Shown here one piece after another: positions 1 through 64,000 of a stretch of DNA of 64,000 nucleotides; position 1 is the first letter of the stretch, and every line of letters starts with the position of its first letter. This stretch comes from Candidatus Anstonellales archaeon (GTDB lineage: Archaea; Micrarchaeota; Micrarchaeia; Anstonellales; J096): NCBI GenBank assembly GCA_038890615.1, contig JAWAFI010000001.1:130611-194610 (forward strand). The letters run 5' to 3'. The position numbers and the translations under genes were made by a program. Below the pieces are notes generated by a model. The model did no database searches. It saw only the letters and a list, made by a program, of their open reading frames with translations, and was not told the DNA's origin.

Positions 1-39
1 ACACCAATATATTTAAAAATATACTTTTTTAGAGTAGTG

Positions 40-3000
40 CTACCATTTGCCATACAAAAACATATACCGAAGTGCATCCGCTTTATCATATTCGTCCTTT
101 ATTTCTAGAGCCTCTTTTATCTTTTTTACTTTAGATGGGTCCTTAAGTGCCTCTTCAAGGTTCTTATTTACTTCTCCCTCACTAATACCAAAAGATTTTA
201 GAATTTTGATTATTTCTTCTTTTTCTGAACTGGTTAAAGTTATCTCTTTAGATTCCTCTGGCCCTTCCGTAGAGCGCCTATACATTGCCCTCTGTTGGGG
301 TGTTAATACCCCTTCACTTTCTCCTTGAATTCCTGAAAGGTCTGTTGGCCTCCTTCTAATTTCAGCTGGTCTTATATAAGGTTCTCTCCCTAGATGGTTC
401 AGCACCCTAACCTCCTTCTCTTTGCCCCCTAACTTCAAGCTGTCAGGAAGCATCAAGGAAAGGAAAAGAGCAACTGCATTTTCCTCTTCAGGTCCAAAAG
501 GAACAACCTTCCACTTGTTCCAATCTGCATCCTTGAGCTTTATTTCTATGGTATTTTGTGAAACAGAGATGGAAAGGAATTCGCTTTCGTATTGAGCAGA
601 ACCCCCTGCAATCTTGCCAAGCCCCTTAAGCGCATCATCAACTATCAAAGAAGCAGAAAGGGGGGCCTTTTCAGTGAACTGAGTAGAATTCCCATCAGCA
701 TCTATCTTTCTCCCTTCTATTACTACTTCATCAAGGTAGGGGAACTGGAACTTTAGGGCACGAACAGCATTGATTAATTCTTCCTCATTCTTAAGAGGCT
801 TAACCCCCTTTTCCTTTTCAGCCCCTGAAACTCCCTCGCTCTTTTTGTCTTCAAGGCGTATGTTCGCAATTTTAAGCACTGCTAAACCTCCGCTTGTGTC
901 AAGAGAAACCTCTGCCCCTCCGAAGGTCGCTATGTTTGCATTGGATAGGAAGCCCTTTATCTTCTGCTCTTCATCAATGGTGCTTATCATTTTTCCGCGC
1001 TCACCAGATGAAAGCGAAAGAGCTGACAATGAGCCCCAGAGGCCGAAATTGCTAAGGTTTAAGTTCTTGACAATAAGAGGGGACATTGAAAGGTTTTCTG
1101 CTGTAAATGCCAAACCCCTTGGAAGCAGCGCTATTGACCAATCAAATGCTTTTGCACCTGCCTTTAGCAGAATTGGCCACGATGAAACAATGCTGTCCTT
1201 CATCACCCATTCTGCAGTTCCTCTAAGATCTGCAGCGACTTTCCTAAGGTACTTGAATAATGGCTCTTCGGAAAGCTCTAACCATGTTTCGAGCCTCTTT
1301 ATGTTTCTTTCAACTTGTTTTATATATCGATCGAGCTCCTTTATCCTAGCAGATTTTGCTGCCTCAATAGTTTTTTCGCCCTGTTCCTTTGCCTTTAATC
1401 TTTTCTTTAAGTTTGAATATAGGCTCCTAAGAACCCCAAGCCTCTTTTTTAAGTCCCCACTCTTTAATAGCTTAAATATTTCTTGGTCGGTTTGCTGGAA
1501 AAGCTTATTTATTTCTTCAAGCTCTGTTGAAATATCTTTTCCTGCCTCTTTCACCATCCTTAATGTGCTCTCAACATTATCCACTTCGCCCCCTCCTAAA
1601 GGCTGTTCTTCTGCCTTTTCAGGGGAAATCTCCTTGATTTCCTTTTTTGTTTTCTCCACGTTGACCTTTGTTCTTTCAGCTTTATTTCTTAATTCATCTA
1701 ATGGTCCTCTAACTTTTTCTACATTCTCCGGCTTAAGCATTTCCATATCGGCTTGTTTCTTAATGCCCTCGCGCTTTTGTGATTCACGTACTCCATCTAT
1801 CACTTTTTTGCTTATATTCCTTGGAGCTTGACCAATCTTTTTGGCAACCTTTAATGCACCCCCTCCTAAGAAAGTTTCCATAAACTCTTCTTTGGCAGCT
1901 GCCCAAGAAGCTGCTGGGTCTTTTATGTTAAGCTTTGTGGCTGGGCTTGCAACCAGCCTTATGAATGCCCCTGTTGCTGCGAAGAATGCAGCCACTTTCA
2001 GGTGGTCCTTAAGCCCCCTATCAAACTTGCCCTCCTTAAGCATTGTGAGCGCAATTTCTATTTCTTTTGGATCAATTCCAAGCTCTTTTGCAATCCTGTG
2101 CAAAGGTCCGTTTACTCTGCCGTCTATTAAGAACATCCCAAGAAGCTCATTCGCTTCCTTTTTCATTTCCTTATTCACTGGAGCAGGGCTTACTAAATCA
2201 GAACCCCAGGAAAGCAAAAGCCCAGTTATGCCAAATATGGTACCGTACTTAATAAGCTCTGTGAAAGGGGTTGATAGAGTGTAAAGCACAGCAGAGCCAA
2301 CAAGCCTTGGGCTGAGCAATGTTTTGGCAACAGGCCCAACAGCTTTAAAACCACCATAGACCATGGCCGGGGCAAGGGCAGCATTCATTGTGCCTATTGT
2401 TGCCTCAAAAGCCATCCCTTTGTACTCCTCTGCTGCCTTTTGTGCATAAGCCATGAACATCAGCTGGTTGGCAGCAAACATAGATTCAGCCATTGCCATC
2501 TCTTGGATGTTTCCTTGCTTGCTGGCATGCACAAATTTTGAGTACATGGTGGTCATCTGGGTGTATGCATTGTCCATGCCATCTACATATTGCTGGAATC
2601 GGGCTCCTTTGGTGTTCCTATCTGTCACTTTGAATATATTTATGAACCCTCTGGCTGCAGCGCCTATCCCAAATAGCTCAAGAATCTTAGCGGGGTTATT
2701 CCAACTTGTTCTGTCCTCAACTACATTTTCAACACTGCTCCAAAAGTACCTTCCTCTTGAGGATGCTTGGCGCATGTAGCCGTCTATAATTCCAAGCGAA
2801 GGAAGCATATAACCCCATACTTCTTCGAAATAGTTTCCAAGTGATTTCTTCTGCTTTTCTATAAGATCGTCTGCAGTTTTCATATACTTCTTGAAATCTG
2901 AAGTATTAAATGGTCCTTTTGAAGGGCTGTTTTCTATAGCACTAATGAAAAGGCGGGCCTTTATGTAGGCCTCCCCTGCTGAAGAAAAGTAGAGCATGGA

Positions 3001-3237
3001 AGCAATCTCAAGCTTTTTATCTGTGGGCAGTGTATTCCATATTTTATTAAGCTTCTCAAGGATTTGTGGATCGCGCGATAAGCATGTGAAGAATAGATGC
3101 TGTGCATAACTTACATCTTTTTGAATCAAAAGAACATCTATTTTTTGCTTTGAAATACCATCAAGCTTATTCACCATGTCTAAAGCGAACTTAGTCTGAG
3201 GCGACATATCCCTGTTCAATCCCACCTGATACCCCAT
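40..3237 (-). CDS. Large orphan membrane-associated protein (1065 aa) with Gly/Ala-rich hydrophobic helices, central coiled coil and a C-terminal module shared with the upstream gene
   Basis: Long ORF with genome-typical K/E-rich composition; hydrophobic segments around aa 280-345 and 415-430; coiled coil around aa 510-660; no family recognised. Confidence 0.8.
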   Translation of the reverse strand: MGYQVGLNRDMSPQTKFALDMVNKLDGISKQKIDVLLIQKDVSYAQHLFFTCLSRDPQILEKLNKIWNTLPTDKKLEIASMLYFSSAGEAYIKARLFISAIENSPSKGPFNTSDFKKYMKTADDLIEKQKKSLGNYFEEVWGYMLPSLGIIDGYMRQASSRGRYFWSSVENVVEDRTSWNNPAKILELFGIGAAARGFINIFKVTDRNTKGARFQQYVDGMDNAYTQMTTMYSKFVHASKQGNIQEMAMAESMFAANQLMFMAYAQKAAEEYKGMAFEATIGTMNAALAPAMVYGGFKAVGPVAKTLLSPRLVGSAVLYTLSTPFTELIKYGTIFGITGLLLSWGSDLVSPAPVNKEMKKEANELLGMFLIDGRVNGPLHRIAKELGIDPKEIEIALTMLKEGKFDRGLKDHLKVAAFFAATGAFIRLVASPATKLNIKDPAASWAAAKEEFMETFLGGGALKVAKKIGQAPRNISKKVIDGVRESQKREGIKKQADMEMLKPENVEKVRGPLDELRNKAERTKVNVEKTKKEIKEISPEKAEEQPLGGGEVDNVESTLRMVKEAGKDISTELEEINKLFQQTDQEIFKLLKSGDLKKRLGVLRSLYSNLKKRLKAKEQGEKTIEAAKSARIKELDRYIKQVERNIKRLETWLELSEEPLFKYLRKVAADLRGTAEWVMKDSIVSSWPILLKAGAKAFDWSIALLPRGLAFTAENLSMSPLIVKNLNLSNFGLWGSLSALSLSSGERGKMISTIDEEQKIKGFLSNANIATFGGAEVSLDTSGGLAVLKIANIRLEDKKSEGVSGAEKEKGVKPLKNEEELINAVRALKFQFPYLDEVVIEGRKIDADGNSTQFTEKAPLSASLIVDDALKGLGKIAGGSAQYESEFLSISVSQNTIEIKLKDADWNKWKVVPFGPEEENAVALFLSLMLPDSLKLGGKEKEVRVLNHLGREPYIRPAEIRRRPTDLSGIQGESEGVLTPQQRAMYRRSTEGPEESKEITLTSSEKEEIIKILKSFGISEGEVNKNLEEALKDPSKVKKIKEALEIKDEYDKADALRYMFLYGKW

Positions 3238-3312
3238 ATTCCCACCGGATATATTTGCTCATCGATGCTTTAAAATATTGATGGTTGGAATGGCTAAGGC
3301 GTTTTGCTGTGT

Positions 3313-4236
3313 TTACTCTATGCCAAGGGTTGCCTTAATACTGAAGAGCTGGGCATTCTTGTCTTTGAATTGAAGGTATTTTTTGAGCGCTTCTTTAGTA
3401 GTTGGATTTTTCATTACCTCTGAAAGCTTTTCATCAAACTCTTTTTCACTAACTCCTGCTCCTATCAAAATGCTTTTTATGTCCTGGTAGATGCGCTCAT
3501 CCTCAGTATAACCCCTTTCAAGGTCTGATATCCCTTGGGGTTTTGGTGAAGGCTGTTCCTCCTTTTTGCCCTTCTCATTTGAGCTCTGTGGGCTCTGCTT
3601 CACTAATGATGGTTTTTGGCGTGGGCCAGGCACGGCATATCCCACTACTTTAGAAGTGAAACCACCACTCAGGCAATACTTTCTAGAATATTCTATAAAT
3701 TCTGATTCTACACTTGAACCCATAATTAATTTCAGTATCTTCTTTCCTGTTTCTATTGGGTGGGTAGCAATCATTGGAGGCACAGCTGCTACTTTGTAAA
3801 TTCTCGCAATTATTTTATCTTTTGGTGTTTTGGCAACCTTATTAAGCTCTTTTATGAAATCATAAGAAACTGGATAGGTAAGTTTTTTATAAAATTCCAC
3901 GAACTTTGGACTCAGCGCAAGCAACGACTTTTCTGCAACAATCTTCTTTGTTCCGGCCTCAACCCCTTCCTCAAGGGCTTTTTTCGCTATTGCCTTGCCT
4001 GCTTCAGAAACACCCTTGCCAACTGTTAACTTGCCAACCACCCCTGCCCCTGTAATGGTTAGGATATCGAACACAAGTGAAGAAGCAGTGAGCACTGCAA
4101 CAACAGAGCCCCATTCCCAGTGGCCGTCCTTGTAAAGAAGGTAGGAATCCTTTCCTAGCCTGTAAGTTCCAATAAAAGGAACGAAGTCAAGCGCAAAGTC
4201 TCCTGCTTCTTTAGCCATTTGCCTAAGAGATGTCAT
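3313..4236 (-). CDS. Orphan protein with PT-TG (pre-toxin)-like N-terminus and shared C-terminal module
   Basis: N-terminal LDFVPFIGTY followed by a hydrophobic hairpin and GAGVVGK; C-terminus similar to that of 40..3237. Confidence 0.7.
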   Translation of the reverse strand: MTSLRQMAKEAGDFALDFVPFIGTYRLGKDSYLLYKDGHWEWGSVVAVLTASSLVFDILTITGAGVVGKLTVGKGVSEAGKAIAKKALEEGVEAGTKKIVAEKSLLALSPKFVEFYKKLTYPVSYDFIKELNKVAKTPKDKIIARIYKVAAVPPMIATHPIETGKKILKLIMGSSVESEFIEYSRKYCLSGGFTSKVVGYAVPGPRQKPSLVKQSPQSSNEKGKKEEQPSPKPQGISDLERGYTEDERIYQDIKSILIGAGVSEKEFDEKLSEVMKNPTTKEALKKYLQFKDKNAQLFSIKATLGIE

Positions 4237-4603
4237 GCCAACCCACTCCTATAAGAGCATCTAGGTATTTTGCTGCGTATTCCCTGCCATTGTTTGCATC
4301 AAGCCATGCTTTTATATCCTTAAAGTTCCTGCTAAGCTCAGGGCTTGAATCAATTGCCTCTTTAAGGCCTGGCTTCCTCCCATATAAGTAATATATGATA
4401 ACAGAGTAGTTTGCAAGATGAATTGAAAGCTCAGAAAGGAGCCTCTCTTTCTCCTTTTTGTCCTTCTCAGTATTTATTCTCTCAGAAAGCTCTGGTATGA
4501 AGCCCTTGACAAAAACATCTGAAAAAAGCGCTGGGTAGCTAATGTACTTTTTGGCATCTGCAAAGCTTTTTATTTCTTTTTTTGGGTCTGGAGCTGCGCT
4601 CAT
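4223..4603 (-). CDS. Hypothetical protein (126 aa), first gene of a three-gene orphan operon
   Basis: Start re-placed at ATG 4603 (MSAAPDPKK) downstream of a TTTAAA box; overlaps the next gene by 14 nt. Confidence 0.7.
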   Translation of the reverse strand: MSAAPDPKKEIKSFADAKKYISYPALFSDVFVKGFIPELSERINTEKDKKEKERLLSELSIHLANYSVIIYYLYGRKPGLKEAIDSSPELSRNFKDIKAWLDANNGREYAAKYLDALIGVGWHDIS

Positions 4604-4704
4604 TTTTATCCCTCTATTATATACTACCACTAGGGTATTTAAAAAAGTGCTGGAAACAAGCAAAAATCTTTTAATGTTTGGCATGGTGCAAAATAAGGGG
4701 AAGG

Positions 4705-5988
4705 ATGAAGAAGGAGTGTCCGCTGAGGGTTGACGAGAGCAAATGCCTTGCAGAACAAAAATTCCCAGCAATGCCCTGCCTTGAGCCAAGGAATGGGTGC
4801 TTTGATGAAGAGCTTAAATACGGGCTCAATGCAATAAGCCTTTCTGCAGGAGAATTCATAGAGCACTCTATAATAAGGCTAAGGGAAAAAGGCATTGCCC
4901 TTGATGCTGAAAAGGAGGAATTTGTTAGGGAGGTGCTTAAGCAGGAGATAATGATAGGAATAAGGGAGCTCTGCGAAGTGCCCAAGATCATAAAGAAAGG
5001 GGAGAAAGACATAGAACAAGGCAAGAAAACTATAGATGGGCTTGCTTTTGTTTACTTTATAAAGGCAAAGGAAGAGCTGGAGAAAGTGCAGGTAAGCAGC
5101 AAATGCGCAACAGCTTTGGCATTGATGAGCGTTGCCCCTGAGATGAAGCTTTATACAGTGCCAGGCCATCAGATAAGGACAGCAGAATTGATGGAATATA
5201 TAAAGGAGAAAACAAACATTGACTTCGCATTCCCAGGCCTGATGGTTATGCATGATTTCGGGAAAGCTGCATTCAACTCATGGAACCTTAAAGGAAGCAA
5301 GGATTCAATCATAGAATATATAGTGGATGAACATGAGAGGAGAAACACAGGGGATGAAAGCATAAATGTAGGCATAAAGGTGCTTATTGCAGAGGGGCAC
5401 GCATGCTTCTGCCACGAACTAATGCAGGCAATGAAAATGATGTGCCTCCATAAAGAAAGCCACAATTACACGCTAACAGAAGACATATTCAGGAAGGTGC
5501 TTGACCACCACCCTTACACCTATTATGGGGTTGACCCAAGGATAAAATCAATGACCCTTCTGGCTGATTACCTTGATGGAGTAATGTCTTTCAGGGAGTA
5601 TGCGATGAGGAGGTTTGAGACGCCTGAGCAGGTGAGGGCAAGGATAAAGGGGGCATTCTTTATTGACAACCCTTACAGGGAATTCGGGAAGGCAGCCGGC
5701 TACACTGAATTGGAGGCAGCAAAGCTCATATTCGGCTTCGTTGAGCGCATGTATGGAAAATACATGAGGGAGCTATTCGGAGAAGACTATTTTACATTCC
5801 CAAAGCTCAATGAAAGGGCACTTGAGCAGGTGTGGAAGGATTTGGAGATATTCAGAAGCATAAACATGCTTAACAAATACATGAAGGTGATGGTTGAAAC
5901 TCACTTAGTAGCAACCAAGAGGGAAAGGAAATATACTGCATATGGGATTGGGCATGTTTTGAGGGAAGCGAGGGAAAGGATCAAATAG
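4705..5988 (+). CDS. HD-domain phosphohydrolase, HD-GYP-like
   Basis: Motifs GHQIR, MHDFGK, LDHHP and LADYLDGVMSFREY; start re-placed at ATG 4705. Confidence 0.7.
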   Translation: MKKECPLRVDESKCLAEQKFPAMPCLEPRNGCFDEELKYGLNAISLSAGEFIEHSIIRLREKGIALDAEKEEFVREVLKQEIMIGIRELCEVPKIIKKGEKDIEQGKKTIDGLAFVYFIKAKEELEKVQVSSKCATALALMSVAPEMKLYTVPGHQIRTAELMEYIKEKTNIDFAFPGLMVMHDFGKAAFNSWNLKGSKDSIIEYIVDEHERRNTGDESINVGIKVLIAEGHACFCHELMQAMKMMCLHKESHNYTLTEDIFRKVLDHHPYTYYGVDPRIKSMTLLADYLDGVMSFREYAMRRFETPEQVRARIKGAFFIDNPYREFGKAAGYTELEAAKLIFGFVERMYGKYMRELFGEDYFTFPKLNERALEQVWKDLEIFRSINMLNKYMKVMVETHLVATKRERKYTAYGIGHVLREARERIK

Positions 5989-6043
5989 CCAATATATTTA
6001 AATGAGTAGTGCTTGACTAAATTATTATCGGTAAGATATTTTT

Positions 6044-6117
6044 GCCTCGGTAGCTCAGCCAGGTAGAGCGTCTGCCTGTTAAGCAGAGGGCCGGCGGTTC
6101 AAATCCGCCCCGGGGCG
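6044..6117 (+). tRNA. tRNA-Asn(GTT)
   Basis: Cloverleaf: GCCTCGG/CCGGGGC acceptor; TCTGC-CTGTTAA-GCAGA anticodon arm; GGCGG-TTCAAAT-CCGCC T arm. Confidence 0.97.
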
Positions 6118-6119
6118 CT

Positions 6120-6902
6120 ATGCAAAAGGAAAAAAAAGAAGAAAATAGGAAAGTGGTTGCAAGAGCAATTGGCAGGAGCGAAAGCGAGGAGAGATCATGG
6201 AAGGCGCTGGAAAGGTTTAGGGATGAAGGCAAAGAGAATAGGATAAAAAAGATAAGGGCCATAGGCAACAGGCCAAAGGGGAATGATGAAGAAATTTTCA
6301 TATTGGTTGAAGGGATTAGGAATGAGGATTTGGAGGTTAGGGTAAATTCCGCATGGGCCCTGTCAAAGGTTGCAGAGGAAGGGCATGACATATCAATGGC
6401 ATTTGGCTATCTTAAGAAGGAGCTAAGCTCAGAAGACAATATGCTCAAGGAATACGCGATATCAGCATTGTCAGTGGCTGCATGGCAGGGTGCTGATGTA
6501 AGCTTTGCTAAGGATGAGATTGTCAAGCTCCTTTCGCACGAGCAGCCCTCAATAAGGATGAAGGCCCTATCCGCTGTGCTTTACAATGCGCACGAAGGAA
6601 AGGATGTTTCTTATGCGTATAAGGAAATCGCAAAACTGCTTGCAGATGAATACCCTATTATAAGGTCAACTGCATTGAAAGCCATAAAGAAGGCAACAGA
6701 GAACTGCCCAGAGGAGCATCAAGAAGAGCTTGAGAGGCTGCTCCTGGATGTGTTATATAGCAATGCTTTTGACAGCATAGAGCCTCATGAAAGGGCAAAC
6801 TTAGAGGAAGAGCTAAGGAAAGTTATAGAGAGCATAGGCTCGTACAATGAATTTGAAGCCAGGAAAAAGGAGGAAAAGGGTGAAGAGCGCACAATAAACT
6901 GA
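6120..6902 (+). CDS. HEAT-repeat protein
   Basis: Repeated HEAT-like units (EVRVNSAWALSKV, SIRMKALSAV, IIRSTALKAI). Confidence 0.8.
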   Translation: MQKEKKEENRKVVARAIGRSESEERSWKALERFRDEGKENRIKKIRAIGNRPKGNDEEIFILVEGIRNEDLEVRVNSAWALSKVAEEGHDISMAFGYLKKELSSEDNMLKEYAISALSVAAWQGADVSFAKDEIVKLLSHEQPSIRMKALSAVLYNAHEGKDVSYAYKEIAKLLADEYPIIRSTALKAIKKATENCPEEHQEELERLLLDVLYSNAFDSIEPHERANLEEELRKVIESIGSYNEFEARKKEEKGEERTIN

Positions 6903-6904
6903 AA

Positions 6905-7747
6905 TTATGAAGAAAGCAACGCTGCTTTTGAGCTAACCTCCATCTCAAAAAGCATCTTCCTAAGGACTCCCTTAGGGTCAATAAATGATTCGCTAAGAGA
7001 AGAAATGTAAATGCTGAAAGGCAATGTAAAGGCAGCTGATGGGAGCCAGGAGAATGTTGCGAGCGCAAACACAGAGAATGAAATGCTCATTGCAGCCCAT
7101 GATGCCATTCCCAATCTCATAGCTTTCTTATGCTCTATGTAATAATCTACTTCCCTGCGAAGCTTGTCGCACTCAAGGATTATAGAGCACCAGTCAAAGG
7201 AGGTGTTTGGCATTATTGACCTTTCTTGTGATGAAGCAAAAAGCGGGCTTTTTAAGTCAATTATCCTTTGAAAAGCAAGGTCATTGATGGAGAGGGAAGC
7301 AAGGAATTCCTTGAAAGTAAAAAGCTTCCTATAAGAAATGTTGAAGAGCAAGGTTTCGTAGCGCGAGATGGCTACTAAATCAGGGCCATAGAAGGTGGCG
7401 CCAATCTCCTCCTTTATCTTCTTAAATGATTCCAAAACTTCAAGAAAACTGGGGGAGAAATTGGAATATATTAGCGCTGCCCTTTCCCCAAAAAGCGCCT
7501 GCTCGTATGCCTCCCTTGCAAGGGCCCTTGACCCTGTGTAAAGGGCGCCGTAGCATTTGTGGCCGCACCTATCTGCCTCAACCTTGAACCTGTCAAACTC
7601 CTTTAGCTCAGCCCTTCTCCCTATCCAATCCTTTAAGCCAGCATCAATAAAGCTTTTCCCAAAGTAAGGGCTTATGCACCTTGAGTAAGCAAATAAGAGC
7701 GGGTATTCCTTTTCTCTGCTTTTCCTAGTGGAATATGCGAAATCCAT
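6905..7747 (-). CDS. Hypothetical protein with C-terminal transmembrane hairpin
   Basis: 280-aa ORF with hydrophobic segments near aa 210-250; TATA box upstream. Confidence 0.65.
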   Translation of the reverse strand: MDFAYSTRKSREKEYPLLFAYSRCISPYFGKSFIDAGLKDWIGRRAELKEFDRFKVEADRCGHKCYGALYTGSRALAREAYEQALFGERAALIYSNFSPSFLEVLESFKKIKEEIGATFYGPDLVAISRYETLLFNISYRKLFTFKEFLASLSINDLAFQRIIDLKSPLFASSQERSIMPNTSFDWCSIILECDKLRREVDYYIEHKKAMRLGMASWAAMSISFSVFALATFSWLPSAAFTLPFSIYISSLSESFIDPKGVLRKMLFEMEVSSKAALLSS

Positions 7748-7820
7748 TAATTTATATAAGTTAAGACAATTTAAAAAGGTTGCTAAATAAGATTAAAAAT
7801 AAAGCGTGATAAAGCTATTT

Positions 7821-8342
7821 ATGAAGAAGCAGAAGTACAAAAGCGAAGAACCTTATGCTAGGAAAATGATTAAGGGCAGCTTGCTGGTGGAAGAGCGCAA
7901 AAGAGGTTTGATAGAAGCAGTCAAAGAAGGGAATTATGAAAGATGCGAAAAGCTCCTTTCAAAAGGCGCAGACCCAAACAAGCTGAGCAATGGGCTGAGC
8001 CCGCTTATGGCTGCAGCAATTAAAGGAGATACAAAAATAGGCAAGCTCTTATTGAAGCACAATGCAGATGTGGATTTGATAGGGAAGGATAGAAACACAG
8101 CAATGCACTATGCAGCCCAGCATAAGCACTGGAGGTTCCTTGAGATGCTCCTAAAAACTACCCCATTCCCAGACCCAAGAATCAAAAACAAGGAAGGAAA
8201 GGATGTTTTGGCAATAGCAAAGGAGAATGGTGCACCTGAAAAGGTTATAAAGAAAATAGGCCATATAGAGTCATGTGCAAGATTAAGAGAGGTTAATAGA
8301 ATATATATGTATAAATGGATTGAAAAAATACTGAGCGGATGA
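7821..8342 (+). CDS. Ankyrin-repeat protein
   Basis: KLLSKGADPN, GLSPLMAAA...LLLKHNADVD, NTAMHYAA, IKNKEGKDVLAIA. Confidence 0.9.
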   Translation: MKKQKYKSEEPYARKMIKGSLLVEERKRGLIEAVKEGNYERCEKLLSKGADPNKLSNGLSPLMAAAIKGDTKIGKLLLKHNADVDLIGKDRNTAMHYAAQHKHWRFLEMLLKTTPFPDPRIKNKEGKDVLAIAKENGAPEKVIKKIGHIESCARLREVNRIYMYKWIEKILSG

Positions 8343-8383
8343 AAGCTTTAGGAGAAGAGAATAAGCAAAGGGCGAAATATTTG

Positions 8384-8602
8384 GCCTATTAATGCCATGA
8401 TGTCTAAAACCATAAGCAGAGGGTATGGAGGATGGAATGAGAGACCTCTTAGAGTAAGTACCTCTTGACTGTGAGCGCTACTATTGACAAACACCCCTTG
8501 CACCCACTCCCTGGGCAGAACCCGCAGTGCCCACCAGAAAATGAGTGCGCAAGGTACAACATATTCCCTGACTAAGCGAGGAAAAGCAAATGGCATTGAG
8601 GC
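8384..8602 (-). ncRNA. Candidate structured ncRNA (unknown family)
   Basis: 8-bp closing helix 8391-8398/8590-8597; long G:U-containing hairpin 8496-8554 that pairs well only on the minus strand; further stems 8564-8583 and 8418-8465; lies in an otherwise empty ~300-nt gap. Confidence 0.45.
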
Positions 8603-8639
8603 GCAATGAAGATTTAAATAGGGATTCCCAAATAAACGC

Positions 8640-9581
8640 ATGAAAAAGCTTATTTCAGAGTTGGAGGAAGGCCAGCAGGTTGATTCGCTTTTTTCAGTAA
8701 AATACAAGAAGCCAATAGTCCCTTATGAAGGCGGCTTTAGGTTTGTGCTAGGCGCAAGCGATAGGAGCGGGGAGATAGAGATACACTATTGGGGAGGGGC
8801 AAAGGAGGATGAAGTAAGGGAGGTTTATGAAAGGGTAAAGGAAGGAGAGGTTGTGCGTGTAAGGGGCTTTGTTGGGAAGTTCAGGGAAAAGCTTAAAATA
8901 GATGTGAACCAAGGGAGCGGAACAATAGAAAGAAGCTCCTCTTACTCAATAGAGGACTTCATAGCGAAGAGCCCAAGGGATGCCTCTGAAATGAGGAAGG
9001 AGCTTAAAGCCATTATAGAAAGCATAGATGATAGTGATTATAGAAAGCTGGTGAAAGAGGTATTGAAGAGGAACGAGGAAAGGTTTTATGTCTGGCCTGC
9101 TGCAATGTACCTCCACCACGCCCATCTTAATGGCCTGCTTGAGCATACGCTCAACTGCTGCAAAATGGGCGATGCTTTTGCAAGAATATACTCCATAGAT
9201 AGGGACTTGCTTATTGCAGGGCTTGCGCTCCATGACATAGGTAAGACAAAGGAGTTTGAGGTTAGCACAAACATAAAAGTAGGGGAGGAAGGGATGCTAA
9301 GAGGGCACATAGTGATTGGGGAGGAAATAGTAAGGGAGGTTGGGAAGGAGATTGGCACTGATGAAAGGAAGCTCAACAAAGTGTGCCACATAATAATAAG
9401 CCACCATGGCACAAAGGAATATGGCTCTCCAAAGGAGCCAGAGTTCCCTGAAGCAGTTGCAACCCATTACATAGATTTGCTTGACAGCAGGACAGTGCAG
9501 TACATGCAGGCAATAGAGGAAGCAAACACAGAGGACTTCAGGACTTATAAAAAGGGGCTTGGGGAGATTTATCTGCGATAA
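8640..9581 (+). CDS. yhaM: OB-fold + HD-domain 3'-5' exoribonuclease, YhaM/Cbf1 family
   Basis: N-terminal OB fold (LGASDRSGEIEIHYW); PAAMYLHHAHLNGLLEHT, LHDIGK, HIIISHHG, EYGSPKEP, YIDLLDS. Confidence 0.88.
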   Translation: MKKLISELEEGQQVDSLFSVKYKKPIVPYEGGFRFVLGASDRSGEIEIHYWGGAKEDEVREVYERVKEGEVVRVRGFVGKFREKLKIDVNQGSGTIERSSSYSIEDFIAKSPRDASEMRKELKAIIESIDDSDYRKLVKEVLKRNEERFYVWPAAMYLHHAHLNGLLEHTLNCCKMGDAFARIYSIDRDLLIAGLALHDIGKTKEFEVSTNIKVGEEGMLRGHIVIGEEIVREVGKEIGTDERKLNKVCHIIISHHGTKEYGSPKEPEFPEAVATHYIDLLDSRTVQYMQAIEEANTEDFRTYKKGLGEIYLR

Positions 9582-9621
9582 GGATTAAAAAGGTGCATAG
9601 CAAAAGAGTTTAGGTGGGAAA

Positions 9622-10413
9622 ATGATTGAAGCGATGTTTGCCCTCCTGTTCTTTATGCTTCCGTTCCTTGTAGTGCTCTTCGTAATACTAATGATGTCAA
9701 TCAGGATAGTAATGCAGTATGAGAAAGGGATTGTGTTTACCTTGGGCAAATTCAGCAGGGTGGCAAACCCAGGGCTAAACATAATAATACCAGTGATCCA
9801 AAGCATGAGAATAGTGGATACTAGGATACTAACCACAGACATAGCGAAGCAAGAGGTAATGACAAAGGACAACGTGCCTGTTATGGTGAATGGCGTTGTC
9901 TACTTTAGGGTTGAGAACCCTGAAAAGGCAGTGCTCAGAATACAGGACTACGATTATGCGATAGCCCAGTACGCCCAAACAGCATTGAGGGACATAATAG
10001 GTAATAAGGAGCTCGATGTTGTGCTTTCAAACAGGGAGGAGGTTGCAGAGGAGATAAAGAAGCTTGTTGACAAGGAGACAAGCGAATGGGGGCTGGATGT
10101 AACAGCAATAAAGATACAGGACATAGAGCTTCCTGCAGACATGAAAAGGGCAATGGCAAGGCAGGCAGAGGCAGAAAGGGAAAGGAGGGCAACAATAATA
10201 ATGAGCGAGGGGGAGAAGGCAGCTGCAAGGAATTTGGCTGAAGCAGCAGCCACATTGGCAAAAACGCAGGGAGGCCTGCACTTAAGGACATTGCAGACAC
10301 TGGCTGATGTCTCTGCAGACCAAAGCAACACTATTGTTTTTGTAGCGCCAATAGAGATGCTGGAGGCGCTTAAGGGGCTTATGGGAAGCTCAAAGAAGAA
10401 AAAAGAATCTTAA
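9622..10413 (+). CDS. SPFH/band 7 (stomatin-like) membrane protein
   Basis: N-terminal TM; QEVMTKDNVPV, AQTALRDIIG, AMARQAEAERERRA, LRTLQTL. Confidence 0.95.
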   Translation: MIEAMFALLFFMLPFLVVLFVILMMSIRIVMQYEKGIVFTLGKFSRVANPGLNIIIPVIQSMRIVDTRILTTDIAKQEVMTKDNVPVMVNGVVYFRVENPEKAVLRIQDYDYAIAQYAQTALRDIIGNKELDVVLSNREEVAEEIKKLVDKETSEWGLDVTAIKIQDIELPADMKRAMARQAEAERERRATIIMSEGEKAAARNLAEAAATLAKTQGGLHLRTLQTLADVSADQSNTIVFVAPIEMLEALKGLMGSSKKKKES

Positions 10414-10445
10414 TTAACTACTAATTTTACACCTGTTAGATCTTA

Positions 10446-10518
10446 TAGCCCCAACCGGATTCGAACCGGTGTCTGCAGGTCCAGAGCCTGCCATCCTTGT
10501 CCGCTAGACGATGGGGCT
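10446..10518 (-). tRNA. tRNA-Gln(CTG)
   Basis: Reverse complement folds as AGCCCCA/TGGGGCT acceptor, GCAGG-CTCTGGA-CCTGC anticodon arm, ACCGG-TTCGAAT-CCGGT T arm. Confidence 0.96.
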
Positions 10519-10574
10519 TTAGACATAATGATAGCAGGCAAAAGGGTTTTAAAAGTGCTTGCTGAAAGCTATCC

Positions 10575-11000
10575 ATGTCAAGCAATATTCCTGTAAGCGA
10601 GGTAATGAAAAGGAAAACCATTGTAATAGATGTAGAGGAAAGTGTTGAGAAGGCAGCAAAAGTTATGAAGGCAAACGATGTTGGCTCAATAATAGTGACA
10701 GACAGGGGGGCAGTGGGCATAGTGACAGAGAGGGATATATGCTGGAAGGTTGTAGCAGAAGGCCACTCTGCAAAAACAACAAAGGTGAAGCAGATTATGA
10801 GCACGCCGCTGAAGACAATAGAGCCAACAGCAACTTTAGAGCAGGCAGCAGAGAAGATGAAGAAGGAGGGGGTAAAGCGGCTTGTAGTGCTGAACAAGCA
10901 TCAAGAGCTAGTTGGCATTATATCTTACAGTGATATACTCAAAATACTGCCAGCAGTCATAGATATTGTTGAAGAAAGGGCAAGGATAGAAAAGGATTAA
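10575..11000 (+). CDS. CBS-domain pair protein
   Basis: VSEVMKR...VGIVTERDI...VKQIMSTP...LVGIISYSDI. Confidence 0.93.
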   Translation: MSSNIPVSEVMKRKTIVIDVEESVEKAAKVMKANDVGSIIVTDRGAVGIVTERDICWKVVAEGHSAKTTKVKQIMSTPLKTIEPTATLEQAAEKMKKEGVKRLVVLNKHQELVGIISYSDILKILPAVIDIVEERARIEKD

Positions 11001-11023
11001 AAAGACAAAGCAATAGTTAATAT

Positions 11024-11213
11024 GCTGCGCACGGATGGCGGTATGAGCATAGCTATGATTGGCCCGTCAACAGTGCGCAGTTAAGCAATCACACATAACG
11101 CAGGAGTTGGACATCACGATGGAAGAATCCAACCTTCACAATGGCATCATGCTCATTGAAAGGAAAAGGAGTGGGCTTTCAAGATGCCTGGTTTCGGCAG
11201 CGTTAGTGTGGAT
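11024..11213 (+). ncRNA. Candidate pseudoknotted structured RNA (5' leader or co-transcribed ncRNA) upstream of dnaG
   Basis: Helices 11024-32/11073-81, 11034-38/11064-68, 11090-101/11200-210, 11106-11/11128-33, 11143-48/11183-88 and 11156-62/11176-82; loop ATGAGCAT (11043-50) is complementary to internal-loop ATGCTCAT (11149-56); TATA-like box at ~10996-11003. Confidence 0.65.
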
Positions 11214-11228
11214 GAAATAGGTGAGAAT

Positions 11229-12464
11229 ATGGGAAAAACATACATAGATACAGTAAAATATGTAATAACAGTTGAATTCCAGGTTGATGGAGTTATTGAG
11301 AAGCCGGATGTGGTTGGAGCCATATTCGGCCAGACAGAAGGGCTTCTTGGAGATGAGCTAGATTTAAGGGAAATACAGAAGAATGGAAGAATAGGTAGGA
11401 TAGAAGTGAACACAAGGACAGAAGCAGGCAAAACAATAGGGGTAATAGAGATACCCAGCGGCCTTGACATGGTTGAAACAAGCATAATAGGGGCTGCTTT
11501 TGAAACAGTGGAAAGGGTTGGGCCATTCAACGCAAAGTTCAGGGTAAAGAGCATAGAGGATACGAGAGGGGTTAAGAGGAAGTTCGTTGTAGAAAGGGCA
11601 AAGGAGCTGCTAAAGAACTTGATGAGCACAGAGATACCAGAGACAAAGGAGCTGCTTAGCTCAGTAAAGTCAGAGCTAAAGATAGAGGAGATAACGACCT
11701 ATGGGCCTGAGAGACTACCTGCAGGGCCAGGAGTGCAAGGAAGCGACAGCATAATAGTGGTTGAAGGAAGGGCAGATGTGCTTAACCTCCTAAGGAATGG
11801 CATAGACAACGCAATAGCAGTGGGGGGGATAAATGTGCCTGATTCGGTGATTGAACTCACAAAAGGAAAGGAAGTGACACTCTTCTTAGATGGAGACAGG
11901 GGAGGGGACATAATACTAAAGATGATCATTGACAAAGGCGGGGAGATAGATTTTATAGCAAGGGCCCCTGCTGGGAAAGAGGTCGAGGAGCTTACAAGGA
12001 AAGAGATAATAAAGGCGCTAAGGGGAAAGGTGCCTTATGAGGCAACTAGGGAGCAGCAAAGAGAAGGGGATGATGCAAAAGCAAGAAGGGAGAGGCCGTC
12101 CCAGCCATACCAACAATACCATGTTTACCAGCCAAAGAGCAGCAGCCCGCCAATGCCAAATGAAGAGCTTGTTGTGCTAAACATAGACAGGGAAAAGCTC
12201 CTTTCACTGCTTGAAGGAATGGAATCAACGCTCAACGCAAAGTTCTACAACGATAACTACGAAGTTGTTGGGGAGTGCGGGGTAAGGAACCTGATAAAGG
12301 AGCTTGAGACTGCAAAAGGGGTTAGCTATGTAGTTTTCGACGGCATAGTGACCCAGAGGCTTGTTGACATTGCAGAGGAGAAAGGCATAAAGGCTCTTGT
12401 TGCATTCAAGAAAGGCCACATAACAAGAAAGAGCAGGAGCGTAGAGATTGTGGTAACTGAATGA
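11229..12464 (+). CDS. dnaG: Archaeal DnaG (TOPRIM primase-like, exosome-associated RNA-binding protein)
   Basis: KPDVVGAIFGQTEGLLG, IIVVEGRADVLNLL, FLDGDRGG, FDGIVTQRL; start at ATG 11229 after SD GGTGAG. Confidence 0.96.
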   Translation: MGKTYIDTVKYVITVEFQVDGVIEKPDVVGAIFGQTEGLLGDELDLREIQKNGRIGRIEVNTRTEAGKTIGVIEIPSGLDMVETSIIGAAFETVERVGPFNAKFRVKSIEDTRGVKRKFVVERAKELLKNLMSTEIPETKELLSSVKSELKIEEITTYGPERLPAGPGVQGSDSIIVVEGRADVLNLLRNGIDNAIAVGGINVPDSVIELTKGKEVTLFLDGDRGGDIILKMIIDKGGEIDFIARAPAGKEVEELTRKEIIKALRGKVPYEATREQQREGDDAKARRERPSQPYQQYHVYQPKSSSPPMPNEELVVLNIDREKLLSLLEGMESTLNAKFYNDNYEVVGECGVRNLIKELETAKGVSYVVFDGIVTQRLVDIAEEKGIKALVAFKKGHITRKSRSVEIVVTE

Positions 12465-13696
12465 AGGTATACATAGAAACATATGGCTGCACTCTAAATA
12501 AGGCAGATAGCGATATGATAAGGGCTATTCTTAGAAAGAGGGGCCACAAGATAGTTGAGAGAGAGAAGGATGCAGAAGCAATAGTGCTTAACACATGCAC
12601 TGTGAAGAGCGCAACTCAGAGCAAGATACTCAGCCGGCTTAAGGAGCTGAAAGGGAAGAGAGTAATAGTTGCAGGGTGCATGGTTGTAAACCAAAATAAG
12701 ATAAGGGCAATAATGCCTCTTGCAAACTTAGTAAAGCCATCTGGAATAGCAAGGATAGCTGAAGCAGTTGAAAGGGCTGATGAAGCCAAGGTTTATGGGG
12801 AGATGGAAAAGGGGCTTGAAAGCAAGGAGGTTACAGCGCCTATACTTAGGATACCTGCCTCAGAGGGTTGCCTTTCATTCTGCCACTTCTGCCAAACTAA
12901 GCTCGCAAGACCCAAGTTCTTCAGCTATGCGCCGCAAAGCATAATAAGGCATTTGAGGGAAGGCATAAAGAAAGGGGCAAGGGAGGTGCAGCTAACCTCG
13001 ATGGACCTTGGGGCATATGGGGCTGACAGAAAAACAAACATAGTGGAGCTGGTAAAAAGGATCAACGAGGAGAAAGGCGATTTCATGGTAAGGCTGGGCA
13101 TGATGAACCCACAGCATGCAGCAAGGCATGTGGACAGCTTGCTGAAGAATATGGGGAAATGCTACAGGTTTTTCCATGTGCCTGTACAGAGCGGGAGCAA
13201 CAGGGTGCTTAAGCTTATGAACAGGGGGCACACAACAAAAGAGTTTGCTGAGGTGGTCAGGAAGGCAAGGGAATTTGACAGCATGTTCACAATTGCAACC
13301 GATATAATAGTTGGCTATCCTGGGGAGAAAGAAAGCGATTTCAGAAAAACGCTTGAGCTTATAAGGAAGAATAAGGTGGACGTAGTTAATGTCTCTAAAT
13401 TTTCGCCAATGGAAGGCACTGTAGCAAAGCTAATGAAGCAGATAAGGACTGAGGTTGTGAAAAAGAGGAGCGTTGTTGTTTCCCTTGAGAGGAAGAAAGT
13501 GGCAGAGGAAAGGAACAAGGAAATGGTTGGAAGGAGGGAAAGGGTGGTGGTGCTGGAGGAGGGGAAGGGAGGGAGCAAAGGAAGGGACATTTACTACAGG
13601 CAAGTTGTGCTTGACAGGAGGATAAAGATAGGAAGCTTTGTTGAGGCAGAAATAGAAGGTGCAAGCACTACATCGCTTTTTGGCAGGGTTGTTTAG
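12461..13696 (+). CDS. mtaB: tRNA methylthiotransferase (MtaB/MiaB-like radical SAM; UPF0004 + TRAM domains)
   Basis: ETYGCTLN, NTCTV, AGC, EGCLSFCHFC (CxxxCxxC), PVQSGS, TDIIVGYPGE. Confidence 0.88.
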   Translation: MKVYIETYGCTLNKADSDMIRAILRKRGHKIVEREKDAEAIVLNTCTVKSATQSKILSRLKELKGKRVIVAGCMVVNQNKIRAIMPLANLVKPSGIARIAEAVERADEAKVYGEMEKGLESKEVTAPILRIPASEGCLSFCHFCQTKLARPKFFSYAPQSIIRHLREGIKKGAREVQLTSMDLGAYGADRKTNIVELVKRINEEKGDFMVRLGMMNPQHAARHVDSLLKNMGKCYRFFHVPVQSGSNRVLKLMNRGHTTKEFAEVVRKAREFDSMFTIATDIIVGYPGEKESDFRKTLELIRKNKVDVVNVSKFSPMEGTVAKLMKQIRTEVVKKRSVVVSLERKKVAEERNKEMVGRRERVVVLEEGKGGSKGRDIYYRQVVLDRRIKIGSFVEAEIEGASTTSLFGRVV

Positions 13697-13700
13697 TTTA

Positions 13701-15167
13701 TCAAAGAAGAGGCCTGCCTTCCATCTTTTTTGGTATAGGAAGGCCCATTAGCGAAAGCACCGTAGGGGCTACATCTATAAGGGAGCCCTTGCGCAGCTTC
13801 TTTTTGCTCCCAACAATGAGGAAAGGCACTGGGTTTGTGGTGTGGGAAGGGTTTGGCTTTCCTGCCTTGAGCATCTCCTCTGCATTCCCATGGTCAGCAG
13901 TGATCACTACTGTATAGCCTTGGGAAATAGCAGCAGGCACAACCTTTGAGAGGCAGGAGTCAATGGCTTCAATGGCTTTTATAGTTGCATCCAAGCTTCC
14001 AGAGTGGCCAACAAGATCAGGGTTGGCATAATTCACCAAGATGAAACCGTAGCCAGATGAGAGCCTTGAGATTGCCTCCTCAGTTATTTCAGGTGCAGAC
14101 ATCTCTGGCGCTTGGTCATAAGAAGCCACCTTCTTAGAAGGCACAAGCACCCTGTCCTCATAGGGCTCTGGCTCCTCAACTTGGGAGTTGAAGAAGTAAG
14201 TCACATGGGCGTACTTCTCTGTTTCAGCAATGCGTAGCTGGCTTATCTTCTCAGAAGACAGTGCCTTGGCTAGGTTGATTTCGACTTTCTTCTGGGGGAA
14301 AGCAACATCCATCCTTATGCGAGGGTCATACTGGCTGAATCCCACGAAAACCCTCTGCCTCTGCCCAACAGGGAAAGCAGTAAAAGGCCTTGTGCAGAAA
14401 GCAGAGGCAAGCTGCCTTGCCCTGTCAGAGCGGAAGTTGATGAAAATTACACTGCTGTCTGGCGTGACAACTGCCTTCCCAGTAGTAAGGGGCCTGACAT
14501 AGTAATCAGTCCTGTCTCCCTTTGAGTAGGCAAGCTGAATTCCCTTTTCTATGGAAGGAACCTTTGTGCCCTTGCCCTCTGTGAGGAGCCTGTAAGCAAC
14601 CTCTGTGCGATCCCAGTTGGAGTCCCTGTCCATTGCATAGTAGCGGCCAATTGCTGTCGCAATCTCTGCAATGCCTTTGGACCACTTAGAAAGCTCCTTT
14701 ATATACTTAAGGGCGCTTTTTTCAGGAACATCCCTTCCATCAAGGAAACAGTGGATGTATGTTTTCGCTGAGCTATTCTTTGCCATCTTAAGAAGAGGCT
14801 TTATGTGGTTTATGTCTGAATGCACGCCTGCGTCTGAGCATAGGCCTATTATGTGCACTGAGCTTGACCTGAATGCATGGCAAAGCAGCTTGTTTTCATA
14901 GAAAGAGCCGTCCTTTATGGAATCGTTAATTAGCGAGAGAGGCTGCTTTACAATGGCCCCTGAACCGAGGTGTATGTGGCCTACCTCTGAATTTCCCTGG
15001 AAGCCCTCTGGAAGCCCAACATAAACACCGCTTGCATTGAGAAGGGTTGATGAGGAGGAGCGGAAAAGGGAATCTATGAACGGCTTTTCTGCAAGCGCAA
15101 TGGCATTGCCTGCCTTGGCTTTTCGAAAGCCGAAACCATCCAATACAATAAGCAATAACGGCTTCAT
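13701..15167 (-). CDS. gpmI: 2,3-bisphosphoglycerate-independent phosphoglycerate mutase
   Basis: LDGFG, GNSEVGH, GVHS, DGRD, GRYYAMDRD, NFRSDRARQ, AETEKYAHVT, DLVGH, TADHGNAE. Confidence 0.97.
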   Translation of the reverse strand: MKPLLLIVLDGFGFRKAKAGNAIALAEKPFIDSLFRSSSSTLLNASGVYVGLPEGFQGNSEVGHIHLGSGAIVKQPLSLINDSIKDGSFYENKLLCHAFRSSSVHIIGLCSDAGVHSDINHIKPLLKMAKNSSAKTYIHCFLDGRDVPEKSALKYIKELSKWSKGIAEIATAIGRYYAMDRDSNWDRTEVAYRLLTEGKGTKVPSIEKGIQLAYSKGDRTDYYVRPLTTGKAVVTPDSSVIFINFRSDRARQLASAFCTRPFTAFPVGQRQRVFVGFSQYDPRIRMDVAFPQKKVEINLAKALSSEKISQLRIAETEKYAHVTYFFNSQVEEPEPYEDRVLVPSKKVASYDQAPEMSAPEITEEAISRLSSGYGFILVNYANPDLVGHSGSLDATIKAIEAIDSCLSKVVPAAISQGYTVVITADHGNAEEMLKAGKPNPSHTTNPVPFLIVGSKKKLRKGSLIDVAPTVLSLMGLPIPKKMEGRPLL

Positions 15168-15188
15168 GGAGAGCCAAAGGTTAGAAGA

Positions 15189-15713
15189 TTATTGCGATGA
15201 GGAAGATACAGTGGAGACCACTGTTGCGATTGCTTCCCTGTCAACGTTTGCTATGTCCTCCTCATACTGGTACCAAAGCACTAAGCTCCCCTTGAACTGC
15301 TGGTTTAGAGAGCCAGTCACATCATTACCAGATGAATCCTTGCATACAATGTTTATGAAGTCCTTGTAATCGCCGTTGCTTATCTGCACAGAAACAGGGT
15401 CAGCATGCTCCTTCTTGATCCCCCCTCCTTGGGAGGTTGTGCATAGGATCCTGTTCACCTCTATGGTCCTGCCAAGCTTGTTCCAAACCCTTGCTGAAAT
15501 GTGGACAACCTTGTCTGCATCAGCTGTGGCTGTTGGGGGCGGGTCGCTGCACAACAGGCCCGGCTGCTGGAAGGTGCAGGTTTCAGGAAGCTTGAATGGA
15601 TTCAGCAGAAGAAGAGCGCCTATAACTATCAGAATAGCCAAAAGGGCCCATCCATATGTCATCAAATATTCCATTGCGGCCTGTCCTTTCATGTTTCTCA
15701 TTTTCTTCACCAC
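15189..15713 (-). CDS. Class III signal peptide (type IV pilin-like) protein
   Basis: KGQAAMEYLMTYGWALLAILIVIGALLLL prepilin motif; lies at the end of a Tad locus. Confidence 0.88.
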   Translation of the reverse strand: MVKKMRNMKGQAAMEYLMTYGWALLAILIVIGALLLLNPFKLPETCTFQQPGLLCSDPPPTATADADKVVHISARVWNKLGRTIEVNRILCTTSQGGGIKKEHADPVSVQISNGDYKDFINIVCKDSSGNDVTGSLNQQFKGSLVLWYQYEEDIANVDREAIATVVSTVSSSSQ

Positions 15714-15714
15714 C

Positions 15715-16776
15715 TTATATGAGTAGGTTTTGGAAGAAACTATTTAAAATTGTTATGAGGCCCAGGAAAACCAGCATAGCCCCAAGGAAAATGGCAACAA
15801 AGAACTTTGCCCCGTCCTGCCATCTTCCCTTCCCCACAATCCCAACCGTAAGAGAAGATGTAAGGGAAGTAACAAGAATCATTGCCAATGCAAAGAAGAA
15901 GAAATCCCCAGAAGTGATTGAAGGGCCAAGTGGCACAAAAGGCACTGCAGATGATGATGCGCTTATTGCGCTCACATCTATCTGCGCAAAAACCTTTTCA
16001 AGCATTTGGAGAAGCTTGTACGAAACTGATAAGAGGAAAGGAGCCCCAACCATTCCCCCAAACACTATGAATATCTGGTAGAAAAGGAGCGAAGCCTTTA
16101 TGTCGTTCTTCACTATTTCCCTTTCCCTTGCGTCTTCTGCAATCTTGTCTATTGCGTCAGCAACGCTTCCTCCTGTTGCCACTGCTTGCTTTATTATCTT
16201 CATTGCCCTCTTTATAAGAGGGGAGTCAAACGTTTCTGAAAGCCTGTCAAGCGCTTGGTGTATTGTTGAGCCGCTCAAAGATGAGCTTATTGCAACATGC
16301 ACTACTGCTGAAAGCTCACCGAACTCTGGTTTAGCAGCTTGTATCATTGCCTGCTCAACATTCATCCCTGCCCTCATGTTTGCTGAAACCAGGTTTAAGT
16401 AGTCAGGGAAAACCTTCTCAACCTTGTCTGTTATGGCGTCCTTGCGCAAGGCCAAGTAGGCCATCACGAAGAACGCCCATGAGGTGGCTGAGATGATCAG
16501 CCCAACCAAGTAGAAAAGGATGAAAAGGATGAAGTAATGGCCAAAAGAAAACGGCCTAAGGAAAGCCACTATGGGGTCAATTAGTTGGATCATTGTCCCA
16601 ACAAGCAAGGTAAGAAGAAGCACCATTACTGTTGAAAAGCCAAGGAAACGCTCTCCTGTGCTCAGAACCCCTGCTGCGCTTAGCTCCTTTTCAACTGTCT
16701 TTGCGTTTTCCCTTGAGTATAGCATTCCAATAGATTCAAAAAAATCAGGGTTTCTTGTTGCTGCCATAAGCATCAC
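15715..16776 (-). CDS. Type II secretion/Tad membrane platform protein (TadC/GspF family)
   Basis: FPDYLNLVSANMRAGM, EFGELS, TGGSVADAI, multiple TMs. Confidence 0.9.
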   Translation of the reverse strand: MMLMAATRNPDFFESIGMLYSRENAKTVEKELSAAGVLSTGERFLGFSTVMVLLLTLLVGTMIQLIDPIVAFLRPFSFGHYFILFILFYLVGLIISATSWAFFVMAYLALRKDAITDKVEKVFPDYLNLVSANMRAGMNVEQAMIQAAKPEFGELSAVVHVAISSSLSGSTIHQALDRLSETFDSPLIKRAMKIIKQAVATGGSVADAIDKIAEDAREREIVKNDIKASLLFYQIFIVFGGMVGAPFLLSVSYKLLQMLEKVFAQIDVSAISASSSAVPFVPLGPSITSGDFFFFALAMILVTSLTSSLTVGIVGKGRWQDGAKFFVAIFLGAMLVFLGLITILNSFFQNLLI

Positions 16777-17649
16777 CTATATCTGGTACCTCGGCCTCAT
16801 GCCATTAGCCACTGCCACGAAGAGAAGTTGTATCAGCACTATTAGTATGAGGAAGGGCCAAAGCATTGCTGAGCTGAACCCAGTGCTTCCATTGCTCATT
16901 ACTGACATTATTATGATGCTGAACGCTATCAAAAGAGGAGGGAACACTATTCCGAAAATCAAGTAGAAAAGTATGAGTGGGTTGAGCTTCTGGCCATAGG
17001 ATTTGAGCTCTATTATCTGCTCTCTTGCAAGCTGCTCAACAACTGCCTCAAGCGAATCTGCAAGGTTTGCACCAGAGGCAACTGAGTTTGCAACCTGCAG
17101 GAGCACGCGCTTTGCTGCTTGCGAGGGGCAGTGGGCTATTGCCTGCCTGAATGCCTGCGATGTGGGCGTGCCTGTCATCATTGAGTCAACTATGCCCTTG
17201 AATAGGTTGCTGACCTCCCCATAGCCCTCAGTCACTCCTACAAGGGCATCGAAAAGGCTCATGCCTGAGCGAAGCGATATGATTATATGGCGGCACGCAA
17301 AAACAAGCTGCTCATCTATCTTCTTTGAGCGCACTATTATTGCAAAATCAGGGTACACCTTGAAATAAAGGAAGAACAATATCAAGAAAATCGGTAGGAA
17401 AAGAAGCAGCCATACCAAATCTATGTAAGGGAAGAAGAGCACTATGCTGACAAGCCAGAAGAAGAGCGTGTAAATCACTATGTTCCTGCCTATCTCTCCA
17501 ACAAAAACATAGGGAGATTTGTCTATGCCAGCAAGGCGCATCTTTTCTTTCACTCCAGGAAAATAAGGCATGAGCATTTCTCCAACAGGGTCTGTCTCTT
17601 CTGGTACTTCTACTTGAGTGCTAACGAAGCTGCTTACCTTCTTTGACAT
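16777..17649 (-). CDS. Type II secretion/Tad membrane platform protein (TadB/TadC family)
   Basis: LRSGMSLFDAL, YGEVS, SGANLADSL, YGQKLNPL; start re-placed at ATG 17649 after AGGTG. Confidence 0.88.
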   Translation of the reverse strand: MSKKVSSFVSTQVEVPEETDPVGEMLMPYFPGVKEKMRLAGIDKSPYVFVGEIGRNIVIYTLFFWLVSIVLFFPYIDLVWLLLFLPIFLILFFLYFKVYPDFAIIVRSKKIDEQLVFACRHIIISLRSGMSLFDALVGVTEGYGEVSNLFKGIVDSMMTGTPTSQAFRQAIAHCPSQAAKRVLLQVANSVASGANLADSLEAVVEQLAREQIIELKSYGQKLNPLILFYLIFGIVFPPLLIAFSIIIMSVMSNGSTGFSSAMLWPFLILIVLIQLLFVAVANGMRPRYQI

Positions 17650-17732
17650 CAGAACACACCTTAAATCTATGGGTGCAAACATCTTAAAAAGGTTTGCCTG
17701 GGCATTTTTATGCTCTATAAGCAAACTAAGCT

Positions 17733-18785
17733 TTAGAACATTCCTCTTGAGCGCTCATCCCCCCTTTCCTTAAGGGAGGTGACAAAATCACCAAATGTGT
17801 TCTTGTAGCGCATGATCGCTGTTTCTTGGGAATCGAGCGCACCATCTATGCCATACTTTTCCTTTGCTATCCTGGTTTCATTGAAGTGATGCACTGTGAA
17901 ATAGTTGCCTGAGGCCTCTGCCACTTTGCTTATTTCAGAAATCAGCGCCAACAGGTTGTTTTGGAACTCGCGCCTTACCGAAAGCACATCTGAATCTGAA
18001 AGCGCCCTTGTGAGCGTTTCCTTTGTCTGCCTGACAAGCTCACCATGGTTGCGCTCAAATTCCTTCTCTATTGAGTTAAGCGCATTGTTTATCTCAAAAT
18101 TCTGGTGTGAGATCAGCAGGGCAGGAAGGTTGGTCTTCGCTGTCCCGCCAGCAAGTATGTTCTTGAGCGCAACAATCTCTGCCTTTATGCGCTCCCTTTC
18201 AGCAGTATCCTTTGTCTTGAAGAGCTGCTTGGTGTAATCAAACATCTTTTTCTTTATATCGCTCTCGTCAACCTTCATCTTTGCTTTGGAGTAAATCTCC
18301 TTTATATGCTCCTCAGCCCTCGCTTCTGGGTTGGAAAGGTCAATAGGGAAGATTATGTTGGGCGAGAAATTTATGGTAAGATGTACTTGCGCCTTTGGTT
18401 CCTCTTTTGGCCTCTGTGGCTCTGGCATTTTTATCTCTTGAGGTGCCTCAAAATCTGGCCTTTCTGCTGTTTTTTCCTCTTTAACCTCTGGCTTCTTTAC
18501 TTCCTCTTTCTTCTCAATCTCTTTCTTTTCAAAGGTTTCCTTCATCTTTTCCTCAAGCTTCTTTGTAGCCTCAACGCTGACCTTCTCCTGCTTTATGCCA
18601 AAGCGCTTCTTTATCTCCTGCACTTTCTTTATCTTTGAATAATTAGCAAATATCTCTTCAAGGTTTGATTCGCTGGCCTTTATTATGGGCTCAATCCTTT
18701 CTGATTCGCTGAATCCTGGCTTGCTGTAAGGAAGCCTGTTCTTGGAAATGGAATTGTATAATTTTAGTAACGATTCGTAGTTCAT
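17733..18785 (-). CDS. Hypothetical helical/coiled-coil protein within the pilus operon
   Basis: Tightly coupled to the ATPase gene; K/E/P-rich linker. Confidence 0.75.
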   Translation of the reverse strand: MNYESLLKLYNSISKNRLPYSKPGFSESERIEPIIKASESNLEEIFANYSKIKKVQEIKKRFGIKQEKVSVEATKKLEEKMKETFEKKEIEKKEEVKKPEVKEEKTAERPDFEAPQEIKMPEPQRPKEEPKAQVHLTINFSPNIIFPIDLSNPEARAEEHIKEIYSKAKMKVDESDIKKKMFDYTKQLFKTKDTAERERIKAEIVALKNILAGGTAKTNLPALLISHQNFEINNALNSIEKEFERNHGELVRQTKETLTRALSDSDVLSVRREFQNNLLALISEISKVAEASGNYFTVHHFNETRIAKEKYGIDGALDSQETAIMRYKNTFGDFVTSLKERGDERSRGMF

Positions 18786-18786
18786 G

Positions 18787-20277
18787 CTATAGGTCAAAGG
18801 GCTTGTCTTTCACAACGAGTGAAATCACTTCGTCAGGGTTCTTGTAGTAATGGTTGACTATCCTTCCAACTTCATCAACGCCAAGGTAGTTGTTCTTAAT
18901 CATCCATTCCAGCATTGCAACCCTTTCATCTATGTTTGAGTCTATTTCCTTTTCACTCATCCCTGTGTAGAGGCCAAGCTGCTCATAGATGCGCATCGGC
19001 TTTGCCAGCTCCTTTATCTTGTCATCTTTCACGCTCCATGCATGGGTAATGACTGCTTCGTTGGTGCTCGTTATCTCAGCAAACTCTATGGTGCGCCTTA
19101 TGTTCATCCTCCTGTGGCGGAACTGCACCACTATCCCGCTCACTGATGAAAGCATCTCTGGAGGTATGTTTATCGGAGGGTTTGTTATGCGGGATATTGC
19201 CTCGCGCGTGTTGTCAGCGTGCACTGTTGAGTAGACGCTGTGGCCTGTGTGCATTGCTTCAAAGAGTATTTCTGCTTCTCTTTGCTTCCTTATTTCCCCA
19301 ACCACTATCCTGTCAGGCCTCATCCTAAGCGAATTCACAAGAAGGTCAAGCATAGTCACTTCGCCTTTGCCTTCAGGATTCGGCTCCCTTGTGACCATTG
19401 GAATCCACTGGAGGAATGATGGCAGTGTAAGCTCTCTCGTATCCTCTATGGTTATTATCCTTTGGGTTGATGGGATGAGGGAAGTGATTGCATTTAGGAA
19501 GGAGGTTTTGCCGCTTCCTGTGCCCCCTGCAACAATCAGGGAAAGCTCGTTGTGCACTGCCATCCATATAAGGCTTGCAAGCCTCAGGTTGATCGTTTTG
19601 TTGAGCACAAGCACTGGAAGCGTCCATGGGTTCTTGGAGAACTTCCTTATTGTTATTGTTGTGCCCCTGTTGGAGATTGGGAACAGGGAAGCGTTAACAC
19701 GCTCACCTGTAGGTAGGTGTGCGTCAAGAAGGGGGTTAAGCACATTTATCTGCCTGCCTATGCGCCTTGCTATAGTGCTAGCCATGTCTTGTATCTGCTC
19801 ATCGGTGTTGAACTTGATGTTGGTATTGCACCACCCGAACTCCTTGTGGTAGACCTTTACTGGCTCGCCTGGGCCATTAACCCCTATTTCCTCAAGATGC
19901 TCATCGTGGAGCAATGGCTCAAGCTGGCCCATTCCGAGCGTGTTCTGTATAAGGTAAGAAACAAGGACTCCTTCTTCCTCTTCGCTAAGCTTGAATGTCT
20001 TGTGGACTAGCTCTTTTGCTGCTTCTGTGAATCGCTTCCTAACTGCTGCTGCGCTCCTTATGTCAAGTATCTCAGCAATGTCAAGCTTTACCTCCTTTAT
20101 AAGCTCTGACTTAAGCTGGTTTGTAAGGATTACTCTAGTGCCTGGGGCAATCCCTGGTATTGATATCTCGTAAATAGGCAGGAATTCGTCCCTATCCTCT
20201 ATAGTTATTTCTATTGGCATCCCTTCGCTGTTAACCTGGTATTTTGCAAGCCTCACCGGCTTTTTTGGCTGTTTCAT
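18787..20277 (-). CDS. Type IV pilus assembly ATPase (CpaF/TadA/VirB11 family)
   Basis: GGTGSGKTS Walker A, TIEDTREL, SLRMRPDRIVVGEIR, AMHTGH, STVHA. Confidence 0.95.
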   Translation of the reverse strand: MKQPKKPVRLAKYQVNSEGMPIEITIEDRDEFLPIYEISIPGIAPGTRVILTNQLKSELIKEVKLDIAEILDIRSAAAVRKRFTEAAKELVHKTFKLSEEEEGVLVSYLIQNTLGMGQLEPLLHDEHLEEIGVNGPGEPVKVYHKEFGWCNTNIKFNTDEQIQDMASTIARRIGRQINVLNPLLDAHLPTGERVNASLFPISNRGTTITIRKFSKNPWTLPVLVLNKTINLRLASLIWMAVHNELSLIVAGGTGSGKTSFLNAITSLIPSTQRIITIEDTRELTLPSFLQWIPMVTREPNPEGKGEVTMLDLLVNSLRMRPDRIVVGEIRKQREAEILFEAMHTGHSVYSTVHADNTREAISRITNPPINIPPEMLSSVSGIVVQFRHRRMNIRRTIEFAEITSTNEAVITHAWSVKDDKIKELAKPMRIYEQLGLYTGMSEKEIDSNIDERVAMLEWMIKNNYLGVDEVGRIVNHYYKNPDEVISLVVKDKPFDL

Positions 20278-20286
20278 AATTCGCAC

Positions 20287-21984
20287 CTATTTTTCTTCAT
20301 CCTTATTTTCTTCCCAAACCTTTTTAATTAGTTTCCTTAGGCGGTTGCGCTTCTCCTCAATGCTCTCTGACTTTGCCTCTGCCTCTTTCACATCAGAAGA
20401 GAGCTGGATAAGGTCCTGGGAAGAGGTTATGCTTATGAGCTTTGCCTGCTGGGCAAGCAGCTTCAGCTGCTTGTTAAGATTGACCGCCTCAACCCTAAGT
20501 GAATCAAGCTCCTCGCTTGCCTTTTTTACTTCTGCCATTTTTTCAAGCAAATCCTCAGTTTCTGAGATGACTTCGCTTGCATCAAGAGCCTCAAGCTCCT
20601 TGCGCACCTCAACGAACTTCTGGTCAACCTTGGCCTCCTCTGCCTCTATCTCGCTTTCTAGTATTGAATATTCCTCGCCAAGGCGCTCGAGCTGGTCAAG
20701 GTAATTCTGGATTGATTGAAGGGTTTTCTCCTTTATGCGCTGGAAGGTAGAATAGTTTGCCATCTCCTCATCAAGGGTTGCAAGTATCGTGCCTGATTCA
20801 GTGGCAAGCCTATTGCGCTCCTCCTCAATCTTCTCCCTTACATCAGAGAGCTCAGAGATAACTGCTTCAATATCCCCGAATCCTTTTGAGGCCTCCTCTG
20901 CTGCCTTCCTTGCCCTCTCAACCTCAAGCCTGAGCCTTGAGGAATCCTCTTTCAAAGATTTCACCTCGGAAAGGAGGTTATCAATAGTGGCAAACTTAGA
21001 CATTACTTCGCGTGCAAGGTCCAAGTAATCGTCTATCTGCTTCAGCGCGCTCTTCTGCTCAGTTATCTCCTTATTTATCCCGGAAATCCTTGAGGAAAGC
21101 TCTGAAGCCTGCTTCTCAACGCTTTCTATCTCTTTTATGGTGCCCTTTATCCTTTTTTCGTATTCCTCAAGGCCTGTGCTGCTTGACTTTATGGCTTCAA
21201 CAGCGCCTTTCACGCTTGCAACAATCTCTGAAATCCCCTCAAGGCGCTTAAGTATATGGTCTGATTTGCGCTGATACTCTTCTATGCTCCCTACCTCAAC
21301 AGCTGGGGAGGCCCTCTGCAAATTTTTCACAACCTCATCGCTTCTCTGCTTCAAGCTCTCCAACTGGAGGTTAAGCTCTGCTATCTTTTCCTTTGAGGAT
21401 TCCACCGTGCGCAACCTATCCTCAACACCTTCCTGCCCAAGCTGCTCCTTAACGCGCTTCAACTGGGTAGTTAGAAGGTTTATGGCGTCCCTGATCTCTG
21501 AAACCCGCGCCCTGAAGTTCTCTGCCTTGTCAACAAGCGAGTAATATTTCCTCTCCTTATCTCCTTGCGCTTCGCGTATCTGCTCAACCTTTTTTGTAAG
21601 CGCATCGACCTTTGGCTGTATTGATGAAAGAACCCTGTCAAACTCCTGCCTTAGCTTCTCCAGCTCCTTCTCCTCCCTTTCTGCATGCGACCCGATTGCC
21701 TCTATTGAGCGAACTATCTCTTCTTTCTTTTCCTTGAACTTGTCTATCTCTTTTTCAACCTCTTCCTTGGACTTTGTAACCCATACAAGGAAGACCTTCC
21801 CAAGCCTGTACTCTATCTTTAGTATTCCTTCCTGCTCAAGTATGTTTGCCCACTCCTCAATATTGTTTGGCGAGATGTTGAGAAGCTTTGAGGAGCTCTC
21901 TATGTCTATCCTTCCCTTTTCCTTGACAAGTTTTATGAGCCTGTCTACGCCTGTTGTGATAAGGAGCTCATCAAAGTTATCCAT
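20287..21984 (-). CDS. N-terminal winged-helix + long coiled-coil protein, first gene of the pilus operon
   Basis: ITTGVDRLIKLVKEKG...IEEWANILEQEGILKIEY followed by ~480 aa of heptad repeats; no Walker motifs; start re-placed at ATG 21984. Confidence 0.8.
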   Translation of the reverse strand: MDNFDELLITTGVDRLIKLVKEKGRIDIESSSKLLNISPNNIEEWANILEQEGILKIEYRLGKVFLVWVTKSKEEVEKEIDKFKEKKEEIVRSIEAIGSHAEREEKELEKLRQEFDRVLSSIQPKVDALTKKVEQIREAQGDKERKYYSLVDKAENFRARVSEIRDAINLLTTQLKRVKEQLGQEGVEDRLRTVESSKEKIAELNLQLESLKQRSDEVVKNLQRASPAVEVGSIEEYQRKSDHILKRLEGISEIVASVKGAVEAIKSSSTGLEEYEKRIKGTIKEIESVEKQASELSSRISGINKEITEQKSALKQIDDYLDLAREVMSKFATIDNLLSEVKSLKEDSSRLRLEVERARKAAEEASKGFGDIEAVISELSDVREKIEEERNRLATESGTILATLDEEMANYSTFQRIKEKTLQSIQNYLDQLERLGEEYSILESEIEAEEAKVDQKFVEVRKELEALDASEVISETEDLLEKMAEVKKASEELDSLRVEAVNLNKQLKLLAQQAKLISITSSQDLIQLSSDVKEAEAKSESIEEKRNRLRKLIKKVWEENKDEEK

Positions 21985-22036
21985 ACAGAGATATAGTAAA
22001 ATGATACCTATTAAAAAGTATCTTTCATTAGGAATA

Positions 22037-23434
22037 ATGATGGGCAGCGAGTTCACCATAAGAAAAATGAAAAAAGGCACGCTGGAAAGGTTCAAAGATC
22101 AGAATAAGCTCATAAAGCAGTTCGGCAAGGATGCAGTGCTGCTTTACAAGCTTATAGGGGAGGAGACGACATCAACAAAACTCATTGAGCAGAGCGGGCT
22201 TGAGGAAAGCTATGTGCTCTCAATAGTGAATTTCATGAAGGAAAATGGCATAATTCAGGTTGTGGAAGGTGTCCTTCCTGAAGCGCCTCCAGTTCCTGTA
22301 AAAGAGGAAAAAGGAGTGATCAAAATTGAGGGCGAATTTGAAGGGCCTCCAAAAGAGGAGATAGAATTTGAGAGGGAGGAGAAAGAGGTTAAGGAGCTTG
22401 AGGTTGAGGAGCCAAAGCCAAAGGGGAGGAAAGGGAAAAAGAAAGAGGTTATGCCGAAGGAAGAGTTAGAAGAAGAAAAGCCGGAGGAGAAGATTGAGGA
22501 AGGGCCTGCAGAGATCAAGGAACCAAAGCCAGGGGAAATAGAGGAGGAAAAGGCAGAAGTTGGGCCGAAGGAAGAGTTAGAAGAAGAAAAGCCGGAGGAG
22601 AAGATTGAGGAAGGGCCAAAGGAGGAATTTGAGGAGGAGGTAGAGGAAAGGGAGGAAGGGGCGAAGGAGATTGCTGAGGGCATGCCAAAGGAGGAGCCAG
22701 ATGAGGCTCCTGCAGAAGAGTCCCCGCTTGATAAGATAATGGACAAATATGGAGAAGCAGGGCTAAAGGTATACTCCCTTATAGACGGAAAGAAAAGCGT
22801 TGAGGACATAGCGAATGAAGTTGGGACAAGCCAGGATAGGGTAATAGAAATGCTTGACTTCATGGAGAAGGAAGGCATAATAAAGATGGAAAGGAAGGGC
22901 GAAAAGGATGAGAAGAGCCCCTATGCGCCCATGGTGGAGGGGGAGAGCGAAATTCTTGAGAAAGGGGAGAGCGAGGTAGAAGTGCCAAAAGTGGTGAAAA
23001 AAGGTATAATAAAAGACCTTCAAATAAAAACAGACCTGATGCTGAAGTTTGGGGACATTGGAAATACTATATTTGGCTTAATAGACGGGAAGAGGAGCGT
23101 AATAGACATAATGCTCCTTAGCGGGGCGCCTATGAAAACAATTGAAGAGGTAATAAAGCACCTTGGTTCGCAGGGCGTTGTTGAGGTATCAATGATGGCA
23201 AGGCTGGACATAAGGAGGAGGTTTGGGGAGGATGGCTATATAGTATACAAGAAGTATGGTAAAAGCGGTCTTGCTCTTTATGAATTGGTCGGAACTGACA
23301 AAGGCCTTAAGGATATGTTAAAGATAGTTGGATGCGCAAAGGAAAAGCTAGTAGACATGTTTGCGTTCATACACGGGGTGCTTGGCATAGACATACCTGT
23401 GGATAAAACCATGCTTATGGAGCAGCTTGGGTGA
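22037..23434 (+). CDS. Protein with four winged-helix-like repeats and an acidic low-complexity linker
   Basis: Four repeats of (F/Y)G..G...(Y/F).LI(D)G.....I....G......ML..M...G(I/V); E/K/P-rich linker; start re-placed at ATG 22037. Confidence 0.78.
   Translation: MMGSEFTIRKMKKGTLERFKDQNKLIKQFGKDAVLLYKLIGEETTSTKLIEQSGLEESYVLSIVNFMKENGIIQVVEGVLPEAPPVPVKEEKGVIKIEGEFEGPPKEEIEFEREEKEVKELEVEEPKPKGRKGKKKEVMPKEELEEEKPEEKIEEGPAEIKEPKPGEIEEEKAEVGPKEELEEEKPEEKIEEGPKEEFEEEVEEREEGAKEIAEGMPKEEPDEAPAEESPLDKIMDKYGEAGLKVYSLIDGKKSVEDIANEVGTSQDRVIEMLDFMEKEGIIKMERKGEKDEKSPYAPMVEGESEILEKGESEVEVPKVVKKGIIKDLQIKTDLMLKFGDIGNTIFGLIDGKRSVIDIMLLSGAPMKTIEEVIKHLGSQGVVEVSMMARLDIRRRFGEDGYIVYKKYGKSGLALYELVGTDKGLKDMLKIVGCAKEKLVDMFAFIHGVLGIDIPVDKTMLMEQLG
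22453..22617 (+). repeat. Perfect 54-bp intragenic direct repeat (22453-22506 and 22564-22617)
   Basis: Both copies read gccgaaggaagagttagaagaagaaaagccggaggagaagattgaggaagggcc. Confidence 0.95.
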
Positions 23435-23435
23435 A

Positions 23436-25391
23436 CTACTCTTCTTTTAAATAATCATCCATTCTTTCATTTTTATTGAGGAATAAATTCCGCAAATCTT
23501 CAAGGAATTCCTTGAATCTATTTTCCCTTTCCTCAATTGCTTCTCCTTCCTCTTTTGCACGCTCCTTCTCTTCTGCCATCCTCTTCTCTATCCTGCTCTT
23601 CAGCTCATCCAGCGAGATTTCGCCATTGATGAAATCTATGAAATCCTTAGAGTTTGAAGAGTAGATTGCATTGATATATATATCAATCTCATTGCGCGGT
23701 ATGCTCTGGATGAGCTCCTCAGCTGCCCTAGCAACTTTTTTTGGCTCCTCCAAAGCCATCCTTGCTATATCATCATTGCTTCCAAGCACCTCAAAAACCT
23801 TGTCAGCAATGTAGATGTCCTGCTCATCTTCGCTTGTGGAAGCAAGGATTCTTGGAGTGGCAATTTCTCCAAAAGAGGCAATAACCTTTTCAGGTGAGCT
23901 TACAAAGGTGTCAAATAAGTAGTCGCTTTTGAGTATTGCAGATATTGCCTTTGATGAGCATGGGCCTGTTTTGATTATTAGCTCATGGGAATAAGGTGAG
24001 AGCAAGATAGCCATCGACCTTTTATCGCTTAAAGCAGATACTAATCCATCTAAGCTTGAATTGGGGTTGCTTGCCCTGAAGGTGTCAAAAATGCCCTTTA
24101 TGGAGCCCTGGATTTTAATTGGGTCTGAAAGAAAGGCTTCAAGGATAGCTGAATTTGCCTCAAAAAGGTAGAGGCATGCATGGAATTCTTCTAAGTCGTT
24201 CTTGAATGTTTCCTTTAGGGATTGGATTGTTGTTAGCAAAAGGGAGGGGTTTTGTGAAAGCTGCTCCCTGAAAAGCATGTTTGCAAACAAGAATGTATGG
24301 GAATCGTTTTCAAATAAATTCAGCATGCCCAAAAGAGAAGATATCTTCTTCTCATCAGACAGCAAGCCTTCTCCTGAAAAAAGGGGTTCAGGCTGCGATC
24401 GGGTCTTGTTTGTAAAATCTAACAAGAAATCGCAAAACTTTCTAAGTGAAACTCCCTTTGCCCTGCATAGCTTTATTGCCTTTTCCATATTAACAGAGGC
24501 ATTTTCAAGGTCATTGGCAAAGATGTCTATGAAATGCTTGTAGTTTAGCAATCTTATCAAAGCATCTTTTTCTTCCCCTGCTTCGTTTAGAATAGATAGC
24601 AGGCACTTCTCCTTGCCTTCTTCAATAAGTTTTGCATAAAGAGAGAGGATGCCTGAGAGGTTCCCTTCGCTCAGTAGCATTTTTTCTAATCCGGCCTTTC
24701 TTGCAAGCTCCACCATCTTCTCAGATGCTTTCAAAGGCATTTTCAGGAACAGCTCAAAGAATTCCTCGCTTGCCCTTAGCCCGGTATAAAGGGCAAGGCG
24801 CTCTTCCTCGCTTGCTTTGCCCTTAATAACTTTCAGAGCGTGCAATATTGCCTCCTTCTTATCGAATAGCTTTATGGCAAAGCTGCTTGGGTCCCTAGGA
24901 GGCCAAAACATTCCATTGACTCCAGAAATAAAACTATTGGTTTCTGTGCCAAGGGTTTCTTTGAGCTGTGCGAAGAAATCCTTCCATGCAGTGAAGTTCT
25001 CTGCAAAATGGGATGCAAAGCCCTCTGATGAAAGCCATGCGAAAACCTTTGCTGAGCCATCCCCAAGAAGTGGGATGAGCTCAAGGAACTTATGAGCATT
25101 TGCAGCAAAGAATTCCTGTGTTCTTGCAGGACTTGCTGCATCAACATCAACATGGCTTAAAAATTTTACAAGGTCATCTGCTGTGCCTTCTGGGTCTTTT
25201 TTGAACCTTTCAGCAACAACCTCGTTTGTGCTCAAGATGAAAAAAAGAAAATCTGCCTTTTCCTTGCTAAGGCAGCATCCCACATGATCCTTTATCCAGT
25301 TTTCCCTCTCTTTTAAGAAGTTATTAACTTTATCTTGAGGTTGAGTGGTGTTGGGGAGCTCTTGATTTTTTTTGAATCCCGGTCGCTCCAT
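23436..25391 (-). CDS. Orphan alpha-helical protein (651 aa)
   Basis: Long ORF with loosely repeated F..F...P-type helical units; no family recognised. Confidence 0.75.
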   Translation of the reverse strand: MERPGFKKNQELPNTTQPQDKVNNFLKERENWIKDHVGCCLSKEKADFLFFILSTNEVVAERFKKDPEGTADDLVKFLSHVDVDAASPARTQEFFAANAHKFLELIPLLGDGSAKVFAWLSSEGFASHFAENFTAWKDFFAQLKETLGTETNSFISGVNGMFWPPRDPSSFAIKLFDKKEAILHALKVIKGKASEEERLALYTGLRASEEFFELFLKMPLKASEKMVELARKAGLEKMLLSEGNLSGILSLYAKLIEEGKEKCLLSILNEAGEEKDALIRLLNYKHFIDIFANDLENASVNMEKAIKLCRAKGVSLRKFCDFLLDFTNKTRSQPEPLFSGEGLLSDEKKISSLLGMLNLFENDSHTFLFANMLFREQLSQNPSLLLTTIQSLKETFKNDLEEFHACLYLFEANSAILEAFLSDPIKIQGSIKGIFDTFRASNPNSSLDGLVSALSDKRSMAILLSPYSHELIIKTGPCSSKAISAILKSDYLFDTFVSSPEKVIASFGEIATPRILASTSEDEQDIYIADKVFEVLGSNDDIARMALEEPKKVARAAEELIQSIPRNEIDIYINAIYSSNSKDFIDFINGEISLDELKSRIEKRMAEEKERAKEEGEAIEERENRFKEFLEDLRNLFLNKNERMDDYLKEE

Positions 25392-25466
25392 GGATTATAG
25401 TGCGTTAAAAACGTTTAAAAAGATAGGGGAATGCTTTTAAAGCATGAAGGAAATAAAAAAGCGTTC

Positions 25467-25561
25467 GGGGTCATGGTGTAACTTGGCAGCACGGCAGGCT
25501 CCAGGTTTAGAAGAAACCTGCAAGCTGGGGTTCAAAAGCAGAACAAATCCCCATGACCCCA
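25467..25561 (+). tRNA. tRNA-Trp(CCA) with two 11-nt introns (37/38 at 25505-25515; 58/59 at 25536-25546)
   Basis: GGGGTCA/TGACCCC acceptor; GCAGG/CCTGC anticodon stem and TGGGG/CCCCA T stem each enclose 18-nt loops; removing 11 nt from each restores CTCCAGA and TTCAAAT. Confidence 0.9.
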
Positions 25562-25582
25562 ACAAGCTCCAAGGTGCGCAAA

Positions 25583-26149
25583 ATGGAAGTAAGGAAGCTT
25601 GACCCTAAGATAAGGATCAAGATGCTGCTCCCAGTGCTTATAATTGTTTTTGTTATAGTGTTGGCATCAGCCATTTTGGGAAGCCTAAAGATACTCAATG
25701 TGCCTCCCTTCTATATAGCGCTCCTCTGCCTGCTCATACTCATCCCTGCGATAATATATGTAGAGATTTACTACCGCAGGTTCGAAGTTCATATAGAGAA
25801 GGACAAGATAATAGTAAAGAAAGGCATCGTATTAAGGAAAAACATAATGATACCGTTTGACAAAATACAGGATGTAACCATAGAGAAAAACATAGTAGAG
25901 CACCTGCTTGGCATAGGCATAGTGAAAATAGAGACAGCAGGGACAAACCCATTGGAATCAGAAGGGATCATAGATGGAATAAGCAACTACAGGGAATTCG
26001 CGAGCATGCTTATAGAGGCAAGCAGGGCTGAAAGGGCTGAAAGCGAGATTGAGAGGATGGATGGGATAAGCCTGTTGGCCCAGGAGATGGAAATGCTTAG
26101 GGAAGAGATACGCAAGCTCAACGAAAGCATCAAGAAAATGAAAAAATAG
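25583..26149 (+). CDS. Membrane protein with bacterial PH domain (bPH_2/YdbS-like)
   Basis: Two TMs, then IVKKGIV...IPFDKIQDV...LLGIGIVKIETAG; start re-placed outside the tRNA. Confidence 0.85.
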   Translation: MEVRKLDPKIRIKMLLPVLIIVFVIVLASAILGSLKILNVPPFYIALLCLLILIPAIIYVEIYYRRFEVHIEKDKIIVKKGIVLRKNIMIPFDKIQDVTIEKNIVEHLLGIGIVKIETAGTNPLESEGIIDGISNYREFASMLIEASRAERAESEIERMDGISLLAQEMEMLREEIRKLNESIKKMKK

Positions 26150-26184
26150 CATAATGTTAAAAAATTAACTGAGCTGAGAAGAGT

Positions 26185-26376
26185 ATGGCAGAACTAATTC
26201 TTACAAAGTACGAGATGGCCCGCATTATTGGAGCAAGGGCGCTCCAGCTGGCATTTGGCGCGCCACCTCTGGTTAAGCCAGAGCCAGGGGCATCTTTCAT
26301 AGAAGTGGCCAAGCTTGAGCTTGAAAATGGCGTGATCCCACTGCACCCTATAAGAAAGATGGCAGCTGAAAGCTGA
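26185..26376 (+). CDS. rpoK: RNA polymerase subunit Rpo6 (K)
   Basis: LTKYEMARIIGARALQLAFGAP. Confidence 0.96.
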   Translation: MAELILTKYEMARIIGARALQLAFGAPPLVKPEPGASFIEVAKLELENGVIPLHPIRKMAAES

Positions 26377-27857
26377 TGAGCAAGCTTGACCAGAACCCTT
26401 ACTTGGGCACCACTACAACAAGCATCGCTAGCTTGATATACCAATTTGGAGGGTTCTTGACCTACCTAATAATATTCAGCTTCCTTCCTCCAGAGCAGAG
26501 CGGCCTGTACTTCCTTGTTTATGCTTTCTATGGTCTTATAGGGGTATTCACAAGCATAGGCTTTGGGGAGGTAATATCACGCTATGTGCCCTTTTACAGG
26601 GCAAGGGAGGAGCACAGAAAAGCATCTTCAGTGTTGTACACAAGCTTGGCCTTGAACTTAGGGATGCTCATTATAGCGCTTGCCGTAGTGAGCAGGGCAG
26701 AGCTGGTAAGCTTGTACAACGCAGAGCTTAGCAATGCAATAACCCCTGCAGTCCTTTTCTTCGGCCTTGCTATGCTTGTGCAGAATGTCCTTATATATTC
26801 AATGTTCGGAACTGAGCAGTATACTAAACAGGCAGGGCTCAATGCTTTCCAGGGGCTAATGAAGCCAGTGGCTACTTACATTGCGCTTGCCAATGGCATG
26901 GGCATAGATGGGATCTTTCTTATGCAAGGGGCTCTTTTCCTTTTTATAGACGCACTAACTATGGGCTTTATAATTGCAAGGGTGAGGCCTGCTTTTGGAG
27001 CAATAGAGAACACTTCTGAGATACTTAAGTTCGGATTTTTCTCAGGGCTCAACAGCGTGATGGGCTATGTGCTTGGGTGGATGGATGTTGTAATATTAGG
27101 GTTCTTTACATCAACAGCAGTTGTGGCAGTTTATGGGTTCAGCGTGCTTATCACAAGGAATGTGATCCCTTTTGTTTCAGGCATGGCATCGAGCATAGCC
27201 CTGCCTGCATTCAGCAGGAAGGAGGGCAAGGGGGCAAGCATAAGCGTTTACAGCAGGCCTCTTTACATAATCTCGCTTTACTCAGCATCCTTCTTCTTTT
27301 TTGTTGCCCTAACTGTAGCGCCTTTCCTAATACATGTTTTCTTTGAGCAATATGAAGAGGCGAATGCCTATATGCCCCTGCTTGGGATTGCAATGGTGGC
27401 ATCAGCAGCAGCCAATCCGCTCAAAAGCTTCCTTTTTGCAAAAGTCAGGAGCGACTCTGTTGCAAAAGCAGCATTCATTGCTGCTGGGTCGAATGCCATA
27501 ATGAACATAGCGCTTGTGCCTTTCATTGGCGCAATGGGGGCCTCCATTTCAACTGCTGTTGCAATGCTCCTTTACTTGGCATACGTAGCCATGGAAATAA
27601 GAAAGCAAGGGGTGGAAGTGGCTGACTGGAGGAGCTATATGCTTTTTGGCTTACTTGCATTCTCATCAGCCATATTCATGTATGATTACTACTCAGGTGC
27701 TGGGATAGAAAGGGTTCTTTTTCACATGGGGGCGCTGCTCATAACGCTTACGCTTTATATATACTTTACTCTGGAGAAGGAGGAATTTGATTTCATAAAA
27801 GAAGCGATAAAGAGGGTTTCCCATGCTGCAGGAATCCCTTTTCCCCTTCCTGAGTGA
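26376..27857 (+). CDS. Polysaccharide flippase (Wzx/MOP superfamily)
   Basis: Many TMs; VISRYVP, WMDVVILGFF, ALPAFSR, NIALVPFIGAMGASIST. Confidence 0.85.
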   Translation: MSKLDQNPYLGTTTTSIASLIYQFGGFLTYLIIFSFLPPEQSGLYFLVYAFYGLIGVFTSIGFGEVISRYVPFYRAREEHRKASSVLYTSLALNLGMLIIALAVVSRAELVSLYNAELSNAITPAVLFFGLAMLVQNVLIYSMFGTEQYTKQAGLNAFQGLMKPVATYIALANGMGIDGIFLMQGALFLFIDALTMGFIIARVRPAFGAIENTSEILKFGFFSGLNSVMGYVLGWMDVVILGFFTSTAVVAVYGFSVLITRNVIPFVSGMASSIALPAFSRKEGKGASISVYSRPLYIISLYSASFFFFVALTVAPFLIHVFFEQYEEANAYMPLLGIAMVASAAANPLKSFLFAKVRSDSVAKAAFIAAGSNAIMNIALVPFIGAMGASISTAVAMLLYLAYVAMEIRKQGVEVADWRSYMLFGLLAFSSAIFMYDYYSGAGIERVLFHMGALLITLTLYIYFTLEKEEFDFIKEAIKRVSHAAGIPFPLPE

Positions 27858-28089
27858 TAAGAGAAAAAAGGAAAAATAACTCCTCTTTGGAATAGCCCTC
27901 TTTTATCTTCATTGGGACGCCAAGCGACCTAGCCAAAGAGATGTTCTTGCGCATCAATGAGAGCTTAACGGCTTTTTCCATTGGAGTGCCTTTTGATAGC
28001 TGGGAGAAGTCTATTTCTAGAAAATCGCGCTTGGTTTCGCCTGCCTTGGCCAGTCTTGCCCTGTCTGGCTTTGAATGCGCAGCTATCAA
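27793..28089 (-). CDS. RNase P subunit Rpp30-like protein, C-terminal half only
   Basis: LEIDFSQL...MRKNISLARSLGVPM resembles the Rpp30 C-terminal motif; coupled to rpl15e. Confidence 0.55.
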   Translation of the reverse strand: MIAAHSKPDRARLAKAGETKRDFLEIDFSQLSKGTPMEKAVKLSLMRKNISLARSLGVPMKIKEGYSKEELFFLFSLITQEGEKGFLQHGKPSLSLLL

Positions 28090-28553
28090 AGACCTCTTCC
28101 CTTCTTGCCTGCCCTAGTCAGACCCCTGTCAGCCCTTCCTTTCTCCTTCATCCCTTTCTTTAGTATTACCTCAAAGTATTTTGATAGCCCGTCTTCGCCA
28201 ACCCAGTATGAGCCTACCACTTCATAACCAAGGTGCCTCAGCTTCTTCCATGCCCTCACTTCTGCCATTGCCTGCCTTGATTTTCCAGGGGATAAGAACC
28301 TTACATTCTTTGCTGGCTTTCTCCCTCCTCTTGGCGAAGGCCTGTGCCTCCTTCCTCTCCTTACCCTTACCCTCACCACTGCAAACTCAGGCTTTGCCCT
28401 GTAGCCCCTTGCCCTTGCAGAAGCAATGTTGGTGGGCTTATCCACTACTACTATTGAGCCCTCTGAATTCCATTTCCTTATCCTCGCCCTGTACTCCTCG
28501 CTCCTTTCCTTGTACTGCATCTGGAATGTTTTTGATATGGCCCTGTATGGCAA
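28086..28553 (-). CDS. rpl15e: 50S ribosomal protein eL15
   Basis: KPTNIASARARGYRAK, VVRVRVRRG, GRKP, SYWVGEDGLSKYFEVIL, RGLTRAGKKGRGL; TTG start. Confidence 0.95.
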   Translation of the reverse strand: MPYRAISKTFQMQYKERSEEYRARIRKWNSEGSIVVVDKPTNIASARARGYRAKPEFAVVRVRVRRGRRHRPSPRGGRKPAKNVRFLSPGKSRQAMAEVRAWKKLRHLGYEVVGSYWVGEDGLSKYFEVILKKGMKEKGRADRGLTRAGKKGRGL

Positions 28554-28616
28554 TTAAAACACCTCATGATATCAGCTTCAAAAAGCTTTTTAATACTTGC
28601 TGCATAAGGGTTTTTG

Positions 28617-28955
28617 ATGGAAGATACTAAGTCAAGCATACTTAGGGTTATAAAGGAAATTAAAGAAGCAGAGGAGGAGGCCAAAATAATAAGGCAAAAT
28701 GGTGAAAAGGAAGTGGAAAGCATAAAGGAGCATTACAAAAAAGAGGTATTGGCTGTTAAGGAAAGAGGAAAGGAAAGGGGTGAGCAGGAAAGGGCTAAGA
28801 TAATGGCTGATAAGAAAAAAGAGATCCAACTTACTATTGATAGGATGAGGAAGGAAGGGGAAAGGGAGGCAAAGGAGATAAATACCAAAAGCCTTACTGA
28901 ACCTCAGAAGAAAAGGATTTACGAGGAATTTGTTTCGCTTATTGATAGGGTGTAG
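28617..28955 (+). CDS. atpH: A/V-type ATP synthase subunit H (G-like peripheral stalk)
   Basis: IKEIKEAEEEAKII coiled coil; first gene of the ATPase operon. Confidence 0.75.
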   Translation: MEDTKSSILRVIKEIKEAEEEAKIIRQNGEKEVESIKEHYKKEVLAVKERGKERGEQERAKIMADKKKEIQLTIDRMRKEGEREAKEINTKSLTEPQKKRIYEEFVSLIDRV

Positions 28956-28960
28956 CTCTA

Positions 28961-30769
28961 ATGTTGAGGCCTGTGCACATAGAAAAGCTAGTGGCAGTGG
29001 GAAGCCAGAAGGTGCAGAAGAGGTTCATTAGGGAGATCCATAACTTAGGGATTGTAGAGATAAAGATAGCAAGCATAGAAGGGGTTGAGAGAGAGGGAAT
29101 TGGGAAAAATTTTGACAAGCTCAGCAACCTGCTTGGGAAGCTTAGGGCAGTGGTAGGGGCTCTTGGAGGAAGGACAAGGATGGAGTACATTGAGAATTGG
29201 AAGGAAGAAGCAAAGGCGTTTGAGGAGAGCAAGCTCTATGAAACAATTGGGTCTCTTGAAAGAGAAATAAAGCAAAGCAAAGAGAGGATTGCTGATATAG
29301 AGAGAGAAGAAGCCCTGCTGCACCCATTTGAAGGGGTTGATTTTGGGGATCTTGAATGCGAATCAATAAAGGTTTTTGCAGGAAGAATAAAGAAAGGGAA
29401 GGATTCAAAAAAGGCAATAGAGAAATGGTTCTATAAGATATGGAAGACAGAAAGGGGGGAATGGATATATTTCCTTGGAATAGCAAAAGAAGGGGTTGAG
29501 GGGGATATAGAAAAAGCGGACGCAGAATTTATTGATTTTAAAGTTGGCAATGTTGATGCAGAGCTAAAGGAGCTTGAGTTTGAAAAAGGCCTTCTCCAAA
29601 GGAAGATAGAGGAAGCAGGCAAAAAGAAAGAAGAAATAGCAAAAGAATGGCTGGAAAGGCTGCAGAAGCTCAAAGGCACTTTGAAGATACTTATTGAGAG
29701 GGAAAAGGTTTTGGGAAATTTGGGCAAAGTGGAAGGGGCTTTCGTACTTGAGGGCTGGATAAGGGAAAAGGATATAAGGAGGCTTGATGACTTGATAGAG
29801 AGGGAGTTCAAGGGAAGGATATATTTTGAAACTTATGAAGATGATAAAGCTCCAACAGAGCTTTCAAACCCAAAATTCGTGAGGAACTTCGAGTTTTTGG
29901 TGGAATTCTTCTCATTGCCAAAGTCATGGGAAATAGACCCTACCTTGCTTCTCTTCTTCACATTCCCTGTGCTTTATGGCATGATGGTTGGCGATGTTGG
30001 CTATGGGGTAATATCGCTAATTTTTGCATGGATAATAAAGGACAAGGTGAAGCCACTTGAAAGGATGGGGAAGGTGTGGATCATCTCATCAGTATATGCA
30101 ATAATCTTTGGGGTAATATTTGATGAATGGATGGGGGTGCCAAACTCAGAGATATTCAGGATTCTAAGGGAGTTTGGGATTGACCTTGGCATAACTAGCA
30201 TTTACACAGGGTTCAGCAGGCTGCACAATGTCAACGAGCTCATAATGATTTCAGCAGGCATAGGTTTTGTTTATATAGTGCTTGGCTTCATACTTGGCGC
30301 AATAAATGAGTGGGGCCACAGCAAGAAGCACTCTTTAGGAAAGGTAGGGTGGGTTGTGTTTATGCTTTCTGTGCCTGCTTACTTGGCTACCCAGAATGCC
30401 ATCCTTGCAGGAGGGATGGCAGGGGCAGGGCTGTTGATGATTATTTTTGGGGAGGGCATTGGAGGGCTTTTTGAAATAGGCACAGTGCTAGGCAATGTGC
30501 TTTCATATGCAAGGATTGCTGCAGTAGGGGTGTCAGGGGTTGTGCTGGCAGAGATAATAAACGAGGCATTTATGCCAAGGCCAGAAATGGGCTGGCTTGC
30601 AATAATGGTGTTCCCCTTGCTTATGGTTTTCCATTTCCTTAATGCAGGCCTGGCAATGTTTGAGTCAACAATCCAAGGCGGAAGGCTCAACCTTGTAGAG
30701 TTCTACTCCAAGTTTTTCAAAGGAGGGGGGAGGGTGTTCAAGCCCTTCTTCGTAGAAAAAATAAGGTGA
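28961..30769 (+). CDS. atpI: A/V-type ATP synthase subunit I (a)
   Basis: LEGWI, PTELSNP, EIDPT, YGMMVGDVGYG, LSYARIAA, RLNLVEFYSKF. Confidence 0.95.
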   Translation: MLRPVHIEKLVAVGSQKVQKRFIREIHNLGIVEIKIASIEGVEREGIGKNFDKLSNLLGKLRAVVGALGGRTRMEYIENWKEEAKAFEESKLYETIGSLEREIKQSKERIADIEREEALLHPFEGVDFGDLECESIKVFAGRIKKGKDSKKAIEKWFYKIWKTERGEWIYFLGIAKEGVEGDIEKADAEFIDFKVGNVDAELKELEFEKGLLQRKIEEAGKKKEEIAKEWLERLQKLKGTLKILIEREKVLGNLGKVEGAFVLEGWIREKDIRRLDDLIEREFKGRIYFETYEDDKAPTELSNPKFVRNFEFLVEFFSLPKSWEIDPTLLLFFTFPVLYGMMVGDVGYGVISLIFAWIIKDKVKPLERMGKVWIISSVYAIIFGVIFDEWMGVPNSEIFRILREFGIDLGITSIYTGFSRLHNVNELIMISAGIGFVYIVLGFILGAINEWGHSKKHSLGKVGWVVFMLSVPAYLATQNAILAGGMAGAGLLMIIFGEGIGGLFEIGTVLGNVLSYARIAAVGVSGVVLAEIINEAFMPRPEMGWLAIMVFPLLMVFHFLNAGLAMFESTIQGGRLNLVEFYSKFFKGGGRVFKPFFVEKIR

Positions 30770-30773
30770 ATAT

Positions 30774-31061
30774 ATGGTGTTGGTAGAAACAGTTGGTGCC
30801 ATTGCATTGGCATCTGGTATAGCGATAGCATGCGGAGCAATAGCGACTGCATATGCACAGGCAAGCATAGGTTCTGCAGCAATGGGGGTAATAGCAGAGA
30901 AGCCAGAGTCAAGCGGAATGCTTCTCATTTACCTTGCATTGCCAGAGACAATACTTATTCTATCCTTCATAGTTGCATTCCTTCTAACAAGCGAGATGAA
31001 GAACGCCATGGCAGCAGCAGGGGCAGGGGAGGCTGCACACGCAGCAGAAGCAGCATCTTAG
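30774..31061 (+). CDS. atpK: A/V-type ATP synthase subunit K (c), single hairpin
   Basis: AYAQASIGSAAMGVIAEKPE...LALPET. Confidence 0.93.
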   Translation: MVLVETVGAIALASGIAIACGAIATAYAQASIGSAAMGVIAEKPESSGMLLIYLALPETILILSFIVAFLLTSEMKNAMAAAGAGEAAHAAEAAS

Positions 31062-31068
31062 AATTCCT

Positions 31069-31614
31069 ATGGAGATTGAAACATTAAAGACATCCCTTAT
31101 AGCTGAAGCAAGGAGAGATTCAAGCAAGCTAATAGAGAAAGCAAAGGCAGAGGGTGAAAAGGAGGTTCAGCAGGCAGAGAAAGAAGTAAAGGAGCTTATA
31201 GAGAAATGCAAGGAAGAAGCAAGGAAGGAAGCGCTTGAAATGGAGAAAGAAGAGATGGCAAGGGCTGCTGTTGAAAAGAAGAACAGGATAGCAGAGGAAA
31301 AGGCAAGGGTTGTTGATAGAGAGCTAGCAAAGATATATGAAATGGTTGAGAAGAGGATTGAGGAAGAGGAGGAATACCTTGATTTTCTTGAAAATAGGAT
31401 AGAGAAGGCGAGAAAGGAATATGGAGATATAACAGTCACAGCAGGAAAGGGGCTTAAGGGAAAGATTAAGGCTGACAAATGGTCAGATGAGCAAGGGGTT
31501 ATAGTGCATGCAAGGAAAGGGAGCATAGTGCTGGACTATAGGGTGAAGTCCATATTTGAGCAGCTGAAGCCACGCCTAAAAGGCATTATATACTCGGAGC
31601 TTTTCAAGCAATGA
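31069..31614 (+). CDS. atpE: A/V-type ATP synthase subunit E
   Basis: N-terminal coiled coil, GVIV...GSIVLDY, ELF C-terminus; operon position. Confidence 0.85.
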   Translation: MEIETLKTSLIAEARRDSSKLIEKAKAEGEKEVQQAEKEVKELIEKCKEEARKEALEMEKEEMARAAVEKKNRIAEEKARVVDRELAKIYEMVEKRIEEEEEYLDFLENRIEKARKEYGDITVTAGKGLKGKIKADKWSDEQGVIVHARKGSIVLDYRVKSIFEQLKPRLKGIIYSELFKQ

Positions 31615-32660
31615 TAGAGGTCCTTAAGACACCTGAGTATGCATACGCCTATACTAGGACTAGGGCAATGAAGAGCATGATGCTGACCAGCAGGGATTAT
31701 GAGGACCTTCTTTCTGTAAAAACAGTGGAAGGGATGCTTGAGCTCCTTAGGAAAGGCCCTTACAGGCCCTACTTCAGCCAGGAGTTGCTTTTCCTGCCTG
31801 CGCCAGTAGCCATAGAGGGGGCGCTGACAAAAGCATTCTCAAGCTCGCTTGCAAAGATGGAGCGAATTGTGCCTGCAGATGGAAAGGAAACAGTAAGGGC
31901 CCTTGTTAGAAAATGGAAGGTAATAAACTTAGAGATACTGCTTTCGCACAGGATAGCAGGGGATCCATGGGAAGTTGTTGAAGGAAGCATGATAGAAGGG
32001 CCAAAGCAGCTTGAGGATTACAGGGCGTTCTACAACAGCACAGAGCCACTAAAAGATGCAAGAAGGATACCGCTTATAAAGGAGATATTCAACAAAAGCA
32101 GCGAAATATTCGTTGCCTCAGTTTTCAAAAAAACATTCATTGAGCTCTTCAAGAAGCACGACGTGCTCCAGCAGATAAGGGTGCTTCTTGATGCCTATTA
32201 TTATTACTTGTTAGACAAGGAAATAACCTCATCAGACCCTTCTGCTGCAAAACTTATTGCACTCATAAAGGAAGAAATAGACATAAAGAATGTTATTACC
32301 ATCCTTAGGCTCAAGCACAAGAAGAGGCCTGAGTCTGAAATAAATAATTATATAGTTGAAGGAGGCAACATGGGCAAGCATGTGAAGCGGCTTTTCAGCT
32401 ACGACACAACCAAGCTAAGCGCTTATGTTGAATCAAGATGGGGGGTGAAAGGTAGCTTAGATGAAATTGAAATAGAGATTGAAAAGAAGATGGCGCTCAA
32501 GAGGCTAAAGAGCTTCTACAGGGAAGGGGTTTCGCTTGGGTCCATAATAGGCTTCATGTTTTTAAAGGAAGAAGAGATGAAGAATGTAAGGAAAATTGTT
32601 AGGGGGAAGGAGCTTGGGATGGGAAGGGAGGAGATTGAGAAAAGCCTGGTGATGATATGA
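31611..32660 (+). CDS. atpC: A/V-type ATP synthase subunit C
   Basis: YAYAYTRTRAMKS, EIDIKNV, KEEEMKNVRKIVRGK. Confidence 0.9.
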   Translation: MIEVLKTPEYAYAYTRTRAMKSMMLTSRDYEDLLSVKTVEGMLELLRKGPYRPYFSQELLFLPAPVAIEGALTKAFSSSLAKMERIVPADGKETVRALVRKWKVINLEILLSHRIAGDPWEVVEGSMIEGPKQLEDYRAFYNSTEPLKDARRIPLIKEIFNKSSEIFVASVFKKTFIELFKKHDVLQQIRVLLDAYYYYLLDKEITSSDPSAAKLIALIKEEIDIKNVITILRLKHKKRPESEINNYIVEGGNMGKHVKRLFSYDTTKLSAYVESRWGVKGSLDEIEIEIEKKMALKRLKSFYREGVSLGSIIGFMFLKEEEMKNVRKIVRGKELGMGREEIEKSLVMI

Positions 32661-32965
32661 TAACGGTAATAGGGCAGGATTACATAGTCACTGGCCTTAT
32701 ATTAGGAGGGGCAGATGAAGGCATAGCTGTATCAAGCCAAAAAGAGTTTGAAAAAGAGGTTGAGAAGGCTCTCCAAAGGGATGACATAGAGGTGCTGATA
32801 ATAAGTGAGGACATGCTTGAGAACGCTGATTGGCAGCTCAAGGCAAGGTTGGAAAGGATTGCAAGGCCTGTTATTGTGGCTATTCCTACGCTCAGTTCGC
32901 CTGAAGAAAGCAGCAGGCTGAAGGAGCTCATAAGAAAAACATTAGGATTTGATGTGGTGAAATAA
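32657..32965 (+). CDS. atpF: A/V-type ATP synthase subunit F
   Basis: [22 protein letters not shown]. Confidence 0.9.
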
Positions 32966-34680
32966 TGGGACACATACATAGGATATCTGGCCCTGTGATT
33001 GTTGCAAGGGGCCTGGATGCAAAAATGTACGATTTGCTTAGGGTTGGCGAAGAGGAGCTTATGGGGGAAGTAATAAAGATTGTTGGCGAGAATATAATAG
33101 CGCAGGTATATGAGGAAACTTCTGGGCTCAGACCGGGTGAGCCTGTAAGTAGCACTGGAAAGCCTCTTTCAGTTGAACTTGGTCCAGGAGTGCTTAAGAG
33201 CATATTTGATGGAATACAAAGGCCCCTTTCAGGCATAGCGGCAAAGGAAGGGCTTTTCATCAAAAGAGGGGTAAAGGTTGATTCCATTGATAGAGACAAG
33301 AAATGGGACTTTGAGGCAAAAGCCAAGAAAGGGCAGGAAGTTGAAAGAGGAGATGTGCTAGGGACAGTAAAGGAAACAGAGGTTATTGAGCATAAGATTC
33401 TAGCTCCAACTGACGGCAAGGTTATTGAGATTCATGAAGGCAAGAAATCAGCAGAGGACATTGTGGCAGTAATAGAAGAGTATGGGAAAAGGCAAGAAGT
33501 GAAACTAATAAGCACATGGCCAGTAAGGATACCTAGGCCATACAAGAGGAAGCTTGCCCCAGAAGTGCCTCTCATTACAGGCCAGAGAGTAGTTGACATG
33601 TTTTTCCCGCTTGCAAAAGGCGGGGCTGCAGCTATCCCAGGCCCTTTTGGCTCAGGAAAAACAGTGACACAGCAGGCGCTTGCAAAGTGGAGCGACACAG
33701 ACCTTGTAGTATATATAGGATGTGGGGAAAGAGGCAATGAAATGACAGAGGTGCTTAAGGAGTTCCCGCACCTTGAGGACCCAAAGACAGGAAAGCCTCT
33801 CATGGAGAGGACAGTGCTCATAGCAAATACAAGCAACATGCCTGTAGCAGCAAGGGAAGCAAGCGTTTACACTGGGATTACGATAGCAGAATACTATAGG
33901 GATATGGGATACGATATAGCGCTCATGGCTGATTCTACCTCAAGGTGGGCAGAAGCAATGAGAGAGATTTCAGGAAGGCTTGAGGAGATGCCTGGGGAGG
34001 AGGGATATCCAGCATATTTGGCAAGGAAGCTGGCAGAATTCTACGAAAGGGCAGGAAGAGTAATAACTCTAGGCAAGGGCGAGAGGTATGGGAGCGTAAC
34101 TGTGATCGGAGCTGTTTCGCCCCCAGGAGGGGACATAAGCGAGCCTGTTTCGCAGAACACGCTTAGAGTAACAAAAGTTTTCCTTGCCTTGGACGCATCC
34201 CTTGCCCATAGGAGGCATTTCCCTGCAATCCACTGGCTAAAGAGCTACTCGCTTTATACCCAGACGCTTAAGGATTGGTATGAAGAAAAGTATGAAGGGT
34301 GGGATGCTATGAGGGAGGTTGCTATGGGCATACTACAAAAAGAGGCAGAGCTCCAGGAAATAGTCCAGCTTGTAGGGCCTGATGCATTGCCTGAAAAGGA
34401 GCAGGGGCTCCTGCTCATTGCAAAATCAATAAGGGAGGACTTCCTCCAGCAGAGCGCCTACTCAGAAGACGCCTATTGCTCCCCGCAGAAGCAATACTAT
34501 ATGTTAAAGGCAATACTGACGCTTAGGGATGCTGTAAACAAGGCAATTGAAAGAGGAAAAAGGGTAAAGGAGATAGCAGAAAGCGAGATAATGGAGAAGA
34601 TAGCAAGAATGAAAGAAATGAAAAACGATGATGAGGATGGATTTAAACAACTTATTTCAAGGATAAAGGCAGGTGTATGA
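32965..34680 (+). CDS. atpA: A/V-type ATP synthase subunit A
   Basis: [38 protein letters not shown]; no intein. Confidence 0.98.
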
Positions 34681-36044
34681 TTATGAAGGAGTACAAACTA
34701 ATTGAGCAGATTGCTGGTCCCCTTGTTTTCGTAAGCGGGGTTAGCGGAGTTGCTTACAATGAACTGGCAGAAGTAGTATTAGAGAGCGGGGAGAAAGTCA
34801 AAGGCCAGGTCCTTGATGTAAGCGAAGGGGTTGCTGTTGTGCAGGTATTCGGCTCTACAGCAGGGATAAGCACAAAGAGCAGCGTCCGCTTCCTAGGGGA
34901 AACGATGAAAGTGAACGTAAGCGAGGATATGCTTGGCAGGGTTTTCAATGGGCTTGGTGAGCCAAGAGACACAGGCCCAGAAGTATTTGCAGAAGAGAGG
35001 CTTGACATAAATGGCGCAGCAATAAACCCATACTCAAGGATGGAACCAAGGGACTTTATCCAAACAGGGATAAGCACAATAGACGGAATGAACACGTTAG
35101 TCAGGGGGCAGAAGCTTCCTATATTCTCTGCAGCAGGCCTTCCACACAACAAGCTCGCAGCACAGATAGCAAGGCAGGCTACAGTCAAGGGTGAGGAGTT
35201 TGCGGTTGTATTCGCTGCAATAGGCATTACGAATGAAGAAGCGCTTTTCTTCATGCAGGACTTTGAGAAGACAGGGGCGCTGGAGAACGCTGTGCTTTTC
35301 CTGAATTTGGCAGACGACCCATCAATAGAGAGGATCATAACCCCAAGGATTGCGCTCACTACTGCCGAATACCTTGCCTTTGAGAAGGACATGCACGTGC
35401 TTGTAATCCTCTCTGACATGACAAACTACTGCGAATCGCTGAGGGAGATAGCAGCAGCAAGGCAGGAGGTTCCAGGGAGGAGGGGCTACCCGGGCTACAT
35501 GTACACTGACTTGGCAAGCATTTATGAAAGGGCAGGGAGGGTTGAGGGAAAGAAAGGGACACTTACTCAGTTCCCTATACTAACCATGCCTGGGGATGAC
35601 ATAACACATCCAATACCAGACCTAACAGGTTATATTACAGAAGGCCAGATTGTGCTGAGCAGGGAGCTCCACAGAAAAGGCATATACCCGCCTGTTGACC
35701 CACTTCCATCACTCTCAAGGCTTATGAACTTAGGGATAGGCAAGGAGAGGACAAGGGAAGACCATAGGGGGGTTGCAGACCAGCTCTATGCTTCCTATGC
35801 AAACGGCAGGGACTTAAGGAGCCTTAGCGCAGTTGTAGGCGAAGAGGCGCTTACAGAAATAGACAGGAAGTATTTGAGGTTTGCTGATGAGTTTGAAAAG
35901 AAATTCATAGCTCAAGGGCCTTATGAGAACAGGAGCATTGAAGAAACGCTTTCAATAGGATGGGATTTATTAGCAGAGCTGCCTGAAAAGGAGCTAAAGA
36001 GGATAAAGACAGAGTACATAAAGAAGTACCTGAAAAAGAAATGA
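34677..36044 (+). CDS. atpB: A/V-type ATP synthase subunit B
   Basis: [41 protein letters not shown]. Confidence 0.98.
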
Positions 36045-36409
36045 TGACTTACAGCAAAGGGGCGAGGGTTGAGCGCGAGTTCATGGAAAAGCTCAATTCT
36101 TATGGATTCCTTACTGTCAGGGTTGCAGGCAGCGGTAAGCATGGGCCTGATGTGCTTGCCTTCAAGGGGCACAGGGCTTATGCATTTGAAATCAAAGCAG
36201 TAGACAGTGATTACTTATGGATAAGGCAGGAACAGCTTGACGCAATAAAAGATTGGAATGAGAAGGCAGGGATAGAGTTTTTCATTGCGTGGAAGAAAGA
36301 GAAGAAATTCTACTTAATAAGGCCTGAGGAGCTAGAGGGCAAGAGCGGGATCCCTTTCAGCAGGGCAAAGCTGATAGGCAGGGACTTCTACTACTTGGTA
36401 AGGGAGTAG
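36041..36409 (+). CDS. hjc: Holliday junction resolvase Hjc
   Basis: [28 protein letters not shown]. Confidence 0.92.
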
Positions 36410-37388
36410 AAAATGGGACAGAGCGGGAAAGGGGCCTTTTTTCCTTTTTTTGCTTTGATTGAATAGGATTAGGGGGATTGCTCTCCTTTCCCTTTGCTTC
36501 CTTCTTTTCCTTTTTTTGCTCCTGCTTGGCAGGCTCTTCTTTCAGGTTAGAAGGCCCCTTGTCTTTCCACTTCCCCTTTTCCTTTCCGAATACATCAAAG
36601 AACATCAGCACCCAAGGGTTGGATGCTATGTAAGCATAAAAATTCTTTTCTGGCTCCTTTAATTCGTTCTTCTGCTCTCCATCATACCTTACCAGGTAGC
36701 GCCCAAGCTTAAGCATGCCTTCCTTACCTTCCTGCATATATGAATTATGGGTTGTGAATGAAACCTCCATCTCTTGGTAGATTGGCTCAATGAAGGAGCT
36801 TGTGAATGCAGTGAAGGAAGAGGTATGCAAGGAGGAGATTGAGCAAGATACACAGGGCTCTTTTGAGAATGCCCTTGGGGCATATGAATCAATTTCCTTG
36901 TCCCATTCGCCGTTGAAGCCTCCTTTCTCAACTAAGAATGAGATGGGGCTGTCAACGAATATCTCAGAGGCGCCAAAGAAGTATTCCTTGCCGTTGAATG
37001 AGGAAACCGGCAGAGCCCAGCCAGAGTCGCTCTTGAAAAAGAACTGTATGCCTCCTTTTGAGTGCTTGGGCTGAATGCTTGAGCGGCTCACCCGCGCAAG
37101 CTGGGGATCTTGCTCCTTCTTCACATCTCCAATGTAGTCGCCTATGGAGGAAGAGTATATTGAAACAGAATAGCCATTCTGCACAAGTATGGAAACTATT
37201 GCATCCTGCATGGATGAGCCCTTTTGCACTGCACCCTCAAGCTCAACTTGGGATGAGCCTTCTTTGTATAGGAGGCGAAGCAGAATCTGGCCTTTGGGTG
37301 AAAGCCTTTCCTCACTGACCCCATGCATTCGGCTAAATGGAGTTGGTGCTTTAGGTGGTTTCTGGCCAAATTCTTTCAAAGAAGGCAT
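36357..37388 (-). CDS. Hypothetical protein; N-terminal part weakly reminiscent of DUF4430-like beta-grasp domains
   Basis: 343-aa ORF; GSSMQDAI...SSSIGDYI...NG...GAS pattern; K-rich tail. Confidence 0.55.
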   Translation of the reverse strand: MPSLKEFGQKPPKAPTPFSRMHGVSEERLSPKGQILLRLLYKEGSSQVELEGAVQKGSSMQDAIVSILVQNGYSVSIYSSSIGDYIGDVKKEQDPQLARVSRSSIQPKHSKGGIQFFFKSDSGWALPVSSFNGKEYFFGASEIFVDSPISFLVEKGGFNGEWDKEIDSYAPRAFSKEPCVSCSISSLHTSSFTAFTSSFIEPIYQEMEVSFTTHNSYMQEGKEGMLKLGRYLVRYDGEQKNELKEPEKNFYAYIASNPWVLMFFDVFGKEKGKWKDKGPSNLKEEPAKQEQKKEKKEAKGKESNPPNPIQSKQKKEKRPLSRSVPFSTPLPSSRSPCLSALPC

Positions 37389-37435
37389 TGCTTATGCTTA
37401 GCGAACTGCTTTAATAACTTTTCTGTAAGGAAGGA

Positions 37436-38401
37436 TTAGACACATCTTACCTTCTCAACCCTGTAATTCTGCTCTGCAGCTATGCCCTTTAATGGGGTCG
37501 GGCCATGCTTCTTGAAGTGGAGGTATGAGAGGAGGGCTATCATAGCACCGTTGTCCCTGTTGAACTCATCAGGGGCAAAGCCGAATTTGAAGCCATCTTC
37601 TTTGCACATGGATGAAAGCATGCTGCGAAGCCTTTTGCTTTGGGCAACCCCACCGCAAACAACAAGCCCTTTGCGCTTTGTAAGGTAGAGAGCTCTCTCA
37701 GAAGCCTCGCAGAGCATTGCATAAGCCGTTTCCATGACTGAATAGGCAATGTCCTGCGCCTTCTCCCTCCCTATAAGCCGTTGGGCATATGTTAGCATGC
37801 CTGAAAAAGCAACATTCATGCCCTTTACATTGTAAGGCATTTCTATGTAAGAGCCCCCTTCAGCCAAAGAGGAAAGCGCTGAGCCATGGGAATGAAGGCC
37901 AAGGGAGCGTGCCAGTGAATCAAAGAGGTTGCCAACGCCTATGTCAAGGGTTTCTCCATGCACAACAACCTTGCCATTCTTCTCTGTGAGTATTTGGGTG
38001 TTGCCACCGCTCACATACAAAAAAACAGGGTTTTTGACTTTGCTCATCAATTCACCAACCTTCATATGCGCATATGCATGGTTGACCCCTACTATGGGTT
38101 TTTTGAAGTAGGATGAAAGGTAGCGGGCAAGCATTACCCCTATCTTAAGCGTGGTGCCTATTCCAGGGCCTGTTGCAACCCCAAACAGGTCAATGTCTTT
38201 TAGCGAAAGGCCTGCATCCTTAAGTGCTGAGTAAAGCACTTCCTTTGCTTTGGAGGCGTGGTGGTCTGCCATCTCAGTGGGCACATAGCCCTTGCCTTTA
38301 GGGGGGGTAAAGGTTGAAAAGGCGTTTGAAACAACTTTCGTATTCTCAGCAATGCCAATCCCGAAAGTATGCGCAGTGCTCTCTATGCCAAGGGTTATCA
38401 T
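37436..38401 (-). CDS. kae1: tRNA N6-threonylcarbamoyladenosine synthase Kae1
   Basis: LGIESTAHTFG, GPG, VNHAYAH, YVSGGNTQ, GETLDIGVGN, GGVA, DNGAMIA; start re-placed at ATG 38401. Confidence 0.96.
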   Translation of the reverse strand: MITLGIESTAHTFGIGIAENTKVVSNAFSTFTPPKGKGYVPTEMADHHASKAKEVLYSALKDAGLSLKDIDLFGVATGPGIGTTLKIGVMLARYLSSYFKKPIVGVNHAYAHMKVGELMSKVKNPVFLYVSGGNTQILTEKNGKVVVHGETLDIGVGNLFDSLARSLGLHSHGSALSSLAEGGSYIEMPYNVKGMNVAFSGMLTYAQRLIGREKAQDIAYSVMETAYAMLCEASERALYLTKRKGLVVCGGVAQSKRLRSMLSSMCKEDGFKFGFAPDEFNRDNGAMIALLSYLHFKKHGPTPLKGIAAEQNYRVEKVRCV

Positions 38402-38997
38402 GGAAACAGCACCCTTATTGCTATAACAGAGGAGAGGTTGTAAAGCATATGGGCCACTATGCATGGGGCAATCCCCTTCCTTTCTGCAAGAATACCTAGC
38501 ACAAGAGCAAGCGTGAAAGCCCCAGATAGCTCAACAATGCTCCCATAAGAGATATGGAAAAAGGTAAATAGTATTGAGGAGAGGATAAGGCCGATCTTCT
38601 CAAGCATTAGCCGCCTGAAGAATATCTCCTCTGTTATGGGGGCTATGAAAACTGCAATGAGGAGGATTGCTATTGGCATCTCTTGTATGAAACGGGAAAC
38701 AGCGCCTGAATCATCAAATCCTATTAGCCTCAGGAAAAAGAAGCCAATGAAATAGATGCACAGCATAAGGAAAAGAGAACCAATACCATAAAGAACCGCT
38801 TCGGTTGGGGTTGACTTCAACAAGCTTAGGTTTCCTAGGAGCTTTTTGAAGTCTGCATCATAGTAAGCATAGAGTGCTGAAAGCAAAAAAGCAGAGTGGA
38901 GGGAAATGACGTTAAGAAGAAGGTTTTTGAAAAAAAGCGCTGATGCACCAAAAAAGACAAGCGAGATGACCAAAAGGGCAAGGATAAAGCCCTTCAT
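38398..38997 (-). CDS. CPBP family intramembrane metalloprotease (CAAX/Abi)
   Basis: APITEEIFFR, FTFFH, AHMLYN. Confidence 0.92.
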   Translation of the reverse strand: MKGFILALLVISLVFFGASALFFKNLLLNVISLHSAFLLSALYAYYDADFKKLLGNLSLLKSTPTEAVLYGIGSLFLMLCIYFIGFFFLRLIGFDDSGAVSRFIQEMPIAILLIAVFIAPITEEIFFRRLMLEKIGLILSSILFTFFHISYGSIVELSGAFTLALVLGILAERKGIAPCIVAHMLYNLSSVIAIRVLFP

Positions 38998-39605
38998 AGG
39001 ATACCACCTAATATCCCCCCGATGAGAGCGCAGACCATGTTTGAGGTTTCCTTTGTACCAAGCCCTTTTTCCTCAAATATTCCTGCAATGCTATCAGCCA
39101 TGTTGCCAATGAAGCCGGCAATAGTTATTGCGACCATTTGCTCTGCATTTGCTGAAAAGATAAAATGTGCTGAAAGGCCTATTGCTGCTGCTCCTGCAAG
39201 CGAGGCAAGCGTGCCAAGCAAGCTTACTGCTCCGCTCTTGCCTGCTCTTGTCTTCTTCGCTTTAAGCAAGCCGCTCAAGTCATAGGGGCTCTTGTCCATT
39301 ACCCCTATTTCTGAGGCAAACTTGTCAGAGGTTATTGCAGCTATGCTTGAGGCAAAAATAGGCCACTGGAAGAATGGGGAGAGCACAGCAAATATTGTTG
39401 GGAAGAGCCCATTTGAAGCGACATTCTTCCAACCCCTGTCATATTCATATAGGCCTGCCTCTTTCTTTTCCCAGTAGCCGTATTTTGTGACTGCTATTGA
39501 AAGAAGCAAGAAGATGAGCATAAGGAAGAGGTATGAAGAGCCTGCAAAAAAGTAGATGATGACCCCTATTAGAACAGCACAGGCGATCCCTGCAAAATCA
39601 AGCAT
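38994..39605 (-). CDS. DUF92 (TMEM19-like) membrane protein
   Basis: RGWKNVASNG, SDKFASEIG, SGAVSLLGT, DSIAG. Confidence 0.9.
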   Translation of the reverse strand: MLDFAGIACAVLIGVIIYFFAGSSYLFLMLIFLLLSIAVTKYGYWEKKEAGLYEYDRGWKNVASNGLFPTIFAVLSPFFQWPIFASSIAAITSDKFASEIGVMDKSPYDLSGLLKAKKTRAGKSGAVSLLGTLASLAGAAAIGLSAHFIFSANAEQMVAITIAGFIGNMADSIAGIFEEKGLGTKETSNMVCALIGGILGGIL

Positions 39606-40564
39606 CAGCATATCTCCACCTTTTTGCCTCCTATCCTTATATCCCTGCTTACGAACTCCTTTATAATCCTTGCAGATGTTAGAAGATGGCTGGAATGCTC
39701 ACTTACTGAGTAGGACGTAGCTCCTTTGGAAAGCGATGCATAAGGAAGGAGCTGGTCTGCCAAATAAGTATCAACCTCATATTGGTTTTCTTTGCTAAAT
39801 GATTCAAATGCTTCTTCTGCCAATTCTTCTGCCCTTTTTCCTTTCTCCCCTACAGAGCAAACACCTGTTGAGCCGCTCCATATGAGCAAAGAATTGCCTA
39901 TGCTTTCCTTTGTTTGGATTATGCGGATTCCCTCAATTCCTTTCTCAACAAGCACTTTTTTTTCCCTCAAGGCTATGGAAAAATCAAGGTTATCAACCCT
40001 TATTATTGCTTTTGTTTTGGATTTAGGCCAGAAGGAATTCCCTTTTGGCTGTGCAGGCTTAACCAAAAATCGCATTATGCCCCCTCCTTCTGGGTAGTAG
40101 CCGGGCTTAAGCAATGAGGATGAACAGCTTATGCCGAAGAAGGACAGGGAAGGAAGAAAAACCTCTGAGAAATATTCGTAAGTGGGGGCCCACTTAACAT
40201 GAGTCCCGCCTATGATTTCAACCTCGCTGGGCTTCTCTGCATAAATAAGTATAGGGATTAGAGTTTGCGCAACAAGCACAGCTGAGCCAGCAGTGCCTAT
40301 GTTGATCTTATACTTACCACCGACTATTTTCTTGGGGATGAATTCAAGAGTTGAGCTGCCTGGTTCAGCACCTTTCACTTCTGCACGTGAAACTTTCCTT
40401 GCAGCGCTTACTGCTGCCAAATGCTGGGGGGCTAATCCAGGGTTAGGCCTGTTGGCTCTTATATTTTCTAGTCTAAATGGCTTCTTGGTTATTGAAGATA
40501 AGGAGAGGCAGAGCCTTAATATCTGCCCTCCTCCTTCCATGGCAGATCCATCAATAAAAAGCAT
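39605..40564 (-). CDS. rtcA: RNA 3'-terminal phosphate cyclase
   Basis: IDGSAMEGGGQILR, IRANRPNPGLAPQH, GGTHV, GYYPEGGG, YLADQL, SHLLT. Confidence 0.95.
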   Translation of the reverse strand: MLFIDGSAMEGGGQILRLCLSLSSITKKPFRLENIRANRPNPGLAPQHLAAVSAARKVSRAEVKGAEPGSSTLEFIPKKIVGGKYKINIGTAGSAVLVAQTLIPILIYAEKPSEVEIIGGTHVKWAPTYEYFSEVFLPSLSFFGISCSSSLLKPGYYPEGGGIMRFLVKPAQPKGNSFWPKSKTKAIIRVDNLDFSIALREKKVLVEKGIEGIRIIQTKESIGNSLLIWSGSTGVCSVGEKGKRAEELAEEAFESFSKENQYEVDTYLADQLLPYASLSKGATSYSVSEHSSHLLTSARIIKEFVSRDIRIGGKKVEIC

Positions 40565-40565
40565 A

Positions 40566-40638
40566 AGCCCTGAGAGGGAATTGAACCCTCGGCCTCTTCC
40601 TTACCAAGGAAGCGCTCTGCCTACTGAGCTATCAGGGC
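40566..40638 (-). tRNA. tRNA-Thr(GGT)
   Basis: GCCCTGA/TCAGGGC acceptor, CTTCC-TTGGTAA-GGAAG anticodon arm, GAGGG-TTCAATT-CCCTC T arm. Confidence 0.96.
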
Positions 40639-40678
40639 TTCTTTGTAGATTTTTGGGTTAAGGGTTTTTATTGTTTTG

Positions 40679-41227
40679 CTATTCTAATACATCTGCTTCA
40701 AAGCCAGCCTCCCCTAAAAGCTTGGCAACCTCCTTGTGGTCTGCCTCGCCGTAGAATTTTGATTCTCCTGAAAGGAGGAATTTTGGCTTACTGAGGTTCC
40801 CTGAAAACTCCAAAAAGCCACCCCTGACAAAGCGAATGGGCTCTTTTATCAGTCCTTCTATTTTATCAGCAACTTCCTTATGTGCATTGCAGGAAGGGAA
40901 GGCTGCTATAACCCTTTGCCCTGAATCTGTGACCCCTGCCACGTATCTTACTGCTTTATTTTTCTGGGCAACTATGGCTACCTTAACTAAAGTGTTGGAG
41001 GAAAAAAGGCCAATGAAGCCGTTGTACTTCCATGTCGCTTGCTCTGCCTTTATGCTTTCCTTTACCATCTCTTCTAACACAGAATCCTTGTAACTTTGTA
41101 TGCTTTGCCTTACCCTACAATACAGGGACTCTTCAGAAACATTAAATAAGTGCTTTTTTAGTTTATCATAGAGAAGCTTGACCCTATCTGATACTGGTGG
41201 CTTAACCTTGGGTTTTTGGATTTTCAT
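40679..41227 (-). CDS. PHPT1/Janus/Ocnus-like protein, paralog 1
   Basis: VRYVAG...NAHKEV...RGGFL...LSGESKFYGEADH. Confidence 0.65.
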   Translation of the reverse strand: MKIQKPKVKPPVSDRVKLLYDKLKKHLFNVSEESLYCRVRQSIQSYKDSVLEEMVKESIKAEQATWKYNGFIGLFSSNTLVKVAIVAQKNKAVRYVAGVTDSGQRVIAAFPSCNAHKEVADKIEGLIKEPIRFVRGGFLEFSGNLSKPKFLLSGESKFYGEADHKEVAKLLGEAGFEADVLE

Positions 41228-41270
41228 AATGAAGCATATAAAGATAGGTGTTAAAAACTTTTAGTTTGGC

Positions 41271-41876
41271 TTAACCTGAAACCCTTGCTTTAATTCCTGC
41301 TGAAGTCAAAATGCCAACAACCTCTTTGTGGTCTGCTTCTCCGTATTTTTGGGATTCCCCAAAAACTTTTAGCTGGGGATTTTCAATGTCTCCTTCAACC
41401 TTAATCTTCCCCCCTTTTATTGAGCTGAGCTTCTCCTTCAATAAATCCTCAACAGCTTCAACTATGTCAGCATGGTATTCTAAAGGAAGGGCAGCAACAA
41501 CACGCTTTCCTGAAGAGGTGGTTCCAACAATATACTTGATAACAGAGGTTGAGGGAAGAATGAGTAGCACAGAATAATTTGCTGATGAGGAGGAGGAGAA
41601 AAGGCAGTTGTTGTAAACCTCCTTAAGGTGAGTTGAAGTCTCCATTTTGTTTAGAAGGTCTGTTACGGAAAAAATATCATAATCAGGTACTTTCATTCCC
41701 TCTAATTCGTTCAGCCTTTTTTCTATTTCAGGTGGTGCTTTGCCACCAAAAAAAGAATGGCGAAGTTCCTCATTTATAAGCTTTGGGAGTTCTTTATGCT
41801 TCTTAAGCAATAAACTCTCTGTCTCTGCCTTCTTTATTCCGTTCAGCACATTTGAAAGAGTTGATACATCAACCAT
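41271..41876 (-). CDS. PHPT1/Janus/Ocnus-like protein, paralog 2
   Basis: IKYIVG...EYHADIV...KGGKI...VFGESQKYGEADH. Confidence 0.72.
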   Translation of the reverse strand: MVDVSTLSNVLNGIKKAETESLLLKKHKELPKLINEELRHSFFGGKAPPEIEKRLNELEGMKVPDYDIFSVTDLLNKMETSTHLKEVYNNCLFSSSSSANYSVLLILPSTSVIKYIVGTTSSGKRVVAALPLEYHADIVEAVEDLLKEKLSSIKGGKIKVEGDIENPQLKVFGESQKYGEADHKEVVGILTSAGIKARVSG

Positions 41877-41946
41877 GTTTAGATAACTCCTTACTTGCTT
41901 ATAAATGCTTTTGCACTGAATTTTGAAAAATAGAAAACTGTCTTAT

Positions 41947-42393
41947 CTAGATATCAAAAAAGCAATCTATACCGATCCTTCTAAGCAATGAACCAACAGC
42001 TATGTGGTCTGCCTTTCCATAACGCATTGATTCGCCAAACAGCTTAACCCTTACCTCATCTCCACTTTTCCTAACCTCTATAAAGCCGCCCCTTATATTT
42101 TCCAAGGCTGTATTGGAATATTTTTCAAATGTCTCAACGATGTCTTTGTGAAACTCAAGGGGGAGCGCAAGGATCACCTTAGTTTTATTGCCATCAACAA
42201 TAGCATCACCTATTATATATTTCGTCTTTTGTTCTTCCCTAAGGGCAAGCATGACAAAAAGGTCAGAAGTTGAAAATTCAAAGGTTAAAAGCCCTTTTTC
42301 TTTTTTCCATTTTACATTTTTTTGACCATCCAAGAGTGGCTCGCCTCCCTCTTTGCACCTTTTTGGCAGAGAATGCTCCTCCTTTAGTTCCAT
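41947..42393 (-). CDS. PHPT1/Janus/Ocnus-like protein, paralog 3
   Basis: TKYIIG...EFHKDIV...RGGFI...LFGESMRYGKADH; SD GGTGAG. Confidence 0.68.
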   Translation of the reverse strand: MELKEEHSLPKRCKEGGEPLLDGQKNVKWKKEKGLLTFEFSTSDLFVMLALREEQKTKYIIGDAIVDGNKTKVILALPLEFHKDIVETFEKYSNTALENIRGGFIEVRKSGDEVRVKLFGESMRYGKADHIAVGSLLRRIGIDCFFDI

Positions 42394-42403
42394 CTTCTCA
42401 CCA

Positions 42404-42486
42404 AGCCCCAGATGGGGATTGAACCCATGACCTACCGCTTTCCTTGAGCATACAAGGCGGTCGCTCTGCCGCTGAGCTACTGGGGC
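42404..42486 (-). tRNA. tRNA-Thr(TGT) with 11-nt intron at 37/38 (about 42440-42450)
   Basis: GCCCCAG/CTGGGGC acceptor; ACCGC/GCGGT anticodon stem with 18-nt loop CTTGTA-TGCTCAAGGAA-A; ATGGG-TTCAATC-CCCAT T arm. Confidence 0.92.
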
Positions 42487-42491
42487 TAATA

Positions 42492-43742
42492 TTATGGAAT
42501 CATTAAGGGTTTTAAAGCGTTTTCCTCTTCAGCTGATAAATAGCGCAACTCGTGAAAGAATGGGTGGGAGATCGATGAGTATTCAAGAATGGCTCTTTTT
42601 ATCATTGATATCTCCTTTTCATTCCAAGCAGGCAATGAAAGTTTGGTTGGTTTAATTGAATCGTTCAAGATCCTTGCCTTATTGAAAGGGGTAGTCTTGA
42701 TTCGCGAGGTATAAAGGGCTTTATCAAGAAAATTCATATCTGCTTCTAAAAGGCTTAGCAAATCGTTGTTGTGGAGGAAAGCCCACTCTATCTTTTTAAA
42801 ATCTTCCTTAAGAAGCCTAAACCCTTCCTCTCTCAATAGGAGCGGGTTTTCCAATAGGGAAAGAATTCTCTTGCAGAAGCTCATAAATCTAGAAATATCA
42901 GGAAGCGAATGGTAAAGAAAGGCTAATGTTTCTGAAGCAATTAAAGTTTCTCTCTTTAAGTAGTGGATTTTTGCGGCAAGCTTTGGATCAAAGAAGAGAG
43001 CCAGACGAAAGGATTCTTTGGGCTCCATATCAACAGAATGAAAGAGATCAAGGTAATGGTTTTTGAGTTCCTTTAAGTATGAAAGGCATTTCTCGTTTGG
43101 ATTTGCCAAAGAAATGCCTTCAGACCAGAGTCTAATTAATTCCTTTGCATTCTGCACCGATAGAATTTGCGGAGGTGGTGGAGAGCGGTAAGCATCAGAA
43201 GAAAGCATCAGGTAGGACAATAAGGTAGAAGGCACTATTGAACTATTTTTTAAAGTTAGATAAACGAAATGGTTGTTAGCATATCTTAATACAATATGCC
43301 ATAAATCTTCATAAGCTTTTTTAGAGAAGTAATCTTCGGCTATCATATTTTTGTAATAAAGAAGTTCATCTGCACCACAGATATCAATATTAGAACTACC
43401 TATCCTTTCTTCAAGCAAAGGAGGCAAAAATACTTTTTTGATTTTTATCTCTTCATTTGATGAACCTGCCAGCAATCCCAACCTTTCCAAAAAAGACAGC
43501 TCATAAGGATCCAAAAAATTAGAGAGATGGATGGAAAAAGAAAAACCTTTTCCTTTGCTTGCCCTTCTTATTGCCTTTACACATTCATTCTCTGCTATGT
43601 TTTTTAGGATACTTAAAGAATTGCTTTTAGGCAAGGCATCTAAGTATTCCTTGTATGGTGCAAATGAAAGAATAGCAGAAAGCCTTTTTAAACACTCTGT
43701 TGGTTTTTGTATTTGCTTCATCTCCAGCTTCAGCGCTGCCAT
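42492..43742 (-). CDS. Orphan protein (416 aa)
   Basis: Long AT-rich ORF co-oriented with the MoxR-VWA operon. Confidence 0.7.
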   Translation of the reverse strand: MAALKLEMKQIQKPTECLKRLSAILSFAPYKEYLDALPKSNSLSILKNIAENECVKAIRRASKGKGFSFSIHLSNFLDPYELSFLERLGLLAGSSNEEIKIKKVFLPPLLEERIGSSNIDICGADELLYYKNMIAEDYFSKKAYEDLWHIVLRYANNHFVYLTLKNSSIVPSTLLSYLMLSSDAYRSPPPPQILSVQNAKELIRLWSEGISLANPNEKCLSYLKELKNHYLDLFHSVDMEPKESFRLALFFDPKLAAKIHYLKRETLIASETLAFLYHSLPDISRFMSFCKRILSLLENPLLLREEGFRLLKEDFKKIEWAFLHNNDLLSLLEADMNFLDKALYTSRIKTTPFNKARILNDSIKPTKLSLPAWNEKEISMIKRAILEYSSISHPFFHELRYLSAEEENALKPLMIP

Positions 43743-43750
43743 AAAATCCC

Positions 43751-44572
43751 CTACAGTTTAGGTTCCTTCATACCGTAATATCTACATGCATCTTTTATAA
43801 GCTCTTTTATCTTTTCTTTTTTCTCTTTTGAATCCAGTTCCCCCTCCAGGTTAGGAAGCTCCTCTATCACTAGCACAAAAAGCTGTTCTTCCAGGCTTTT
43901 TAAGTCTACTAATCCTTCAATATAGCAGTGGAGGAGCAGCTCCTTATTATTCTTTACCAGTTGGTTGAAAACCTCTTTATGATCCTTTCCAAATATAGAT
44001 GGAAGGAGCTTTATTAGAGCCCTTACTTCACTATCAGCAAGGGAAGAGATGCGCACATCGGAGAGTATTTTAGAGAGTGCTTTCTTCCCGTTTCCACCAA
44101 TCAGAGGGTTGTTTGGATCTAAGGCATTGATGCATAAGCTAAGGGCAAAAAGCTTAAGGTCTTCATCACTTTTGTAATAACTTGAAGCCTCGCTAAATTT
44201 CAAAAGGACTGCTGAGATGTCTTCTTCCAAAAGCTGCCTAAATTCCTCTTTCTTATAGTTTGATCTTATAAAATCTGCTATGTACTCTGCTGTGTATAAA
44301 GAAGATTTTAAAAACAGTTTAACTACTTCTCTTAGAGGCATCTTTAATCCCCTTGCCTTTATCTCTGAGAAAAATTCCCTAGCTTCATAAGCATAGAGTT
44401 CATCTATTTCCTTAAACTGTGCCAAAAGCTCATCATCGCTCATCAAGGTAAAGCTCTTCCTGCCCCAATGGTCATACTTGCTGAAGCCATCAAAGCCATA
44501 ATTTTTCCACTTCTTCTTCTCAAACTCTGTTATTGGCTTTTCTTTTCCATTTTTCTCTTTTGAACCTTTCAT
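43751..44572 (-). CDS. Orphan helical protein (273 aa)
   Basis: Starts 1 nt after the VWA gene stop. Confidence 0.72.
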   Translation of the reverse strand: MKGSKEKNGKEKPITEFEKKKWKNYGFDGFSKYDHWGRKSFTLMSDDELLAQFKEIDELYAYEAREFFSEIKARGLKMPLREVVKLFLKSSLYTAEYIADFIRSNYKKEEFRQLLEEDISAVLLKFSEASSYYKSDEDLKLFALSLCINALDPNNPLIGGNGKKALSKILSDVRISSLADSEVRALIKLLPSIFGKDHKEVFNQLVKNNKELLLHCYIEGLVDLKSLEEQLFVLVIEELPNLEGELDSKEKKEKIKELIKDACRYYGMKEPKL

Positions 44573-44573
44573 T

Positions 44574-47399
44574 CTATACCACCCCCCGTGCCCATTTTTC
44601 TATAAGCTTTGCTATATCATAGACCAAAGTGTTTAGATTTTCGTTGACAATTAAGTTATTATTATACATCTCTTTGAATACACCTATACTGCTGCAAGAA
44701 ACCACCACGCTTATTACTTCTATGTCTTTTGCCCTTGCCTCCTCAACTGCTTCCTTTACATCTTCTAGGGCTGGTTTGTTCATATAATCAGTATCATCAT
44801 GGCATGGTGAGCCATCGCTCACGATTATTAAAAGCTTTTTACCCTCTTTTTCTTCAAGCTTTTTCAGAGCATGCCTTATTGCTGCACCATCCCTGTTTGC
44901 AATGCCATTCATTAAGCCTAGTTCATCAGGAACTTGCAGAATAGGAACTCTCTCAATCGTTTCCGAGAAACTTTTTATTGGGAAGTAGTATGTAAGGTTT
45001 TTACCCTCTATTGAAACAAATGCTGAAATCTCTGAATCAATCAACGGAAGGCCATTAAGGGCTTTTGAAAGCACATACAATGCTTTACCCTCACGCTTAA
45101 TAGTGCCGCCGCGGGTTGAACCACTCAAATCAAAAAGCACAATGACATTTGCGCTTTGCCTTTCTTCCTTTCTTGTCATCCATATTTCAGGCTCTTCTAT
45201 TTCACCTTTTTCCTTCTCAACCTTCCATTTAAGGTATGCATTTATGTCTAATCTCTTGCCTCTTGAGCTAAGTGAATAATCAATATTCTCCTCAACTGCT
45301 TCTTCAAATGCCTTTTTTATAGGATTAACCAAAGAATCTAGTTCGGTGCTTGAGAATTTTTTTGTCTGGGGGTAGGGCATCTCTTTTACTATGTGGGTGA
45401 ATTTGTGGGTTTTGTAAACGTATAGAGCGCCTTTCTTCTTAAATGAGGTATCTAAGGCTGATTCAACCTCTATCTCCAACTCTTTCAAATGTTTCTCTTC
45501 TTTAGGGGTAAGAAGGTCCAACCCTTTTTTCTTACGATCATCCTCTTCCTTGCTTGCTTTCCTTATCCTATCAATTATCTCCTGCTTTTCCTTCTCTCCC
45601 TCGACAACCTGTGGATTAAGCTCATCGAGGGATCTTTGGGAAGAAGGTTTAGGAAGGTCATAGCCGCCTTCCTCCTCTTTCTTTTTCTCGCCCGAAGATT
45701 CTGGTTCATGTTCTTTGGCTTCATCCTTTTCCTCCTCTTCTGATGATTTAGATGGCTGACCATCATATGGTGGTTCTCCTTTATATCTCCCTACACAAAC
45801 TCTTGGCCCCTCTCCTTCTGGAGATTGCTTTCCTAATTGCGGGGGTGGCGGAATGTCAATAACCGGGGGTTTTTCAACTGAAGGTTCTTTCTCTCTTTTA
45901 GGAGGCACTGGAAAGTCGCCTTTTCTTTGATCATCCTTAGAAGGAGGTTTTTTAATTTGTGGGGGCAGTTTTTCCTTGATCTTCATATTAAGCCTTCTTT
46001 CTATAAGGTTTTTGTGGTATTTTTCAGCAATTATTTTCATTATCTTCATTGATGTATTAATGCTAACAGAAAGGTCAGCAGCTGGTTCCTTAACATCTTC
46101 AAGCAGCCTCAAAACCTCGGTAAGGTTTTTTGCAGTATCTGGGTGTATGGTTCCCTTTGCTCTTGGGGAGAAAGAAAGTTGTATAAGTGCTTCTAGGAAG
46201 TTGGTCAGATTGTCCTCTGGCTTTATGGGAGGCCTCTCGTTTATAACCTTCTCTACATACATTACGTAGTCATGCTCAAACCCAGGAAACCTAGTAAGCC
46301 CCAGACAGTCAATCCTAACATCCTCAACTATATTCAGGATCAACTTGAACAATTCAGGGTCTGGCATTTTATGAAGGAGATCATTGTATGTATCAAATTT
46401 TTTGTCGCTCCCAACCTTAAGCAAGCCTAAAAGATTTTTAGTTGAATTTTCTTTATAACTAACTTCTTTTTCTGTTTCTACCTCACGGCCTTTGTCCATC
46501 TCATTTTTTAATTTTTTAACCTCTTCATCAATCCTTTTCTTTATAAACACCATTAGGTGAAGAAGTTCGCTGTCAACCTTGCTTTTATCAAGTATGAAAC
46601 TGCCATCAGCAGATATGTGCATTGACTCATGCAAGGCAAGTATCCTAAAAGCAGCTATGTTGCTCAACCTGTCAGGAAATCTGTCAAGAACCTCAGGAAG
46701 ACAAACATAAGGAGGGTAAGCGCAAGGGGTTTCATCTTTTTTTAAGGGCCTTATGGTTGGGTCATAAAGCCCCCTAAGGACAACCCTAGCCACCCTCTGG
46801 AGCCTATCAGATATTTCATCGATTTTAACTGCCCTTTTCTCTTTTGATTTTATGAAACTATCTCTTATTGATTCTTTTTCTAAAAGAACCTTTTCCATTG
46901 CATTGTCATCTAAAGAAGAGGTTGACTTAAGCCAATCCCAAATAGGGCAAAATGGGTCTTTTATAAGCACCTCGCAAACAAGAGAGCAAAGAGCAGACGA
47001 GCTGGAAAACTTATTATTTGAGAAAACATTGTCCATTGTGCTCAGCAGCTCTTCTGCCCTGTGGAAGGGAAGGCCTTTTGAAAGCAGTTCTGGCAGCTCC
47101 TTTGAAAAGAAGCTTATGGTGGCTAGATTGGACTGCTTGTTTAAAAGATTGAGGGCTTTTACTATTTCCTCCTTTTCAAGGTTTTTGTAGGAGGAGGGGT
47201 TTGATTCTGCGAGGCTTACTATCAGCTTCCCTTTTTTCGTTGAGCAAAAACCTTCTTTCTTGAGCTCTTCCAATGCTGCCAAAACCTTTGATTCATAGCC
47301 AACCTCTCTATAAAGCCTCTCATAGTAGCCCCAATCCTTATAATAAGAGGGAGGATTATAAGATAAAGCATCTCTATTTTTGTGTGCCACTTTAATCAC
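44574..47399 (-). CDS. NorD/CbbO/CobT-like VWA protein with N-terminal HExxH metallopeptidase-like domain
   Basis: ALHESMH...LNIVEDVRID; Pro/Glu-rich linker; GKRLDI; MIDAS DLSGST, NRDGAAIRHA, IIVSDGSP. Confidence 0.88.
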   Translation of the reverse strand: MIKVAHKNRDALSYNPPSYYKDWGYYERLYREVGYESKVLAALEELKKEGFCSTKKGKLIVSLAESNPSSYKNLEKEEIVKALNLLNKQSNLATISFFSKELPELLSKGLPFHRAEELLSTMDNVFSNNKFSSSSALCSLVCEVLIKDPFCPIWDWLKSTSSLDDNAMEKVLLEKESIRDSFIKSKEKRAVKIDEISDRLQRVARVVLRGLYDPTIRPLKKDETPCAYPPYVCLPEVLDRFPDRLSNIAAFRILALHESMHISADGSFILDKSKVDSELLHLMVFIKKRIDEEVKKLKNEMDKGREVETEKEVSYKENSTKNLLGLLKVGSDKKFDTYNDLLHKMPDPELFKLILNIVEDVRIDCLGLTRFPGFEHDYVMYVEKVINERPPIKPEDNLTNFLEALIQLSFSPRAKGTIHPDTAKNLTEVLRLLEDVKEPAADLSVSINTSMKIMKIIAEKYHKNLIERRLNMKIKEKLPPQIKKPPSKDDQRKGDFPVPPKREKEPSVEKPPVIDIPPPPQLGKQSPEGEGPRVCVGRYKGEPPYDGQPSKSSEEEEKDEAKEHEPESSGEKKKEEEGGYDLPKPSSQRSLDELNPQVVEGEKEKQEIIDRIRKASKEEDDRKKKGLDLLTPKEEKHLKELEIEVESALDTSFKKKGALYVYKTHKFTHIVKEMPYPQTKKFSSTELDSLVNPIKKAFEEAVEENIDYSLSSRGKRLDINAYLKWKVEKEKGEIEEPEIWMTRKEERQSANVIVLFDLSGSTRGGTIKREGKALYVLSKALNGLPLIDSEISAFVSIEGKNLTYYFPIKSFSETIERVPILQVPDELGLMNGIANRDGAAIRHALKKLEEKEGKKLLIIVSDGSPCHDDTDYMNKPALEDVKEAVEEARAKDIEVISVVVSCSSIGVFKEMYNNNLIVNENLNTLVYDIAKLIEKWARGVV

Positions 47400-48381
47400 C
47401 TTTCTTTTTTGTTTTTTCTTCGCCTCCAGCAGCTGGAACTACTATATCGCTCAGTATGTTCTCTATTGTTTCTCCTGTGTCAAGCACAGCCGCCAAAACA
47501 ACCCTAAATGCATCCTTTACAGACAGCTTGTGGTTCTGGATCAGCTCAGCAGCAAGAACGCTTAGCCTTGTTCCTGGAAGCTCCTTGAAATCCATGCTTG
47601 CTCCCTCTCTAAGTTCTGTCATCACCCTTACCACCAAGGAAGCTATCTCTGTGTTTATGCCGTTTCCTTTTACAATGTCCTTCTCAACCTCTGGCGGGGG
47701 ATATTCAAGCACCGCGCATATGAACCTTTGCTCAAATGCAGGAGGAAGCTTCTTTTTTGTGTATTTTGAGCCTGGGTTGTAGGAAGCAACAAGCATAAAT
47801 TTGTCATCTGGTCTTATGAGCTCCCCTGTATCAGGAACCACTACAAATCTCCTGTGGTCTGTTATTGAGTAAAGCATGCTCAGCGTCTCGCTGTCCACAT
47901 TAACCACTTCATCAAAATAGAATATAGCCCCCCCAACTATTGCTTTTACAAGAAGCCCATCCTCCCAAGCAAAGTAATCGCCAAATGGGATGAGCTTTCC
48001 AACCACATCAGTTGAGTTTATGTTGTTGTGGCTAAGCACTGTAACAAGAGGTAGATCTTCCTTTTGGGCCATATGCTGGAGGAATGTCGTCTTGCCAACC
48101 CCTGTCGGGCCCTTTATCAAAAGCGGCTTCTTAAGGGCTTTGCACGCTTTGAATAAAGGCATCAGGTTTCCATAGTCAACATAAAAGATGTGTTCTTTCT
48201 CCTTGAATGCTTCAAGCTCCTCTAATATGGCTTTCTTATTTCTTACTGGAAGGATTATCATTTTGCCTGTCTGCTCTGCAACCCTTATCTTCCCCTGCTG
48301 CTCAAGCCTCATCAAGGCCTCTGAAAGAGGCAGTTTTCCTTTAAATGAATTCAAATCCTCTGCAACTGTTTTTTCCACCAT
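47392..48381 (-). CDS. MoxR-family AAA+ ATPase (CbbQ/NirQ/NorQ type)
   Basis: KGPTGVGKT, WEDGLL, YFDEV, SITDHRR, LVASYNPG, QRF, GTRL; start re-placed at ATG 48381. Confidence 0.92.
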   Translation of the reverse strand: MVEKTVAEDLNSFKGKLPLSEALMRLEQQGKIRVAEQTGKMIILPVRNKKAILEELEAFKEKEHIFYVDYGNLMPLFKACKALKKPLLIKGPTGVGKTTFLQHMAQKEDLPLVTVLSHNNINSTDVVGKLIPFGDYFAWEDGLLVKAIVGGAIFYFDEVVNVDSETLSMLYSITDHRRFVVVPDTGELIRPDDKFMLVASYNPGSKYTKKKLPPAFEQRFICAVLEYPPPEVEKDIVKGNGINTEIASLVVRVMTELREGASMDFKELPGTRLSVLAAELIQNHKLSVKDAFRVVLAAVLDTGETIENILSDIVVPAAGGEEKTKKKGD

Positions 48382-48474
48382 ATTTACCACGATAATACTA
48401 CTCAAAAATAGTATTAAATACTTCAGATTGAAAATTTTAAAAAAAATAAATCTTAAAGAAAAATTTAAAATAAA

Positions 48475-49680
48475 TTAAAATAGTATATAGCGTTTTGAGA
48501 TTATGTCATAGGCGTCATTCCTGTAATAGCGCTCTCTCAAAAGCTCCTTCAGGCGCTCAAGCTGCTTTTGGTCGCTCTTTAGGTGCGCCTCAATGAGAAG
48601 CCATTTGGCAGGCACATTGCCCTCTCCGTAGAGCTGCTTGAGCTCCTCAATTGCTTCCAATGCCTTATCTATCTTGCCCAACAGGAAAAGCATCCTTATG
48701 TAAGTGCCAAGGAAGCTAATTGAGCCCTTGTATTCGCCCCTAAAGCTATCCATAAGGGCTTTCATATCGCTTATCTGCTGAGGCGCCAAATCATCTACTA
48801 AGTAGGAAGTATTCGTTAGGGCTGTGAGGAGGAGGCCTTTTTCAATATCCATCTTATTATAGGAGAGCAGGTTATCCTTTTCTAAAGGATAATCGTATAT
48901 TTCATTAGTTAGGGAATTGCCCACTGCTATATGCTGGTTTTCCTCAAGGAGGAGCACGTGGTCAAAAAGCAAGTCAAAAAGGTGGTTTGGCAAATAGCCG
49001 CCGTGGAATGTATCAACTTCAGCGAATATAAGCGAGCGGTCTGGCCATTCACCTTTGAAAAAAAGGAAAAGCCCATCCAATAGCTTGCCATCTGGGGACA
49101 GTTTATGCTCAAACTCAATCTCTTCTCCCTTCAAGAAAAGGCTGAGTTGTTTTAGAGCCTTAAGGACCTTTTCCCTTCTTAAGGAATTGATGGGCTCAAG
49201 GAAAAAAAGATTGGAAGGGTTGTATTCCATTGAATAGAGAGCTGCAATGCATTGGGCTGTGCCAGCGCAGTTTATGTCTACCTCAAAACCTGCTTTTCCT
49301 GTATAGAAGAAAGGCAGCCCTTTTATCGCCTCCATAAAAAGACCAAAATACGAATCAACTGCTGAAGTCATTCCACTAAACATTGCCGCAAAGCTTTGGT
49401 CTTCTATATACTCTTCGCCAAACAAGGTTTCTGACTTAGAAAGCGTTTCCCAGCTAATCGGGCCTTTGACTTCCTTCCTAAGCTTCAGGAAGAATTCCTC
49501 TTTTTTGGCTTTTTTCAAGAATGCCTTTGGTACTGCCTCAACCCTTCTTTCTTCAGGGCAAAGCATAAACAGGGCTAGGTTTTTCTGTGGGGTGTCTTTT
49601 AGGTGAGGTATGGTCTTGCTTTTCAGCTTGAATATGTAGGCCCCTCTTTTTTCGACTATTGAATCTACAAACCCTTTCAT
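48475..49680 (-). CDS. Hypothetical protein with putative transglutaminase/papain-like Cys-His-Asp triad and TPR-like C-terminus
   Basis: INCAGTAQCIAAL...DHVLLL...IYD; LGKIDKALEAIEEL. Confidence 0.55.
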   Translation of the reverse strand: MKGFVDSIVEKRGAYIFKLKSKTIPHLKDTPQKNLALFMLCPEERRVEAVPKAFLKKAKKEEFFLKLRKEVKGPISWETLSKSETLFGEEYIEDQSFAAMFSGMTSAVDSYFGLFMEAIKGLPFFYTGKAGFEVDINCAGTAQCIAALYSMEYNPSNLFFLEPINSLRREKVLKALKQLSLFLKGEEIEFEHKLSPDGKLLDGLFLFFKGEWPDRSLIFAEVDTFHGGYLPNHLFDLLFDHVLLLEENQHIAVGNSLTNEIYDYPLEKDNLLSYNKMDIEKGLLLTALTNTSYLVDDLAPQQISDMKALMDSFRGEYKGSISFLGTYIRMLFLLGKIDKALEAIEELKQLYGEGNVPAKWLLIEAHLKSDQKQLERLKELLRERYYRNDAYDIISKRYILF

Positions 49681-50093
49681 AGCTTAGCTCTCTTTCTCTT
49701 TTTCAAGGCCTTCTGCCCATTCTGGTATTTTTCTTCAAGCTCCTTTGCTAATTTCAGGCATTTCTCCCTGTCTTCAGGGGAGATTGCAAACTGCGAGCCC
49801 CTTGCCATTATTGCTGGAACTGCTGCCCTCAGAGCGTTTTCATAAAGCATATCTTTCTTTGCGTCCCCTATTGAATCCAGCAGCATGCCTTTTTCTTTGT
49901 CGTTTAGCCCTAGCTGAACCCCAAGGTGGGCAACAAAGCCTATGAGCTCTGTAATCTTCATATTGCTAAGAGTAGAAAGCTCAATGCCTTCGCTCCTTAG
50001 CGTATCCTCAAGCCTCTTTGAAAGCTCAAGCCCTCTCTCTTGGCCAAAGTACTTGCACAGGCTCTTTTCAAGGTGCGCCTCAAATGTTGCCAT
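49677..50093 (-). CDS. Hypothetical protein
   Basis: SD GGTGA, upstream TATA box, 4-nt overlap with the next gene. Confidence 0.7.
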   Translation of the reverse strand: MATFEAHLEKSLCKYFGQERGLELSKRLEDTLRSEGIELSTLSNMKITELIGFVAHLGVQLGLNDKEKGMLLDSIGDAKKDMLYENALRAAVPAIMARGSQFAISPEDREKCLKLAKELEEKYQNGQKALKKRKRAKL

Positions 50094-50185
50094 TTTATCA
50101 CCTATATGTAATTGCTTGCTTTTATATAAAAAGGTTTCTCGCTATTTTTTTGCAAAACCGATTGGCTGCTGAGCAAAATTAAATT

Positions 50186-50659
50186 TTAATTTATCAAATA
50201 GATTGAAAGATTGAGGAGCGTTGCGAATGAAACCCAAAGCATATAAGGAATGAGAAGGTAGGCTGCGCCTTTGGATATTTTGTAAGAATGTGCTATGGTA
50301 AGGGCGAGTGAGAGGTCAAGAAGGCCTATGTCTACTAAGCCCAGTAGAGGGGAGCGCAGGCCGAAGAACGCAAATGACCAAAGGGCATTGAGGAGAAGTT
50401 GGAGGACAAAAAGGGCAAGGGCTATTTCCTTTCCTGCCCTTCTCTTCCCTTCCCATAGCAGGTACAAGGAGGCGCCCATAAGTATGTAGAGTACTGTCCA
50501 AACAGGGCCGAAAACCCAGTCTGGCGGGCTGAACCAGGGCTTATTAAGTGATGAATACCATGTTGGTATTGCCTCCAATGTGAATATCGAGCCAAAGGCG
50601 CCTGCAAACAGGCAAAGCAATAAAGAAGCGGCTAAAGAGACGGTGTTAATTTTCTGCAT
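50186..50659 (-). CDS. tspO: TspO/MBR family protein
   Basis: WYSSLNKPWFSPPDWVFGPVWTVLY, QLLLNALWSFAFF, PYMLWVSFA. Confidence 0.96.
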   Translation of the reverse strand: MQKINTVSLAASLLLCLFAGAFGSIFTLEAIPTWYSSLNKPWFSPPDWVFGPVWTVLYILMGASLYLLWEGKRRAGKEIALALFVLQLLLNALWSFAFFGLRSPLLGLVDIGLLDLSLALTIAHSYKISKGAAYLLIPYMLWVSFATLLNLSIYLIN

Positions 50660-50707
50660 AAGTATTTTTGAGGTGTATTTTTAAGGTTTAGCGCTATTAA
50701 AGTAAGC

Positions 50708-51202
50708 ATGAACGAAATATTTAGGAAGAGAAGGAGCATCAGGGCTTACCTGGACAAAGAGATTGAAAAGGAGAAAATAGAAAGTATAAAGGAGGCAATA
50801 ACATCAGCGCCTTCAGCAGGGAATCTCCAAGCATATGAGGCTTGCTACACGACCGAAAAAGGGAAAATAAAGGAGATAGCAGAAGCTTGCATGCAGGAGT
50901 TCATTGCTCAAGCAGGGGCTGTGTTTGTTTTCTTTGCAGATCCTGGGAGGTCTAAGAGAAAGTACGGGGAAAGGGGGGAGTTATATAGCTTGCAGGATGC
51001 CAGCATAGCTTGCGCATATGCCCACCTTGAAGCTTCTTCCCTTGGCCTGGGAAGCTGCTGGGTTGGTTACTTTAAAGACGAGGAGTTGAGGAAGATATGC
51101 AGAGCAGGGAGCAATTTAGTGCCTGTAGCAGTGCTTCCTGTCGGCTATCCAGCAGAGAACCCTAAAGGAAGAGAAAAGGAAATGAGGCTGAAGAGAATAT
51201 GA
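50708..51202 (+). CDS. Nitroreductase family protein
   Basis: RRSIRAY, APSAGNLQ, GLGSCWVG, LPVGYP. Confidence 0.95.
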   Translation: MNEIFRKRRSIRAYLDKEIEKEKIESIKEAITSAPSAGNLQAYEACYTTEKGKIKEIAEACMQEFIAQAGAVFVFFADPGRSKRKYGERGELYSLQDASIACAYAHLEASSLGLGSCWVGYFKDEELRKICRAGSNLVPVAVLPVGYPAENPKGREKEMRLKRI

Positions 51203-52065
51203 GCGGTGGAATAAGCCAGGATGAAGCAATAAGGGATATGCAGAGGTCTGAGATAACTGAGCATTATATCTACAAAGAGCTTGCAAATAGGGCTGGGAAG
51301 AACAAAAAAGTCCTTGAGCATATAGCAAGGCATGAGCTTAAGCACTATGAGCTTCTTAAGAAGCTGAGCGGAAGGGAAGAGAAGCCTGATTGGCTCAAGA
51401 TAAAATTCTACAGCCTTATAGCTAGCTTGCTTGGATTGTCGTTCGGGCTCAAGCTGATGGAAAATGGGGAGGAGAATGCTCAGAAAAAGTACTCAAGGCT
51501 CATAGAAAGCAAAAAAGAGCTTAAGAAGATTTTCAAGGAGGAGTACAAGCACGAGAAAGAGCTGCTTGAGCTTATAGAAGAGGAAAGGATAAAGTACGCA
51601 AGCTCTATTGTTCTTGGCCTCAATGATGCCTTGGTTGAGCTGAGCGGTGCAATGGCAGGGCTGACTTTTGCTATGCAAGATAGCAAGATGGTGGCAGCAA
51701 CAGGGCTCATCGTTGGGATACCTGCAGCGATGTCAATGGCTGCCTCAAGCTATGTTTCAGCAAAGGAAGATAACGGTAAGATCCCTATAAAGTCAGCAGT
51801 TTACACTGGGCTGGTTTATATAGCCACAGTGCTTCTCCTATGCTCTCCTTATCTGCTGCTTGAAAATGTTTACAGTGCACTATTGCTAATGTTTGGGCTC
51901 AACATAGTAGTTGTAGCTGCATACAACTTCTATATAGCAACAGCAAAAGGGCAGGCATTCTGGCTAAGATTTGGGGAAATGGTGGGAATTATGGCAGTTA
52001 CTGCTGTAGTAAGCTTTTGGGTAGGCAGCGAGCTTAGGGAGCATATCATGCAGATGCCTTTATAA
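51199..52065 (+). CDS. Ferritin-like (rubrerythrin-type) N-domain + VIT1/CCC1 transporter
   Basis: ExxH motifs (HELKH, EEYKHE); IVLGLNDALVELSG, AAMSMAASSY. Confidence 0.9.
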   Translation: MSGGISQDEAIRDMQRSEITEHYIYKELANRAGKNKKVLEHIARHELKHYELLKKLSGREEKPDWLKIKFYSLIASLLGLSFGLKLMENGEENAQKKYSRLIESKKELKKIFKEEYKHEKELLELIEEERIKYASSIVLGLNDALVELSGAMAGLTFAMQDSKMVAATGLIVGIPAAMSMAASSYVSAKEDNGKIPIKSAVYTGLVYIATVLLLCSPYLLLENVYSALLLMFGLNIVVVAAYNFYIATAKGQAFWLRFGEMVGIMAVTAVVSFWVGSELREHIMQMPL

Positions 52066-52621
52066 GCGCTGAAATGCCTGCTGCTATCATCTCAATTGCA
52101 ACAGCAGTAAGGAAAAGCCCCAGCACCTTTGAGGTTATGCTGACAAGCTTCATGTTTATTTTTGGGAGCATCAGTGAGAATATGTAGAAAACTATGCCAA
52201 CCAGCAGAAAAGCCAATGTAACATTTGCAAGAAGCTCAAGCTGGCTTATCTCATAAGCCTTTATTGCTATGAATGAAATTGTGGCAGGCCCTGTAAGCAA
52301 AGGGGTTGCAATGATTGAAATGAGGCTATCTATCTCCCCTACATTCTGCTCTCCTTCTGTTTCCCTTACTGTCTCAAGCCCTAGGAGAAGGAGCACTATG
52401 CCTCCTGCTATCCTAAAGGAATCTATGGTAATGTCAAAGACGCCAAATAGAATAGGCCCAATGAATATGATGGACACAGCAACCAAGAAAGCAATGCCAA
52501 CTGAGCCTATTGCTATTGCCTTTACCTCTAGCCTCTTTTTGTATGCTGAAAAAAGCACAGGAAGCGAAGAAAGGGGGTTGAGCAATACGAAAAGCTGGAG
52601 TATGAGAGGTATATTTAGCAT
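52046..52621 (-). CDS. MarC family membrane protein
   Basis: LNPLSSLP, SFRIAGGIVL, ATPLLTGPA, LGLFLTAVAIE. Confidence 0.93.
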   Translation of the reverse strand: MLNIPLILQLFVLLNPLSSLPVLFSAYKKRLEVKAIAIGSVGIAFLVAVSIIFIGPILFGVFDITIDSFRIAGGIVLLLLGLETVRETEGEQNVGEIDSLISIIATPLLTGPATISFIAIKAYEISQLELLANVTLAFLLVGIVFYIFSLMLPKINMKLVSITSKVLGLFLTAVAIEMIAAGISALIKASA

Positions 52622-52679
52622 GAGCTTATTGCCAAAGAAAGATTTTTAAAGCAATTGCACTTTTTTTATTGGGGGTTAT

Positions 52680-53210
52680 ATGTTAGAGGCAGTCAGAGTG
52701 CTTGTCATAGAGCCCAATGAAAAAATAGTAGAGCAGGCAATGAAAGGCATTTCAGAGGAAGCAATAGGGAAGGTTAGAGTGGAGGCAGCAAAAAACATAG
52801 CGGAAGCAGTTTCGCTCTTTATGGAAAGGAATTACCATTATGTTCTAAGCTCACTTTTCAAGGACGGCTCTATTGATTCTGAGCACTATGATTACGTGCT
52901 GTTGAGCTGCCTTGTCGGAAAATGCCCTGTCGCTTTCCTGCAAGAGAGCAATGGGAAGGTATGGGTTGAGGCAATAAGCTCAGATGGGGTGTATAGCATA
53001 ATAAAGGCAAGGAAAAGCAATGAAGGAAAGGCCTTTATGCTTAAAGGTACAGTGGACTTCAAGAGCCTTGATGCTAGCATCAGCAGCCATAAAGCATGGG
53101 CAGAGGCGTTCAGGGTGCTTAGGAAAGTAGAGCTTGACTCGCTTGAAGAAAAAGGATTTATTAGCTCAGAGCAGAAGCCTAGCTCTAAAACCCAAAAACT
53201 CAACCCTTAG
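52680..53210 (+). CDS. Degenerate receiver (CheY-like) domain protein
   Basis: VRVLVIE...VEAAKNIAEAVSLF...YHYVLSSL; Ser at the expected phospho-Asp position. Confidence 0.5.
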   Translation: MLEAVRVLVIEPNEKIVEQAMKGISEEAIGKVRVEAAKNIAEAVSLFMERNYHYVLSSLFKDGSIDSEHYDYVLLSCLVGKCPVAFLQESNGKVWVEAISSDGVYSIIKARKSNEGKAFMLKGTVDFKSLDASISSHKAWAEAFRVLRKVELDSLEEKGFISSEQKPSSKTQKLNP

Positions 53211-53868
53211 GTATCATTGAAGCCACAAGGCTTGCCAAGCTCCTTACTGAGTGGGTTTCGTAGTAAAGCCTGCCAGGCCCGTGCACCTTGAACATTATAC
53301 CTTCGCCTCCAAGAATCTTTGAGGCAAGGCCATGGCCTGCAATGAACTTTTCTATCTTCATCTTCGTGCTCGCAGCAATGAATGAGCCATTGTCAACATA
53401 AAATGTCTCTCCATCCTTCAGCTCTTTTTCAACAATAGAACCCCCTGCGCCTATGAAAACAGTGCCTTTTCCTTTTACAAGCGCAAAGGCAAGCCCAGAG
53501 CCTGCTGTAAGGCTTGTCAAGCCGCCTAGCTTGGCTGTAACCTCAACCTCCCCTGTGTGGGCAAAGTAGCAGTTGTCTCCAAGCAAATACTCCTCATTGT
53601 CAAGCTCTATGGCTGCAACATCGCCAGCAATAGGGCCTGCAAGCACAACCTTTGCCTTCTCCTGTGCTGTTATCTTGTTTATAAAAAGGCTCTCACCGCC
53701 ACCCAAGCTTCTCATCAATGCCCCCCCTAAACCCCCTTGGAGCTTTGACTCAAGCTTTATCTCCCCACTGGAAGAAACCAAAGCCCCTGGCTCTGCGTTG
53801 CATACCTCTCCTTTCTCTAAGTCCAGCTCCACATATGAGCCAAATGCCCTCTTTATTGTATACTTCAT
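53200..53868 (-). CDS. AIM24/TIGR00266 family protein
   Basis: AEPGALV, GGESLFIN, GKGTVF, VDNG, GGEG...GPG. Confidence 0.93.
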   Translation of the reverse strand: MKYTIKRAFGSYVELDLEKGEVCNAEPGALVSSSGEIKLESKLQGGLGGALMRSLGGGESLFINKITAQEKAKVVLAGPIAGDVAAIELDNEEYLLGDNCYFAHTGEVEVTAKLGGLTSLTAGSGLAFALVKGKGTVFIGAGGSIVEKELKDGETFYVDNGSFIAASTKMKIEKFIAGHGLASKILGGEGIMFKVHGPGRLYYETHSVRSLASLVASMIPKG

Positions 53869-53918
53869 AGTAAGATAAAAAAAGCAAGGTTTATAACCAT
53901 AAGCGTGAAAGCCTCTTT

Positions 53919-55409
53919 ATGATAAGGGAGGCAGTGGGATTGCTGGCTCTTCTTATAGCAATATACTTCGTGCTTCTCAATGTTGAGGTTGAGAAAGACA
54001 TTATGCAGAAAGGGATATTGATGTCAGCTTTCAGCAACTATACCTTTGCCTCCCCTGATGGCTTCATGATTGTCTATGAGGTTACAGGAAAGGAGCCATT
54101 TGATGTGCATGGAAATGGGTGCAATGACCAAAAAACGTACTTTAGCAGGGGCGAATGCAAGGGCTCATTCTCTATTTTCAACAAGAACAGCAGGATGAAC
54201 AACGTTCAGGTTAAGATAAGGGAAAGGATGAGGTTTATTGATGCATTGAGAAGCGACATAATCGTTGTGCAGGATGCTGAATACCTTGTGCCTCCAGCCA
54301 AATGCAATGAGAATAATGAATGCGGGTATGACCAGGGCTGTGTCAACCTTACATGCATGCAGAAAGGAAAATACTGCGATGACGACGGGGATTGCATGGA
54401 TGGGGATAGATGCTCCTCTACTGGAGGATGCATAGCTATAGCAGAAATAGAGAGGTGCGGGGATGGGGTTTGCCAGCCAGCAGAAACAATAGCTGGATGC
54501 CCTTCTGATTGCTTTGGGACATATACAGAGGATTACAGAGGGCTGAAGAAGGCAGTTTTCAATTTCCCTTACAACAACACAACTGTAAAGATAGAGGTTT
54601 ATATAAACAACAGCACTTACAGCAGCTACAAGGGGAGGGAAAGGACTTATGTTGGGTTTATATATGGGGACAGGACCTACCTTGATGTAAGCCCTTACAT
54701 ATTAGAGGGATACAAAGAGGCAGGGGTAAAAGACGCTGCAGCAGCAATAAGGGCAAAGGCAGCAGAGATTGGCGCTGATGAGGCAGAGCTTGCTCTCTTG
54801 TTTGTGCAGAGCATCAATTACGAAGTTGATGCCCTTTATGCCCCTTATGATGATTATCCAAAATACCCTATTGAAACAATTGTTGACGGCTTTGGCGACT
54901 GCGAGGATACCACAATACTGCTTGCATCACTGCTAATGAACATGGGGCATGAATCAGTGCTGGTTTACACCCCTGGCCATGTAGGGCTTGGGGTGGCTGG
55001 CGACTACAAAGGGAGGTATTTTGAGCATGGTGGGAAAAGGTGGTTCTATGCAGAAACCACTTCTTATGGCTGGGGCTTTGGGGAGATGCCCGCTGACCTA
55101 GGGGGGAAGGCAACAATTGCAGAGATAAGGGGGCTTGAAAGCAACTTCTTGCTCACCATAGAAGGGATGGAATGCACTGCAGAGAGGTGCATACTAGAGG
55201 GCTCTGCGGACCACGGAAATGTAAAGGCAGGCTACATAAGGGATGATGCCCCTCTGGAGGTAATTGACTATAGGGGGGTCACAGCAAAGGGCGGAAGGTG
55301 GAGGATTGAGCTGGGCAGGCCTATACCAGGAGCAAGGGTGGCAATATGGGTTGAGGAAGGAGGCAGGAAAGTAGCAGGGCCTATTTACACGCTTCCCATA
55401 AGCATTTAA
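53919..55409 (+). CDS. Membrane-anchored surface protein with Cys-rich repeats and transglutaminase-like domain
   Basis: N-terminal TM; C..D.DC and CGDGVC..ET...CP.DC repeats; PKYPIET...GDCEDTTILLASLL...PGHV...YAETT. Confidence 0.85.
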   Translation: MIREAVGLLALLIAIYFVLLNVEVEKDIMQKGILMSAFSNYTFASPDGFMIVYEVTGKEPFDVHGNGCNDQKTYFSRGECKGSFSIFNKNSRMNNVQVKIRERMRFIDALRSDIIVVQDAEYLVPPAKCNENNECGYDQGCVNLTCMQKGKYCDDDGDCMDGDRCSSTGGCIAIAEIERCGDGVCQPAETIAGCPSDCFGTYTEDYRGLKKAVFNFPYNNTTVKIEVYINNSTYSSYKGRERTYVGFIYGDRTYLDVSPYILEGYKEAGVKDAAAAIRAKAAEIGADEAELALLFVQSINYEVDALYAPYDDYPKYPIETIVDGFGDCEDTTILLASLLMNMGHESVLVYTPGHVGLGVAGDYKGRYFEHGGKRWFYAETTSYGWGFGEMPADLGGKATIAEIRGLESNFLLTIEGMECTAERCILEGSADHGNVKAGYIRDDAPLEVIDYRGVTAKGGRWRIELGRPIPGARVAIWVEEGGRKVAGPIYTLPISI

Positions 55410-55431
55410 AAGCATCAAGCATACTAGCATC

Positions 55432-56127
55432 ATGAATTACCTATTCGCTGAAAACAAAGAAAGCACAGGAATAAGGGAGCTTGACATAATAATGGAAGGG
55501 GGCTTCACAAAGCCAGGCATAGTGGCAATAAAAGGGGATGTTGGCAAGGAGATGAATTATTTTGCCCTGAGCTTTGCAAGCGAGGTAATAAAGCGGGGCG
55601 GCCTTGTCTTCTACAATGTAAGCACAACAGTGCCTTCTGATATAGAGAAGAAGGCAGAGGACATGAGCATGAACATAAAGACCTTTGTGAACGACCAGCT
55701 CTTTTTTATAGACAGCTACTCAGGAATTTCAGGGCAGAGGGATGTGAATAGGCACGATATAATTGTAGAGAGCCCATCGCTTCTTAATGAGCTCTCCTTA
55801 GCGATAAACGATGCCTTAGAAAAGGCAAAGGGCAAAAACTTTGCTTTTATCTTCCACACAGCATCTGCGTTCCTTCTTCACAATGAGCCTGCTTCGGTAG
55901 TTAAATTTTTCCAGCTTAACTTAGGGAAGATAAAGACCGCTGGGGGCATAGCCATACTCTTGATAGACAAGGGAACTGAGCAAAAGGACTTCATAAGCTT
56001 TGTTGAGTATATAACAGATGACTATATTACGATAGATGTAAAGGAGGGCACTGGTTATTTGAACATAAGCGGGATAAATGTCAGCATACCTATAAGGTCT
56101 ACTGCTGTGGGGGTTGAAATACTATGA
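55432..56127 (+). CDS. KaiC/RAD55-like RecA-fold protein with degenerate Walker A
   Basis: STGIRELDIIMEGG, GDVGKEMN in place of GxxGxGKT, FIDSYS, YITD. Confidence 0.78.
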   Translation: MNYLFAENKESTGIRELDIIMEGGFTKPGIVAIKGDVGKEMNYFALSFASEVIKRGGLVFYNVSTTVPSDIEKKAEDMSMNIKTFVNDQLFFIDSYSGISGQRDVNRHDIIVESPSLLNELSLAINDALEKAKGKNFAFIFHTASAFLLHNEPASVVKFFQLNLGKIKTAGGIAILLIDKGTEQKDFISFVEYITDDYITIDVKEGTGYLNISGINVSIPIRSTAVGVEIL

Positions 56128-56447
56128 ACGAGGATGAAAAATTGAGCAAGGTGATTGAGGACCTTAAGCAGGATGGGATAAAGGCAGCGGTCTTAACAAG
56201 GACAGGGGAGACTGTTGTCTCTTCTTTCAACACAAAAGGGATAGGCCAGTTGATTGCTAAGGCGTACAACACTGCGCAGCTCCTTATGGCTGAGAATGAG
56301 GACAAGATAGGGAACTTTACAATAAAAGGGGATAGCAGGTATATTTTCATTTACGAAATAGGGGAGGGCAAGCTGCTTGTAGGAATATCTTCTAAGGAAG
56401 AGGATGAGAAGATAATAAGGGGAAGCGCCCTCATGCTCAAAGGGTAA
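56124..56447 (+). CDS. Roadblock/LC7-like small protein
   Basis: GIKAAVLTRTGETVVS, helix, then FTIKG..YIFIYEIG..LLVGI. Confidence 0.6.
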   Translation: MNEDEKLSKVIEDLKQDGIKAAVLTRTGETVVSSFNTKGIGQLIAKAYNTAQLLMAENEDKIGNFTIKGDSRYIFIYEIGEGKLLVGISSKEEDEKIIRGSALMLKG

Positions 56448-56451
56448 TCCC

Positions 56452-57354
56452 ATGGAAGAGCGCGAGGTTGTTATAATAGGTTCAGGCATAGCAGGAGCAA
56501 CAGCAGCAATATACACAACGAGGGCTCTGCTTGACACGCTTATTGTTTCTTCAGGGCCTTTCGGAGGGCAGATGCTTGAAACTGAGAAGATATGCAACTG
56601 GCCAGGCGAAAGGGAAATATCTGGCTTTGAGCTTGCACAGAAGCTAAAGGAGCATGTGCTTGGCCTTGGTGCAGAAGTAAGGGAATTTACAAACGTTGAA
56701 AGCGTAGACCTGCGAAACAAGATTGTGACCACTATGGGCGGAGGGATAAAGGCAAAGGCAATAATCATAGCAACAGGGGAAAAGCCAAAAGCCCTTGGGG
56801 CAAAGGGTGAGACCGAATTCAGAGGCAGGGGGGTAAGCTACTGCTCTACTTGCGACGGTCCTTTTTATACTGGCAAAAAGATATTAGTCGTTGGAGGCGG
56901 GAATTCAGCTTTCCAAGAAAGCCTTTACCTTTCAAGGTTTGCATCAGAGATAACCTTGGTGCACAGGAGGGATGAGTTCAGGGCAGAGCAGGCGCTAGTC
57001 AAGGAAGCAAAGGAAAACCCAAAGATAAAGTTCATGACATCTGCTGCAATTGAGGAGATAAAGGGCTCTGGAAGGGTTGAATCTGTGGTTTTGAGAGATT
57101 TAAAAGAAGGAACAAGCAAGGAGATCCAAACAAATGGGGTTTTCATTTTCATAGGGTCAACACCTAGGTCTGAGATTTTTGAGGTTGAGAAGGATGAAAA
57201 AGGCTATATAATCATTGATGAGCATATGCGCACAAGCGTTGAGGGGGTTTTTGCAGCAGGGGATGTTGCGAACACCCCAATAAAGCAGCTTGTTGTGGCA
57301 GCAGGCACAGGGGCAATAGCAGGGGTTTCTGCTTACGAATACCTAAAAGGGTGA
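56452..57354 (+). CDS. trxB: Thioredoxin reductase
   Basis: IIGSGIAG, GRGVSYCSTCDG, VGGGNSA, HRRDEFRA, TSVEGVFAAGD. Confidence 0.96.
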   Translation: MEEREVVIIGSGIAGATAAIYTTRALLDTLIVSSGPFGGQMLETEKICNWPGEREISGFELAQKLKEHVLGLGAEVREFTNVESVDLRNKIVTTMGGGIKAKAIIIATGEKPKALGAKGETEFRGRGVSYCSTCDGPFYTGKKILVVGGGNSAFQESLYLSRFASEITLVHRRDEFRAEQALVKEAKENPKIKFMTSAAIEEIKGSGRVESVVLRDLKEGTSKEIQTNGVFIFIGSTPRSEIFEVEKDEKGYIIIDEHMRTSVEGVFAAGDVANTPIKQLVVAAGTGAIAGVSAYEYLKG

Positions 57355-57358
57355 AATT

Positions 57359-57976
57359 ATGAAAAAATTTACATATAAAGGGGTTGAGATGGAGCTGATT
57401 GGGCATGCAAGTGTGAAAATAAAAGCAGGCAAAGAAGTGATATACATTGACCCCTATGCAGTTAAGCAAGGAGCAGAGAAGGCAACGATAATACTTTACA
57501 CGCACGGCCATTTTGACCACTGCGTTGAAGCAGCGCCAATAACCGCAAAGGATACAATTAAGATAGGCAGGGGGTGCAAGCATGCGCAGGCAAACATAGA
57601 GATTGGGGAGACGGTGGAGATACGCGATGTGAAGATAACTGCAGTGGATGCTTACAACCCTGCAAAGCCGTTCCACCCAAAAGGGGAGGGTGCTGGCTTC
57701 ATTATATCCATAGGGGGCATAAGGATATACCATGCAGGGGACACAGACTTTATTCCAGAGATGGCAAGATACAAGGCAGAAGTAGCTTTCCTTCCCATAG
57801 GGGGAACATACACAATGGATGAAAAAGAGGCAGCAGAGGCAACAAAAGTGATTCAGCCAGAGGTTGTAATCCCAATGCACTACAACTACCTTGCACAGAC
57901 AAAGGCAGAGCCATCTTATTTTGAAAAGCTTGTGCAACAGCTAGCCCCTTCTGTCAAGGTGGTAGCTCTTGAATGA
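57359..57976 (+). CDS. Metallo-beta-lactamase-fold hydrolase
   Basis: THGHFDH, YHAGDTD, LPIGG, IPMHY. Confidence 0.93.
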   Translation: MKKFTYKGVEMELIGHASVKIKAGKEVIYIDPYAVKQGAEKATIILYTHGHFDHCVEAAPITAKDTIKIGRGCKHAQANIEIGETVEIRDVKITAVDAYNPAKPFHPKGEGAGFIISIGGIRIYHAGDTDFIPEMARYKAEVAFLPIGGTYTMDEKEAAEATKVIQPEVVIPMHYNYLAQTKAEPSYFEKLVQQLAPSVKVVALE

Positions 57977-58706
57977 GCTTGATGCAGCCAAAAAGGCCGC
58001 TATGCTGGCAGGAAAAATAACTAGGAAAGCCTTCTTTGGCTCATTCAAAATAGAAAAAAAGGAAAGCAGGGAGTTTGTGACAAGCGCTGACAAAGAAGCA
58101 GAGAGAATAGTAAGAAGGGTGCTTTCTGAAAATTTTCCGGATTATGCAATTGTTGGAGAGGAGCTTGGGGAAAAGGAAGGCAAAGAGGCAAAATGGTATA
58201 TAGACCCTATAGATGGCACCCACAACTTCATGCAGCACATACCTTTTTTCAACACATCAATAGCTCTTGAAAAAGACGGGGAGGATAGGATAGGGGTTGT
58301 TTACAACCCGATATTGGATGAGATGTTTTGGGCTGAGAAAGGGAAGGGCGCGTTCATGAACAAAAAGCGCATAAGGGTTGGCGAGCCCAAGGAAGGTGCG
58401 CTTTTTGCAGGCACCTGCTATACGAGCAAAAATATTGATGAAGCAGCTAAACTGATCTCAAAGTTTAGCAAAAAATATGGCTCTATGAAGAAGTATGGCA
58501 GCGCTGAGCTTGAGCTTTGCTATGTTGCAGCAGGGTTCCTTGATGCTTTTATGGGAATAGACCTGAAGCTCTGGGATTTCAAGGCAGGGGTTGTAGTGGT
58601 AAGGGAAGCGGGTGGGATTGCTGAAGAGGTAGTCTTTGGCAAAAGGCGATACCTTGTTGCTTCCAACATAAAGATGTTCCCAAAGCTTGTGGAGCTGGCT
58701 AAGTAA
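57969..58706 (+). CDS. suhB: Inositol monophosphatase family protein
   Basis: VTSADKEAE, GEE, WYIDPIDGTHNF, WDFKAG. Confidence 0.92.
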   Translation: MNELDAAKKAAMLAGKITRKAFFGSFKIEKKESREFVTSADKEAERIVRRVLSENFPDYAIVGEELGEKEGKEAKWYIDPIDGTHNFMQHIPFFNTSIALEKDGEDRIGVVYNPILDEMFWAEKGKGAFMNKKRIRVGEPKEGALFAGTCYTSKNIDEAAKLISKFSKKYGSMKKYGSAELELCYVAAGFLDAFMGIDLKLWDFKAGVVVVREAGGIAEEVVFGKRRYLVASNIKMFPKLVELAK

Positions 58707-59071
58707 TGAAGGAGATTGAAGTAAAAACATCAAAGAAGTGCGAGGTTGTGGACATAACAGAGCTGATTGAAGCAAAGGGAAAGGCAGTGCTTGTTTTTGT
58801 TCCTCACGCTACTTGTGGTTTGGTAATAAATGAATTTGAGGAGAACATAAAGGAAGATATGGAGAGGTATTTTGGAGGCATGGCAAAGGGCGAATGGAAG
58901 CACAATGCCATAGATGATAATGCAGAGGCACACCTTTCTGCTGCCCTACTAAAGCCATTCATTTTAATACCTGTGAGTGGAGGAAGGCTTTTGCTAGGAA
59001 CATGGCAGAGGGTGCTTCTGATTGAGCTGGATGGGCCGCGGAAAAGGAGGGTAATAATCCAAGACCTTTAA
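58706..59071 (+). CDS. YjbQ/UPF0047 family protein
   Basis: PHATCGLVINE, DNAEAHL, LGTWQ, ELDGPR. Confidence 0.94.
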   Translation: MKEIEVKTSKKCEVVDITELIEAKGKAVLVFVPHATCGLVINEFEENIKEDMERYFGGMAKGEWKHNAIDDNAEAHLSAALLKPFILIPVSGGRLLLGTWQRVLLIELDGPRKRRVIIQDL

Positions 59072-59106
59072 CTGCACAAAGATTTAAAAAAAGGCTATGT
59101 AAATAT

Positions 59107-60312
59107 ATGTGTGGTTATATAGTGTTAAAGCAGAGGAAATTTTCAGGAAGAGAAGGTGGTGGCTCCATAGGCAAGGAGGACATACTGCAGCCAGAAAAGA
59201 GCCAAGCGCACTATTCAGAGTTCCTAATGAAAATACTTTCCCACCTCACTGATAGCAGCGGCAAGCTTGACCAAGTGAAACTTAGGCAGCTAAGCAAAGA
59301 GGACTATGAGAAATTGATAGAGGCAGGAAGGTACTTTAGGTAGAATGACTTGAACAAAGAGGCAGCAAAATGCTTCTTTGTGCTTTTCATGTCGTTCTCT
59401 TCAAAATACGTTTTCAGGGATACACAGCGCTCTGTCAATGAGATATCAAAGGAGATTATAAAAGGAATGGATTTGAACTTCAACATACCTGAGATAAGGG
59501 AGCTTGAGGAGTTCAACAAAATCAACGGGAAGGTAGATAAAAAGAACCCTAACTTCCTTATAGAGGCAGCAAGGGCCTTTGAATTGGCATCTAACTACTC
59601 AGAATTTACTCATGTTGCGTGGATCCTTGGGCTGGAGTGGGTTGAGGTGCTCAATGAGCCGCGCATACTGCTTCCACTAAGGGAGGTAGCGATAAGCAAG
59701 ACGAAGGATGAAGCTCTCTGCATAGAGCACTGCGAAGCCATAACCAATATTTTCACTGACCCTCAAGATAGGTACTCTGGCTTTACAACGGCTATAAGCA
59801 TATGCGAATCTATAGGGCTTGTAAAGCATGCAAACAAGTACACCCTGAGGAGCATAGATCACAGGGAAGAGGAGCTTGATGCGCTATTAAAAGAGGGAAA
59901 GGACAATAGTGATCGTGATGTGCTCGTAGTCCTTGAGAGATTAGTGGCGCTTTACAAAAGGGCAGTGTTCAAGATGAAGAGATTTGATTTGAAAGATAGG
60001 CTAATGGACAGGATCTCATTGCTTAAGGAAGGCTACAGGAAGGTTGCAGAAAAAGAAGGCAGCGAGGGAGCAGAGGAAGCATTGGTAAACTATAGGAAGT
60101 ATTACATGCTGGAAAGAGAGATAATGAACCTGCTGTCCCAAAAAGAAGCAAAGGCTACAAAGCCGGTTGAGCAGATAGAGCAAAACAAGAAAGAAGCCAT
60201 GCAAGGTATTATTAATAGAATAAAGGATGCAATAGAGTTAATGAAGAAAGGGGATGCTAGCGCTGCTGAAGACAAGATAAAAGAAGCTGAGGAGGCACTT
60301 GGAAAGATATAA
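59107..60312 (+). pseudogene. Orphan helical protein gene interrupted by one in-frame TAG at 59341-59343 (or two genes, or read-through)
   Basis: ORFs 59107..59343 and 59350..60312 share a frame, joined by TAG-AAT-GAC-TTG; the second has only a TTG start with no SD or promoter. Confidence 0.55.
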
Positions 60313-60348
60313 AGGCATGATTTTTAAACTATTTGATTATAAGATAGC

Positions 60349-61731
60349 ATGGATTTTATAACTTTAGGGATATTCTTGGCAATAGCGGGGATACTTTTCT
60401 TAGGGTTCATAAGCGAACTCCTCCTAAAAAAGTTTGAAATACCTGGCGTTTTGCTTCTGCTTTTTGCAGGTCTTATAGCAGGCCAGGCAATAAGCATGTA
60501 CGGGGCTGAATACGGGCTCAGCCAGCAAACATTCCTCAGCTTCAAATCCATAATAGGGGCGCTAACATTGGTAATGCTACTTTTTGATGGCGGGATGCTT
60601 CTTAACATCTACACTGTTATAAAGAACAGCATAAGGCCTATGGTATATGGGGTGCTGATAATAATATTTACTGCTGCTGCAGTTGGGCTGATAACCCACT
60701 TTGTTTTTGGGTGGAACCTGCTGGTAGGTCTTCTTCTTGGGGTTGTGCTTGGTGGTAGCAGCCCTGCAATAACCATTCCAATAGCAAAAAGGCTTAAGGT
60801 TGATGATAAAACCAGGACTTTTATAATGCTTGAACCCTCCTTTACCGATGTCATGTGTGCTGTGCTTGTTGTAACGCTTACAGGGTCGTTTTTTTCTGGA
60901 GCAACGCTAGACCCAAGGGAGACTGGAAAGGACCTTTTGGCGCAGTTCTCAATTGGAGCTGTGATAGGAGGCATAATAGGGGTCATTTGGCTTGTGCTCC
61001 TAAAGAAAGTGGAGAAGATTACAGAATACATATACATGGCAACCTTTGCAGTTCTTCTCCTTATGTTTGTAGTGGTTGAGTACTTTGAGGCAAGCGGCTA
61101 TATAGCAGCGCTTATCTTTGGGCTTGTGCTGGGAAACAGGAACGAGATAGCAAACATGCTTAAGCTTGAGGTGCAAGCAAAGGACGAAACAGAGCGATTG
61201 AGGCCTTTCCACGCAGAGCTTTCGTTCCTTGTAAGGACATTCTTCTTTGTTTACCTTGGGCTCATTGTGCCCCTGCCTGGCATTAAGGTGCTCTTGATAA
61301 GCGCATTAGTGATGGTTGGATTGATTGTTGCAAGATACATAGCAACTGTACTAAGCACTATGAAAAGCGAGATGGCAAAGTACAGGATGCTTATAAGCTC
61401 CTTTGTTGACAGGGGGCTTAGCGTTGCAGTGCTTTCTACTTACCCCTTAAGTTACGGGGGAATAATACCTGCCAATGTTGACCTCTTCCCAAGCATAGCT
61501 TTCACTATAATAGTATTTTCCTCTATTGTAAGCACGATAGGGATATACATGTTCAGGCCTAAGGAAGTTTTGGACATTGGCGAGCCCCCTGATGAGGCGG
61601 CTGCTGGGCTTGAAAAGCACAAGCCATATAAGAAGCATGAAAGGGAGCTTGTAACAAGGTATATACAAAAGGAGCCAAAGCATAAGGAGACCCTTGAAGA
61701 AGAGAGGGCTAAGGAGCCATCTGATTCTTAG
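60349..61731 (+). CDS. Cation:proton antiporter (CPA1/NhaP type)
   Basis: About 12 TMs; LLFDGG, LEPSFTD, FLVRTFFFVYLG, RGLSVAVL. Confidence 0.9.
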   Translation: MDFITLGIFLAIAGILFLGFISELLLKKFEIPGVLLLLFAGLIAGQAISMYGAEYGLSQQTFLSFKSIIGALTLVMLLFDGGMLLNIYTVIKNSIRPMVYGVLIIIFTAAAVGLITHFVFGWNLLVGLLLGVVLGGSSPAITIPIAKRLKVDDKTRTFIMLEPSFTDVMCAVLVVTLTGSFFSGATLDPRETGKDLLAQFSIGAVIGGIIGVIWLVLLKKVEKITEYIYMATFAVLLLMFVVVEYFEASGYIAALIFGLVLGNRNEIANMLKLEVQAKDETERLRPFHAELSFLVRTFFFVYLGLIVPLPGIKVLLISALVMVGLIVARYIATVLSTMKSEMAKYRMLISSFVDRGLSVAVLSTYPLSYGGIIPANVDLFPSIAFTIIVFSSIVSTIGIYMFRPKEVLDIGEPPDEAAAGLEKHKPYKKHERELVTRYIQKEPKHKETLEEERAKEPSDS

Positions 61732-61738
61732 GAGTGGA

Positions 61739-61832
61739 AGGGCCCGACGGGATTCGAACCCGCAACCACCTGGTAACCTCAGCTTTGGCGCTTCCGAAGC
61801 CAGGCGCGCTATCCTGGTTACGCTACGGGCCC
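61739..61832 (-). tRNA. tRNA-Arg(TCG) with 19-nt intron at 37/38 (61775-61793)
   Basis: GGGCCCG/CGGGCCC acceptor; CCTGG/CCAGG anticodon stem; BHB with CTTC/GAGG helix, bulges GG|A and TT|A, and AGC/GCT outer helix. Confidence 0.94.
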
Positions 61833-62711
61833 TGTAAGGACTTCTACTCTGTCTTTTTTAACAACCACTGTCGCCTCTGACTGCGCAACTAGCGCCCCCT
61901 TGTCCTCAACAAGCACAGGGTAGCCCTTTAGTATACCACGCTCCAGCAATTCCCTGAGCGCTGCGCTTACCAGAAGCTTTGAGTTGAACTTGTTTATTAG
62001 CCACCTTTCTGCAAAAGGTAGCTGGTGGTAGGCCTCTGCAACATGTATTATTACCATCCTTGCAGCCCTTGAGCGCACTGGAGCAGGGTTGTCAAGGCTG
62101 AAAATCTCAACAACATCCCTGTCATTTACAGTGCCTTTGCCTGTTGTAACAAACGGCTCCAAAGCAAAAACATCGCCTTCCTTGAATTGGTAGGGTATTG
62201 AGTTTGCTATGTTGGGCACTTCTATGCCTGCGTGAAGCGTCCCATCGCTTATCATATGGCCTGTAAGGTTTGAGATCGGCTTGAAGCCTGCTTCCTTTAT
62301 GCAGTCCTCAACCTTAGAGCCCACATCCCCAACAGAAACACCTTCTTTTATGGAATCTATTGCCACCTTAAGCGCAGAGTTGGCTGCATCTATCATATCT
62401 TGGTGCTCCCCGGTCAAGTCTATTGTTACTGCAGTGTCCACCAAGCCATCCTTGTACTTGACCCCAAAATCAACCTTAAGCAGGCCTGCCTCAAGGTTCC
62501 TTGTGTCTTTGTATTCAGGGGTGTCATGGGCGCTTACTTCGTTCATGCCAAGGTTAACAGGGAATGCAGGCTCTGCCCCTGCCTCCCTTATCATCTGCTC
62601 AATCGTTTCAGCTATGTCAAGGTAGCTCTCCCCTTCCATGGCAAGCTTTCCTACCTGCCCTTTTATTTTGGCTGCTATTGCACCAGCAGCTCTGAGGTTT
62701 TCTATGTCCAT
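61818..62711 (-). CDS. map: Methionine aminopeptidase type II
   Basis: AFPVN, AHDTP, KVDFGV, DTAVT, NLTGH, LHAG, ALEPF, LPFAERW, AQSEAT. Confidence 0.96.
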   Translation of the reverse strand: MDIENLRAAGAIAAKIKGQVGKLAMEGESYLDIAETIEQMIREAGAEPAFPVNLGMNEVSAHDTPEYKDTRNLEAGLLKVDFGVKYKDGLVDTAVTIDLTGEHQDMIDAANSALKVAIDSIKEGVSVGDVGSKVEDCIKEAGFKPISNLTGHMISDGTLHAGIEVPNIANSIPYQFKEGDVFALEPFVTTGKGTVNDRDVVEIFSLDNPAPVRSRAARMVIIHVAEAYHQLPFAERWLINKFNSKLLVSAALRELLERGILKGYPVLVEDKGALVAQSEATVVVKKDRVEVLTGPVA

Positions 62712-62765
62712 AAGAAAATCAGCAAGGAAAGGTATATAAAGCGTGTGTTATTGCAAGAAGGGCGT

Positions 62766-63233
62766 TTAAGCAGGCTCTATCTTAATCTCCTTCTTTGTGT
62801 TTAGGTCAAAGGTCAATGGAATGTCAAGAGATGCATCAAGGAAGAAACGCAGGCTTCCTCCTCCTTTTAAGTACTGGAAAGATAGCGGACCAAGGGAAAC
62901 GCTGACAAGCTCAGCTAGATGCGTAGCTGCTTCAGGAGGTATCTTTATTACAAAAGGGTAATCATTTGAAGTATATTCTTTTTCCCCATCAAGGAAAACA
63001 ATGGCCTCTGCCACTTTCATTTTTCTCTTCCTTTTTTCTGGGTAGCGGGACGTGGACATAAAATTGTCCTTAACATAATATTCTTCTTTCACTCCATAGA
63101 AAGCAACCCTCAAAGCCCTGGCCTTCACTGGGTTTTCTAGATAAAGCTTTAGGATTCCTTTTATCTCTTCTCCAGGCTTATATGAGCTCTTATCAAGGAC
63201 AAGCTCTATTTTCCCTTTAGGTGGTAGGAACAT
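62766..63233 (-). CDS. Arrestin-N/Spo0M-like beta-sandwich protein
   Basis: IELVLDKSSYKPGEEIKG.L.L...VKARALRV.FYG, YPFVIKIP, LDASLDIP...D. Confidence 0.75.
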   Translation of the reverse strand: MFLPPKGKIELVLDKSSYKPGEEIKGILKLYLENPVKARALRVAFYGVKEEYYVKDNFMSTSRYPEKRKRKMKVAEAIVFLDGEKEYTSNDYPFVIKIPPEAATHLAELVSVSLGPLSFQYLKGGGSLRFFLDASLDIPLTFDLNTKKEIKIEPA

Positions 63234-63372
63234 TTCAACCCCTATACCAACTCTCCAATAATAAATATAAAGATTTGCTTTATTGTATCTATAGATACAA
63301 AAACACCACTTAACTAAACCTACATCCTCATAATGCCTAGCCTATTTTAGGCAGGGGGCTAAAGCCCCCTTA

Positions 63373-63475
63373 TGGGCCGGATGGGATTTGAACCCATGAC
63401 CTACGGCTTTCTCAAGCCGATGAGATAGAACGGGCCATATAAGACCGTCGCTCTACCGTGCTGAGCTACCGGCCC
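63373..63475 (-). tRNA. tRNA-Ile(TAT) with 29-nt intron at 37/38 (63409-63437)
   Basis: GGGCCGG/CCGGCCC-A acceptor; ACGGT/GCCGT anticodon stem; loop CT-TAT-A|intron|A; BHB with CTTA/TGAG helix and GGCC/GGCT outer helix. Confidence 0.93.
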
Positions 63476-63523
63476 ATATGCCCAGCAATAAAGCTTCTAA
63501 CAGTTAGCTTTTTAATGTTTCTA

Positions 63524-64000
63524 TTATTCCTCCCCAATTGAGTATTTCTCTGGATTTTGGGGAAGCCTCACATCCTCGGCCATCCTTTCCTCTTTGTCAG
63601 ATAGTTTTACAGGCTTTGAAACCCTTTCAAAAGGATAAACCTTTATTTTGTAAATCCTTGGCTCAAGGTTGTGGAGGAAAGATATAAGCTCCTCGCCACT
63701 TTCAAAGAAAGCCTCATGGGTTGGGTCTAAAATATAGCGCTTACCATCCAAATAAAGGAGGACAACTATATGCTTGCTCCTGATGTCTATTGCTTTTGAA
63801 TCAGTGTGCAGGTAAACTGCTAAGGCAGCCAGGTTTGCATCATAGCCATTCTCCCTCAGCCATTGAAGGGCCAATGCACTTTTTTCAAGGCAGCTGCCTT
63901 CCTTGAAGCTTTTCTCCACTTTTTTTGCATTCAAAACATGCTTGTCCTTGTATTCCAAAATATTGTAATCAAGCTTGTTTGCCTTTGCAAGCACTTCCTT
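63524..64000 (-). CDS. Transglutaminase-like (Cys-His-Asp) protein, 5'-partial
   Basis: GSCLEKSAL...HIVVLL...ILDPT; the frame is open to the window edge. Confidence 0.75.
   Translation of the reverse strand, partial: KEVLAKANKLDYNILEYKDKHVLNAKKVEKSFKEGSCLEKSALALQWLRENGYDANLAALAVYLHTDSKAIDIRSKHIVVLLYLDGKRYILDPTHEAFFESGEELISFLHNLEPRIYKIKVYPFERVSKPVKLSDKEERMAEDVRLPQNPEKYSIGEE

Follow-up and report, generated by a model that had tools for sequence, protein, structure and literature searches.

No protein phosphohistidine phosphatase has been studied as thoroughly as PHPT1. Its relatives in Drosophila, Janus-A, Janus-B and Ocnus, are closely linked paralogs. The catalytic set of human PHPT1 has been given as Lys21, His53, Ala54, Arg78, Ser94 and Ala96, with Arg78 linked to anchoring of the substrate or stabilisation of the transition state (PMC4817053). 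A general-base mechanism has been described for the enzyme, which according to the same account works without a phospho-enzyme intermediate and also acts on phospholysine (PMC11277029). The activity of Ocnus is likewise reported to need the catalytic His (PMC13602238). The bacterial enzyme SixA, in turn, is described as removing phosphate from the phosphohistidine of HPt domains, NPr and Ndk (PMC6282199, PMC7948535, PMC12934123). In the literature that we searched, no paper describes a prokaryotic PHPT1 homologue, and PHPT1 is treated there as an animal enzyme; public records, where they name the relatives considered below, call them "hypothetical". The domain itself is already covered by Pfam.

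The window (the whole stretch of 64,000 nucleotides that was analysed) comes from a Candidatus Anstonellales archaeon of a hot spring, with a genome of 846 kb that is 94% complete and whose archaeal origin is backed by matches to A-type ATPase, Hjc and Kae1. It contains three neighbouring minus-strand ORFs spanning positions 40679-42393, par1, par2 and par3 (Table 1), all of which are genuine members of the Janus/Ocnus (PHPT1) family. Each of them exceeds the 23-bit cut-off of PF05005, so that the Ocnus assignment proposed in an earlier, sequence-only reading of this DNA holds for the complete trio, and a whole-genome scan with PF05005 returned the same three places. Further degenerate copies were absent from the genome, the next match (E 0.011) being a repeat protein. 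The C-terminal ~110 residues of the three proteins can be aligned with 22 invariant columns and 36-38% identity. Among sequences of solved structures, the trio profile matched PHPT1 best (2ai6, E 0.0016); this alignment puts the invariant His on His53 and an Ala on Arg45. A word-index homologue search with par2 recovered only par2 itself; the relatives discussed here came from an exhaustive search with the trio profile, which yielded 85 representatives, canonical eukaryote-type PHPT1 sequences included. A PF05005 match was present in 71 of the 78 representatives that were scanned, and the 25 closest relatives of par2 are 22-45% identical to it. No NCBIfam family matched the trio or the two orphan ORFs upstream of it.

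Table 1. Features of the PHPT1-like locus and its surroundings (positions in the window)
Feature	Position	Strand	Description
RtcA	39605-40564		Pfam RTC 245 bits; its ATG abuts the 3' end of tRNA-Thr
tRNA-Thr(GGT)	40565-40639	-	ARAGORN and Rfam; downstream flank of the trio
par1	40679-41227	-	182 aa; Pfam Ocnus 24.2 bits; AF2 pLDDT 95.6; long form; helices 12-28 and 35-60, beta-hairpin 63-77, PHPT1 core 77-182; R94 (Lys21-equivalent), H116 putative catalytic (40880-40882), G136-G137, F138 (Arg78 position), S156, H164, codon-checked
par2	41271-41876	-	201 aa; Pfam Ocnus 39.4 bits; AF2 pLDDT 93.7, pTM 0.84; long form; helices 4-42, 49-59 and 68-80, beta-hairpin 83-97, core 97-201; K114, H135 putative catalytic (41472-41474), G155-G156, K157 (Arg78 position), S175, H183, codon-checked
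par3	41947-42393	-	148 aa; Pfam Ocnus 32.0 bits; short N-terminus; K58, H82 putative catalytic (42148-42150), G102-G103, F104 (Arg78 position), S122, H130 (42004-42006); codon check for K58, H82, G103, F104 and H130, positions of G102 and S122 counted from the translation
48-nt DNA repeat, 3 copies	40726-40773, 41318-41365, 41994-42041		Covers the GES..YG.ADH codons; identity to the reference copy 77% and 67%
tRNA-Gln(TTG)	42403-42487	-	85 nt; ARAGORN and Rfam; upstream flank of the trio; 4 nt past the stop of the 416-aa ORF and 9 nt ahead of the par3 ATG
416-aa orphan	42492-43742	-	Co-directional, upstream of the trio
273-aa orphan	43751-44572	-	Co-directional, upstream of the trio
HEXXH-linker-VWA protein	44574-47399	-	941 aa; Pfam VWA, CobT_C; HESMH at residue 257, ILNIVEDVR near residue 350
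MoxR-type AAA_5 ATPase	47392-48405	-	Pfam AAA_5

The fold agrees with the family assignment in the two proteins for which AF2 models were made, par1 and par2. Both models superimpose on PHPT1, whose fold is a beta-sheet with a helix on either flank, as the sequence-only reading required of them, with Z 11.3-12.6 and rmsd 2.4-3.0 over 100-102 residues (chain residues 6-122). In the VIA comparisons, par2 reached Z 12.6, 12.4 and 11.6 (rmsd 2.4-2.8, 100-101 residues) and par1 Z 12.6, 12.6 and 11.3 (rmsd 2.5-2.6 over 101-102 residues for 2nmm and 2hw4), while the next-best structural matches after PHPT1 scored Z 5.6 for par2 and 4.0 for par1. In Foldseek, the top five matches of par2 were all PHPT1 (E 3e-5 to 4e-4), and the next had E 0.16. 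The N-terminal helices of the models found weak helical matches only (Z <=5.6). The geometry of the putative pocket is read from the alignments.

The residues of this putative pocket were counted in an alignment of 73 non-canonical and 13 canonical domain rows. Among the non-canonical rows, the position of His53 is kept in 70, those of Gly76 and Gly77 in 70 and 73, and that of Ser94 in 71; Lys21 (60/73) and His102 (51/73) are kept in fewer. In some relatives the catalytic His is lost, P0054 and L024 having Ala there. All three window proteins retain the equivalents of His53, the Gly-Gly loop, Ser94, the YG.A loop and His102, with a basic residue at the Lys21 position, and in the 26 closest relatives the columns of the Ser94/S..YG.A loop and of His102 are invariant. 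The two arginines behave differently. At the Arg45 position there is Ala in par1 and par2 and Leu in par3, and Arg is found there in 0/73 non-canonical rows, compared with 9/13 canonical ones. At the Arg78 position, on which the sequence-only reading had been silent, par1 and par3 have Phe and par2 has Lys; across the non-canonical rows this position is Arg or Lys in 13/73 and aromatic in 43/73. The sequence-only reading had aligned the catalytic His, the Ser and the second His with PHPT1 and had noted the missing Arg45 equivalent, and both profile and alignment bear this out in all three proteins; the strings that it quoted from the second paralog (IKYI, EYHADI, GGKI and VFGESQKYGEADH) are all present in the par2 translation. 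Of the trio, par2 is the most PHPT1-like. Since the Arg45 position is small and hydrophobic and Arg78 is replaced by Phe or Lys, substrate anchoring must differ from that in PHPT1. Given the role ascribed to Arg78 in the human enzyme, the Phe at this position could make par1 and par3 inefficient enzymes or go with a different substrate.

We consider it reasonably probable that the Janus/Ocnus domains of the trio are active hydrolases of phosphoramidate (P-N) bonds, for example those of protein phosphohistidine. By analogy with PHPT1, the invariant His (H116, H135 and H82, respectively) would act as a general base activating water, the phosphate would be bound by the Ser of the G.S..YG.A motif, by backbone amides of the same loop and by the Gly-Gly loop, additional positive charge would come from the basic residue that stands in for Lys21, and no phospho-enzyme intermediate would be formed. 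The active-site substitutions would also fit a different reading, in which the trio are PHPT1-fold adaptors or pseudo-enzymes that use the phosphate pocket and the N-terminal helices for binding partners: no member of the non-canonical clade has Arg45, par1 and par3 have Phe in place of Arg78 and most rows an aromatic residue there, and P0054 and L024 have Ala at the catalytic His. Nonetheless, we regard non-catalytic proteins as unlikely, because retention of the His, the Ser, the Gly-Gly loop and YG.A at the frequencies given above, across sequences as divergent as those at 22-45% identity to par2, is what would be expected of a working site, and all three window proteins keep both histidines.

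Apart from the core, par1 and par2 share a long form, in which helices added at the N-terminus, together with one more beta-hairpin, come ahead of the PHPT1 core; 28/85 relatives have this layout. The extension amounts to 75-95 residues in par1 and par2; par3 has only ~35 extra residues. The N-termini had been described as unrelated, and this is partly so. par1 has its helices in common with a conserved long-form family and par2 with the relative P0004 (45% identity over the full length); however, a beta-hairpin that carries a W/Y.Y.. motif and immediately precedes the core is shared. The extension might select the partners of the catalytic domain.

The histidine kinases that the sequence-only reading had suggested looking for were not found: neither HisKA nor HPt has a match in the 94% complete genome, and HATPase_c matches only GyrB and Top6B. 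His_Phos_1 (the SixA family) has no match either. There is one receiver-domain ORF (C1:343225-343872; 42-43 bits, cut-off 30.2), which has housekeeping genes around it and is separated from the trio by ~150 kb, and one each of the phosphohistidine-intermediate enzymes NDK, a PEP-utilising protein and a Succ_CoA_lig protein. Because the genome is without a histidine kinase or HPt match, the targets would likely be phosphohistidine intermediates of enzymes or a receiver circuit that has no kinase. In the first case, they might be the protein intermediates of NDK (C1:487064-487558), the PEP-utilising enzyme (around C1:469413) and the protein of the ADP-forming acyl-CoA synthetase type (C5:3100-4467). 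In the second, they might form part of a circuit without a kinase that is built on the one receiver-domain protein of the genome, a possibility suggested by the genes that adjoin the relatives.

We examined 21 loci of relatives. A receiver-like gene immediately adjoins the PHPT1-like gene in 4/21 (L030, L036, L041 and L042), with reading frames that overlap or nearly abut. L042 was found with a profile built without it, the receiver-like gene of L036 is 44% identical to the receiver protein of the present genome, and the cluster in L041 has three receiver-like paralogs. In the alignment of the receiver-like sequences the acidic pair is retained, as is TD/SD, the motif of the phospho-acceptor. 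An unnamed GFDT domain is fused to, or adjoins, the PHPT1-like gene in relatives; in an Atlas search, the GFDT-domain protein gave scores that were all <0.9, with TM <0.5. In the present genome a GFDT-domain protein is encoded at C1:46407-47837. The neighbourhoods of the 21 loci are otherwise heterogeneous, and the nine loci in the phylum of the window have no common neighbour and no MoxR or VWA gene. RtcB is located ~4 kb from the PHPT1-like homologue in L025, and a T4SS pilin-like gene ~2 kb from the one in L024. For one alignment, the neighbour-locus search gave two genome loci and three metagenome loci; for another, no locus in the genome contigs was confirmed. At the trio itself, no receiver, GFDT or kinase gene lies alongside in the window.

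These neighbourhoods allow a reading in which PHPT1-like proteins are partnered with receivers in a phosphorelay that is independent of histidine kinases, either controlling a small molecule or protein that donates P-N phosphate to the receiver or, HPt-like, carrying phosphate themselves on one of their two conserved histidines. Direct adjacency with overlapping or abutting frames, the three receiver paralogs of L041, the retained acidic pair and TD/SD motif, and a genome in which a single receiver occurs without any match to HisKA, HPt or HATPase_c of the kinase type are all consistent with such a relay. We nevertheless think it quite improbable: the receiver gene of this genome is distant from the trio and has housekeeping surroundings, PHPT1 is reported to lack a phospho-enzyme intermediate (PMC11277029), and 17/21 loci are without a receiver-like neighbour, although 7 of these 17 were viewed only to ~1.5 kb on each side. 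One may go further and speculate that in kinase-less DPANN the long-form PHPT1-like proteins are what orphan receivers lack as a partner, the two forming a signalling circuit free of histidine kinases, and that the three paralogs here offer one receiver three inputs or erasers, each tuned differently, an idea that we hold to be unlikely. The suggestion of the sequence-only reading that there might be an unrecognised archaeal phosphohistidine signalling system is supported indirectly, by the lack of HisKA and HPt matches, the one receiver gene and the receiver adjacency in relatives, but no receiver-like gene adjoins the trio.

The same reading had also raised the possibility of effectors acting against host signalling. 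The likely hosts are rich in two-component kinases. DPANN archaea are described as mostly episymbionts (PMC8407392). Erasers of host phosphohistidine signalling delivered into the host cell would be in keeping with the unusual copy number and with the GC content of par2 and par3 (0.40, lower by about one standard deviation than the mean of the genome, 0.443). However, the proteins show neither a signal peptide nor a hydrophobic or membrane segment (the highest 19-residue Kyte-Doolittle mean in the first 30 windows is <=0.23), the genes beside their homologues are receiver-like and likely cytoplasmic, and no secretion-system gene directly adjoins the homologue in any of the 21 loci, the pilin-like gene of L024 being ~2 kb away. 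No family of PADLOC-DB 2.0 matched the trio, the two orphans or the VWA protein, and the AAA ATPase had weak generic AAA matches only. We therefore consider delivery to a host extremely improbable, and the effector proposal is not supported.

The immediate surroundings of the trio bear on yet another reading, namely that the substrate is a non-protein or nucleotide-linked phosphoramidate (free phosphoramidate, a phospholysine-type compound or the His-NMP adducts of RtcA and RtcB). RtcA is located directly downstream past tRNA-Thr, RtcB is found near the homologue in L025, an aromatic side chain in place of Arg78 might offer stacking to a base or ring, and phospholysine is a reported substrate of PHPT1 itself (PMC11277029). 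Yet proximity to RtcA or RtcB is seen in 2/22 loci, with intervening genes or a tRNA, and for a link to nucleotides the thymidylate kinase gene adjoining the short-form homologue in L028 is a loose hint only; we judge such substrates very unlikely. As to the flanking tRNA genes, att-like repeats of them were not found in a repeat search, and a GGTGAG motif is present between the 3' end of tRNA-Gln and the par3 ATG. At least one tRNA gene exceeds the usual length (85 nt by ARAGORN, 103 nt by Rfam), which suggests introns. In an RNA run of the same study, all that matched positions 39000-49000 were tRNA-like fragments of other organisms.

Upstream of the trio, a functional link to the co-directional genes at 42492-48405 is uncertain. 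In L031 as in the window, the MoxR/HEXXH/VWA module adjoins a long-form gene, and the HSPs are collinear (E 3e-5). On the other hand, none of the 10 other genomes carrying the giant VWA protein is among the eight with a PHPT1-like match, and G010 has a syntenic AAA-VWA-orf273 module without a PHPT1-like gene, tRNA or RtcA after it, so that we have lowered this link to a lead. A relationship between the long tail of P0026 and the window orphans or the VWA protein was also considered; no similarity was found.

PHPT1-like genes are rare and patchy in DPANN: they were detected in 8/400 and 6/399 further genomes, in two phyla. The idea of an expanded set is well founded, as none of the other genomes searched has three copies and the maximum elsewhere is two. 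A quick tree did not group the three paralogs, whereas a tree in which they were held together had the higher likelihood (p-AU 0.75). Since the unconstrained tree splits the trio and the constrained one is likelier, neither triplication in situ nor older paralogy is established.

The absence of a histidine kinase, together with receiver adjacency in relatives, makes the family a testable entry to N-linked phosphorylation in reduced symbiotic archaea, and par1 and par2 provide small, highly confident models for expression. Its relation to known systems can be summarised as follows. SixA (His_Phos_1) is a functional analogue of PHPT1 with an unrelated fold and mechanism, and its family has no match in this genome. 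Short-form prokaryotic homologues, unnamed or hypothetical proteins of 110-130 aa in DPANN and bacteria, have no N-terminal extension and occur in other settings (tmk in the case of the Micrarchaeota gene at L028; a divergent TrmB-like regulator in L027, L035, L037 and L038); no such short form occurs in this genome. The Drosophila proteins Janus-A, Janus-B and Ocnus belong to the same family, but they are made in the testis and have the canonical short form with the motifs VRG and GGGR, and in the tree the trio shows no kinship with them beyond the family level. Human PHPT1 (14 kDa; 2hw4, 2nmm, 2ai6) has in common with the trio PF05005, the fold, the equivalents of His53, Gly76-Gly77, Ser94, Tyr97-Gly98, Ala100 and His102, and a basic residue (Lys or Arg) in the place of Lys21. 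The trio differs from it in sequence (~18-26% identity), in the replacement of Arg45 by Ala or Leu and of Arg78 by Phe or Lys, in the extension of par1 and par2 and in being an archaeal tandem triple. The three proteins are members of the PHPT1 family without being PHPT1 orthologues. They represent a distinct archaeal branch with its own architecture and an active site that lacks Arg45 and mostly Arg78, and since the His-Ser core is kept, this branch offers a natural experiment on what PHPT1 catalysis needs.

In this DPANN archaeon of Micrarchaeota type, the three tandem genes par1, par2 and par3 are real, intact and belong to the PHPT1 family. This kinship had been proposed by the sequence-only reading on the strength of motifs that are indeed found in the translation. 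The C-terminal ~110 residues of the three proteins have 22 invariant columns and 36-38% identity in a three-way alignment, and all three exceed the cut-off (23 bits) of the Pfam Janus/Ocnus model PF05005, scoring 24.2, 39.4 and 32.0 bits for par1, par2 and par3, respectively. When a profile of the three domains was compared with sequences of solved structures, PHPT1 was the best match (E 0.0016-0.0022), followed by the unrelated L24 (E 0.028); in this alignment the invariant His falls on His53 and Ala on Arg45. Searched against 1.84 billion representatives (E <= 1e-3), the same profile matched 85, and the canonical pattern FKY..VRG..YHADI..GGGRI..YGYS is present among them. PF05005 was matched by 71 of the 78 representatives that were scanned, the seven longest having been left out. 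Public records that give the PHPT1-like proteins a name call them 'hypothetical protein', and our literature search found no paper on prokaryotic PHPT1 homologues.

Structure prediction agrees with this assignment. AlphaFold2 models of par1 and par2, made from a 78-row alignment and no templates, are very confident (pLDDT 95.6 and pTM 0.88 for par1; 93.7 and 0.84 for par2). In Foldseek, PHPT1 chains take the first five places among the PDB matches of the par2 model (E 3e-5 to 4e-4), and the sixth match is at E 0.16. In VIA-align, residues 97-201 of par2 superimpose on residues 6-122 of PHPT1 with Z of 12.6, 12.4 and 11.6 (rmsd 2.4-2.8 over 100-101 residues; next best Z 5.6), and residues 77-182 of par1 on the same PHPT1 region with Z of 12.6, 12.6 and 11.3 (rmsd 2.5-3.0 over 101-102 residues; next best Z 4.0). 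A fold not superimposable on PHPT1 had been named as what would count against the kinship; given Z values of 11.3-12.6 for the par1 and par2 models, this is therefore not the case.

Coordinates of the gene trio, its flanking tRNA genes and TrmB-family genes of relatives (window positions for the first five; positions within the named locus for the others)
Feature	Position	Strand or orientation	Basis
par1	40679-41227	minus	ORF, 182 aa
par2	41271-41876	minus	ORF, 201 aa
par3	41947-42393	minus	ORF, 148 aa
tRNA-Gln(TTG)	42403-42487	minus, same strand as trio	ARAGORN, Rfam
tRNA-Thr(GGT)	40565-40639	minus, same strand as trio	ARAGORN, Rfam
TrmB-family gene, L027	7271-8023	divergent to PHPT1-like gene	
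TrmB-family gene, L035	1935-2654	divergent to PHPT1-like gene	
TrmB-family gene, L037	645-1358	divergent to PHPT1-like gene	
TrmB-family gene, L038	638-1378	divergent to PHPT1-like gene	

According to two studies, the catalytic site of human PHPT1 comprises Lys21, His53, Ala54, Arg78, Ser94 and Ala96 (PMC4817053), and His53 acts as a general base, no phospho-enzyme being formed on the way (PMC11277029). Judging from the alignments, the active-site pocket of the trio may be equivalent to that of PHPT1, and the Arg45 equivalent is absent, as had been noticed at the outset. To see these positions across relatives, we counted residues in 73 non-canonical domain rows, with four short and three near-duplicate rows dropped and 13 canonical-type rows counted apart. 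The His at the His53 position is present in 70 rows, Gly77 in all 73, Ser94 in 71, Lys21 in 60 and His102 in 51; Arg45 occurs in none, and the Arg78 position holds Arg/Lys in 13 rows and Tyr/Phe/Trp in 43. By these counts the proteins form a distinct subfamily in which the His-Ser-glycine-loop core is kept, Arg45 is missing throughout and Arg78 is replaced in most members. One long-form relative from the same GTDB family (P0054; L024 8145-8801 in genome G002) has the catalytic His changed to Ala (QEFASEV) and GG to EG, and is probably an inactive family member.

Equivalents of PHPT1 residues in the trio
PHPT1	par1	par2	par3
Lys21	R94	K114	K58
Arg45	Ala	Ala	Leu
His53	H116	H135	H82
Gly76-Gly77	G136-G137	G155-G156	G102-G103
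Arg78	F138	K157	F104
Ser94	S156	S175	S122
His102	H164	H183	H130

The N-termini had been described as unrelated, which is only partly so. In the models, an extra beta-hairpin precedes the PHPT1 core (residues 63-77 in par1, 83-97 in par2), and its motif W/Y.Y.G..G.F is also found in par3. The segments before it do differ: par1 has two helices that fit the conserved pattern of many relatives, par2 has three that are common to P0004 (45% identity over the full length), and par3 is extended by no more than about 35 residues. Two of the three genes show the long-form architecture, which accounts for 28 of the 85 representatives; of the others, 31 are short, 18 are extended at the C-terminus, five have large N-terminal extensions and three have other layouts. 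Neither a hydrophobic N-terminus nor a membrane segment was found in any of the three proteins, and the suggestion that they are effectors against host signalling gains no support.

The back-to-back ORFs of the trio (40679-42393) are bracketed by the two tRNA genes. tRNA-Gln begins 4 nt past the stop of the upstream 416-aa ORF, the par3 ATG lies 9 nt after its 3' end with GGTGAG within those 9 nt, and the A of the RtcA ATG is the first base after the 3' end of tRNA-Thr. These spacings suggest a tRNA-punctuated gene string (40540-40640, 42390-42495) that may be co-transcribed, in which case tRNA processing would set free mRNAs with a short leader or none. One or more unusually long tRNA genes are also predicted in the window (85 nt by ARAGORN, 103 nt by Rfam). 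Two of about 95-103 nt probably contain introns: 61735-61833, left without identity by ARAGORN, and 63373-63475, missed by ARAGORN and found by Rfam (62.7 bits). The window carries archaeal markers (A-type ATPase subunits, Hjc, Kae1), the genome (845,764 bases in 7 contigs) is 94% complete, and all sequencing runs containing the window DNA are labelled hot springs metagenome.

As to the history of the copies, a 48-nt DNA repeat is kept over the GES..YG.ADH codons of the trio. The par2 domain is 58% identical to P0004 versus 37-38% to par1 and par3. The trio did not group in a quick tree; a tree holding it together has the higher likelihood (p-AU 0.75). GC content is 0.40 in par2 and par3 and 0.37-0.38 in the two upstream orphans, 1-2 standard deviations under the genome mean of 0.443. 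The dip (0.38-0.40) spans 42000-46000, and the 416-aa orphan, at 0.368, lies under the genome's 5th percentile for 600-nt windows. No att-like repeats were found flanking tRNA-Gln and tRNA-Thr.

The distribution of homologues is patchy. Exactly three copies are present in the own genome; in the same phylum, 8 of 400 other sampled genomes match at E <= 1e-5, none of them more than twice and then at separate loci. Within the same GTDB family, 5 of 18 further genomes match the Pfam model (E <= 0.01), as against none of 22 from the order's other families. For the homologue of G130, which belongs to the same GTDB order, a near-identical protein cluster carries the label Candidatus Bilamarchaeaceae (class Micrarchaeia). 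Close long-form homologues occur at two loci in MAGs that bear the title Candidatus Woesearchaeota; in that phylum 8 of 401 genomes match, the two seed genomes included. An Atlas cluster (score 0.85) with 176 bacterial members from Thermodesulfobacteriota (197 aa) offers a lead that bacteria carry homologues too.

Neighbourhoods were compared at 21 loci outside the window, of which seven were in view to only about 1.5 kb on either side. A receiver-like gene immediately adjoins the PHPT1-like gene in L030, L036, L041 and L042, the two frames either overlapping or being separated by a few bases. The receiver-like protein of L036 shares 44% identity with the own genome's receiver protein, that of L042 was picked up with a profile from which it was absent, and L041 has three receiver-like paralogs. 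This last cluster (5353-12648 of a metagenome contig) also contains a long-form gene, several unnamed 240-345-aa proteins and a GFDT protein; on its flanks lie genes for APH/RIO-type kinase-like proteins and for a Lon-like protease. The GFDT domain (ENG..(F/Y)GFDT.(Y/W)L) corresponds to no Pfam family. In 5 of the 85 representatives (P0029, P0040, P0060, P0080, P0085) it follows the PHPT1 domain as a fusion, and in L031 (1755-2543) and L041 (11779-12648) it is encoded by a neighbouring gene, the two proteins being 56% identical. The own genome has one homologue (C1:46407-47837); an Atlas search with the GFDT protein gave no clear relative.

In L031, the long-form and GFDT genes are followed by genes for a HEXXH protein, a VWA protein and an AAA_5 ATPase, so that the giant HEXXH-linker-VWA protein is split there into two genes; the 941-aa VWA protein of the window shares the HE..H and ILNIVEDVR motifs with L031 in collinear HSPs (E 3e-5). 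The three-gene module at 43751-48405 is syntenic with L056 (10528-15677 of G010:C3, same family), with identities of 46% for the MoxR-type AAA_5 ATPase, 33-40% for the giant protein and 28% for the 273-aa orphan. The syntenic module of G010 has no PHPT1-like gene, and no PHPT1-like match occurs in the 10 further genomes of the phylum (of 400) that encode the giant protein; the MoxR/VWA link to PHPT1-like genes is weak. A divergent gene for a TrmB-like regulator adjoins the PHPT1-like gene in four loci, which come from two DPANN phyla; the PHPT1-like gene is short-form in L035, L037 and L038 and a 696-aa fusion in L027. At other loci the neighbours are varied (PolB, SRP54, ProRS, DTD, thymidylate kinase).

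What might the enzymes act on? The advised check for histidine kinases found neither HisKA nor HPt in the 94% complete genome, and its only two HATPase_c matches are GyrB and Top6B; His_Phos_1/SixA was not matched either. There is one receiver-domain ORF (C1:343225-343872; L044 4726-5370), an orphan protein of 215 aa whose DD...TD motif is intact, with housekeeping genes around it (SpoU methylase, RNase HII, SRP54). Phosphohistidine-candidate proteins are one NDK, one PEP-utilising enzyme and one Succ_CoA_lig-domain protein, and both RtcA and RtcB are present. Candidate targets would be enzymes with phosphohistidine intermediates or a circuit built on receiver domains and lacking a kinase. The trio is filed as members of the Janus/Ocnus family and not as PHPT1 orthologues, and the most likely reading, held with moderate confidence, is that of active P-N phosphatases that would use the His-Ser machinery of PHPT1 with altered substrate anchoring.
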